Source: Macrostomum lignano
Taxonomy: Eukaryota
Assembly: GCA_002269645.1 (NCBI GenBank)
Contig: NIVC01001937.1
Location: forward strand, 1-64,000
Length of the DNA: 64,000 bases
Direction: 5' to 3'
Part shown: positions 1-64,000 of the stretch, piece after piece
Numbering within the stretch: position 1 is the stretch's first letter
Layout of the letters: every line of letters begins with the position of its first letter
The notes under the pieces: generated by a model
What the model was told of the DNA's origin: nothing
Databases searched by the model: none
What the model saw: only the letters and a program-made list of their open reading frames with translations
Translations under genes and position numbers: made by a program

Positions 1-2480
<2,480 letters not shown>

Positions 2481-2572
2481 CTGCCAAGGGAGTGTGCAGT
2501 GAGAATTGGGTTTTGATGCGGTGCAGCCCTCACACTGGCACCCAGTCTCTTGCCTGGGTGTCTCTTGTAAGT

Positions 2573-2702
2573 GCCCACTGTCTGCCCCGCAGCACCCACT
2601 GTCTGCCCTGCAGTGCCCACTGTCTGCCCTGCAGCACCCACTGTCTGCCCTGCAGCACCCACTGTCTGCCCTGCAGCACCCACTGTCTGCCCTGCAGCAC
2701 CA
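2573..2702. repeat. 21-nt minisatellite (CCCACTGTCTGCCCTGCAGCA), intronic
   Basis: About 6 units inside intron 2759-2481. Confidence 0.9.
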
Positions 2703-2759
2703 ACAGTCTCCAGCTTCAGTCTGGGGACTCTGGCAGCTGGCTATCAACAGCCAACCCAC

Positions 2760-4716
2760 CTGGTGGGCACGGAGACCAGCGGCACGGTGGTGTCAATCTG
2801 CCGGTCGGTCACCGCGGAGCCGCCAGTCAGGCCGCTCGCTGAGGCGACGTCGCCAGCCAGCCGGATGGCCTTGGGGTCGAGGCCGGCCAAGCCGTCCTGA
2901 GCTGTGTAGGCTCGCTGCAGGTAGAAGGCGGCCACAATGCTGAGTATGGCTATCATGCTTAGCGGCAGGAGCTCGTCTTGATTAGCCAGGTATCTGGATG
3001 CAATCGACGGAGCGCAGGAGTTTTTGTTCGGCCGATGCGTGCTGGGATCGTAGCAGCTGAGCGGCGGGTGGCTGCGGAACCTCGGCGGCAGCTGGCCGGG
3101 CCGCTCGGCCAGGAACTCGGCGTAGATGGCCAGTTCGGCCGAGAACTCCATCCAGTCGTCGGCGGAGCGCACGCCGCAGCACTTCTCGTTGAAGTGCACC
3201 TTGTCCATGAAGCTGGGATAGAATGGCTTGTGAGAAGATCCCGAGTGTTTGGCCTTGTTATCGTAGAATATCTTCAAGTTTAGCTGGGTGGTATTGACCA
3301 GCCCGGCAGACTGCAGCTCCAGCAGCTTCAGCTTGGCCAGCTGGGCTATGAATGGCGCCGGCAGCAGCATCTGCGCGCGCGGGTCGCGGGGATAAAGGGA
3401 AAATAATGGGGAAATTTGCAATTTTACCGGCCTTGCTGCCCATTGCCTGATGCCTCACCTGCAGGATGTGGAACTGCCCATGCCCATTGCCTGATGCCTC
3501 ACCTGCAGGATGTGGAACTGCCCATTGCCTGTGGCCTCACCTGCAGGATGTGGAACTGCCCATGCCCATTGCCTGATGCCTCACCTGCTGGGTGTGGAAC
3601 TGCCCATGCCCATTGCCTGATGCCTCACCTGCAGGATGTGGAACTGCCCATGCCTATTGCCTGATACCTCACCTGCAGGATGTGGAACTGCCCATGCCTA
3701 TTGCCTGATACCTCACCTGCTGGATGTGGAACTGCCCATTGCCTGATGCCTCACCTGCAGGATGTGGAACTGCCCATTGCCTGATGCCTCACCTGCAGGA
3801 TGTGGAACTGCCCATTGCCTGATGCCTCACCTGCAGGATGTGGAACTGCCCATTGCCTGATGCCTCACCTGCAGGATGTGGAACTGCCCATGCCCATTGC
3901 CTGATGCCTCACCTGCTGGATGTGGAAATGCCTATGCCCATTTCCTGATGCCTCACCTGCAGGATGTGGAACTGCCCATTGCCTGATGCCTCACCTGCAG
4001 GATGTGGAACTGCCCATTGCCTGATGCCTCACCTGCAGGATGTGGAACTGCCCATTGCCTGATGCCTCACCTGCAGGATGTGGAACTGCCCATTGCCTGA
4101 TGCCTCACCTGCAGGATGTGGAACTGCCCATTGCCTGATGCCTCACCTGCAGGATGTGGAACAGGCTGACAAGCAGGCTGACAAAGTTGGTAAACTTGGC
4201 CAGTTTGGACATCCGAAGCATCCGCAGTCGCGGCACCTTCCCCGTGACAGCGTAGGCCGTCAGCAGCGTCAGCAGCAGCGTCAGAGCCAGCTGGCAGCTG
4301 AACATCACCCGGCCAGTCCTGAAGCTGAACACGTAGCCCTGCCAATCATTCAGCATGCTGTCCAGCTGGGCGGTCTCCTTCGGCGTGTACGCCCACGGGT
4401 GCATTCTGGCTCGCTTAGCAGCAGACGGCATGTTCAGATAGACAGCCAGGGCAATCAGGAGACCCAGCTTCATCAGCAGCAAAGTTAGGCCAACCAGAAA
4501 GAAATTGTGCCTGCTCACCAGGCCCATTGTGTAGAGGGGAAACGGGCCAAATACATAGGAGGGAATTTTGTACAGAAAGCTCATGTTGGCGTCCAGCAGG
4601 TTGCCGATAAATCCGCTCGGCCTCACAATGGTGGCGCTCTGGTCAGCGCGCCGCTGCCGCTGCTCCTCCCAGTTTTTTAGTCGGTCGGCTAGCGCTTCCT
4701 CGGATTGCAGGTTCAT
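2760..4716 (-). CDS. Tetraspanin-like N-terminal half of the same gene; exons 4716-4147 and 3370-2760
   Basis: Three hydrophobic helices in exon 1 to the start of exon 2, then an EC2 loop MDKVHFNEKCCGVRSADDW...PPLSC...NSC, then TM4 LLPLSMIAILSIVAAFYL. Canonical phase-0 intron 4146-3371 (CAG|GTGAGG ... GCAG|ATG). Phase-2 intron 2759-2481 joins in frame to the DC-STAMP exon. Confidence 0.8.
3436..4161. repeat. 38/44-nt minisatellite built from the exon-1 end plus the 5' splice site
   Basis: About 18 units, minus strand GTGAGGCATCAGGCAATGGGCAGTTCCACATCCTGCAG. The last 15 nt equal the exon end. Confidence 0.95.
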
Positions 4717-4970
4717 GCTTTGGTTTGTTGCCTTTGTCAAAACTGCTTTATGGGAAGCTTTTGTCTTTTATCCTAGCTAGCTCAGTTGATTGCGGTGGCC
4801 AAACTGCAGCTTGATGATGCGGCTCTCAGTTCGGGTTCCGACCATAGAATAACCATAGCTTCGTGCGTTCACTGCTCATTGACGAGCCTAAATTGAAGCT
4901 TTGGCTCTCAAGTATTGCACTAGCGTCTAGCTGAGATTGGAATTATTACACTAACTATCAATACTTTCCA

Positions 4971-5445
4971 TCTGGGGGATGCTTGCTATCTGGGGGATGC
5001 TTGCTATCTGGGGGATGCTTGCTATCTGGGGGATGCTTGCTATCTGGGGGATGCTTGCTATCTGGGGGATGCTTGCTATCTGGGGATGCTTGCTATTTGG
5101 GGATGTTTGCTATCTGGGGGATGCTTGCTATCTGGGGATGTTTGCTATCTGGGGGATGCTTGCTATCTGGGGGATGCTTGCTATCTGGGGGATGCTTGCT
5201 ATCTGGGGGATGCTTGCTATCTGGGGGATGCTTGCTATCTGGGGGATGCTTGCTATCTGGGGGGGTGTGCTTGCTACAGGTATTTGGGGGATGCTTGCTA
5301 TCTGGGGGGGGGGTGCTTGCTACAGGTATTTGGGGGATGCTTGCTATCTGGGGGATGCTTGCTATCTGGGGATGCTTGCTATCTGGGGGGATGCTTGCTA
5401 TTTGGGGGATGTTTGCTATCTGGGGGTGCTTGCTATCTGGGGGGG
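4971..5445. repeat. 17-18-nt minisatellite (CTGGGGGATGCTTGCTAT)
   Basis: About 25 units; MLAIWG periodicity in translation. Confidence 0.95.
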
Positions 5446-5868
5446 GGGAACGCGTGCTATCTTTTTTAAGGCTTTATTTGTTGTCTTTTTTTACTTTTAG
5501 ACAAAAGAGATTCACAGCAAACATCTGTTTCCGCGACAATTTTACTCGAATAAGGTGATTTATGAAAATGAAGAAGGAATCGGTTCTTAGGAAAATGTTC
5601 CCTTTTTAATGGATTTGCGTGAATAATGGATTTGCTCCTTGCTTATTGGCCGCCCCAAAGGGGGGCACTAGGTCACTGGATTGCTAGTACTAGCCGTTTC
5701 TGAGGGACTTCTGCGCTAAAGCCTTGGTTCTTTGACAACTGAAGCTTATGTAATTCTGTGGGAAGGAAGGAAGGCAACAAATTAAGTATTATGTGCTTTA
5801 GGCAGTTTGCATTAACTGTAGAACTTAATGTGATGAGAATACGAACATCGAGCACAATTAATCAAAAC

Positions 5869-7608
5869 TCAGTCCAGCAGTACTTCTAACGCCAAACCAA
5901 CAGAAATTCGCAATGCTAAAAATAGCATACATAATGACGTCACAAAGCTAATAATAGTAAACACATTGCGCCACGTGCTCTCCAACTGTTGCCGCTCGCG
6001 CCTAAGCCGGTGCAGCTGCTGACGGCGCCTCATGTGATCAGCCACATCCTGGGCCATCAGCTGGTACATCTGCAGGCGCTGCTGCAGAGCGCTCATGGCG
6101 CTCACGTAATACGCCTCGGACATCACCGCATTAGAGATGCTGTTGTACTCAGCAGTCTGTGTGCCCCACGAGTTGAACTGCTTCTGCTGCACTTGAATCA
6201 CGTCGCCAGAGTGCGGCATGATGAATGAGACTCGCCGCTGCGGGGATTAAGGACTGGACTTGAGTACTTACTGATAGTGTCCACCTGATATGAAGTGTAT
6301 GTGCTGAGTTGAAAGTACATTTACAATGTAATATGGTACATTTTGCTATACCATAATCCCAATCCCTGTCCTGACTATCCCACTCCCTGTCCTGACTATC
6401 CCACTCCCTATCCTGACTATCCAATCCCTGTCCTGACTATCCCACTCCCTATCCTGACTATCCCAATCCCTGTCCTGACTATCCCACTCCCTCTCCTGAC
6501 TATCCCACTCCCTCTCCTGACTATCCCACTCCCTCTCCTGACTATCCCACTCCCTATCCTGACTATCCCACTCCCTATCCTGACTATCCCACTCCCTCTC
6601 CTGACTATCTCACTCGGTCTCCTGACTATCCCACTCCCTATCCTGACTATCCCACTCCCTATCCTGACTATCCCACTCCCTCTCCTGACTATCCCACTCC
6701 CTATCCTGACTATCCCACTCCCTCTCCTGACTATCCCACTTCCTCTCTTGACTATCCCACTCCCTCTCCTGACTATCCCACTCCCTATCCTGACTATCCC
6801 ACTCCCTCTCCTGACTATCCCACTCCCTATCCTGACTATCCCACTCCCTATCCTGACTATCCCACTCGGTCTCCTGACTATCCCACTCCCTCTCCTGACT
6901 ATCCCACTCCCTCTCCTGACTATCCCACTCCCTATCCTGACTATCCCACTCCCTCTCCTGACTATCCCACTCCCTCTCCTGACTATCCCACTCCCTATCC
7001 TGACTATCCCACTCCCTCTCCTGACTATCCCACTCCCTCTCCTGACTGTCCCACTCCCTCTCCTGACTATCCCACTCCCTATCCTGACTATCCCACTCCC
7101 TCTCCTGACTATCCCACTCCCTCTCCTGACTGTCCCACTCCCTATCCTGACTATCCCACTCCCTCTCCTGACTATCCCACTCCCTATCCTGACTATCCCA
7201 CTCCCTCTCCTGACTATCCCACTCGGTTTCCTGACTGTCCCACTCCCTTTCCTGACTATCCCACTCGGTCTCCTGACTGTCCCACTCCCTCTCCTGACTA
7301 TCCCACTCGGTCTCCTGGCTATCCCTATAGGAAGTGGGATAGTCAGGATGGGGACAAATCAAGTAGTCTCGTCCTCCTTGGGAAAACTGCACCTTTCTGA
7401 TAGGCGCAGGTTTCTCTACAGTCTGCTGCGGTTCCTCCTCCTCCAGTACCAGCGCGAGCTGACCCGGCCGTCCACCGCCGCCGCCTCCTCGGCTGTCCGA
7501 TCGGCTGTCGTGACTGGCAGGGACGGCCCGCCGGCGCGAACGGAGCTGACTGAGCGACTCGGCTCGAAAGTCGAACGCGCTGTATTTCCGAGTCTTTAAT
7601 AGCATTGC
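5869..7608 (-). CDS. Hypothetical tail-anchored coiled-coil membrane protein; last exon 6237-5869, probable upstream exon ~7608-7390
   Basis: Acceptor CCCCGCAG at 6238, a 34-nt intron with GTAAGT donor at 6271, a Gln/Arg-rich helical segment and a C-terminal TM NVFTIISFVTSLCMLFLALRISVGLAL. The connection to the upstream exon is unresolved. Confidence 0.5.
6355..7325. repeat. 21-nt minisatellite (CTGACTATCCCACTCCCTCTC)
   Basis: About 45 units; source of spurious LTIPLPL / EWDSQER ORFs. Confidence 0.95.
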
Positions 7609-7923
7609 TTTAATAGCAGCAACTGGCTGGCTACCGCTGTGCTGCAAATCTTCAATTAATAATTTATTGATACTTCCTCTGCTTCTCCAAGCAGAGTTGC
7701 TGCTTCCAGTCAGGAAGATTCTTTTGCAAGCTCTCAATGCTTTTGTTACGCATTTGCTGCAACGATTTTTCTTTATTGGGGTGCCCAGGTGCAGCTGATA
7801 ACAAATCTCGGTGGGGGGGGGGGGTGAGGCAGCGCTGCGGAATTCTGCCGCAGCTGTTGCCTTTCTCAGCCAGCCCTTTGAAAGCCCTTTGCCAGCTGGC
7901 CTTGAAACAGAGTGTGCGCTTCA

Positions 7924-8722
<799 letters not shown>

Positions 8723-9152
8723 AGCGCAGTCATAGACCACTGCAAGACTCAATGTAGAGGTAAAGAACGACCGGTGGTGATTTTTGTGTGACTTTATCAG
8801 GGGTTATCATTAAATATTGAACAATCATGCCGAAAAGAGTGGACTTGACTTGTTGTCAAGCACTGGCTTCGAATTTATTTAAATGAACATGGAATGAAAC
8901 AGGTTAGCTGTTGAATTCAATATTGAACTTGAAAAATGTAAGCATTGGGTTCGCTTCAGCTTTGGTAGTTCGGAATAGGTGTTCAAATTTTTAAAAAATA
9001 ATCGAGAAAGCTTTTATACTTTCTTTATAGAAATACTCCTTCAGAAGAAACTTCTTTATAATCTAACTCGCTTGTTAATTTAGTATTATAGTATTCCTCG
9101 GTAGATCTATATTCAATATATTTCTTTGCTGACCTTTTACATCCGCAGATGC

Positions 9153-9179
9153 AACCCTAACCCTAACCCTAACCCTAAC
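9153..9179. repeat. Short interstitial (TAACCC)n telomere-type repeat
   Basis: About 4.5 units of AACCCT. Confidence 0.7.
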
Positions 9180-9218
9180 TCTAGCAAAAACATCTCTCCT
9201 GTACCCGAACACCGATCC

Positions 9219-11521
9219 TCATTCCACACCGAAGCTGCTGAGCATCTCCTCGGACTCGTCAGACAGCGGATCGTGATCGCCGACCTTCCGTTTGAAAACC
9301 GCTTCGTCGCCGCCCTCGTCAAGCAGAAAGTCGGGCAGTTGGCTCTCCAGAGCGGAAAACTGAAGCGACTTCTTCGAGGGCTTCAAATTGTGAACGAGCA
9401 AGATAAGAGATTAAGGTTAGAGGAAATTACGGCTTTTATGAAGAGATATTCCAAACAAAATCTTACAGGCTTCTTAGATTTTTCCGGCTTTCCGGCCTTT
9501 TCCGGCTTTCCGGCTTTTTCCGGCTTTCCGGCCTTTTCCGGCTTTCCGGCCTTCTTCGGCTTTCCGGCCTTTTCCGGCTTTCCGGCCTTCTTTGGCTTTC
9601 CGGCCTTTGGCTTTCCGGCCTTTGGCTTTCCAGCTTTTGATTTTCCGGCCTTTGGCTTTCCAGCCTTTGACTTTCCGGCTTTTGGCTTTCTGGCCTTTGG
9701 CTTTCCGGCTTTTGGCTTTCCGGCTTTTGGCTTTCCGGCCTTTGGCTTTCCGGCCTTTGGCTTTCCGGCCTTTGGCTTTCCGGCTTTTGGCTTTCCGGCC
9801 TTTGGCTTTCCGGCCTTTGGCTTTCCAGCCTTTGGCTTTCCGGCCTTTGGCTTTCCGGCCTTTGGCTTTCCGGCCTTTGGCTTTCCGGCTTTTGGCTTTC
9901 CGGCTTTTGAATTTTTGGGCAGGCCGGGCAACAGGATGACGCCGCAGACGCACTTCGGGCACATCGCCTTGCAGGCGGACTTCAGGCTGCGCAATCCGCT
10001 GCTGCTAGTGCGCGACTGAATCTCCTCGATGAGGTCTGCGGCCTCCTCGGTGCGGTCCACCTTCTCTGTCAGCTCGGCGATCCATGACCGCTTCGTGGCC
10101 TCGACTTGCAGCTCGGGCTCTTCTTCGGAGGCATCGTCGGAATCAAAGGCCTCACCGCTGGATGCTCTCAGCCGGTCAGCTAGGCCGCGAGCCCAGCCTG
10201 AGACTTTGGGGCGTCAGACACGGACTTTTGGATTAGCGTCTCAATTGATTTTCCTAATCTGTTTGTGTCCACAAGATCTGAATCATCTAATACAAGCTGT
10301 CTCATAATAGTCTCATTCCATTATTGAGATCTAACAGTAGTCTCACTGCATTAGTGAGATCTCACAGCAGTCTAATTCGATTAATGAGATCTCACACTAG
10401 TCTCATATCATTAGGAAGATCTCACAGTAGTCTCACTTCATCAGTGAGATCTCACAGTAGTTTCACATCATCAGTGAAATTTCACAGTAGTCTCACTGCA
10501 TTGGTAAGATCTTACAGTAGTCTCATTACATCAGTGAAATCTCACAGTAGTCTCACTTCATCAGTGAGATCTTACAGTAGTCTCACTGCACTAGTGAGAT
10601 CTTACAGTAGTCTCACTACATTAGTGAGATCTAACAGTAGTCTCACTGCATTAGTGAGATCTCACAGTTGTCTCACTGCATTAGTGAGATCTCACAGCAG
10701 TCTCACTCGATTAATGAGATCTCACACTAGTCTCATATCATTAGCAAGATCTCACAGTAGTTTCACATCATGAGTGAAATCTCAAAGTAGTCTCACTGCA
10801 TTAGTAAGACCTCACAGTACACTCACTGCATCAGGGAGATCTCAAAGTAGTCTCATTTCATCAGTGAAATCTCAAAGTAGTCTCACTGCATTAGTAAGAT
10901 CTCACAGTAGTCTCACTTCATCAGTGAGATCTCACAGTAGTTTAACATCATCAGTGAAATCTCAAAGTAGTCTCACTGCATCAGGGAGATCTCACATTAG
11001 TCTCACTCCATTAGTGAGATCTCACAGTAGGCTCACTGCATTAGTAAGATCTCACAGTAGTCTCACTGCATTAATGAGATCTCACAGTAGTCTCATTACA
11101 TTAGTGAGATCTCACAGTAGTCTCACTGCATTAGTGAGATCTTACAGTAGTCTCACTGCATTAGTGAGATCTCACAGTAGTCTCGCTTGATCAATGAGAT
11201 CTCACAGTAGTCTCACTGCATTAGTGAGATCTCAAAATAGTCTCACTCCATTGGTGAGATCTCACAGTAGTCTCACTGCATTAGTGAGATCTTACAGTAG
11301 CCTCGCTTAATCAATGAGATCTCACAGTAGTCTCACTACATTAATGAGATCTCAAAAGTTCTAGCTCTACTCCAGCCACCAGATCTCACCTCCCGGCGGC
11401 ACTTCATGCATTGCATACCTGATTCATCATCTGGACTGTCAAAGTCATCCTCATGCAGCCGGCTGGGCCTCCCGGCAGCGCAGCCGAGGCTGGCTAGCAG
11501 CACCAGAAGCGCCAGGAGCAT
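9219..11521 (-). CDS. Predicted secreted protein with acidic N-domain, Cys motif, (KPKAG)n/(KPEKAG)n basic repeat and acidic tail; exons ~11521-11390, 10197-9467, 9380-9219
   Basis: Signal-peptide-like MLLALLVLLASLGCAAG. The repeat lies in an open frame ending at a phase-0 donor CCT|GTAAGA (9466) that joins acceptor TTGAAG|CCC (9381). The phase of the exon1/exon2 junction is ambiguous. Confidence 0.6.
10310..11350. repeat. 30-nt intronic minisatellite with palindromic core GTGAGATCTCAC
   Basis: About 34 degenerate units AGTGAGATCTCACAGTAGTCTCACTGCATT. Confidence 0.95.
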
Positions 11522-12404
11522 TCCAGTATGTCGTCGCAGCTTCCCCGCTGCATCATATCTAATGGCGTCTTTGAGCATGAGCTATAGATATTTGCTGAGC
11601 GAAATAAAAATATTATTCTCAGAGAATTGAATAACCTCAGAATGGCCGTCTAACTCGGTGAATAAGAAGTCTCCGCAAGCAAATATCCAGGTTTAATAGA
11701 GGCAGCAGTGCTCAGTTCTGCCCTACCCCACATGGTGTGCGAATGCGAGTCTACATTGAGCTGTTTAGACTTGAGCATTCCAAGCCTGACACGAGCATGG
11801 AGCCTCACGTGTATCGTTGCATTTTCTGCCTTTGCCATTGTGCCTGAGAGATGAGGCTCTGACCCTGCTCAGCAGCTGTGCGAGCTGCACTGCCTGGCTA
11901 TCACTGGGCGGGGGGTTGAGGCAGAGAAAATAACAAAAATATTTCTGCTCTGCGTTCACTGAGTCAGTCGCCAAGTAGCAGAGAGTAGCTCACTTAAAAG
12001 CTGGGCTGCAGTGGCCACTGATATAAGCGGGGCTGCTATAGCAATGCGCTGCGTCTCTGCGCGAGTCCTTCTTATACTACTTGTTGTATTCTCTCAGTAG
12101 AAAGTCATGTTTTCCAAGTTATTTTGCGACAGATTCTTGAGAATACTCAAAAATGTATGATTGACGGGGTGGTTCGACTGAGAAAGTTGCTCATGATTAC
12201 TTAATCTTGTTTAAAGCGGAGATTTTATTACATTTGGTGTCGAATATTGCCACGTCAACGTGAAATGCTTTGCTAGGTATGGTGAAAAGTTGATAGAGGC
12301 ACAGATAAAGACGGCTTGTGAGAAAAGAGAAGGGTGAACTAAGAGAGTAGGATGAAGGTGGGAATGACTCAGAAACGAGGGTAGCTCAAAGTGCATGAGC
12401 GTGT

Positions 12405-13332
12405 AGATGAAAGGCAACAGAGGGTAGATGGAGGGCAACAGAGGGTATATGAAAGGCAACAGAGGGTAGATGGAGGGCAACAGAGGGTATATGAAAGGCA
12501 ACAGAGGATAGATGAGGGCAACAGAGAGTAGATGAGGGCAACAGAGGGTAGATGAAAGGTAACAGAGGATAGATGAAAGGCAACAGAGGGTAGATGAGGG
12601 GCAACAGAGGATAGATGAAAGGCAACAGAGGGTAGATGAGGGCAACAGAGGATAGATGAAAGGCAACAGAGGATAGATGAAAGGCAACAGAGGGTAGATG
12701 AAGGCAACAGAGGATAGATGAAAGGCAACAGAGGGTAGATGAGGGGCAACAGAGGATAGATGAAAGGCAACAGAGGATAGATGAAAGGCAACAGAGGGTA
12801 GATGAAGGCAACAGAGGATAGATGAAAGGCAACAGAGGGTAGATGAAGGCAACAGAGGATAGATGAAAGGCAACAGAGGGTAGATGAGGGGCAACAGAGG
12901 GTAGATGAGGGGCAACAGAGGGTAGATGAGGGGCAACAGAGGGTAGATGAGGGGCAACAGAGGATAGATGAAGGCAACAGAGGATAGATGAAAGGCAACA
13001 GAGGGTAGATGAGGGGCAACAGAGGATAGATGAAAGGCAACAGAGGATAGATGAAAGGCAACAGAGGGTAGATGAAGGCAACAGAGGATAGATGAAAGGC
13101 AACAGAGGGTAGATGAGGGGCAACAGAGGGTAGATTAGGGGCAACAGAGGGTAGATGAGGGGCAACAGAGGGTAGATGAGGGGCAACAGAGGGTAGATGA
13201 GGGGCAACAGAGGGTAGATTAGGGGCAACAGAGGGTAGATGAGGGGCAACAGAGGGTAGATTAGGGGCAACAGAGGGTAGATGAGGGGCAACAGAGGGTA
13301 GATGAGGGGCAACAGAGGGTAGGTGAGGGCAC
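12405..13332. repeat. 20-21-nt minisatellite (AAAGGCAACAGAGGGTAGATG)
   Basis: About 45 units; spurious LPLIYPL ORFs on the minus strand. Confidence 0.95.
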
Positions 13333-13879
13333 ATTCAATCAGTCAATAATCAATAATCACTAGTCAACAATCAGAAGTCTCCAGCATTGAGAGGGCTGCA
13401 GCGCATACAGCAAGCTTAATTTTAAAGCAGCGGTTGCTAAGCACAAAAAGGTACGATCGTTTATTAATTAAATCATCAGAGATTTTATGGAATTACCAAC
13501 CAATTTCAAAGTTCCGAAATATGACTTTCTATTTACACTGCATCATTGAGTCAATCGCTCATAAGGAAGATATTCAAAGCGGGTGAAGCCATTATTGTAC
13601 ATCGAACTATAGTCAGTTGCCAGGTGCAGTCAGAGCTACTCGACCCTATTGGCGCCGTTGCCGTGGTCGTCCTTTCCTATAAAATCGAAGTCAGGTGGGC
13701 GGAGGCCACAGGGTAGCCGGTTGGAAATTTTCAAAAAAAACACGCAATTGGTTTCAAATTAAAATTGGATAGACATTGGCGATAGAATTTAAATAAAAAT
13801 AGGTAGCTAGCGACTTCTGATAGAACATACTGTACTTTTGGACCTGCACGGCTTGCGAGTGTACTGCGTGTCCTTCATG

Positions 13880-14370
13880 TTCCAGCTGTCCATGACTGAC
13901 TGTATCAAATAGAAGAATGGGAAACCTCGTTTCCTGGAGAATTTTAGGAGGCCGGTTTTTTCCGATAAAAAATACACTACACGATAGGAATTTTTCATTT
14001 TTCAGCACAAAAATTGTGATTGCTTTCGATAGGAGGCAGACCCAATGTTTATCTTTTGATATGTTGTGCCTTTCTTATAGCTGTATTGATTTTCATAAAG
14101 CTTTTCATTTGGTAAATTAGGATTCTATTTTAATTTTTTATTCTACGTACAATGGCACAGGTTGTGTCTAAAAAACCATTAAAATGACACGGCTCGGCTC
14201 GTTGGTTTTATGAATCTATTTTGTCATTTTTAGCGACTGTGTAACAGTGTGTGTAATAGAGACAAAACTTCCCATCTCCGTAGTGCATTCTTTCGGTAAA
14301 AGCTGCCTCCTAAAATTTTCCAAGAAACGGGGTTTCCCGTCCTTCTACTACTTGAGTAGTCCATGACTGT
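13880..14370. repeat. Dispersed AT-rich repeat with internal inverted segments; same family as the Tc1 flanks at ~53800-55660
   Basis: 13880-13980 is an imperfect inverted copy of 14280-14370. 14200-14330 resembles 53810-53870 and 55600-55660. Confidence 0.6.
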
Positions 14371-14873
14371 ACTTTAATTGAGTGCAAGTTGTGCCCCAAC
14401 AGAAGCTGCTGTCAGTGCTGCCAGTATGTATCGCATTAATCCGCTGAAATGATTCAATATCCTTCAAGCTTGGAAAGATTTAAGCGCTGACTATATGGAA
14501 TCTTTGATTTAATGATTCCTGTTTGCTTGCTACACAGATATAATCAAAGCCTTTAGTTGTTTTCACCACTAGCTAAATTGGTAAGCTCTAAAAGGAATTT
14601 TCAATTTTAGAACCAAGCGAAACTACTTGTAGTAAATCATTGATTTGTGTGAAATTTTCATTCTATGTCTATGGCCAAAGCTGTCTTTGTTCAACGCTTG
14701 GATGTTAGTTTTCCCGCAGAGGAATTGCCCTACAAGAAAAATAAGCATTTTATGTAAATAATAAACGCCGTTTAATTCACACTCTGTGGTTAGAATGTCC
14801 AGGTTGCATTTAATGGTCCCGAGGCGAGCGAAGCGAGATATTATGATATTATGATATTATATTATGATATAAT

Positions 14874-15065
14874 GGGCCGTATGCAGAAAGCTTAGTCCAG
14901 ACTAGCTAGTCCGGACTTGGGTAGTTCAGTCTATAGTCTATGGTCCAGCTACCCAGTTCTGCTATAGTATACCGGTCTAACTTTGCGTTTCTGCATACCA
15001 AATCCAAGTCCAGACTAGCTTTTCAAGACCGGACTACCCTAGACAGAGCTTTCTGCATACGGCCC
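14874..15065. mobile_element. 192-bp MITE, PIF/Harbinger-like
   Basis: 19-bp perfect TIR GGGCCGTATGCAGAAAGCT / AGCTTTCTGCATACGGCCC with a 3-bp TSD AAT on both sides. Confidence 0.8.
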
Positions 15066-15836
15066 AATATCCTAGTTTTTGTCAAAATTAACATAGACAA
15101 CACATTCCCGGCTCAGAATAGTACAATTTTTTAACGATTAAATAAGCAATCGTATTTTATATGCAGTTACTTAAGTCACCTGTACCTTCCGATAGAGGAG
15201 AGAATGCGGCGGAAAAACCGTCTGGATGCTTTTCACTTGAAAATTGGGGCTTAGAATCAATTTTCATTCCACAGCTTACTCGCAAAATAAGGAGTGACAC
15301 ATCTTAGGTTTAACTAATCTTAGTAGAATTCCCTAGACTAAGAAATCCCTGTTTAGAAAATTCGAACCCATGAGTTATGGAATTGCGGTAGTTCCACTCC
15401 CAAGAGTTGTTAGTAATGCAGTAATTAGAGCCGGCTAACTCAAGCTTGGAGCATTTTGAGGAAAATAATGTGTACACAATAATAATTAGTGATGCAAAAG
15501 TTCCACCTTGAACTGTTGTTGCCACGGGGACCATTGAGTCCGCACTATTGCGGTAAAGATCAAAGGTGTCAGGTCGGTCAAGGCGGTGAGTCAGTGAAGG
15601 GACTTGATGAGTACGTACGTGGCATTTCTGCGGTGCGACCCTCCGTGGTCTGCCACTGGATCGGCGCAGTGGTCAGCGGATTCGGGTGGGAAGGGGGTGG
15701 TTAGCAAATTGACTGTTTGCTGCCAGCTGAGTAATTGGGACTCAATTCTAATCAATAACGATAAATAATTAGTGAAACAGAAGCAGATCTGCGGAGCCGT
15801 ATGCTGCCGCGCGAGACTGGCGCTCCGGTCTGACCG

Positions 15837-16955
<1,119 letters not shown>

Positions 16956-17555
16956 AGGGCTGGAATTCGGTCAGACCACTGCCAGAGCCAGTTAAATCTG
17001 AAGTGCGCCACTCGAAAGCTTTAGACAAAACCGACTCGCATCAAAACAAAAAGAACTGAACGATAAAACAATTTTGAAGCTTTTGAATAAGCAGGAAGCT
17101 GATAGGCATCGGCCAGAATGAGAGGGCTGAATATAATAGGGGGAATGGGGTGGGGGAAAGTGACGAATGAGGACGGAATAGGATAGGCTGGGCGGAATAG
17201 GGGGTGGAATAAGGGGACTGGGGCAGAATAAGAGGCGGAATAGGGGGGACTGGGGCGGATTGGGTGGAATATGGCGGAATAGGATGATAAGTTTAATCTC
17301 GAATTGAAGCCACGATTGTCAGACTGCCATGCAGTCTTCCACATTTACTTTAAGTCGATATTGCCTAGTTATAGTTGAGGCGCACTTCAAGCTGACACGA
17401 ATTGCTATGAAGTCACAAAGTATGAAATCATATGAAATGCAAAATTGCACCACAGCCAATCGAAGTAGGTGAATGAGACTCACATCGAGTTAATTGCACT
17501 CAACAGGCAAGGAACAACAGGTAGATTAAAATTGAATCGTGTTACTAACTCAGCG

Positions 17556-19143
17556 CTAGCAGGCAATAAAGAGCTCACCGATATTTGTGTAGATGATCAC
17601 CACGATGACTCCCAGCAGGAAAACAACTCCTAGCGTGATGAAGATAACGTTGAGTATTTTTCGAAGAAGTGGCAACTGCAGATCCTGAATTAAATCTTGA
17701 TGATCGTCATCCACCTGCTTGTCCTGCGAGTGAAATGGGTTGCGGATGCGACTGTCTTGCGAGTGACGAGCTGGTTGAGTGACAGGCTGGTAGAGTGACA
17801 GGCTGGTAGAGTGACAGGCTGGTAGAGTGACAGGCTGGTAGAGTGACAGGCTGGTAGAGTGACAGGCTGGTAGAGTGACAGGCTGGTAGAGTGACAGGCT
17901 GGTAGAGTGACAGGCTGGTAGAGTGACAGGCTGGTAGAGTGACAGGCTGGTAGAGTGACAGGCTGGTAGAGTGACAGACTGGTAGAGTGACAGGCTGGTA
18001 GAGTGACAGGCTGGTAAAGGGATTAGAGAGTAGAGTGACAGCAGTGACGGAGAGTAGAGTGACAACAGTGACGGAGAGTGGAGTGACAAAAGTGACGGAG
18101 AGTGGAGTGACAAGAGTGACGGAGAGTAGAGTGACAGCAGTGACGGAGAGTAGAGTGACAACAGTGACGGAGAGTAGAATGACAAGAGTGGCAGACTGAT
18201 AGGAGAGTGATAAGGGATAAGAGAGTGGCAAGATGGACAGAGTGACGCAGTGACGGAAATGTGGCCAGCCGGCAAAGCAAACCTGCAGAAAGGTGATGAT
18301 CCGGTCCACAGTCGGGTGCTTCCTAGCCTGGCGAATGATCTTCTTTCGTCCTTTAAATTGCTGCCTCCGTCGCCGCCGTCGTCTCGCTGCCGCTGCTGCC
18401 GCTGCTGCTCCTGAGGCAAATCCGCGGCCGCTCCGTCGTCGATCGCCTCAGTCGGTCTGGGCAGCAGCGGCTCCTTGGCCTCGCAGCACTGGCCTCGGCT
18501 GGCCGAGCCGTTGGTGTTGGGCGGCCGGCGGCCGGCGGGTGCAGATGAGTCCCCCGCCTGCGACTGCGTGAACCGCATGGCGTCGCCTCGGCTTCCTGTG
18601 AGGATGACGGAGAAGCGGATGCTGGAGTTCATCGGGATTGCTATGGCGGAATGAGAGAGGAATGGGGCGGATCGGGGGAATCGGGGCGGAATCGGGGCGG
18701 AATCGGGGCGGATTTGGGCCGAATCGGAGCGGAATCAGGGCGGAATGGGGGCGGAATAAGGAATGGGGGTGGAATCGAGGCGGAATTGGAGCGGAATAGG
18801 GGAGGAATCGGGGCGGAATCGGAGCGGAATAGGGGCGGAATCGGAGCGGAATCGGAGCGGAATCGGAGCGGAATCGGAGCGGAATCGGAGCGGAATCGGG
18901 GCGGAATCGGAGCAGAATAGGGGAGGAATCGGGGCGGAATCGGAGCGGAATAGGGGCGGAATCGGGGCGGAATCTCACCTCGGATCTGCTTAATCGTTGG
19001 CGGCAGGGCGAACGCAGCCTCCGCAGTGGAGATATTGTGCCGATCCAGCAGATCGTTTGCTGACCTGCCTGCCATGACCGAACGGATCGGAGGGGGCAAG
19101 GGGCGCGAACTTGGGACTCTAGCAGCGAAATCGAAGAGGAGCT
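17556..19143 (-). CDS. Hypothetical multi-exon protein with C-terminal TM helix; exons ~19143-18979, ~18640-18283, ~17722-17578
   Basis: Canonical donors (CCGAG|GTGAGA, CTGCAG|GTTTGC, ATCG|GTGAGC) and acceptors flank repeat-filled introns. TM segment ILNVIFITLGVVFLLGVIVVIIYT. One frame change is needed inside the middle exon. Probable further exons lie upstream across the (GA)n tract. Confidence 0.5.
17770..18200. repeat. Adjacent 16-nt (GTAGAGTGACAGGCTG) and 24-nt minisatellites, intronic
   Basis: About 15 units of the 16-mer (17770-18010), then about 7 units of the 24-mer. Confidence 0.9.
18665..18975. repeat. 11-nt minisatellite (GGAGCGGAATC), intronic
   Basis: About 27 units starting directly after the minus-strand donor. 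Confidence 0.9.
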
Positions 19144-19515
19144 GCCGCAAGCGATGTCGGGAGCAGAGCGGGTGGGGATTTTAGCTGCTAAAAAATCCAG
19201 CTCTATCCGGATAGAACACTGATGAGGAATAGGAGCTGGGGTGGGGAGGCTGAAGAGAGGTTGAGCAGACCGCCCGCCTGCCGGAGTACTCGTGACCTGG
19301 GGAACCGGGATCTGAACGCTGGGAGAGGAGGCTGCACGGCTGGCTACATCAGATTTTCTCCCCCCTCTAGCCAAATAGTAAAGTAAGGTAGCGATTGGTT
19401 GCGAGCCTGGGCAAAAAAGGGGAAGAAAAAGAGAGAGAAAGAGGGGTCAGGAAAAACCTCTGTGAGCTTGCGTCGGGATGGGAGAGGCTTTGGTGTCTCT
19501 CCCTCCTCGTAAGTG

Positions 19516-20720
<1,205 letters not shown>

Positions 20721-21481
20721 AGCAGTGTGGGATGAAGCTGAAAGAGCCAAGGGGATTTTGGATTCTGCTTTCGGCTTTTCTTGTCTTAGCCCGCCGTGCT
20801 CAGCCGAAACTGAAACTGGCGAGAGCTGTAGAGAGGAGAGAACGTTTGAGACTCTCCCACAAATCCATTGGCTCTGCTGGCAGCCCGGCGTTAGGAGAAG
20901 GATTAGTATAGGATGGGATGGGAGAGAGTCCCCTCTGTGAGCGTGGTCGCTGGGATCTGGGCTAGGTGGGGACCCGGCAATTCAAAATGGGGATCGCATT
21001 TCAGCCCGAACAGAGCAGCTCAGCTCGACATGCACGGCTTCGGGTCAGGCGGTTCGATGATTTCAGTAATTGATTTTTGCTAGCTGGGTTCGCCGCCCTG
21101 TCTACACAGACTGAGCAGTTTGCCAATGTACTTTTAAATTAGTTCGCTTAGAACCACAAAAAAGGCGAGAGCGGTTGAGCCATTCTATCCCTTAAGTTCT
21201 TAAGTTTAGCTTCATGGAGAGTGGGAGTGGTCGATGTCAAGCGTCTGTTTACATAGTAGAACATTCTGGAATGTCCACGAGGTGTCTGTGTGGTTCCATG
21301 ACTTTGCAAATTTCTTAGAAAGTGACATTTGAAAAAAATACACTACTCAATTTATTGAAAGTTTTCCCGTGTTGCTTCTCTCTCTCGCTCTCTCTGTTAG
21401 AACATGCCCCAGCAACAAAGGCTGCCCATAGACACAGAAGCTCCCATCCGCTAACACGGATGCAAACGCGTTAGTGCATCG

Positions 21482-23645
<2,164 letters not shown>

Positions 23646-23825
23646 GGCGGCGGCGCTGGGCGACATTATTTTGTTTGTTGGCATGCAAGCATTTTATTGA
23701 GAAAAAATTTCTAAATATAGAAGATTTTCGATTTGCTTTTTCTATCAAAATTGAATGAAGATTGGTAGGTGTGCCGAACAGTAATGGATCCTGCTCCAGA
23801 TGCGTGGGCATCGATCAAGCTGCTA

Positions 23826-24335
23826 CAAAGTGGTTACAGTCACAACTGAGTCAAAGTGGTTGCAGTCACAACTGAGTCAAAGTGGTTACAGTCACAACTG
23901 AGTCAAAGTGGTTGCAGTCACAACTGAGCCAAAGTGGTTGCAGTCACAATTGAGCCAAAGTGGTTGCAGTCACAATTGAGCCAAAGTGGTCACAACTGAG
24001 CCAAAGTGGTTGCAGTCACAATTGAGTCAAAGTGGTTGCAGTCACAATTGAGTCAAAGTGGTTGCAGTCACAATTGAGTCAAAGTGGTTGCAGTCACAAT
24101 TGAGTCAAAGTGGTTGCAGTCACAATTGAGTCAAAGTGGTTGCAGTCACAATTGAGTCAAAGTGGTTGCAGTCACAATTGAGTCAAAGTGGTTGCAGTCA
24201 CAACTGAGCCAAAGTGGTTGCAGTCACAACTGAGCCAAAGTGGTTGCAGTCACAACTGAGCCAAAGTGGTTGCAGTCACAACTGAGCCAAAGTGGTTGCA
24301 GTCACAATTGAGTCAAAGTGGTTGCAGTCACAATT
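23826..24335. repeat. 26-nt minisatellite (CAAAGTGGTTGCAGTCACAATTGAGT)
   Basis: About 19 units, abutting the 3' end of a LINE fragment. Confidence 0.95.
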
Positions 24336-25010
24336 GAGCCTTCAATGAGGCCCCATGTCCTTCTCCTCATCTCTGTGGAGTCCAGCAGGTGCTCAAACGT
24401 CTCATACTTCTCTCCCCACATCCGGCAACTTCCCTCATTCTGCAGACCGATTCTCCTTCTATACGCGGCCAGCTCCAGCGAGTGCCCCGTTCTGTCCCTC
24501 CTGAAGCTGACCTCTTCCGCCCGGCTATCGAACCCCGGATCCCGGCTTCCATGCTTTGTGTTCCCATACGTCTTCTGCATCCCCTCATGCCTCCATTCTT
24601 TCTCCAGACGACTACATCGTCTCGATTTTTTAGCTACCAGGCTGGCCAGTATTCCAACCTCCTCCACCCTCCGAAGCCGCCGTGTCGTTCGCCACCTCAT
24701 CCGCCAACTCATTCCTCCAGGCTCGGGATCCAGAGCATGGTGACCGAACCCTAGTCTTCGAGCGCATGCAGCTCTCTGCAGATCCAGACCGCCAGCGGGT
24801 TGCCTCCACAGCTCTGGATAGACTGCAGCCTATCAGTCGGAGGTTCCTCCTGCAACCTGGTGATGTCCAGCTCTCACTTCCTGAGCAGCTCCCATGCCAT
24901 CTGATTCCAGTAACTCCTATGAAGCCTTTAACGTCCACCATCCTTAGCCACCTTCCATCGGAGCGAGCCGGCTTCACTGCGGAGTATGCCATCAAGTTTC
25001 TTCACCGCCC
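24335..25010 (-). mobile_element. 5'-truncated, degenerate I-group/Ingi-like non-LTR retrotransposon (RNase H end + C-terminal zinc knuckle)
   Basis: NELADEVA (RNase H end) and RTGHSLELAAYRRRIGLQNEGSCRMWGEKYETFEHLL, matching the RTGH...C-x2-C...H C-terminal motif. Confidence 0.75.
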
Positions 25011-25612
25011 TCCACTGTTGTCATCAGATTCTAGCGGTTGTTCTAAAAATAAATTTGTTGTCTATGGTCCAAAATATGCTAATACGCTCGTAGTAACGAG
25101 GATGAAAGATTGATGTGACATTTATGCCCGATAAGTCGGGTTTATCAATTATTCGCTTAATTTATAGTATATACATCCTCTTGCCCGTGCAACATATGCT
25201 GAATTGGCTGCGTAGCTATCCAACGCAATCAGCCCAGTTGAAATTGCAGCTGCAGGTGGCATATGAAACCCACAGTAGTGCCTAAATGGTAAATTACTTC
25301 ACCGTGCAATTGGAAATTAATGGCCACCCCAGCTCCACTCCAACTTGTTCGGACGTGTACCAAAGTGAGTGAGTGGGCTGGGCCTTTATGCACTGCCCAG
25401 TGCATATTGGTGTGGTAAGGAGTTAAAAAAAATCGCATCAAGATTTGAACTGACAAGCATGCCGATTTTCTGCATCTGCTTTCGCGGTCAGTTATAAGAC
25501 ATTTATCTAAGCGCTTGACTAAGTTGTTGGCGTCATCTGACTTGGACTTTTACCTGTTGCAATACAGATTTGAGCCTCTAGTGCAAACACTGCTGTCGCT
25601 TTGCTCGAGAAG

Positions 25613-25954
25613 ATGAAGAAGATGAAAGAGCTGGTGCTAATCGTTGGCGGCTTTGTCATGTTCATGCTCTTCATTTGCGTCTATTGCTGCAAAAAGGCGG
25701 CTGCTGGATGCGGACGGCAGCGGACTGGCAGCAATCCAAATCGCGTCAACGTTCAGGTGCACCCGCCAGTGGCTGCGATCGCGGCTGGGGAGGGCTGGCC
25801 GACATCGTCCATGCTGCCACCACCGCAGTCGATGCATCAGCAGCGGCAGTACTACCAGCAACAGCAGCACCAGCAGCAGTACCAGCACCAGCAGCAGCGG
25901 CAGTTCCAGCCGCCGCCGCCGTCATACGAAGAAGCGACGCGAAACGGCTGCTGA
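25613..25954 (+). CDS. Small single-pass membrane protein with juxtamembrane Cys, poly-Q and PPSY (PPxY) motif, 113 aa
   Basis: TM LVLIVGGFVMFMLFICVYCC and C-terminal QPPPPSYEEA. An upstream acceptor TACAG at 25567 is followed by an in-frame stop, consistent with a 5' UTR. Confidence 0.7.
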   Translation: MKKMKELVLIVGGFVMFMLFICVYCCKKAAAGCGRQRTGSNPNRVNVQVHPPVAAIAAGEGWPTSSMLPPPQSMHQQRQYYQQQQHQQQYQHQQQRQFQPPPPSYEEATRNGC

Positions 25955-26419
25955 GGTCCCGGTGGGTGCAGACTGAAAAATTTTACCAAATGTGTCGCGT
26001 CAGGATTCAGTTAATTGATTGTACTAAGTTTTACGTTTTATTTACATTTGCCCGTTTTGTATAGTTGAAACCAAATCCTTGTCAAGAGCCCTTCAAGTAT
26101 CTCAGATATGTGCTCAAGGCTAGCAGTATTTATTATTTTATTCGTTCATAATTGAAAAACTAATTATAAGCCTCACAATGTGACCTGTTGAGAGGCGAAT
26201 CTCTGTGTCGTGGCGGACATTGCAACGTCCATTAGGGGACATTGACCCACTACTATCAGTAATTAACGTAAAACAGCTCAATAGTCAATCAATTGGACTT
26301 TTTTATCAAACTTTTTAACTCAGATTTCCCATCAGGATACCCATGAAATAGCCTCTGATCTGGTGACTGGCGCTTTTGTTTTGAATTTTCCGTGACGAGA
26401 CATTTCTACGATGTGTCTT

Positions 26420-27025
26420 TTCCAGGATGTGAATTTTCCAGGACATGAATTCTCCAGGATGTGAATTTTCAGGATGTGAATTCTCCAGGATGTGAACTCT
26501 CCAGGATGTGAACTCTACAGGATGTGAACTCTCCAGAGTGTTAATTTTCCAGGATGTGAATTCTCCAGGATGTGAATTTTCAGGATGTGAATTTTCCAGG
26601 ATGTGAATTCTCCAGGATGTGAATTCTCCAAGATGTGAATTTTTCAGGTTGTGAATTTTCAGGATGTGAATTTTCCAGGATGTGAATTTTCAGGATGTGA
26701 ATTTTCCAGGATGTGAGTTCTCCAGGATGTGAATTTTCCAGGATGTGAATTATCCAGGATGTGAATTTTTCAGGTTGTGAATTTTCAGGATGTGAATTTT
26801 CCAGGATGTGAATACTCCAGGATGTGAATTTTCCAGGATGTGAATTATCCAGGATGTGAATTTTTCAGGTTGTGAATTTTCAGGATGTGAATTTTCCAGG
26901 ATGTGAATTCTCCAGGATGTGAATTTTCCAGGATGTGAATTATCCAGGATGTGAATTTTTCAGGTTGTGAATTTTCAGGATGTGAATTCTCCAGGATGTG
27001 AATTCTCCAGGATGTGAATTCTCGA
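26420..27025. repeat. 15-16-nt minisatellite (AGGATGTGAATTTTCC)
   Basis: About 38 units. Confidence 0.95.
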
Positions 27026-27585
27026 GAATGTGAGATTCAAAGTAAAATACGAGCCATAGAAACGCTCATTGCTCAAGAGAGAAAAGGAATTTTATCAAGC
27101 ACCCTTAAGATTCATATTTCCAGTCAAATATTGCGTCGAAACTAGAAAATTAGTCCGAATGAATGGGTTAAATTTTAGTTCTATTACAACATAAACTTGC
27201 ATATTTAATAACATTTAAAATTTTGAGCATCCTAAAAGAAAATTAACTACTGAATGCCATCTCAGATTTTGTTGTACTTTTGTAGCTCAGTTAATTGTTA
27301 GTGATACATGTAAATGACACTAGAAGAACACACGCACGGTATCTGCTTGGCGAACGCAGGGTGCGAATTCGTTAAAAAGGTTTCACCTTAATTACAATGT
27401 ACACAGTTTGTGCACGCATAACTATATACTTATATTAATATTTAAATGCGTCAGTTTCCAGCTGGTACAGGCTATTCCAGCCATGTCTGACTCAGACTTT
27501 TGGCTCAGCACAGACTTATTTGGCTTGAGTTATCGTTAGCTCACGTGCTTACATTCGCGCTTGATTTCACTGGTGCCCACTGCCA

Positions 27586-28011
27586 ATGCTGCATGAGAAT
27601 GGCTGCCATCTTATCAGTAGGCTTCGGCAGCCAACCTCGAGAGAATTAGATAAATATGAATACCTCATGCGGCTCAAATTGTATTCGAACGCCTGGGTCG
27701 AAATTAAAGCAGAGATATACAATTATAAAAAGCAGAGAGAACACATGAGCTCACAATTCTATTGGATCATATCGGCCCCCATAGCCATTTCATTGCTACT
27801 GCCCTTCTGCTTCTGCATTTGCCGGTGCAACCAGAACAAAAGAACGAACAGAACTGGCCAGACTGAAAGTCAGCGGCCGCAGCGGCCTCAGCGGCCACAG
27901 CGACAGCAGCCGGTGCACACTCAGCCAACGGACTTTGCCATCTCAGTCATCTCCCACTCTCCGCCGCCTTCCTATGAAGAAGCGATGCGTCAAGCCCGCG
28001 CAGAGATGTGA
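27586..28011 (+). CDS. Second small TM-Cys-PPSY protein (start uncertain)
   Basis: TM FYWIISAPIAISLLLPFCFCICRC and C-terminal SPPPSYEEAM; same architecture as 25613-25954. Confidence 0.65.
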   Translation: MLHENGCHLISRLRQPTSRELDKYEYLMRLKLYSNAWVEIKAEIYNYKKQREHMSSQFYWIISAPIAISLLLPFCFCICRCNQNKRTNRTGQTESQRPQRPQRPQRQQPVHTQPTDFAISVISHSPPPSYEEAMRQARAEM

Positions 28012-28399
28012 CATCCGTCACCAGTAATAATTCTACTTTAAGTAGCTTGATTGATTTTTAAAGACAATATTCCACATATGTATATCGTTACTTTCTATAA
28101 ACAATGAAAATTGCTAATCTTCAGTGACTTCAGTTATTTTCAAGTGCATGCAGTTTATCTTAGAAGTATTATGTATAATATACAGTAAGTGTAAAAGATT
28201 TTATACATATTTTCAGTATAAAAAGAAATATAAAATATTTTTGTTGCCTTTTGATCGTTTAATTATAACTTCTCTTCTAAGAGCTGAAGGGATAGACAGT
28301 CAGGAAACTCAGAAATATATGTGCTTGTACAGTGTCAAAGTCAAGTATACTCATATTGATGCATTGTCTGAAGTCTGATTGTGATCAGCAAAATTCTAG

Positions 28400-29034
28400 T
28401 TTTGACTTTTAATAATGATTTTCAGACTAAAAAGCCAAATAATAATTGAATAAATGATTGACAGTTTGCATCCCTATCTGGCAGTGCAGGGTACAAATTG
28501 TCACTGATCACATGTTGAACTGATCGAACGTTTCCACGAACATAGCACCCCATGCCAGTCGCATTTCTCATAGTGATAATAATGTACCTTGGATTGCTAA
28601 AGGAACCCTCTTTATTGTATCTAGTGTCATGGCGATCATCTCAATAGGCTGTGTGAGCAATATCAATATCCTTCTCAATAATCTTCAAGTATTCTGCTTT
28701 CAGTGCATCTTCGGCTCAATGGTTTCAAGATACAGTTCCACACCAGCAAGTTTAATCTCCATTGTTGTATAGTCAAAGTCCAAATTTCTCATTTCGATCA
28801 TCTCTATATACCGGTAGTCAACCTAAATGTGTAGCTAAAGTTGTTTGTCAACGCAGAAACCACCCAAACATCTCTAAGGAACGAGTGGAAAAATATCAAC
28901 AGACCTAAACAGTGGATTCTTAGCAGCATCGGTTGCACCCGCAAGCTCATAATCATAATTTGTTTTCTTTTCATATAACCGGGGTCATCAACATCCCCTT
29001 TCTGCTCATTGGGGATGAAGCCAGCTCCACTCCC
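28400..29034 (-). pseudogene. Polinton/Maverick major capsid protein, 3' part (frameshifted)
   Basis: GSGAGFIPNE..PGYMKRK, VP(L)RD..GGFCVDK (28864-28844), KLAGVELYLETIEP..LKAEYLKIIE, NPRYIIITM (28595-28569) and TFDQFN occur in the order expected for the Polinton MCP motifs (IPL...FGFC.D, P....Y..IE, PR.III, TFD..N). Recognised from memory of the family. Confidence 0.65.
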
Positions 29035-29047
29035 AACAACAACAACA

Positions 29048-29156
29048 CCCGCTGTGCTTTACGCGCAGCCTGCGGCCCGCCCGCAGCTCCTACCCGGCGC
29101 CGCGTCTTCGTCGCGGAGGGGAGCCCCTCTCTTGGAAAGGGGTCGAAGAGCGCCGG
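29048..29156 (+). ncRNA. HDV-like self-cleaving ribozyme at the 5' end of the Ingi element
   Basis: Hand fold: P1 CCC+CTCC/GGAGGGG, P2 CCGGCGC/GCGCCGG, P3 GCG/CGC, L3 TCTTCGT, P1.1 CT/AG, P4 CCCCT/AGGGG, J4/2 T-C-GAA. Confidence 0.75.
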
Positions 29157-32100
29157 AAAACGGACACTCCGTCCCTCGTGCTTTTGGTTACTTGGATTGT
29201 TATCTTTCTCTGCAGCGCGTACCTGGACCACGGGAAGTTCGGCAGCGAGGCCCGCCACCTTCCCACGCTGCTGCTCAGGGCCGGTGATATCGAGCTTAAC
29301 CCACCCACCTCTGCGGGCAACGTGAGTGCGGACGCCCGCTCAGAGGGAAGTCCCTCCACTGCCGCATCTGTGATAAGTACTACCACCTCCAACGCGACTG
29401 CTCCGGGCTGAGCAGATGGGCGGCTAACAAAGCCATCGGCTCCACCGAATGGCGCTGCTTTAGCTGCACGAACCGAGGCAGCAACGCCGTTAATCCCCCT
29501 AATTCCTCCGACTCGGACAGCCAGCCAGAGGTGGCCCCTACAGAAGTCGCTGATGAAGTCAGCCGGCGACAAGAACTGCTCCAACGCATCCAACGAGACA
29601 AGCCGAACTGTACCCACTGCCGCAAACCCATCCGAATCAGCACCGTTATTGCCTGCTGTAACACCTGCCAAGGTTTCTTCCATAATGCTTGCACCCAGGC
29701 CACCCGGGATCAGATTAAACGCGAAGTCAGCAGGGGAATGTGGCGCTGCCCTCCTTGCTCGAAAGCAGCCAGCCTTAGTCCACCCTCCCCCTCGGGCTCG
29801 GACCCGACCATCCCGAGGCGCGGCCGCTCGGCTCCCGGATGGGACAGCTCGAAACCGACCTTAACCATTCTGCAATGGAACGCCGACGGGATCGGCAACA
29901 AGCTAGGGGAGCTGGAGGAACTAGCTCAGAGACTTCAGGTCGATATCATCACCGTCCAGGAGTCCAAGCTCACGTCGCTCAATCGAACCCCTAAGCTGTC
30001 AGGCTATACCACTGTTCGCAAGGATCGCAAAGTAGCTAGGCTCGACCCCAGCATCAAAGGAGGAGGACTGTTGCTCTTCGTCCGCCAAGGCATTCCGTAT
30101 CGTAAAATCCAGGGCTGGAACGGCGGCACCACTGAAGGGAGCCGTATCGTCGTGAACACGTCCGCCCGCGACAGACTTATCATCACCAATATTTATCGCC
30201 CCCCGATCCGGCGTATCGAAGGCGAGGACCACCGCTGCCACCACCGCGAGATCATCACGGGTGACTTTAACCTGCACCACCCATCCTGGGGGGCGACGCC
30301 GACCAGGGCCGGGACAGCCTGCCTCAATCCCGTTGCCTTATCAACTGGTGTTCCTCTACAAACTACCGGATACTTAACTCCGGAACTCACACCTGCATCG
30401 ACCGTCACTCAGGGCGCTCCAGCGCTCCCGACCTCTCCATTGCCAGCCAGGAGATCGCCCCCCGCTGCACCTGGTCCACTCTTAACGAACTTGGATCGGA
30501 TCACAAACCTATCCTGATCTCTATCAGCACTGCGCGGGACACTCTTCGAGCGACACCCAGATTCCACTGGGCTTGGAAAAAAGCCGACTGGTCTCAGTTC
30601 AGGTCCATTCTTGAGGAAGACTGTGTACACCTCAACCGAGGTTCCATCAAAAAACAGGTCAGCCGGCTTACCAAAGGTATGCTCAAAGCGGCAGAGCTGG
30701 CCATCCCGCGAAAAAAGGTCTCCATCAAAAATAAACCGTACTGGGATGACGAGCTGAGCAAACTGCGTAATCATCGCAACGCTCTCCGTGAAGCCGCCGC
30801 CCCGCCCGAGGAATGGCGCGCTAAAAGCCAGGAGCTTATCAAGCGCTGCGGCGAAAAGAAACATGAATTCTGGAAGGACTTTATCGGAAAAATGGCCGAA
30901 TCCGAGGACCCCAAAAAGGTCTGGAACACCATCAAATGCCTTAGCAACGGCAAACAAGCGGCCCACCCTAACGAGAACCTGGTCGTAGACGGAAAGGAAC
31001 TCTGTACCGACAAGGACAAAGCCAACGCCTTCGGCAGATATTATGAAGACATTAGCACTCTGAAGCACGACGCCACCCACCGCAAATTCAAGGTGCAAAC
31101 GGCTACTCGCCTAGCCTCCTATGAGGCGGACGACGACAACTATCGCCGTGACTTTACCGAGGGTGAACTGCTCAGAGCTATCCACAGACTTGATCCCAGC
31201 AAGAAATGCGGCCCCGATGGCATTGAAGCAGCGTTCTTTCTGCACCTGCCCGACCGCTGGAGAGCCGCGTGGGCTCAAGGTCTTCAACCGCTGCTGGCGC
31301 ACTGGACACTGCCCTGGCCCCTGGAAGCAAGCTATCATCATTCCTCTGCTCAAGGAGGGCAAGGACCCCAAGGACCGAAGCAGTTACAGACCAGTTAGCC
31401 TCACTTCCATCTGCTGCAAAATACTCGAAAGACTCATTCTGGACCGCCTTTACTACTGGCTGGAGCGACATAGAAAGATTCAATTATGGCAAGCAGGCTT
31501 CCAACGAGGTCGGGGCTGCGAAGAACAGGTCGCCCGCCTGGTCCAGGCCATTCAAGACGGTTAGGAGCGTAACCCGCATCTCAAAACCCTTGCCGTGCTC
31601 ATAGACTGCTCCAGAGCGTTTGACAGAGTCTGGAGGGCCCGACTCCTCGCCCGGATGATGGACGAGGGCCTTCCCGCCTGTATGGTCAAATGGTTTGACA
31701 GTTTCCTTGAGGGCCGCCAAATTGCCGTTAGAATCGGCGCGACCACTGGAAAATGGCGCCGGCTCCGTGAGGGAGTCCCGCAAGGGCTGTCAGCTCGCCG
31801 GCCCTCTTCCTTCTCTACGTTAACGCCTGGTCCGACTACATGACGGCGAATGTCGAATATAGCGGCTACGCTGACGACATCGCACTCTGGACGACGGGCC
31901 ACGACATCCGAGAGCTCCTCGCTCGCACTCAAGATGCGCTCCAGAAGATCGAACAGTGGGCAGATCACCTGCGCATTGACCTTAATCCATCCAAGACCGA
32001 GTGCTGCCTCTACAGCAGGGACCGCGCCGACCGCGACCGCGCTCTTCACCTCTCGCTGAACGGCCACTCGATCCCCTCCAAGAAAGAACTGAAGTTCCTC

Positions 32101-33543
32101 GGGGTGTGGATAGACCATGGCCTCCTTTTCGATAAGCACTCCAACTCGGTCAAAGAGAAGATGACACGCAGAACCGCCATCATCCGCGCGCTCGCCCATC
32201 GCGAATGGGGCTGGGACCGCGCCCTGCTCCTCCGGGTTTATCGAGCACTCGTCGAATCGGTGGTCTGGCACGCTGCTGCTGCCTGGACTCCATGGCTGTC
32301 CAGTACCCGCCTCGACGACCTGGACCGCGCTCAAAGAGAATCCCTCAGAGCCATCACGGGATTGCCACGCTCGACACCGGTGGAAGCCATCTATATGGAA
32401 ACCAACGTCAGCCCGATCAGCCTCGAAGCCCGCCGTAGGGCCCTGATGGCCTACGAGAAAGCCAACCGCCGCCCGGCCGACGATCCGTTCCGGCAGATCT
32501 GTGACAGGCAACTCAACACCCGGCTAGCGGCCAACAAAGGGCTACGAGAGCAAGCCAGAGCCATCTGCAACGCTATGATCCCTCTCCCGCGTCTGCCTAT
32601 ACCTACGACCCGCAACCCCCCATGGGACTCGCTGGTTGATTGCGGGGTGCAGATGTTCACCAAACTCCCCGAGCATGAAGGATCTGCGACCGAGGCAGTG
32701 CTCTCCGCGATTGAGCAGCGTTGCCCCCGACGCAGCCCTCTACTTCACTGACGGTTCAGTCTCAGGAGGCACCACCAACGGGGGGATCGGCCTGGATCCT
32801 CCTCCGCAAAGAAGACGGCACTATCATCCGCAGAGGGCACGCGGCAGCAGGCCGATGGTGCAATTCCTACGAGGCCGAGCTTAATGCCATCACTCTCGCG
32901 CTCCAGGACATCATTGATTCCGCTCCCGCCTGCGCCGCCATCCTCACGGACAGTCAAAGTGCCATTACCGCCATCCAAGCCGACCGGCCCACACTGAACG
33001 CGAGGCTCGAACTAGCGAAGGCCCTCCTCGTGACCGCGGCCCATAGGACCAAACTTACGCTGCTCTGGGTTCCCGGACATTCGGGGGTGCACGGCAAAGA
33101 ACTCGTCGACACAGAAGCTAAAGTCGCAGCGACTCTCTGTCAAGATCAGGTGCTCATCTCGCTCCCCGCCTCCAAGGAGCGGATCTACCATCACATTAGG
33201 TACCAGCCCGACCTGCCAGGACACCTGGAGGTATACCGCACCCCGGTGTCCCCAGGAACGGGCACTCGTCGGCAGCAGACGCTTATATCCCAAGTCAGAT
33301 CCGGCCATTGTCCAGAATCATCCTACTATCGTCACCGAACAGGCATCGCCGAAGGAGGGCCATGCCGGCTTTGCAATCAACCGACTGAGCAGTTCCATAT
33401 TCTCCATTGTCCTAAGCTCGAACTTACTCGACGCACCATCGGCGTCACTAGCATTGGTGACCTTGCACGAGGAGATGTAGTGGCGCAGCTCCTGGGGGCC
33501 ATCGACTGGCGGCCCCTCTGAGCTCATCTCCGCAAACAACAAC
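29048..33543 (+). mobile_element. Near full-length Ingi-type (I group) non-LTR retrotransposon: 2A-like peptide, PHD finger, APE, RT, RNase H, C-terminal knuckle; several frameshifts
   Basis: PHD CTHC...CCNTC...HNAC...WRCPPC; APE LQWNADG, VQESK, GDFNLHH; RT PVSLTS, IDCSRAFD, GVPQG, YADD; RNase H FTDGS, YEAEL, LTDSQS, WVPGHSG. Starts with CCC and is flanked by (AAC)n on both sides. Confidence 0.92.
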
Positions 33544-33555
33544 AACAACAACAAC

Positions 33556-34950
33556 AAAGTACGCAGCCCCCAATGCAAGGTCACAGTTAGAGCAGGGTGC
33601 GTCAGATGGCGCGCCGCAGAGCCTGAGAGCGGACGAAGTCCGCCCCGTTGGCAGTGTCACACAGCAGACAGTCCACGTATCGACGGGTTTGGGCCTGACC
33701 CCGTCTGAACAGGCCCTGCAAGATGAGCAGCAGGACGTTCTGAACAGGTTGGGGGCAGTAGCCCTCGGGCCGGATCACGTGGCCCGCCAGTTGAAGTCGC
33801 CACCGGCGCAGGATGATGGACGGGCGCTGCAGTTTGGCCGATCGTACATCGTCAGCTTGAAAGGCCGCACGGAGCAGCCCTGTGTGCGCCGAGTCCAGCT
33901 GCCGCTCTAGCGTAGCCGTCAGCGTCCACGTCTCAGCGTTGTAGAGCAGTCGGGCAGCGCTTCGGACTGGACGACGGCCCGAATCAAGCGAAGGGCCGCC
34001 CAGGCAAGTCCTCTGCACCGCCGGAGGTCTTGCTCCACGTGGGGCACCAGACCGCCGAGGTAGGTGAACCGTTGGCAGCGTGCGAGCCTGGTCATCTGCC
34101 CGTCTGCGCCGCGGCGCGTCAGGTCCGCTGGGATGTCGGCCGGCACAGTCAGCATCTCGGTCTTTAGCATGTTGACAACCAGACCGACTCTCGATGCAAC
34201 CTCGACCAGCCTGTCGATCTGGCGCTGGGCGTCATCAACGGACGAGGACAGGAGGGCGAGGTCGTCGGCGTAGCCAAGCACGCTCAGGCGCTTTTCGCCG
34301 TGGCGGCGACCGATGCGTCTGCGCAGCAGGAAGCCGTCATCAGCCGAGGGGAGTGCGGTCTGAAGCACCCAGTCCAGCAGCAGCACGAAGAGAAACGGCG
34401 CCAGCGTGTCGCCCTGCAGAACTCCTGATGAAGTATCAAACAGGTCAGACAGGCCGTCCGCCGTTACCACAGCAGCTCGAGTATCGCAATACAGCGCCAT
34501 GACAGCGTCGATTAGCTGCTGGGGTACCCGGTAGGCTCGAAGGACAAAGGGGAGCGCGGCTCTCAACACCGAGTCAAACGCCTTTCGAAAGTCAACGAAG
34601 ACAATGATCAGCGTAGACTGGCGGATGCGCGCCTCCTCGATGACACGGCGGAGTGCGAGGATCTGGGTCACTGTGCCGCGTTGCGGCCGGAATCCGTTCT
34701 GCTCGTACCGCAGGTACGGGTCCAGCGCCGACTGCAGACGATCGAGCAGCAGCCGGTTGAAGAGCTTCGCGGTGCAGGACATCAGCGAGATCCCGCTGTG
34801 GTCTTCTTTCCGCGTTGCCCCTGCCTTCTTCGGGATCAGCACGATGTGCGCGACGGTCCACTCGGTGGGCGCAGGAGCGCCGACGAGCACGCGGTTCATG
34901 ACACCTTCTCAGCGTCGCCCGTGAGCCGCCGGTTTCTGCGGAGTCGCTCG
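33556..34950 (-). mobile_element. 5'-truncated RTE-clade non-LTR retrotransposon (RT + C-terminus) with (GTT)n tail
   Basis: EQNGFRPQR, FVDFRKAFDSV, GVLQGDTLAPFLF, GYADDLALL, FTYLG, LLYNAETWTL. The 3' end runs into the (GTT)n tract. Confidence 0.9.
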
Positions 34951-34964
34951 ATTGAGAACCCTAT

Positions 34965-35364
34965 GGTTCTCAATCAAACAATGGGTGTCATAGACCGCAC
35001 CAAAGTTGGCTATTCTCCCCAACTCTGTGCTTCCATTCGACAACACAAAACTCTTTGAACATGTACGCCCAGAAGTTACTGATCAGTGCCACATCTGTAT
35101 TGTGCTTATCATTATCGGCATGAGCAGCATCGGCTCTTAAATTGGAAAAGTCATATAGAAGCCACTTCTTAGACTGTGGAAACTGACCAATGACGAGCAA
35201 CCGTTGTACTCGAATGTGAAATTCTGCGTTTGACCTGGACTAAAATTAGTTTCATCCTGGTTCTCATGACTAGGAACTCTAACTTGTGACGCTTTGATGG
35301 TGCTGTCATCACTCAAAATTGGTTTGTTAATCATGCAGAAAAATGGTGTCAGAGGATTGTTCAT
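34965..35364 (-). pseudogene. Polinton/Maverick major capsid protein, 5' part
   Basis: MNNP...KPILSDDST...P...N..PG, then ALISNFWAYMFKEF and NGSTELGRIANFG. This resembles the MCP N-terminus and is collinear with the 28400-29034 part across the inserted retroelements. Confidence 0.55.
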
Positions 35365-35799
35365 TTTTAAACAGTTATTTTTTATTATACTTAAAGAAAA
35401 CTATAAATCATATTTCTGAACTGGATAAGCTAGCACAGGCGGAGAAACGGGTCGACAACTTTAATCAACAAAGAAAAACAATTGTACAATGAGTTCATTT
35501 AAGAGGCCACCGAGTTTCACAAACCCGGATACACAGAAGCGAAGAGAATCATTGACACCGTGAAGGAAACTATTGATGATATTCAAGAGAGCCAGTTGGA
35601 AAAAGTTTTGTCTAAAATTCCAACTTCACAGCACGACAGCCATCCCAGCGACTAAAAGGGGTGGCGGTTAGGGTTGTTGATGTATCGAAAAATTTGTCTT
35701 TGGAGTTAGTGGATGGCGATAACAGTACTAAACAACCAGCGGACTATCTCCTAGTAGTCACGGGGGCAAATTATATCAGTCATTAAAGGTCAAGATTCT

Positions 35800-37315
35800 A
35801 CACGAATCCGATTTACTCAAACTTTACTCGACTACATGATTAGAAATCAGGAAAAATATCTGACGTTAAATAAACAGAGATCTGGAATATAAAAGTGAAA
35901 ATCAACATAAATTAACTTCTTTCGACGCGTTTCGGTCCAACAAGGGCCATCTTCAGGGTCTGATGTATTTTTATACTCACACACAACAACTTTTATCAGA
36001 GATAAAAAGAACAAACGTTTACTGTACAGTCCAAAGGGCGTATCAGGGCAGAGTTTTTTTAAAAGTGAGCAAAGATTATGAGTACACTGATCAGGTTAGT
36101 GCCTTCACTTAGAACACCTTTGAGCAAATGGCCCGCACCACTATGGGAAAGCTGAATATTAAGATTTGGTTTTTAGTTTTTAATGTACATGGATTCGAGT
36201 ATATTGAGCCGAAAGTCAGTCCTACACCGATCAATAATTTTGAACTGCTGAGTTTCCTCAATTTCGCAACAGCTGTTGCAACAGAGCAGGTGGTCTTGGA
36301 TAGCCGACCTTTTCAACCAATGCTCTCTGACTCTGGTGTACAAGTGCCTTTTAGTTTTACCTATATAGGAAATGTTCTGGTCAACAGAATAAGAGAACTT
36401 GTACACAACACCTGCCACCAGAGCAAGAGGAACGTGAGAACCTAAATTTGTGTGATTCAAAACTCCGGAATCAACGGTGTTTGACAATGTCAGTGAAGTT
36501 CAAGAAGCTCTCATCCGAAGACAACTCAAGCTCAATGCCCAGAAAGCAAGAAAACTGCAAATGCAAACTCGAGGCTTCAAGCTAAGACTCAAAGACAAGT
36601 TGAGCTTGCTGACCTACGCCGTGCTCTCTCAACTCGTCTCACGAGCTGTGAATGTCCAAGCCAAACAAGACCATACGAGACTGGAGGCAAAATTGGGTAG
36701 ACTATGGCTCGAAAGCAGACTAAGAGTCATCCCCGAACCCAGTCACCAATCTATCGAAGCACAAACTCTCTCCAGAAGAACACCAATGTCTACAACGAGG
36801 ATTCAGGCATCCGGTCTTACCATCCAAGCTCAACAAATTACATATAGCTGCTGAAATCGAGAGCACCGTGGGTAAGTACCTCTCGCTTGGTAATGCTGGA
36901 GACAATGGGCCGCACCAACTTGATGAAAGATTTAGAAACAGAATTATTGCTGATTTTGAACAATTTGTGACTTTTGCAAGCAATTTTATTGCTAGCAAGA
37001 AAAATAGGCTTACTCATAAGACCATGAAAGGCCTTAGGGAGAACAAAGAGATAAAAATCATTAGCTATGACAAAGGATATGGCGTTGCCATCATGGACAC
37101 CAATGATTACAACATGAAAATGAACGAGATTGTTCAATACCAATCCGAATTCCACTGTCTGGGAGCTATTACTGAAGTTTCCACTGCGCATCCTGTTCTG
37201 AAAGCGGAGAGATCCTTGCAGAGTTTCCTGCGCAACCATGTGAAACAAGACGAAATTTTCAAACGCATCATGCCAAATGGTAGCCAGCCTGGTCAACTCT
37301 ATGGCGTTTGCAACG
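35800..37315. mobile_element. Penelope-like element remnant in inverted arrangement: GIY-YIG 3' end on minus (36487-~36110), ORF 5' part/RT start on plus (36477-37310)
   Basis: VVYKF...SYIGKTKRHLYTRVREH (GIY-YIG); IKIISYDKGYGVAIMD and GSQPGQLYG (PLE RT N-terminal motifs). Confidence 0.85.
35924..35956 (-). ncRNA. Minimal hammerhead ribozyme core in the Penelope 3' region
   Basis: CTGAAGA-T-GGCCC ttgtt GGACC-GAAA-CGCG-TC; stem I pairing is poor. Confidence 0.7.
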
Positions 37316-38329
37316 CAGAATCCGGAACCCAGAATCTTTGAAATTTTTACACGACAACGGAGTTTTCTTGATCATGTATAAAAATATAAACACTAAACAA
37401 TTGGTTTAATTTGCCAGATTAAGAAGAAGCCAAAAAGCAACTGCAGCAAGCCTCCCAAGCCTTGTCAACCTTACTCAATCTCCTCAACCCAACCTCAACC
37501 TCAACCTACTCAAAAGCAATTGCAACACCTAGTGCTAGAAGCACTTGAAAAAGCAGAACCAAACACATCATTTCTCAAGGCACTTCATCTTCTGAAAAAT
37601 ATTTTGAGTCACCATCAGGAGAAGGCATGCCGGATGTTTACAAGCGGTTTTGTACAGACCGGGATGAAGGATGAGAACAAAGAAGAGTTGTTCACATCCT
37701 GTAAAAAATGCTAAGAGAAGTACATCGATAGAAAAATAAGAGAACTTTTGCTTTCGCGGTTTAACAAAAAATATTTCAAGTAAAAATGCTTGTTATTTTC
37801 GGAAAAAGACATCCAAAAATACTACGACGAAGAGGAACTTGATCTCATTTAACGGGGATCTCGACTTTTTCTTGCGGGCCACTATCCAAGAAGAGAACGC
37901 TCTGGGAAGGCCTCGCCGATCTAATCGCACAAGGGGCCCAGATTTTAAAAGTGATTGCTGAGAACAAGGAGAACATAAAGAATGTTGCTGAAGCAGCCGG
38001 TAGTGTAGCCACAGCGGCTAAAAAGATTAAGGATACGGTTACAAATCAGGATGCAGTAAGCACCCGGGAATCATTACCAGATGTTCAACCCATTGCTCCG
38101 CTCGTTCCAAAGTGACGCAAAAGGACGAAAAAGGACGCATAAATCCCCAAATGTAAAGCCAGCAAGGACAAAAAATCAAAAAGCAGTACATCTTAACCTT
38201 TCAATAAAGACATCTAAAAAAATCGTTAATAACAATGAATCATGGCTCATTATGGACTATTCAATCGACTTTCTCCCAACACTGGACACGAAATCAGATA
38301 GATTTTCTCGCTCACAATGAGTCAATCAC

Positions 38330-38730
38330 AGGGCACTTCTGATGCATTGTTGTTGGCTCTCCAGGATCAGGGAAAACCTGTCAGTCTTTAACATGCTCCT
38401 CAGATTAGGATTGCTCGATTGTGACACATCAACCACTCTGTACCATGGAGGAATATAAAATGTTGGTGTAAGGACTCCAGAACAAACTCAACAAGGAAGA
38501 TCTTATTCAGTGTTTTAAACATCAAAAAGACCTCAACAGTAACCCAAAAGTTGTAGCCACTGAATACGCAAAACACATCCCAGACAATGAAAAGTGACAA
38601 AGCATTAAAGTTTTCACTTACGGAAATCCAAAGATGGATCCTAAAACTAAAATCTTACCGCAACCTGATGAACTAGAAAAGGAGAGAAAGCACCCTGATT
38701 GTCTTCGATGACTGCGTGGACCGGTCCACA
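38330..38730 (+). pseudogene. Polinton/Maverick A32-like packaging ATPase remnant
   Basis: Walker A CIVVGSPGSGKT (38355-38378), an intervening EYKMLV*GLQNKLNKEDL segment, and Walker B TLIVFDDC (38692-38715). Confidence 0.8.
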
Positions 38731-39272
38731 GAAACAAATAGATTGTTATGATTAACAAGGAAAAAATAATTTTAATCTCGTATTTTAAGTTTCTCATTAC
38801 TTCATTAAAATGTCAGTAAATTTTGCAGTTGAGCCAATTACAGAGAACAGCGCTCTTACAATCTCACAAAATCCTTCCTCGACAAACGTTATATTAATAC
38901 GTACTGACGAAGAGATCCCAACTGACGAAAGCAAGGATTTTATAAACAATGGAAGACATCGTTGAGAAGAATCAGTCGGCTTGAGCGCTTGCTCAACCTG
39001 GTAGATGATGATACACGATGCCATAACTGCAGGCGAAACTATTAAACGCAAAGCAGATCTAAACACCAACAGCAAGATGATAACCACCAATTGTCTTTTA
39101 AAAACTTTCTTTAAAAAACGGACGCTCAAAATTCTCTTCACGATCCGAACACTGCTGCCGCAACTGCCGCCATAACCCAGTGCAGTGCACCAAGTGCTCC
39201 CGCGGCACCCCAATATGCGCAGCAGAAACTCTCCCCGTTCATTACTTGATTACTTGAAACAATGACTCCGGC

Positions 39273-40082
39273 CGTGGTAGGTTAGCACGGGTAGGTAAGC
39301 TACGTGGTAGGTTAGCACGGGTAGGTAAGCTACGTGGTAGGTTAGCACGGGTAGGTAAGCTACGTGGTAGGTTAGCACGGGTAGGTAAGCTACGTGGTAG
39401 GTTAGCACGGGTAGGTAAGCTACGTGGTAGGTTAGCACGGGTAGGTAAGCTACGTGGTAGGTTAGCACGGGTAGGTAAGCTACGTGGTAGGTTAGCACGG
39501 GTAGGTAAGCTACGTGGTAGGTTAGCACGGGTAGGTAAGCTACGTGGTAGGTTAGCACGGGTAGGTAAGCTACGTGGTAGGTTAGCACGGGTAGGTAAGC
39601 TACGTGGTAGGTTAGCACGGGTAGGTAAGCTACGTGGTAGGTTAGCACGGGTAGGTAAGCTACGTGGTAGGTTAGCACGGGTAGGTAAGCTACGTGGTAG
39701 GTTAGCACGGGTAGGTAAGCTACGTGGTAGGTTAGCACGGGTAGGTAAGCTACGTGGTAGGTTAGCACGGGTAGGTAAGCTACGTGGTAGGTTAGCACGG
39801 GTAGGTAAGCTACGTGGTAGGTTAGCACGGGTAGGTAAGCTACGTGGTAGGTTAGCACGGGTAGGTAAGCTACGTGGTAGGTTAGCACGGGTAGGTAAGC
39901 TACGTGGTAGGTTAGCACGGGTAGGTAAGCTACGTGGTAGGTTAGCACGGGTAGGTAAGCTACGTGGTAGGTTAGCACGGGTAGGTAAGCTACGTGGTAG
40001 GTTAGCACGGGTAGGTAAGCTACGTGGTAGGTTAGCACGGGTAGGTAAGCTACGTGGTAGGTTAGCACGGGTAGGTAAGCTA
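39273..40082. repeat. 27 perfect copies of a 30-nt unit (CGTGGTAGGTTAGCACGGGTAGGTAAGCTA)
   Basis: Consecutive 60-nt lines are identical throughout. Confidence 0.98.
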
Positions 40083-40314
40083 GATGCTAGGTTAAGTCAC
40101 TGGTTGGCAGCAGCTCTGAGTGTCTGAGTCTGAGCCTACCACGGCCGATCGGGTACACTGAGAGAGAAAAAATCTCTCTCCCCCTAAACCCATGATCTCT
40201 TTCATGCACAAGCTCCTCGTCTCCGCGTGCCTTTCTGCCCTGGAAAAAACATAATTATTATTAATACAGCAGGCCCTACTATCCTTGCTTGCTCTCCTGC
40301 TGCCCAATCTGAAC

Positions 40315-41772
40315 TAGGGATTGCAAAATCCCGGTCTTCTGTCAATCCCGGGATTGTCGGGATCGGGATATCCCGGCCATAGATAATCCCGGGATTATCA
40401 ATCCCGATAAATCCCGAGTATTTGTAATCCCGGGATGCCGGAGAATTATTCTCAATCCCGGGATTAATCCCGGGATCCCGGAGTAGAATATGATCACAAT
40501 AGAGATTCAACAATTACCAACTACGTACACCCACAAGAATCGTTACTACCTGTACTGATTTTGCTTACTTGATTTGCTTGATTTGCCAACTTTGCTAAAA
40601 CTATTTCAATATATCCTTATATCCGGGCATCCCAATCCCAATTCCAAGGGATTTGAGGGTCACGGCGTCAGTTTTCTTGTAAAATAACTAAGTCAGTTAA
40701 GAACTAAGACTTAATTTTTTCTGTTACAAAAATGCAGCTAATTTGGATCCAGCTTTTTTAAAGGATCGTCTCTTTACCTGCCGATTTACATGATTTACGT
40801 GATTACGTAACAGAGCCGACCATGATGAGGTGCGGAGCTGGTGCAGAAGTGGACTGCGAGTCCGCTCGCAGTTAAAAATCGCAGCAGTTTCTTGTAACGC
40901 AGTTAATGCGAAATCGCAGTTTCGCAGTTAAACCGCTCGCAATTTCCCTTCGAAACAGCAGCATACAGTACTACTGTACACTCTGTAGCTGGTGAGTACT
41001 TGCGGTCTGAGCTGTACTAGAGACCGCAACAAATTAAATAGCATAATGTGCAATCACTGAATCAGGCAAATTCACAAGTCGCCTCACTCTAGTCACTCGC
41101 AGTCGCAAGACTCGCAATGCAAACAAACGCAATTTGCAAATTTGCAATTCGCAACAATAACAAAAGACGCCTTACATCTCATACAAAACAGTTTGCAAAA
41201 ACTACAAAAAACGACAAAAATTACAAAGCAGAATGAGCAACGATGTACTCAGAGTAAGCAAACCCTCACCAGACAAAAAACCCACCCCAAGCACTGACCC
41301 CAGAGCCCACAGTCCATAAACGATCAGAGTCAGTCAGAGTCCAACAAATTCATTCCTAGAAAACAATTTTATTTTTTTCGGTTGATAAGAAAGTTCTCGC
41401 CGTTATTGGAGAAGTGGCTTGCTGCAATTCAGAAATGCCAAAAAATACATCAGAAACCACCTTTTATATATGCATGCCACAGAAAGTTCCAGAACATTCT
41501 GGACAAAAAGTTCCAGAAAGTTCCAGAACATTCTTGAAAAAACTTTCTGGAATTTTCTAGAAACGGCGAGAACTTTCTTATTAACCTAATACGATTCACA
41601 CATTTCATTATTTGGATGACTAAACGATAATCTAAAAAAATGCATTGTAAAGTGAAGTGGAACTGAAAAACACATGATGAAAATTTAAATTTGAATATGT
41701 CTGTTCCATCTTATCAATCCCGAAAAATCCCGGGATTATCAATCCCGGTAAATCCCGGGATTGCAAACTCCA
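40315..41772. mobile_element. Non-autonomous DNA transposon remnant with ATCCCGGGAT palindromic subterminal repeats
   Basis: Clusters of AATCCCGGGATT at 40315-40485 (beginning TAGGGATTGCAA) and 41715-41770; the right TIR is imperfect. Confidence 0.55.
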
Positions 41773-42430
41773 ATCTGAACCCTCGCCTTCCACCCCACCG
41801 CACGCTGTATTAAAGCAAAAGCACACGGGCGTACACCACTAGGGCCTCTTCAACCCCATGCCGTTGACTTCTACTGAGTGAAAATGCCTTCGTAAAAATT
41901 GAAAGGCCGCATTATTGCACAGCCTAGAGACAGTGATTTAAAGAACGCGGATCTTCAAAATGTATACAAAAATATAGCATAAAAACATCGCTTACTCCTA
42001 GAAACGATGACTTTTCTAAAAGCTGTTGAGGTAAGACTCAAAATTGATTTCAATTTCCAGATCGATGTGTCAATACCGATAGCCACATATTTCATATTTT
42101 TGCTTCAGCCTGAAGTGAAATGATTATCACCTACAAACAAATAACTAGCTTGAGTGCAGTGAGTATCCCACTGCTTACTGTAATTGAAAAGTTTCTAACG
42201 TTTCTAAAGTTTCTTTTTACAATGGCGTCAGGGGGTTAGTATACGAGCGTACCTAGCCTAATGCACATGTAGTTTTGTTGGGGGGGGCATTGCTTTCCTA
42301 AATATTGCAATGACATCAATAATGATATTAGAGCGATATTTAGAGCGAGAACATTATCTTCCATTTTATTTCACAATGGCTTCTCTGTCCAAGAGTCGCA
42401 AGAGCCGAACCCTTAGCCAACATGACTAAT

Positions 42431-43555
42431 CAAAAATTGGGGTCTACGACGTTTGCCTGCCGGACGTTTGCCTGCCGACGTTTGCCAGCCGACGTTTGCC
42501 AGCCGGGCATTTGCAAGCGGCAATTGGTTTTCCGCTTGTTTCCAGTTTCCTAAAATAGCCATTCTAAATTTAGCCAACAGTCACTTTCAACTTGAAGCCA
42601 TAGACAGTAGATGTGTAATTGCAGAAACAACCAAAGACATTTGGCTATTTTAGGAAACTGGATAAAGATATCCATTCCAAAGTTGGCAGAAAAAATCTTA
42701 CAGGTGTCAGGATTAACCTACTGCGAGCCTGTAAAGATTCACTGTATTGCCTTGGCACAGTTTCACTACAAAGTTTGTCCATTTTTTGGATCACCCGTTA
42801 TATACTTAACTCAAAAGCCAAACTCTGCTTAACGGAGTTTGGCCATGACAGCGTGCACTTGACAAGCTGCATTGGAATTAATTCGCTTATTTTTGGATCT
42901 CCTAATGAACTGGGAAATATATAAGCCAGAATTATTGTTTAGCAGATCTTTTATTTGCTCAAAACTTGGCTCGCTGGAGATTCCCGTTTCAAATTGCGTG
43001 TCTTCATTCGCAAATCAAAAATCAAACATCTCAAACTGAGAAAAGCGACAGTTAGTGTTTTCAAACTGTCAGAAGTTTAACTTTATAATGTTTTCACATT
43101 CAAAGAAACTGTTTTTAAACTAGGATGTTATATTGATGAACTGCATAATTTGTGTAGACTTTGTTTTCAAACTTTTATACATGCGAATAACCGTCAAAAA
43201 GTTGGACTAAAAACGGTTTTATTAAACCGCTACTGCAAATATTTCAGCATCAAATTTTTCACTTACTGACTTAATGTTGGCTGGCAAACGTCGGCAGGCA
43301 AACGTCCCGCTGGCAAACGTCGGCTGGCGAACGTCCCGCAGGCAAACGTCGGCTGGCAAACGTCGGCTGGAAAATTTCGGCTGGCAAACGTCCCGGAGGC
43401 AAACGTCCCGCAGGCAAACGTCCCGCAGGCAAACGTCGGCTGGCAAACGTCGGCTGGCAAACATCTCGCAGGCAAACGTCCCGCTGGAAAACGTTGGCTG
43501 GCAAACGTCCCGCAGGCAAACGTCCCGCAGGCAAACGTCGCTATCCCAAGTTTTG
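42431..43555. mobile_element. MITE-like element with inverted GACGTTTGCC / GGCAAACGTC subterminal arrays
   Basis: The left end CAAAAATTGGGGTCTACGACGTTTGCC mirrors the right end GGCAAACGTCGCTATCCCAAGTTTTG. Confidence 0.65.
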
Positions 43556-43959
43556 TCAGCCACGCCCTGGCTGTACTAAACTACATTAAGCCCTCTAAAC
43601 TCTGCCACCCCAAGTCGAGCAGTGTGTTGGCTTTGCAGTCTATTGATCTTGTATCAAAATCAGTAAGAAAAACAACCCGACTCATTTTCACTAATCGGCT
43701 GGGCTCTCTGCTCTTCCGCGCGCTCTGTCCCGCTTCGTCTTCTCCATCCTTTCTTGCCGCTTACCCCAGCCGCTCAACACACCAGTGAATTTCTTCACTC
43801 CGACTTCATTTTAAAGCCGAGTTGCTGCTCAAGGGGATCCCCAAGCACGTATAGTTTAGAATGAGTTAAATGAATTCTCAAAACTGCAGTCCGAGAACCA
43901 CATCATTTATACGAGCTACAAACAAAAAAGAAGATAGGCCTGTCAGGTGCAGATACACT

Positions 43960-44200
43960 CGTAATACGAGCTATTTATGCCACTGGAGATTTCAAAGAAT
44001 AGATTTTTTAATTTAAAAAAATTCTTCAAAGATGACAACAAATACTTCTACTCACAAACCAAAAAAGTAATGCGGTATTATGAACTTTGACACCGTTGAA
44101 AAACCGGGTCCTCATTGAGTTTGCTGGGTGATCGATCCGGATGGCAGGCATAAATACTACTATTCTGATAGCTATGAAACGGCTGACCAAACGATGATGA
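43960..44200 (+). pseudogene. Polinton/Maverick adenain-like cysteine protease remnant
   Basis: CGIMNFDTVEKPGPH*VCW...KYYYSDSY matches the CGI.N......G.HWVC...YY.DSY adenain pattern, with TGG mutated to TGA at 44116-44118. Confidence 0.75.
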
Positions 44201-45659
44201 AAACCCGAAAGAGCTACAAATTATTCTAGTTTTCAGGGTTCATAGGTTTCTCTGCGGGAGTTCCACTTGGGACCAGAACTTTAGAATGTTACCGAGTGCA
44301 TTCCTTCTTGCACTGGCATTTAGGTTTGTATTGTACAATGGGTGAGGTTGGATGTAGTAGCAGCCTGGTGAGACAACTGGGAAAATAATTTTAGTACAAA
44401 TTGTAAGCTTTTTTTCTTCCTGGCTCAAGCGGTAGTTTTAGTAGCGTATTACGCTGTTACTTTCGAGAGCTTACAAACTAGGTGTTGAACAAATGACTCG
44501 AGGAAGTCGCAGACGTCTCTACCCTAGCGCCCAGAATAAAACTCGTGGGCTGAGACCGTCCCCTGCCGTTGTCGGGGTGGAAGGCACGTTTTCCGGTTAT
44601 AAGCACTAGACTAGCAGGTTACTACATGACTGGGTTAGTTTGCTCAGGTTAGATTGATTGTTTTGCCAGAGTTGCGTTAGAGGGGTGCGACCTCGAGTCT
44701 TTTTGCTAGTCTTGAACTCGTCATTCGTCAAGTCACTCGTGCACCTCTCGCTCGCCACGCCCAGAGTTGGGCGTGCCCAATGCCCCTCCCCGCCGTCGGT
44801 CTCCGGCTCAGACACCCCGCGCTCATCTCGCTACGAGTTGTGCTTGATCTGAAATGGTCTGCTGGTTGCTGCGGTTTTCATAAACTAGATAAGCCACCCA
44901 GCTCATTTATTTATGTGTTAACTACTTTTAGTTTAGTAGTAAGTTAAACAGAAGCATTTTAATGTATTTTTAAAGCCAAGGCTTATTTATTGGCTCTTAG
45001 CCCCAGCTTAAACCTTCCAACCGCTCCTTTCCACAAGCCCGACCCCAATCACGCCTGCAAGCTTGACTTCTAAACTAATCAGTCATTTCAGCCGCCTTTA
45101 TTTTTATGAAATAGCTTATGTATTCTTCTTTGCTACTGAACAGAAAGTAGAAAGCTGTTTTACTAAGTATATATTATGCCTGAGTGGCCCATCTACTCCA
45201 TTTCAAAAATGTTTATCCAACTTTGTACGAGAGTATCATTTAATATACTTCTTGCATATAAAAACGAAAACATTTAGGCGTATACTCAAAATGCTATGGG
45301 CGATATAAAATATTGAGATGTTTTTATGTGTAATTTATAATTGTGATTCCATTTTCACCTTTCTGTCTTTGATAACTCTATCTCTACATATATATTTTTC
45401 CCTCTCGGGGTAGAGCGCTTCTCCTTTCTAGAGATCTTCCTTTGGGAAAGGGTGCCAGCCGAAAGATTGGGCGCATTTGGCGGCCCCTACCCGCCTACAT
45501 GTATCTCGTGCAAGCTACGATCGTAACGAGCTACGAGCGTATTATGCATCCAGTAAAGAACCTGTAGTCCCTTATCAGTGCCCAGTTGCTAACGGGAGCT
45601 AAACAGAAGAATAGACAAAAAACCAAGCGAGAAAACTGTTTGGCACAAATTTTAGAAAC

Positions 45660-46552
45660 ACCGAAAAACTGCAAAAACAAAGAATAGAGTTGAACACCGT
45701 ATTTGCGTATGTATTACTTGGAAACAAATTAATTCAAAACCGTAGTAGAAAACTAACAAAAGTTAAGTATAAAGTTATAAAAAGTTAAGCTAATTGAGAC
45801 AAATGCGTTACATTAAAAGCTTGTTTTTAGGAGCCACCGTACTAAGTTTTATTACAACTACAAAATTATGGATTAATGAATAAAAAGAACGCAGAGTATG
45901 AACAGCTTATTAAGACCGCACCGGTCAAAGCATTGGTAAAAGTAATGAGTGGAGAATTACAAAAAACAAAATAACGAGAGAAAACGCTGGTACAACACAA
46001 TGCAAATCGAACAGACTTAAAAAAGTACTTTAAGAACTCTCAAAGAAATCGACTATATGTAGCTTATGTATATGTATATGAAAACTGCAAGAACAGATGT
46101 AATAGAGCTGAGAACCGTTTTTAAGCAATGCAAAGTTGCGTATGTATTACTTAAATTTGAGAACAGTAGTAGAAAACTAACAAAAAGTTAAACAGAGTAA
46201 AAGGTAAGAAAGTTAAACAAAATGAAACAAATGCAGCACATTAAAAGCTTGATTTCAGGAGGCATCGAACTGAAGGTTTATTAAAACTAAAAAAACATTA
46301 TTATTGTTATTGTATTGATTAATAAAAAACAAGAAAGCAGAGACTGAGCTGCTTATTAACACCGCACCAGTCAAAGCATTGGTACTAGAATAAAATTAAT
46401 GAGTGGAGAATTACAAAGATTGCCGGTTTCATAATGACTAAAACTGGAGGTTGGCTAGATCAATGAAAAACCGGATGAAAACGAGAAAACGCTGGCACAA
46501 CACAACGCAAATCGAACAGACTTAAAAAGTACTTTAAGAACCTTTCAAAGAA
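45660..46552. repeat. Diverged tandem duplication (~400-470 bp units) downstream of piwi copy A
   Basis: Shared blocks in the same order (TTGCGTATGTATTACTT, AGTAGAAAACTAACAAAA, CATTAAAAGCTTG, CCGCACC.GTCAAAGCATTGGTA, CAAATCGAACAGACTTAAAAAGTACTTTAAGAAC). Confidence 0.85.
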
Positions 46553-46745
46553 CACCAGCGCACATCGGTAGTACAGCTAAAAAACTCAAAATGTCCAATC
46601 AAATATCTTTGCAGCAGTTCCGCTTGTGCTCCTGATAGCCCTGACAAAAATGTTCCTCCACCAAAAACTCTCCAAAACTTTATCAGTCAATCCAACTGAT
46701 TTCAATCAATCAATCAACTCAAAGCACTCAACTGTCGCGATTGGC

Positions 46746-49623
46746 TCAGAGGAAGAACAGCCGGTCGCAAATCTGCGGACTCGGCTCCTCCATCAGGTTC
46801 TGGCCGACCAGGTACGCTAGCCTATGAGCGTAGTGACACGGCGCTGGCACGCGAATCGTGCCGGGCCAGTTAAAGTACAGGTGGGTCAGCTTGTACGTCA
46901 GCTGCTGCACCTGGTCCGGCTTGATGTTGGCGTCATTCACGTCCTCAATCATGTTGTAGTGAGTCGGCGTGACCGTGCCCTGGTTCACGTACTGCGACAC
47001 CAGGAAGAAGTCCACGAAGTTCGGCATCGTGATCACGTCGTCCAGCACGGTGCCGGGGGCCGGGTTCCTCAGCTGGCTGCCCTGCTTGCGGAACATGCGA
47101 GAGCTGACCAGCTTCTTCACCACAATGGCCTTGAAGCCGAGGCTGCTCATGCGCTCGCCGTAGATTTTTGACAGCGACTGCTTCAGCTGGAGCAGCTCCG
47201 AGTTCTTCACCTGCAAACATGATAACATGAATTATAATAATGCACTTGGCGCCAATTTCAGACAACTACTTGAGCAAAAGCTCACCTCCTCCAGCATGGA
47301 GTCGCCCACACCGTCGCGGTACAGGATGATCCGGGTAGGCAGGTCGCCGTTCTTCTCTCTGAACTTCTGCAGGGCCAAGTTGAAGCCGACCTCCAGCCTG
47401 TTGTGCAGCTCGGCTTTGCCTCCCTTTACGATGGGCGAGTACGAGTAGTACTGGGTGAATGTCTCGTTCAGCGAGAACACAATGCCCTGCACCGAGACGC
47501 TCTGCCGCTTGTCGTGATAAGTGTCCATCCCGACGATCATCGTGCGCTTCATCGGGATGCTCACAGCCCAGGCCACGCCGCCCAGCTTGCAGGAGATCTG
47601 CAGGGCCACCTTTGTGGCAACCGACATCACCTTGGCCGGGTTGCGGATGGTCTTGGTCAGGACGCACTGGCTGGGGACCGGCTTGTTCACGTAGCACAGT
47701 CGCTTGATGGAGTCGTAGCGCTGCTTCTTGTTGCTGGGCAGCAGGCAGAACACCAGGTCCAGGCCTTGGTCGATGTTTTCCTCAATCGTCTTCACCCACA
47801 GCTGGTCTCGGTCCTGCGCCACTGCCAGCACGTAGGGCTCGCCGAACGACATGCCGAGTGACTGCGAAGCCCGACTCAGCTTCTGGCAGAAGTCGGCGGC
47901 CGCCTGCTCGTCTCGCTGGGAGTACACGAAGATCCAGTTCTTGCAGTTCACCGGCTGAAACATGCCGTTGCCCTTGAGAGCATTGTCCCAGTCAGCGCGC
48001 TCAGGGTCCACCCTGATGGGTTTAGTCATCTGGACGGTCTCCGGAGCCAGCTGGCGGGCGGTGGCCTCCACAGCGTTGGGCGCTACCGCCAGGCCGAACT
48101 CTCCCAGCACCCGCTGGCACTCCCGGTTTTGGGCCATTGTGCTTGCAAATTTTACCAGCTTGCCGCACCGAGTTGACGGGTCAATCCGAGTGAAGGTGGC
48201 CAGGTCCTTCATCAGGTTTCGGTCGGCCCGCATCTCATCAGTCAGACCGGTCATAAAGCAAACCTCTGGCGGCAGAAGAACGTTCTCAGCCTGCTCTCGG
48301 CGGCCTCCCTTAGTCGGCGGCAGATCTCGCTTGCGCGGCTTCGACATCAGAATCGGCTGCTCACTGTCCGACAAATTGACATTGTACGTCTGGGCGAAGT
48401 ACTGGGCCAGCGAAATCTCCTCGCTCTGGCGAGTGCTCTTATTGTACCTGGGGAAGGTCTCAGTTACTCGCTTATCCCATTCGATTGCGTCAATACGATA
48501 CGTCTTGTTGTTGTGCCGCGTGAGCACTATCTGCCCCACCAAGGCGTCGGTGGCTGCGGCTTGGAAATTGCCGGGATTGCGATTGTACATGTCGTACATC
48601 ACATCCAGAACCGTGCTCATGTGGATGATCTTGTGCGACACGTCAACATGCAGCATCAGAGGTCCGTCAGACGGCTTGATGGCCATCTCGAAGCCGGGCC
48701 ACACCTGGTAAAGGCGATCGAAGAATATTGAGTGAGAGGATTGAGAGCTTGAGAACAAATTTCAATTGTAACTAAAGTTAACTGCAACAGCAGAGCAAAC
48801 CGCTTACCTCCATGCGATGCTGTGGAAGCTTCGTCGCTTGGTCGGGGTAATAAAAGTTTCTGCCGACCATTTGCATGTTGAGGTGGCTCTGGGTTTTTCC
48901 AAGCACTACGTTCATCAAGTGCAACCACTGAGGCGTGTTCTTTTCGATGACGCCAACCTGTCTGATGGCCACTTCTCCGCTCCACGACTTGATGCTGGCA
49001 GCAAACTTTACTCCCTCGGCAGGCGCCAGGGGCTGCTTGGTGTACAGGCAGCCGCCATCGTAGACAAACGGCTTTGGCACCTGCTGGGCATCGTTCAGTA
49101 GCTTCTCGCGCAGCGGCTTCGCGCCCAGCATCGGGCGAAAGTCGGCGGCCAGCTGGTAGGCGCACCATTTGTCCTCGGTGTTGATCCGAACGAAATTCGT
49201 CATCACCTGCACCGGGGCTCCGCTGCTGCCCTTCTTGCCCGCAGCTCCCTCCGGCCGAACATTCGCCAGCTGGAAGCGCAGCAGCTTTCGTTGTAGGCCG
49301 CCTCGGTCGCCGCTGGCTTCGCCGCCAACTCGCAGGCCGGCCATGCGCTCAGACAGCTGGCCCGGATCTCCGGCCTGCTGCGCAGCACCGCCACGTTCGA
49401 CAGCGCGGCCAACACCGCGTCCAGTATTCTGCTGGTCCCCAGGTGGACCAGCAACACCAGCTTGAGCACTCAGGCCTGGTGGTGGAGCTGGACGAGCAGC
49501 AGCGACTGGGGCAGGGGCTGGAGCTGCTGGAGCTGGGGCGAAGCTGGCGCCAGACGAAACCTCCTCAGGGCGTGGGCCTGAGCGACCTCGGGCACGACCG
49601 CGGCCTTTAGGCTGTTGAGACAT
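46746..49623 (-). CDS. piwi: Piwi-clade Argonaute, copy A, 899 aa; exons 49623-48808, 48704-47286, 47210-46746
   Basis: RG-rich N-terminus, PAZ (LTRHNNKTYRIDAIEW), MID/PIWI (LQISCKLGG, GMDTYHD, YRDGVGD, QGTVTPTHY, LTHLYFNWPGTIRVPAPCHYAHRLA...LFFL*). Two canonical phase-0 introns (103 and 75 nt). Catalytic D-D-H residues are present. Confidence 0.97.
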
Positions 49624-49685
49624 GCTGAGTAACTTGGATTGTTGAATAGCATGCAGTAGTGCAAGAAGCATTATAGTGACAACAG

Positions 49686-52610
49686 AAAAAGCAATTTAAA
49701 TGGCATTCTAAATAGAGCTCAGACAAACTCTTTTGGCATACAAAAAATCTCTTTCAAACTTTCTATGCACATTTTGGCATACAAATTCATGTCATTTTTT
49801 GACATAAATATAAGCATATTAATGTAAAGTTTAGAAAACTTTGTATACTCTAAAAAAGTCAAAGATATTCTCTTTGTTTTTTTATTATTAAAATTATATA
49901 AAATCAGTGAAATTATTGCTAAAAACTACAGTTATTCATAATTGTTTTTTGAGGCATAATTTTATTTTATTTTAAAATGAGAATGTTCATACATCTAAGA
50001 AGACTTTTCTTACAAAAAATTCTTTAAAAAACTCACAAAGATAAATTACCTTTTTAAAAGAAATTTTGGTAAACATTTTTGAGAAATTTCTATTTTTGGT
50101 ATATACTAGCATACATTTAGCTAAGATAGGATTCTTATTCTACCATACACTATTACACAATCTGGACCCTGGCTTTCTTCCTTTTTGCCACATTGCTACC
50201 AAGTTGGAAGGGCCAATGCTAGTTCACATTGGTCAGAGATTTATAGCTAATCAAAAAAAGCATGAAGACAGAGGGGGGCATACATTGTAGAGGTTTATTT
50301 GAAAAGTGCAGCAATAAGCCAATCACAAAAAGTGGCATTTTCCAATAGGGTTGGTATATACTTTGGTATTTTTATATACAATATTGGTATACATAGGCCC
50401 AGCATACTATGAACTATGAACATAGATAAATTTAAAAGTGGCATATATTTTGGCATAAAATATTAACTATGGCTATGTTTAGCCTAGTTTTTAGGTCTTA
50501 AATAATATAATTATCATAAATTATTATAAATGACTGCTTAAATGAAAAGTATAATTTTATAGAAATATAAAATATAAGTAGATAGACTTAGTCAATATAT
50601 AGTCAGTTAGTAGGCATGGGGTAGATGCAGATCCAGCAGACCTAGATAACTTAAGCAGTCATACAGACATATATATAAACTATATAGAAACTTACAATTG
50701 TATATATATATATATATAATATAATTGTAAATTTCATATTCTCATATATTTATGTATGTATAATTGATTTAAAAATATTTTTATTAAGTATACAACATTT
50801 TAGTAGGTTATTGAACAACCTAACATTATACTTTAAAAAATATATTAATATAGTGAAATGCTTGTATAATGAGAAAATTTTAACATTTGGATAGAATTGT
50901 TAAAATACACTGCCAATATATATTTTAGATCTAGATAAAAACAATTGAACACTTTCATTTGGCCAAGATATTACTTTACTGAAAAGCACTTTTTTAACAA
51001 TTCATTTATTAACATGGCTACTTTCCAATGTGAGACGCATTGCAGCATTCTATATTATATAGAATATAATATAGGACATAGCTGCTAGGTATATGAAATT
51101 TGCTTTCCAAAGTCTGATTGCCAAACTTGCTTTGTTGAACTTTTATTTATAGAATTTTGCTTGTGGAAATTTGCCTGCTAAAGTTTGCTTATTGATCTTT
51201 GCTTGTCAAACTTACAAGTAAATGTTGTACCCCCATAGCTGTCATAAATAAGCTCTAATATTATAGGCATAATAGTTTGGCTGTCTATAAAATAGCTATT
51301 GAATTGAGACTACATTGTACATGGGATAAAACAAGCAATAAATTATTAAATAAGTTTAGTGAGTAGCAACATCCCCTCTATCTCCTAAGGAGATAGATCA
51401 AAAGCAAGACAGAAACTAAAGGACAAAGTAGAAATAAGTAGGCCTAGGTCATAGATAAGAGTTAGGCTAGGGAATAGCAAAGTAATCAATTGACATGCTA
51501 AAAAAGCCCAGCCAGGCTGGTTATTTGTTGGCCAATATTGCAATATAGATCTAGATAAAATGATTGAATTAAGGGTCAAACAAGATCTTAGCAATCTTTC
51601 AATTTCCTAGGTCTACTCTAAATTATTTAAACCCTTTTTTGAACTTTTTAGAGTCCAACAAGCTCATAGAGTTCTTGCAAAAATTCACAGAGTTCTACAT
51701 AGGGTAGGCCTAGTAATATGTTATCTAGTAGAGAATATAACCAAAGTGCTAATGGGGATGGGGGAAAGCTTGACACCACATAAACTTTTATAAGTATGTT
51801 TTAAACAAATTATCACTGGTTCTGTGCATAGCTTAAAAGTGGCTTTGCAGTTGCCCCACATTCCCTCTATAGTATTTATATAAGTTGCTGGGTTGTTGGG
51901 GTCTCGAATTATGCAATGAATAGTTGACTAATGTGTTATAGGTAGCCTATTGGTCTGGGGTTTAAATAGGCCTAATTTAGAGTGGGAAACCAAAGGATTG
52001 CCTAAGATCTCAATCTTGATCTCAATTATCAAGATCTTGGCACTTTTCTAAATCTCAATCTTTAAGATCTAAGAGTTTTAAGATCAAGTTACTCAATATT
52101 ATATAATTGTTTTTCACCTATTATTAGATCTATCAGTGACATTATATATATAACATATTTAACAAAAAACAATATTAGCACTATTAGGCCCTCATCAGAT
52201 AGAATAGAACAGTAGGCCTTTAAATACTAAATAGGCTATTCAGTGCTAATTAGACTAGGCTTATCTTGAATCACAAAAGTATAATCTTGAGTCTTGAAAA
52301 TCTTGAAAATCTTGAAAATGTGATATTGTCCAACCCAGGCTGCCAGGCAAGCCCTAGACTTAAGTCTAAATGACTAGATCTAAGTTTGGATCTTGGAGCA
52401 AAAATTGGGACTAGGCGGCTAGGCCTAGGGCATTGGGATAGATTTTGAGTCTGAGTGTTAGGGAATCAGGGCATCAGGGTATTTTTGGTCTTAAATGGGC
52501 CTATATTCTGGGGCATGTATCTGCATGCTATGATCCTAACTATGGGCCATGGGGCATATCTGCATATATAATCTTATATTCTTTATCTGTAGATATTATA
52601 GGCCTAATGG
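49686..52610. other. CpG-depleted AT-rich block immediately upstream of piwi copy A
   Basis: 3 CG dinucleotides counted by eye in ~2.9 kb, versus about 18 in the next ~480 bp. Confidence 0.85.
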
Positions 52611-54067
52611 ATTACGAGTATAATATAGCACTGTACATTTCTTAGGGCCTATACGCCGTATGGATTTTAAGTGTATAAATATACTCAACAATTAGTCACG
52701 TGCTGCTAGTGCCATGCCATCCAGCATTCTCTAGGCCTACTTTATGCAAGTCGACATTTTTTGCACTCAAGATTATTAAAAATCGATGCATTCTTCTACG
52801 CAAGGCATGCGCGGGGACGGGTGGTACTTTTGACAGTTGTACTAGGTGTAGATAATTGCATAACTCGACGAGCCAATTAGGGCTTATACAACACAAGTAC
52901 AACATTGGGTTCATAAACGAGAGACGTCCGAGTACTTGCCAAACGATTTCCGATAAAATAGTCAGAACATTTTGCATTAAATACTTAAAACAAATATATC
53001 GTTACTTAGGAAAAGGAAGAATCAACTAAGGAATTTAGATTCCACTAATGTTTTTTTATTGTTTTATACAAGCATTTACGAAGTTCATAATTAGGACAAT
53101 GATAATGAATTTTGATTCTCTTTTTCAATGATTGATGCCTACTAGAAGTAGTAGTTAGGGTGGATACGGGGATGTATCCCCCATTTTGATTATTTATTGA
53201 AAACGAAAATTAGGTTTTCTTGAAAAAAGCAAAATAAAACGGCTTAGACTTAGCAAAATTGCCAAAAATTAAATTACTCGTAAATTACTAATAAAAAGTT
53301 TTAAACGATATTTCCGCAAACCCCTATATAGTTCCTAAAATGCCCTAGAGGCTCTTCATTTGCTTGTTCTGGTTCTAGAACCAGAACCATTTTGTAAAGT
53401 ATAACTTTTTGTCTCATAAACTAGAGGGATATTAGTGCTTTAAAATTGTGATTATTGAATGGCAAAAGCCAAGAACAAAGTGAAAAATGGTGCAAAGTGA
53501 GGCTGTTAAGGCCAGTCAAACATTCAACAAAGTTAAATAGTTATACTGTTTTTTTTCTTGGAAATCCAAACCGATTCTGGTTCTCGAATCGATTGCCGTG
53601 AAGAGGCTCCTAGTCAGGACGTCTGCCAGCTTTATTCTGATTTTAACAAAGTAAAGTGTTTTAGCCTAATAAACATGATTTTGATGATACTTTTTAAATG
53701 CATATTGAAAGCAAAAATAGAAAAAAAAACTATTTTATTAGTCTATAAAAGCATGCTTTAGTGCCAGTCTGACAATCCAGTTGTTTTATATATCATCATT
53801 GGCTTGGCGCATTGGTCTTATGAATCTATTTTTATCATTCGATCTTAGCTGACTGTGTAACAAATTTGTGTAACAGATATGATAAAATAGATTCATAATT
53901 ATAAAACCTAAGAGCAAGCTGTACCACGAATTTTTATGATTTGTACGCACAAGGAAAGTCACGTAGAATAAAAAATAACATACAATGTAGGCTTTAAATT
54001 TTCTGAACGAAAAGCTTTATGAATATCAATGCAGAATTTTAGTGCAGAAAAAAATTAAAACTTCCTA

Positions 54068-55598
54068 CAGTGGCGCACAATGAATTAAGACCAACTAACA
54101 CAAATTCGAACTAACTTCATAACCTACACAGATTGCGGGAGCATTTTGATCTAATCAGATATAGATAACCATGGTATCAATCAATTAAATTAGTAATTTG
54201 TTGGGTCATTACACGCGATTGAGTGTGCTTAATTGGAGTCCCTTATATCACTTTCGAATTCGATAAGTCACACAGTAATAAGACACCTAATTAATTGGGC
54301 TATAGGGTGTTATAAAAGTGTCCCTGCTGATTCTGAAAGTCCAAAACATCTAATTAAGTACTATACCCCAAGCAAAAAGTTATCTCGAACTCTTCTAGAA
54401 TAGGGAAAGGCAGAGCTCCATCGCCTGAGTCGTGTCCAGCAAGCCCTCAAGCCCCTCAGCAGCACAGGCTGTGCCCCAAGACTTGGCAGGGCACCGAAAA
54501 CTGACCACCGACTGGATCGTCGCATCGTGCGAATGCCCGAGTCCAACCGTCGGCTCACCGCTGTGGACATCAGCCGTGATTTCTGGTTTCCAGAGGTGTC
54601 CAGCTGCACCCAATGACTGTCCGCCACCGTTTGGTAGCTGCCGGACTGCATGGCCGCATTGCTAGGAAGAAGCCATTTATCTCCGACAAAAACCGGGAAG
54701 CGGCGCTTGAACTGGCCGAAGCAGCATGCAAGCTGGACACCCCAGGACTGGGCCAAGACCATCTGGAGTGACGAGAGCAAATTTTCCCGCACTGTTTCTG
54801 ATGGCTGCCGGTGTGCGCCGCCGAGCTAGTGAGGAATTCGATCCCAGGTGCACTGTTGGTACCATGAAGCATGGAGGTGGCAATGTCATGGTGTGGGCTG
54901 CGTTCTCTAGAGCTGGACCTGGGCCAAAAACTGGCATTGAGAGCGTCATGGACAGTTAGAAGTACCGTGACATCCTCAGCAGCCACCTACCAGAGGCAGC
55001 AGATGACAGTTTCAGCAGGACAACGATCCCAAGCACACCTCAAAGATTTTGAAGGTATGGCTTGCTGATAACAACATCCACACCATAGACTGGCCAGCGC
55101 AGTCACCAGACCTCAATCCGATTGAGAATCTGTGGAACTGGGTCGAGTGGGACATCCAGAGGCAGCAGCAGCCATCTTCCCTTGGTCAGCTGTACCGTGT
55201 CATTAAGGACTCGTGGGCTTCCATCGCGGCAGAAGTGTCCCAGAAGCTGGTGGACAGCATGCCTAGGCGGTGCAATGTTGTGATTAAGTCAAAAAGACAT
55301 GCTACAAAGCATTAGAGTAGATAGTTTGGTATCAGTGACATTTGCTTTACTTATTTCCCTAGTATTTATCTATGGTCTTATTTCAATGTTCAACCTAAAA
55401 CTGTACTTCCCATTCAAAGATCAGCATTTTGAACTTAAACCTGCTGGAAATTGAACAAAAATACTATACAAACAACAAAAATTAATATTTCTACAAGCTT
55501 TACTTCCAATTTAGTACTTGAATTTAGCTTAAAGACCGGCCAGTATGGCAAAGATAAAATAATTTTACTAGGTGGTCTTAATTAATTGTGCGCCACGG
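54068..55598 (+). mobile_element. Tc1/mariner (DD34E) transposon, 1531 bp, transposase pseudogene ~54363-55316
   Basis: 26-bp TIR CAGTGGCGCACAATGAATTAAGACCA with a near-perfect inverse copy and TA TSDs. Motifs WSDESK, KHGGGNVMVW, QDNDPKHT, WPAQSPDLNPIENLW. Confidence 0.95.
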
Positions 55599-56383
55599 TA
55601 TCTCCGTAGTGTATTTTTTCTGATAAACCTGCTGCTCCCTAAAACTTTCCAAGAAACGTAGTGTCGTGCCACTATTATGTTTCCAGAAATTTCTAAGCTT
55701 GTATACTTACTACTAGTACTATACTACTTGCCAACTGTTCATCATTTGGGATATAATCAAAGTGACCATTATGGGCTACTTAAAAGTAGTAGTGATCGTT
55801 CACGATCGCGAATATAAGGAGGTTAAAAATTTAGTTTTTTGTTTTGCTTTCCCAAGAAGTTTAGTTCCCAAAGAATTATTTGAAACTGCAGTATTTTGTT
55901 TGCTTAAGCTGTGCGGAGGTTTATTGCAGCGAAGTTCACAATCTTATTCCTCAGCTGGCGTACCGCTCAACCTCGGTAATTTCTTGTAAATCTGCTTTGC
56001 ACTGCAATGGGTTCCCCACGGGATGGAACTGCCTGGCGCATCGCTCAGTAGGTCCGAGCCCTGTGTTGCCACCCTCGTCACGAGTTCCTAAGTCTCTACT
56101 GAGAAGTAGGATCTCGCGAGAGTGCGGCTTCCAGCGCCACCTTTAGCTGCGGCCACTGCAACTGTGCCGGCGAATCGGATCGGACTTTATGTTTCACAAC
56201 CTCCTTGTTGCTGCTAATATGAATGCTATGATAGGCTGAAGCATTGAGTAGATATTTAAGAAGCGTGGTACATAGCTCTTCTGGCTTCGGACCCCAAGGA
56301 TGAATCAGGAAGAATGCTAGGTTTCGATGGAGATTTGAATTATGATGCAAGTGAAGGTGCCATGTGCGCCGTAGTGAACAAAC

Positions 56384-58675
56384 TGTAAGGCAGGTATGTG
56401 CTAGAACGAAACGGTCTTGAAAACTGCTAAGACGCGCAAGGTTGACTATATACTCGTATATTTGGGGGTCGTGCCAGATTGCAACAACCCCACCTCATAC
56501 AACCGATAAGATGTACATGCAATGAATTACTAAACATACACGATTACACTCAAATAGGCAAGCAGTGTACACTTCACATCACTCCCTTCCAAAGTCGAAC
56601 CGGATTAGGGACTAAAATTTGAGTAGCGAAATCCGAGTAGCGAAAATTCGATTATCAAAAATTCAAGTAGTGAAAAAAATCGAGTAGCGAAATATTTTAA
56701 TTCAAACGAAACCGCAATGTAACTCCTACTAAATTGAATATTAGCAAATTATTAAAGACACGTACATGGACTTAAAACTGGGCCACATAAAAATCAGGCG
56801 GCCTTCGGTCCCTCCCAGACCGCCGAGGCTGGTATCGGTGGCTGGCAGGGGCCCCTTGATGTCCACCTGCACAATCTCCCAGGGCAGTGACGGCACCAAG
56901 TTGCTCTGCAGCGGCGCCCGCTGATGCTAATGAGGCACCTTGCGATGCTGGCAGTTCACGCAGCTGTTCACCCAGTGCTGCACGTCCTCTTTGATGCTCG
57001 GCCACCAGCCCTTGCCGTCGATCCTTGCCAGAGTGCGCTCGGGCGCAAGGTGTCCGCTCGGTGGGTCATCGTGCGCCAGCCTTAGCAGCTCCTGACGGAG
57101 CTGCAACGGAATGGCTGGCTCGCCGCCGCGCCTGATGATGCCGCCGTCGTCGATCTCCAGCCGTTCAGCCGCCACGATTGCTGCTGCCTCGACCGCTGGC
57201 CTGCCTTGCTGCGGTGTCTGACCTGTAGGGAGCTTCCGAATGGCAACCAGCACCGCATCGGCCTGCTGTGCGTCAAGGATGTCGCTGGTGGTCCAGGCAG
57301 GCGCCAGCCGAGTCGCCGCTGCCCTGCTCAGCGCATCCACCACGACATTGTCCTCACCAGGTCGGTAAAGCAGCTTGAAGTTCACTTCTTGGAGGGTGGT
57401 GATCCATCGGGCAAGACGGCCTTCGGGCTCCTTGGTGTTCAGCAGACCCTGCAGCAGCTTGTGATCAGTGAAGACCAACACGCCGCTCACCGAGGCCAGG
57501 TAGTTGCGAAAGTGCTTCATCGCCCACACGATCGCCAGCAGATCCCTGTGAGTCGTTGAATAGTTGCGCTCGGCCTTGTTAAGCACTCTCGAGGCGTAGG
57601 CGACCGGGCACTCGACACCTTCGTGAAGCTGACTGAGGACACCGGCGATGGCCACGCCGCTGCTGTCGCAGGTCAGCTGGAACTCTTTGGAGAAATCAGG
57701 CAGCCGCAGCACCGGTGGGGAAGTCAGCGCTGCTTTCAGCTTCTGCAGGGCTCGCTCGCACTCCTCCGTCCAGGAGAACCGCCGTCCTTTTTGAGTGGCC
57801 TGGTGGAGCGGGCTGGCGATTCTGGCGAAGTGCGGGACGAACCGGCGATAGAACCCCAGCATGCCGACCAGCCGGCGGACGTCCTCTGCGCAGGTTGGTG
57901 TCGAGATGGCCTTTATCGCGCTGATCTTTTCCTGAGTCGGACGGATGCCTTCTGCTGAAATCACGTGACCCAGGTACTCGACCTCCTGGTAGCAGAAGCA
58001 GCTCTTGCGCTTGTTGAGCTTGAGACCGGCTGACTGGAGCCTCTCCAGGACTTTCTCGAGCGTCTGGACGTGGCTGTCGAACGTCGAGCTGAACAGGATC
58101 AGGTCGTCCATGTAGGTGAGCACCTCCGTCCAGTTCATGCCGCACATGGTCAGGTCCATGAGACGCTGGAAGGTTGCAGGTGCGTTGCACAATCCGAACC
58201 CCAGCTTCTTGTACTGCATCAGGCCCTGAGTGCTGTAGAAGGCAGTCTTCTCGCGGTCCTGCTCTCTGATCTCCACCTGAAGAAAGCCCTGTCGAAGATC
58301 TAGAGTGCTAAACCAGCTACTCCCCGTCAGCGCGTCCAGGGCGACGGACAGCGGAGGCAGCGGGTAGGCGTCGCGTTGCAAGCGTTGTGCACGCGTTGAG
58401 AGCTCTCCAGTCAGTACAAATGCGGATGTCGTTTTTCTTACGAACAACAAGGAGGTTGTTCGCCCACGGGCTGCACGACGGCTCGATGATGCCGTGACGC
58501 CGCATCTTGCTGATCTTGTCGTCCACCTGCTGCCGGAAGCTGAGGGGGACCGTCCGCTGCCGCTGCTTGATAGGACGGCTGCCGGGCTCCCGGTTGATCT
58601 CATGCTGCAGCAGAGGTGTCGTGCCGAGGTCGAACTCGTGGCTGGCGAACGATTTTTCGTGCTGGCGAAGCAGCC

Positions 58676-58738
<63 letters not shown>

Positions 58739-59970
58739 AGGATCGCTGAGCGCCGGGTTGATGTTGAAGTCAGCATCCTCGCTGTTGCTGCTGTCGCGCT
58801 CCGCGAGTTCCGCCGCATCGAAACTGCCAATCGCCTGATTCTCGTACAGCATCACTGGGTCGGCACCCAGGTTGCAGACGCCCACGGGCAGGCCACCTTC
58901 AGTGTTGGACACCGCGAGCACCCTGTTCGACAGCAGCCCCGTCTTGTCAGTGAAGTCAGAGTTCGGCTCAAAAAGCCCTTGCTCAGAGGAGGAGTCCACT
59001 TTAACAGGAACGATATTGCGGCTGCGTGCTGGCACCTCGACAGTGCGGGCCACCCTCGCGATCACGGCATTCGGAACCACTCGGCAAGCCTGCTGGAAGC
59101 CGTCGTTCTGTAGAATCGGTATCTTAGCCGGTCCCAGCTGGACAGAAGCAGCACCCAGGTCCACGCTAAAGGCGGACCCCATCCTGCCGATCGCATCCAT
59201 GCCGAGAACGCACTCAGGCTGAATGCCTGCAACTACTGTCACTTGGTGAACAATCGGTGGGAGTCCTTGCAGCTGCACTGTCAGAGTCGCGCACGCTGGA
59301 GACTCTAGATGTCGGCCGTCGATGCCGACTGGAGCGCTGAGTGGCGGCTGAAGCTGCGCGTTGATGCCGAGGGCTCGTCGGCTCGTACCGACACGACTGG
59401 CTGGCGATGCTGCCGGGGAGGAAGATAGAGGCAGGTCGGGCCTTGCTGAGCAGGGCTGGTGATGGCCCACGGTCACCAGTCCTCAGCAGTTTTCCGAAGC
59501 CGGAGTTGGACAGGCCTCGGCGCGGTGCCCTCTGTCCGAGCAGCGGTAGCAGGTGATCTGGGGCGCTGAAGCGGACTGTCGGCTTGGGCATTGGGCGGCA
59601 AAGTGGCCAGGAATTGAGCAGTTGAAGCACCTGCCGCGGCCACCTCTTCCTCGAGCGCTGCCCCTGCCTCGACTGCCGCCTCTTCCTCCGCCCTGTTGTC
59701 CGCCGCGCATACCGATGGCGGCGACAGTGGCGGCCAGCTCCGTCAGCTGCCCCTGTATCCGGCCCAGCTGGTCTGCCATCGGATTGCTGGCCGTGGTCGC
59801 CGCTACGCTGGCCGTCGCTCCCCTGTTGCCATTGATGCTCTCCAGCGCTGTAGCGCGGTCAGCCATCGTCTCAGGACTGATAGTGTTGCAGTCAGATTCC
59901 TTCAGCAGCAATTCCCTGATGTCTCTGGTACACGATTACACTCAGATAGGCAAGCAGTGTGCACTTCACA
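56384..59970 (-). mobile_element. Ty3/Gypsy LTR retrotransposon, internally deleted; 3' LTR 56579-56384, 5' LTR remnant 59970-59929
   Basis: 4-bp TSD AAAC (56380-56383, 59971-59974); polypurine tract GGAAGGGAGTGA before the TGT LTR start; two CCHC knuckles; RT YMDDL; RNase H CDSSG; integrase zinc-finger region. Confidence 0.92.
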
Positions 59971-60799
59971 AAACAATTGTTGAATAGTGGCACAGGATGT
60001 TGCAATCAGAGAGAAGCCAGATTGCGCTTCGTTGTTAAGTGCGACACTATTTTATGGTTTGGTGGATTTCGAGCATGTCCATGTGAATATCAAATAGTTG
60101 CATCTCACTGTATCAAGCTTGTCGACTTGCTCTGAATGACGTGGCGTATCTAACTTGCTGTTCAACTTCTCCAGGTTGCTCTCCCAGCGGGTGTCAATGA
60201 CCTTGACGGCGGCATGTCCACTCTCCGGGTGCTCCACCGTAACTGCAGTGTCTGCCGCCTGCTTTCCATAGTGTTGCTGGGTTTGTCTTCTGGTCTCTCT
60301 CTTCCTCTCACAGTGCGATTTTTGTTTCGTGGAACAGCGGCTTGACCAGGATGGGGATGTCGCCGTGCTCGTCAATTGTGTAATCATTTCTACCGTGTCT
60401 AAGTCCGTCAAGTACATCTGTTCATCCGAGGGTACTTGCTGCTAATATGAACGTTGTATTAGGTGCTATTACGATTTCACAGCGAAAATAAATATTTAGG
60501 AAAGTTGAAAAAGTCCAGTGCCCCTTTTCCCTGTCATCAATTGTCACGGGAGTGTTACTTTGCTTCTCAGGTTGCAGCTGTGTTCACTTGCTGTTCCAGG
60601 TCTTCAGTCTGGACACACTTCATTGGTGAATCGCTGTCGCTGGTGTCTGTTTGAATCGCTCGGCCTGAAGTCGGGTAGCATCACATGCGGTGTTAGCGTG
60701 GGCATGATTTTCAGTCTGTCAGTATGTACCTAAAATGACTCCTGATTAGGGTTATCGATCTTCCTGATTGTTACTGAGGTCTGGCGATGCTTCTTCACG

Positions 60800-62380
60800 A
60801 TCTCATATCGTCCTGTAAATTTAACATGATGTTTGCCCTGTTTCATAGGTTACTTGCAGCATAACCCTGCTGCCTACTTCTAGAGTAGACGGCTTGCGGT
60901 TTTTATTGGCTCTTTCAGTGTTTTTCTTCTGGGCTACCTGTAGGTGGTGTCTGACAATTTCTCGTGTCAGCATTATGCACTCTTGCATTCGGGCTGCAAA
61001 CGAGGTTTCATTCATGTACTTGACCAGGTTCAATTGGGTTGTAAGCTGCATGGACATTATTTAGTGGTTTTCTGGCAAAGACTAGCTCGAATGGTGAGTT
61101 TCGCTGTGTTATAAGCCAACGTTGTGGCTTGGAGGTACTTATGCCATTGGTTTTGATTTTCGGTGGTGTTGGAGCAATATGTCGGAGCATATTTTGGAGA
61201 GTCGAATGTAGACGTTCCACGTGATTAGCTCTTGGGTTGTAGGGTGACGTGAGAATGTGTTTTATCCCTAGGATCTCCAGGGCTTCGGACAGAAGTGTGA
61301 CAGTAAAGTTCTTGCCACTGTCTGTTGACATTGCAGCTGGGATCCCAAAGGTACAAAAGACTGAGAACAGTGTCTCTGCTGTCGTGTCTGCTGTAAGATC
61401 TGGGATCGGAATCGCGAATGCGAATTTCGAAAAACAGAATAGGATCGTAAGTATGTGTGCCACTGTCTCGTTCCGAATATTTGTTGGGACCATGGGCCCT
61501 ACTATGTCCTCTGACAACTAGTCCATTGGTTTCATTGGGATTTGAATCAGTGAACAAAGAATTGAATCAGTTCTTTGTGAATTTTTCCTGACTTATTTCT
61601 ACCACAATTAATGCAGTCGTTACAGAATCCCCAAATGTCTGAGATCATGGCGATCCAGAAGTAACTTCGGCGGATTCTGTCTAGGGTTTTCGAAAACTGA
61701 ATTTGGAACTGTTGCAATCGGAGTAGCCATCTGAGTATCTGGTTATTGATCTGTAGGATCTTGCCTGTTAACAAGCCTCGTAGTGGGGCATGATCTACTC
61801 TCATGAGCGTAGGGATTGGAGCGGCATAAAGGAATTGCTCAAATGTTTTGAAGGCGTGGTGTAGTAAAGAGGTTCCAGGTGGGTTGTTCCATATCTGGTT
61901 TCCGCGTCTCTGAGCTGTCTACTCGTGAACGCTATCGGTTTCTCCTTCCCTGTTTCGTCTACCTGTGAGAGCATGGCTCCTATTCCTTTCACTAGAGACG
62001 ATGAACCGTTGCTAAAGTCTGGATGGATCTTAGATCTTCGGCTATCCATCACTTCATCGCTTTGAACGTTTGGTTTGCTTCCTCTAACCATTTGCGTTTG
62101 GTATTCGAAGCTTATCCTTCCGAGTTCGGTGCTCCTTTGAGCTTGTCAGTCAAAGGCTGGGCCGTGTGCATAGTTCGGAATGTGCTTTCGGGCAAAATTG
62201 CGGAGTCCCAAAAATGCTCTTAACTGAGTTGAATTCTCTAGTTTTGGTACTATTTGCACTTTTTTTACTAAAGCTCGGTCCGTCTCCATTCTGATCAATT
62301 TTATGTCCCAGAAAGGTAATGGTGGGTTGGGCAAATCGACACTTATGCAGCTTTAGCTTCATTCCATGTTGGTTAAAAGT
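60800..62380 (-). mobile_element. Degenerate Ty3/Gypsy pol remnant (RT end, RNase H, integrase), truncated at the piwi copy B junction
   Basis: LKLHKCRFAQPTITFLGH; GIGAMLSQ...KPIAFTSRQL...RYGTT; DIVGP...FSKFAFAIP...FGIP...TDSGKNF...YNPRAN.VER. Confidence 0.85.
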
Positions 62381-62458
62381 GTTATTTAGATATAAACTGT
62401 TGTCACTATAATGCTTCTTGCACTACTTCCAGCTATTCAACAATCCAAGTTACTCAGC

Positions 62459-64000
62459 ATGTCTCAACAGCCTAAAGGCCGCGGTCGTGCCCGAGGTCGC
62501 TCAGGCCCACGCCCTGAGGAGGTTTCGTCTGGCGCCAGCTTCGCCCCAGCTCCAGCAGCTCCAGCCCCTGCCCCAGTCGCTGCTGCTCGTCCAGCTCCAC
62601 CACCAGGCCTGAGTGCTCAAGCTGGTGTTGCTGGTCCACCTGGGGACCAGCAGAATACTGGACGCGGTGTTGGCCGCGCTGTCGAACGTGGCGGTGCTGC
62701 GCAGCAGGCCGGAGATCCGGGCCAGCTGTCTGAGCGCATGGCCGGCCTGCGAGTTGGCGGCGAAGCCAGCGGCGACCGAGGCGGCCTACAACGAAAGCTG
62801 CTGCGCTTCCAGCTGGCGAATGTTCGGCCGGAGGGAGCTGCGGGCAAGAAGGGCAGCAGCGGAGCCCCGGTGCAGGTGATGACGAATTTCGTTCGGATCA
62901 ACACCGAGGACAAATGGTGCGCCTACCAGCTGGCCGCCGACTTTCGCCCGATGCTGGGCGCGAAGCCGCTGCGCGAGAAGCTGCTGAACGATGCCCAGCA
63001 GGTGCCAAAGCCGTTTGTTTACGATGGCGGCTGCCTGTACACCAAGCAGCCCCTGGCGCCTGCCGAGGGAGTAAAGTTTGCTGCCAGCATCAAGTCGTGG
63101 AGCGGCGAAGTTGCAATTAGACAGGTTGGCGTCATCGAAAAGAACACGCCTCAGTGGTTGCACTTGATGAACGTAGTGCTTGGAAAAACCCAGAGCCATC
63201 TCAACATGCAAGTGGTCGGCAGAAACTTTTATTACCCCGACCAAGCGACGAAGCTTCCACAGCATCGCATGGAGGTAAGCAGTTTGCTCTGCTGTTACAG
63301 TTAACTTTAGTTACAATTGAAATTTGTTCTCAAGCTCTCAATCCTCTCACTCAATATTCTTCGATCGCCTTTACCAGGTGTGGCCCGGCTTTGAGATGGC
63401 CATCAAGCCGTCTGACGGACCTCTGATGCTGCATGTTGACGTGTCGCACAAGATCATCCACATGAGCACGGTTCTGGATGTGATGTACGACATGTACAAT
63501 CGCAATCCCGGCAATTTCCAAGCCGCAGCCACCGACGCCTTGGTGGGGCAGATAGTGCTCACGCGGCACAACAACAAGACGTATCGTATTGACGCAATCG
63601 AATGGGATAAGCGAGTAACTGAGACCTTCCCCAGGTACAATAAGAGCACTCGCCAGAGCGAGGAGATTTCGCTGGCCCAGTACTTCGCCCAGACGTACAA
63701 TGTCAATTTGTCGGACAGTGAGCAGCCGATTCTGATGTCGAAGCCGCGCAAGCGAGATCTGCCGCCGACTAAGGGAGGCCGCCGAGAGCAGGCTGAGAAC
63801 GTTCTTCTGCCGCCAGAGGTTTGCTTTATGACCGGTCTGACTGATGAGATGCGGGCCGACCGAAACCTGATGAAGGACCTGGCCACCTTCACTCGGATTG
63901 ACCCGTCAACTCGGTGCGGTAAGCTGGTGAAATTTGCAAGCACAATGGCCCAAAACCGGGAGTGCCAGCGGGTGCTAGGAGAGTTCGGCCTGGCGGTAGC
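62459..64000 (+). CDS. piwi: Piwi-clade Argonaute, copy B (runs off window); exon 62459-63274, exon 63378->64000
   Basis: Near-identical inverted copy of copy A with the same 103-nt intron; open frame to the window end. Confidence 0.96.

What the first reader, a model, noticed from the sequence alone, without database searches (positions are those of the whole stretch)
49686..52610. Sharply bounded CpG desert beginning at the piwi A duplication breakpoint
Seen: 3 CG in ~2.9 kb (near 51035, 51905, 52416), against about 18 in the next ~480 bp of similarly AT-rich DNA. TG, CA and TA are abundant. Known: 5mC deamination erases CpG. Inference: this block had intense, localised germline methylation or RIP-like mutagenesis unlike its neighbours, directly upstream of a piwi start.
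Basis: partly seen in the sequence, partly recalled or inferred. Interest (0 to 1): 0.7.

Follow-up and report, generated by a model that had tools for sequence, protein, structure and literature searches.

The report
CpG-free palindrome-rich block beside piwi
A 2.9-kb stretch of non-coding, AT-rich DNA just upstream of a duplicated piwi gene really is almost devoid of CpG, unlike anything else in the window, but the usual fingerprints of methylation decay or RIP are missing, so its cause remains open.

Summary
Only 3 CG lie between 49602 and 52614 (CpG o/e 0.04 at 30% GC). The 164 other non-tandem 500-bp windows average 0.83. CpG density jumps about 25-fold at 52615.

The left edge is structural. 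It is the end of a 99%-identical, head-to-head inverted duplication of piwi that starts about 60 nt upstream of the ATG. The second piwi copy abuts a decayed retroelement instead.

The block is single-copy and non-coding, with no TE termini. It has two further anomalies: an excess of short palindromes, and local arrays of TAGGCCTA, AGATCT and TTGGYATAYA.

Classical RIP is refuted by the indices. A TpG/CpA surplus is absent or weak. Genes, TEs and tandem arrays nearby show no CpG decay or CpG hypermutability.

Simulations show the void needs either a CpG-specific rate at least 20-40 times background or arrival within about 2% divergence.

My best reading (confidence 0.35) is a CpG-specific purge confined to this DNA, probably local germline methylation with deamination. 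Rearrangement sharpened the left boundary. No functional link to piwi is shown. Genome-wide and methylation data are needed.

The parts
49686..52614 (.). CpG-void block: single-copy, non-coding, 30% GC, 3 CpG (o/e 0.04), GpC o/e 1.63
   Evidence: No ORF over 74 aa. No Pfam hit in six frames. No Rfam or tRNA hit. No homology to the rest of the window.
49602..49685 (-). CpG-free 5'UTR and core-promoter stub of piwi copy 1, inside the duplicated arm. It contains a TATAAT-like box and is shared with copy 2 (62397-62480).
   Evidence: The 5'UTR of the related transcript L001 is at least 44 nt.
46749..49625 (-). piwi copy 1 (PAZ and Piwi domains). It is intact against an 81%-identical relative, has one ~100-nt intron and a possible in-frame 69-nt intron, and has CpG o/e 0.85-0.9.
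48082..49685 (-). Arm 1 of the head-to-head inverted duplication. It is 99% identical to 62397-64000, with 17 differences. The arm length is cut by the window end.
62397..64000 (+). Arm 2 of the duplication (piwi copy 2, runs off the window). The sequence upstream of it is a decayed LTR-retroelement fragment, not the desert.
49733..50459 (+). Cluster of TTGGYATAYA motifs. All 5 exact copies in the window lie at 49733-50393, and all are on the + strand.
50653..50769 (.). TA-rich imperfect palindrome, about 124 nt at 73% self-complementarity, including a (TA)n run
50927..52381 (.). Eight AGATCT sites, mostly in palindromic 8-mer contexts (TAGATCTA x4)
51439..52739 (.). Array of isolated palindromic TAGGCCTA sites. 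All 6 exact copies in the window are here, GGCCTA occurs 16 times against 1.2 expected, and there is no flanking similarity. The array extends about 125 bp past the CpG step.
52615..53000 (.). CpG-dense patch immediately right of the desert: 49 CpG per kb, with o/e 1.19 over its first 480 bp at 36-42% GC. It contains CACGTG, TATAAATA and CCAAT words.
52615..54065 (.). AT-rich, CpG-normal flank (o/e about 0.9). No palindrome excess, no TE identity.
54066..55600 (+). Tc1/mariner remnant with 41-nt TIRs and a TA|CAGTG end, plus DDE_3 fragments
56537..59970 (-). gypsy-like LTR retroelement (gag zinc knuckle, RT, RNase H, integrase zinc-binding domain). CpG o/e 0.8-0.97.
60000..62396 (-). Older, stop-riddled LTR-retroelement fragment (RNase H, integrase core). 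It ends exactly at the breakpoint of piwi copy 2 and has CpG o/e 0.76.

Best explanation
The block is a real, single-copy, non-coding stretch of AT-rich, short-palindrome-rich DNA. It lies in the 12.7-kb TE-filled spacer between two head-to-head, 99%-identical piwi copies.

Its left edge is not an epigenetic boundary. It is the junction where the recently duplicated piwi segment, which begins about 60 nt upstream of the ATG, meets older DNA.

CpG is missing because a CpG-specific purge has acted on this DNA, and not on the genes, TEs and arrays around it, until very recently. The most likely purge is dense germline CpG methylation of this block followed by 5mC deamination. This could have happened in place or before rearrangement brought the block next to piwi. 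The host genome would otherwise be sparsely or not at all methylated.

The palindrome-rich, hairpin-prone character may also explain why a rearrangement breakpoint sits at its edge.

Shown: the void, its extremity, its boundaries, the non-coding single-copy nature, the palindrome and motif anomalies, and the need for an active or recent CpG-specific force.

Inferred: that the force is methylation with deamination, the germline timing, and the fragile-site link. No regulatory link to piwi is shown.
For: - Only CpG is missing. GpC is raised, at 1.63.
- The void is far outside the window's distribution. It has a 25-fold step at 52615, next to a CpG-dense patch, like a methylated/unmethylated domain edge.
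- The TAGGCCTA array runs about 125 bp past the step into CpG-containing DNA. So CpG loss is superimposed on this sequence class rather than intrinsic to it.
- Neutral simulation: CpG would exceed 3 after about 2% divergence. So the force is ongoing or recent.
- An equilibrium with a CpG rate at least 20-40 times background reproduces <=3 CpG.
- (CA+TG)/(AC+GT) is modestly higher than in controls, 1.36 against 1.26 as per-window means. The left half has TG/CA rho of 1.18.
- Animals with methylation restricted to particular non-genic targets are documented (PMC12460157).
- The best named relatives of the local gypsy element are from Macrostomum. That lineage is reported to keep DNMT1 and DNMT3 with low 5mC of unknown pattern (PMC11292947, PMC9246332).
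- The left edge equals the duplication breakpoint.
- Palindromic 8-mers: 58 against 21 expected, z = 7.9. Mean DNA-fold z is -0.76 against -0.17 in controls (my means).
Against: - There is no TpG/CpA surplus by base-composition normalisation: 1.08 against 1.05-1.18 in controls, and 1.01 in the right half.
- The context-resolved test predicts a x1.25 rise and observes x1.02, with r = -0.1.
- The required hypermutability (at least 20-40 times) exceeds that of mammals.
- The expected methylation targets nearby keep their CpG. This includes an old, stop-riddled retroelement fragment at o/e 0.76.
- The recent mutation spectrum shows no CpG excess.
- Methylation does not explain the palindrome excess, the motif arrays, or the high CC/GG and TA.
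- The host, its DNMT complement and its methylome are unknown.
Confidence: 0.35

Rival explanations
1. Distinct-origin fragment. The block is a recently arrived piece of DNA that was already CpG-free where it came from. The source could be another compartment of the same genome, such as heterochromatin, or a foreign donor. Its composition reflects that source, not events at this locus.
For: - Both halves share a dinucleotide profile unlike all 11 control segments: CC/GG 1.24-1.42 against <=1.09, AA/TT about 1.0 against 1.03-1.26, and low AC/GT.
- The palindrome excess and the motif arrays are confined to the block.
- There is no deamination footprint.
- The low CpG count requires arrival within about 2% divergence. 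That fits the young neighbourhood of 99%-identical duplicates and intact TEs.
- The left edge is a rearrangement junction.
Against: - There are no TIRs, LTRs, TSDs or coding remnants.
- There is no match in the phage, plasmid, viral or metagenome collections.
- I know of no genome whose bulk DNA has CpG o/e near 0.04, so a purge is still needed somewhere.
- The TAGGCCTA array continues into CpG-bearing DNA past 52615.
- A CpG-blind 4-mer classifier trained on the left half does not separate the right half from other AT-rich DNA.
Confidence: 0.25
2. Functional, selected element. The block is a cis-acting region such as an array of binding sites, an origin, a boundary element or a cluster of tiny transcription units. 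In it, palindromic motifs are maintained and CpG is selected against, for example to stay immune to methylation.
For: - There are six isolated TAGGCCTA sites in 1.3 kb (expected 0.09 from a first-order Markov model, about 0.01 from base composition alone), with no flanking similarity.
- The TTGGYATAYA sites are all in the same orientation.
- CpG is absent without mutational by-products.
- The block lies next to a germline gene promoter.
Against: - The second, 99%-identical piwi copy lacks the block.
- Conservation cannot be tested.
- There is no RNA family or structure signal.
- Selection against every CpG over 3 kb of otherwise unconstrained-looking DNA has no precedent that I know of.
Confidence: 0.1
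3. RIP-like burst. An enzymatic C-to-T hypermutation process that targets duplicated DNA hit this block once.
For: - The block is AT-rich and sharply bounded, and it lies next to a duplication.
- TpA/ApT is 1.05.
Against: - The composite RIP index is -0.31, the same as controls.
- (CpA+TpG)/(ApC+GpT) is 1.36, not below 1.03.
- The block is single-copy in the window.
- The real duplicate arms differ at only 17 sites with no C-to-T excess.
- There is no TG/CA surplus in the contexts that carry CpG.
- RIP is unknown in animals.
Confidence: 0.04
4. Artefact. The block comes from an assembly mis-join at the piwi repeat, from contaminant DNA, or from systematic miscalling of modified CpG in long reads.
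For: - The left edge coincides with the end of a 99%-identical repeat, a classic place for mis-joins.
- The species could not be found in any public collection, so the sequence could not be cross-checked.
Against: - Two chimeric junctions would be needed.
- The right side runs continuously into AT-rich DNA and host-type TEs.
- The two arms carry 17 fixed differences, so they are separate copies.
- Miscalling of about 95% of CpGs, with no TG/CA surplus and normal CpG everywhere else, is implausible.
Confidence: 0.08
5. Chance, or cryptic simplicity. The block descends from expansions of short CpG-free words, like the many CpG-free tandem arrays in this window, and simply never contained CpG.
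For: - The window is full of CpG-free arrays.
- The block shows cryptic repetitiveness, with z about 8 for repeated 8- to 12-mers, and patches dominated by particular words.
Against: - Repeated 8-mers exceed expectation by only about 5% of positions, so most of the block is complex and unique.
- TRF finds only tiny remnants.
- DNA diverged enough to lose its tandem structure would have regained dozens of CpGs.
- Some controls are just as cryptically repetitive yet have normal CpG.
Confidence: 0.05

Closest known systems
Methylated, CpG-depleted compartments of animal genomes (vertebrate bulk DNA; mosaic or TE-targeted invertebrate methylomes such as the chaetognath Paraspadella gotoi, PMC12460157)
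   Same: CpG is lost specifically while GpC is retained. The domain is bounded and lies next to CpG-rich DNA. There is precedent for methylation aimed at non-genic targets while gene bodies stay unmethylated.
   Different: An o/e of 0.04 is lower than vertebrate AT-rich DNA (about 0.15-0.2, from my own knowledge). There is no clear TpG/CpA surplus. The local TEs, which are the usual targets, are not depleted. Methylation itself is untested.
Fungal RIP and RIP-generated AT-rich isochores (RIP described in PMC9246332)
   Same: A sharply bounded AT-rich block in a GC-richer setting. TpA is raised. A duplication is nearby.
   Different: The RIP indices are negative. CpA/TpG is not depleted. The block is not the duplicated sequence. 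The duplicated arms are unmutated. RIP is not known in animals.
Palindromic AT-rich repeats (PATRRs) and other hairpin-prone fragile sites at rearrangement breakpoints (my own knowledge)
   Same: The block is AT-rich, enriched in palindromes, slightly more hairpin-prone than controls, and sits exactly at an inverted-duplication breakpoint.
   Different: There is no long near-perfect palindrome. Only 8-34-nt palindromes and one ~124-nt imperfect one at 73% are present. PATRRs do not explain the loss of CpG.
Arrays of dispersed mini-promoter motifs without flanking similarity, such as the Ruby motif of nematode type-I piRNA loci (my own knowledge)
   Same: A short motif (TAGGCCTA) recurs every 130-450 bp in AT-rich DNA with no similarity around it.
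   Different: Only 6-12 sites. The motif is palindromic. There is no small-RNA evidence and no known factor. This is pure analogy.

Membership tests
Methylation-driven CpG-depleted domain | CpG o/e far below neighbouring DNA of similar GC, with GpC unaffected | tested here: met
   o/e is 0.04 against a window mean of 0.83. GpC is 1.63.
Methylation-driven CpG-depleted domain | Surplus of the deamination products TpG/CpA | tested here: inconclusive
   rho is 1.08 against controls at 1.05-1.18. The context test gives x1.02 against a predicted x1.25. The (CA+TG)/(AC+GT) index is modestly higher, 1.36 against 1.26 as per-window means.
Methylation-driven CpG-depleted domain | 5mC present on the domain in germline DNA | not testable with these tools
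   No reads or methylation calls are available.
Methylation-driven CpG-depleted domain | Host encodes DNMT1 and DNMT3 | not testable with these tools
   Only 64 kb is available and the host is unidentified. There is a weak TE affinity to Macrostomum, a lineage said to retain both enzymes.
RIP (repeat-induced point mutation) | TpA/ApT >= 0.89 together with (CpA+TpG)/(ApC+GpT) <= 1.03 (composite index > 0) | tested here: not met
   TpA/ApT is 1.05 but the substrate index is 1.36. The composite index is -0.31, the same as controls at -0.37.
RIP (repeat-induced point mutation) | The mutated sequence is itself duplicated, and both copies carry C-to-T changes | tested here: not met
   The block is single-copy in the window. 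The real duplicate arms are 99% identical with 11 transitions and 6 transversions.
Transposable-element insertion | Terminal repeats (TIR or LTR) and a target-site duplication at the edges | tested here: not met
   No pairing termini were found for either edge.
Transposable-element insertion | Coding remnants, or multiple copies | tested here: not met
   No Pfam hit in six frames. No other copy in the window. Genome-wide copy number is not testable.
Palindromic AT-rich repeat (PATRR) fragile site | A long (hundreds of bp), near-perfect AT-rich palindrome | tested here: not met
   The longest is about 124 nt at 73%. The rest are 8-34 nt.
Palindromic AT-rich repeat (PATRR) fragile site | Located at a rearrangement breakpoint | tested here: met
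   The block starts at the inverted-duplication breakpoint 49685/49686.

The most novel reading that the evidence does not exclude
An animal genome carries a domain-restricted, CpG-specific purging process. This could be hyper-efficient methylation-coupled deamination or another enzymatic route that leaves no TpG/CpA surplus. The process acts on a particular class of palindrome-rich, motif-studded AT DNA, which also marks rearrangement hotspots near germline genes. Such blocks would then be a recognisable genomic compartment with its own recognition motif (TAGGCCTA).
Probability: 0.12. Interest if true: 0.75.

Novelty: new variant of a known kind. Interest (0 to 1): 0.4.

Why it matters
If the void reflects local germline methylation in a genome whose genes and TEs otherwise show no CpG decay, it would be a sequence-only marker of a rare, sharply targeted methylation compartment. 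The host is a poorly sampled animal lineage whose methylome is unknown. The void is also more extreme than vertebrate depletion. If the block is instead intrinsically CpG-free and motif-defined, it points to an undescribed class of non-coding element tied to hairpin-prone DNA and inverted duplications. Either way, the claim can be tested directly once the whole assembly and native reads are examined. As a single locus with no comparative data, it is for now an intriguing anomaly rather than a discovery.

Tried and rejected
1. TE insertion. No TIR, LTR or TSD pairs with either edge, there are no coding remnants in six frames, and there is no second copy in the window.
2. Decayed tandem array. 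TRF at score 30 finds only tiny remnants, and the repeated k-mer excess is small and matched by some controls.
3. An old ~265-bp repeat suggested by the TAGGCCTA spacing. Pairwise local alignments are no better than shuffles.
4. ncRNA or tRNA-derived element. No Rfam or ARAGORN hit.
5. Phage, plasmid or vector DNA. No phage hit and one trivial low-complexity plasmid hit.
6. The same locus in public metagenome or viral contigs. No exact hits.
7. NUMT. No strand skew, stop-rich in all frames, no domains.
8. A first intron of piwi under gene-body methylation. The related transcript's 5'UTR is short and colinear, and piwi's own exons and introns keep their CpG.
9. A CpG-blind 4-mer classifier to show foreign composition. 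It was dominated by GC content and did not separate the held-out right half.
10. Host identification. The SPEF2-like ORF gave no hits. The SRA run id of the related transcript is in no paper. The chaetognath idea is unsupported. The gypsy pol points only weakly to Macrostomum-like flatworms, and the Wasik 2015 paper is not held.
11. The other low-CpG window at 28.0-28.5 kb. It is an ordinary short AT-rich stretch unrelated to the block.
12. Hairpin propensity. It is only modestly greater than in controls: mean z of -0.76 against -0.17, p about 0.07 (my means and t-test).
Full report
**Observation**

The count is correct. Inside 49686-52610 the only CG dinucleotides are at 51036, 51905 and 52416, and the following 480 bp hold 19. 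The CpG-free run really spans 49602-52614. Its first 84 bp belong to the duplicated piwi 5' stub.

The block is 30.4% GC, with CpG o/e 0.04 and GpC o/e 1.63. Base composition predicts 67 CpG. The Poisson probability of <=3 is 1e-19 at the local norm (o/e 0.8) and 7e-4 even at a vertebrate-like 0.2.

Every other CpG-free gap over 300 bp in the window is a tandem array whose unit lacks CG. In unique DNA the longest gap elsewhere is about 270 bp, against 1435, 869 and 511 bp here. In 500-bp windows that avoid tandem arrays, all 10 desert windows have o/e 0.00-0.11. The 164 others average 0.83 (SD 0.17). The lowest is 0.26 and overlaps the desert edge. A change-point analysis puts the right edge at 52615 (support 52380-52615), where density rises from 1.0 to 24.8 CpG per kb.

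**Setting**

The gene on the minus strand at 46749-49625 is a genuine animal Piwi. It has PAZ and Piwi domains. It is 81% identical to one unnamed transcriptome protein and about 41% identical to corals, amphioxus and bivalves. It has one ~100-nt intron and a possible in-frame 69-nt intron, and it reads through intact.

An inverted repeat, 48082-49685 against 62397-64000, is 99% identical and runs off the window. So two piwi copies lie head to head, 12.7 kb apart. The duplicated segment starts about 60 nt upstream of the ATG, just beyond a TATAAT-like box. The related transcript's 5'UTR is at least 44 nt.

Beyond that point, copy 1 meets the desert. Copy 2 meets a stop-riddled LTR-retroelement fragment with RNase H and integrase remnants and CpG o/e 0.76. 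The rest of the spacer holds:
- an AT-rich, CpG-normal segment at 52615-54065
- a Tc1/mariner remnant with TIRs at 54066-55600
- a gypsy-like element at about 56.5-60 kb

The 'sharp' left boundary is therefore a rearrangement junction, not an epigenetic one.

**What the block is not**

- It has no ORF over 74 aa.
- It has no Pfam domain in any of six frames.
- It has no Rfam or tRNA hit.
- It has no similarity to the rest of the window.
- It has no terminal repeats or target duplications at either edge.
- It has no phage or plasmid similarity.
- It has no exact match in metagenome or viral contigs.
- TRF at low threshold finds only tiny microsatellite remnants.
- Its cryptic repetitiveness is real (z about 8) but small in extent and matched by some CpG-normal controls.

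**What else is odd about it**

Both halves share a dinucleotide profile unlike all 11 control segments. CC/GG is 1.24-1.42 against <=1.09. AA/TT is about 1.0 against 1.03-1.26. AC/GT is 0.68-0.85. TA and AT are about 1.0. GpC is 1.4-1.9.

Palindromic 8-mers are 58 against 21 expected (z = 7.9), and both halves are significant. The right flank and five controls show none, with z from -0.4 to 2.0. Across the whole window, the other palindrome-flagged windows are tandem arrays or array edges, apart from a marginal 36001-37000 (z 3.7).

All six exact TAGGCCTA sites of the 64 kb lie in 51439-52739 and have no similarity around them. GGCCTA occurs 16 times against 1.2 expected. Eight AGATCT sites cluster in 50927-52381. 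All five exact TTGGYATAYA sites lie in 49733-50393 on one strand.

So three of the four self-complementary dinucleotides (GC, TA, AT) are raised and the fourth (CG) is nearly absent. As single-stranded DNA, the block folds slightly better than shuffles: mean z of -0.76 over 20 tiles, against -0.17 for 20 control tiles, which is a modest difference (my means). The TAGGCCTA array extends about 125 bp beyond the CpG step into DNA that contains CpGs. This suggests the CpG loss is superimposed on this sequence class rather than intrinsic to it.

Classical RIP fails. The composite RIP index is -0.31 (controls -0.37). (CpA+TpG)/(ApC+GpT) is 1.36, not below 1.03. The block is single-copy. The real duplicate arms differ at just 17 sites, 11 transitions and 6 transversions.

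For 5mC deamination the evidence is mixed:
- TG/CA rho is 1.08, within the control range of 1.05-1.18. It is 1.18 in the left half and 1.01 in the right.
- A context-resolved test predicts a mean x1.25 rise in NTGN and finds x1.02, with no correlation with the contexts that carry CpG in controls.
- The (CA+TG)/(AC+GT) ratio is modestly above controls, 1.36 against 1.26 as per-window means.
- There is no TG-versus-CA strand asymmetry.

Elsewhere in the window there is no sign of CpG hypermutability. Only 2 of about 14 independent arm differences are CpG transitions, roughly the share of sites that are CpG. CG columns in tandem arrays vary no more than other columns. Intact and decayed TEs and piwi exons keep o/e of 0.76-1.0.

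**Constraints from simulation**

Starting from the present sequence and evolving neutrally without CpG hypermutability, the CpG count exceeds 3 in 93% of runs by 2% divergence. It reaches about 20 at 10%. So either the purge is ongoing or very recent, or the DNA arrived CpG-free very recently. That timescale is similar to the 1% divergence of the piwi duplicates. Holding 2.9 kb at <=3 CpG at equilibrium needs a CpG transition rate at least 20-40 times background. It also predicts a TG/CA rho of about 1.2.

**Host**

The species is not in the protein collection, and the best Piwi match is 81%. The local gypsy pol is closest to two Macrostomum lignano proteins, at 51-52% against <=43% for other named taxa. 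That is a weak hint of a free-living flatworm-like host. Reviews state that M. lignano keeps DNMT1 and DNMT3 with low 5mC of unknown distribution, whereas planarians and parasitic flatworms lost them (PMC11292947, PMC9246332). Chaetognaths, ctenophores and early-branching nematodes methylate only TEs (PMC12460157). So sharply targeted methylation in an otherwise unmethylated animal genome is plausible but unproven here.

**Verdict**

A CpG-specific, locally confined force, or a very recent arrival from somewhere with such a force, is required. Methylation with deamination is the only established candidate, but its by-products are not clearly present. RIP is rejected. The left boundary is structural. 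The block carries additional unexplained features, namely palindromes and motif arrays. No functional tie to piwi is shown, because the sister copy lacks the block.

I commit to a local CpG purge by germline methylation and deamination of a hairpin-prone AT block, with boundaries sharpened by rearrangement, at confidence 0.35. The rivals are:
- a compositionally distinct imported fragment (0.25)
- a selected cis-element (0.10)
- an artefact (0.08)
- cryptic simplicity (0.05)
- a RIP-like burst (0.04)

About 0.13 is left unassigned for causes not listed here.

A genome-wide scan, methylation calls, a DNMT inventory, junction validation and an orthologous sequence would settle it.

Noticed in passing
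48082-49685 and 62397-64000: Head-to-head inverted duplication of piwi, 99% identical. The 17 differences include two tight clusters (49651-49654; 48964-48976) that look like multi-nucleotide or micro-conversion events rather than independent substitutions.
   Followed up: partly
54066-55600: Tc1/mariner remnant with 41-nt TIRs (85% match), a TA|CAGTG terminus and broken DDE_3 transposase frames. Its CpG o/e is somewhat low (0.39-0.49) in 54751-55750.
   Followed up: partly
56537-59970 (minus strand): gypsy-like retroelement with a gag zinc knuckle and a 558-aa open pol segment. A (CT)n microsatellite lies at 58677-58735, in the 75-bp gap between the two pol ORFs. The closest named relatives are two Macrostomum lignano proteins (51-52%).
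   Followed up: partly
29500-35000: GC-rich (about 60%) LINE-like element with a PHD finger, an endonuclease/exonuclease/phosphatase domain and reverse-transcriptase pieces on both strands. It may be two nested or opposed copies.
   Followed up: no
1-27100: Very high density of micro- and minisatellite arrays (about 20 arrays; units of 2-104 bp; up to 1.2 kb each). Most units lack CG, which creates trivial CpG-free gaps. Several arrays are strongly strand-skewed.
   Followed up: partly
39273-40094: 30-bp minisatellite of 27 copies, essentially 100% identical, with two CpGs per unit. It is a very young or actively homogenised array.
   Followed up: no
52615-53000: CpG-dense patch (49 per kb, with o/e 1.19 over its first 480 bp at only 36-42% GC) directly abutting the desert. 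It contains CACGTG, TATAAATA and CCAAT words and could be a promoter-like island, but no gene was identified.
   Followed up: partly
53801-54034 and 14081-14260: A short dispersed repeat (68-79% identity, partly inverted) shared by the desert's right flank and a distant AT-rich region.
   Followed up: no
47213-47281: The second piwi 'intron' is 69 nt, in frame and without a stop codon. It could be a retained insertion rather than an intron. The related transcript lacks it.
   Followed up: partly
1322-2683 (minus strand): A 453-aa ORF with a weak SPEF2_D5 Pfam hit found no homologue at E<=1e-5 in the 5.8-billion-protein collection. It is either a spurious ORF or a very fast-evolving gene.
   Followed up: partly
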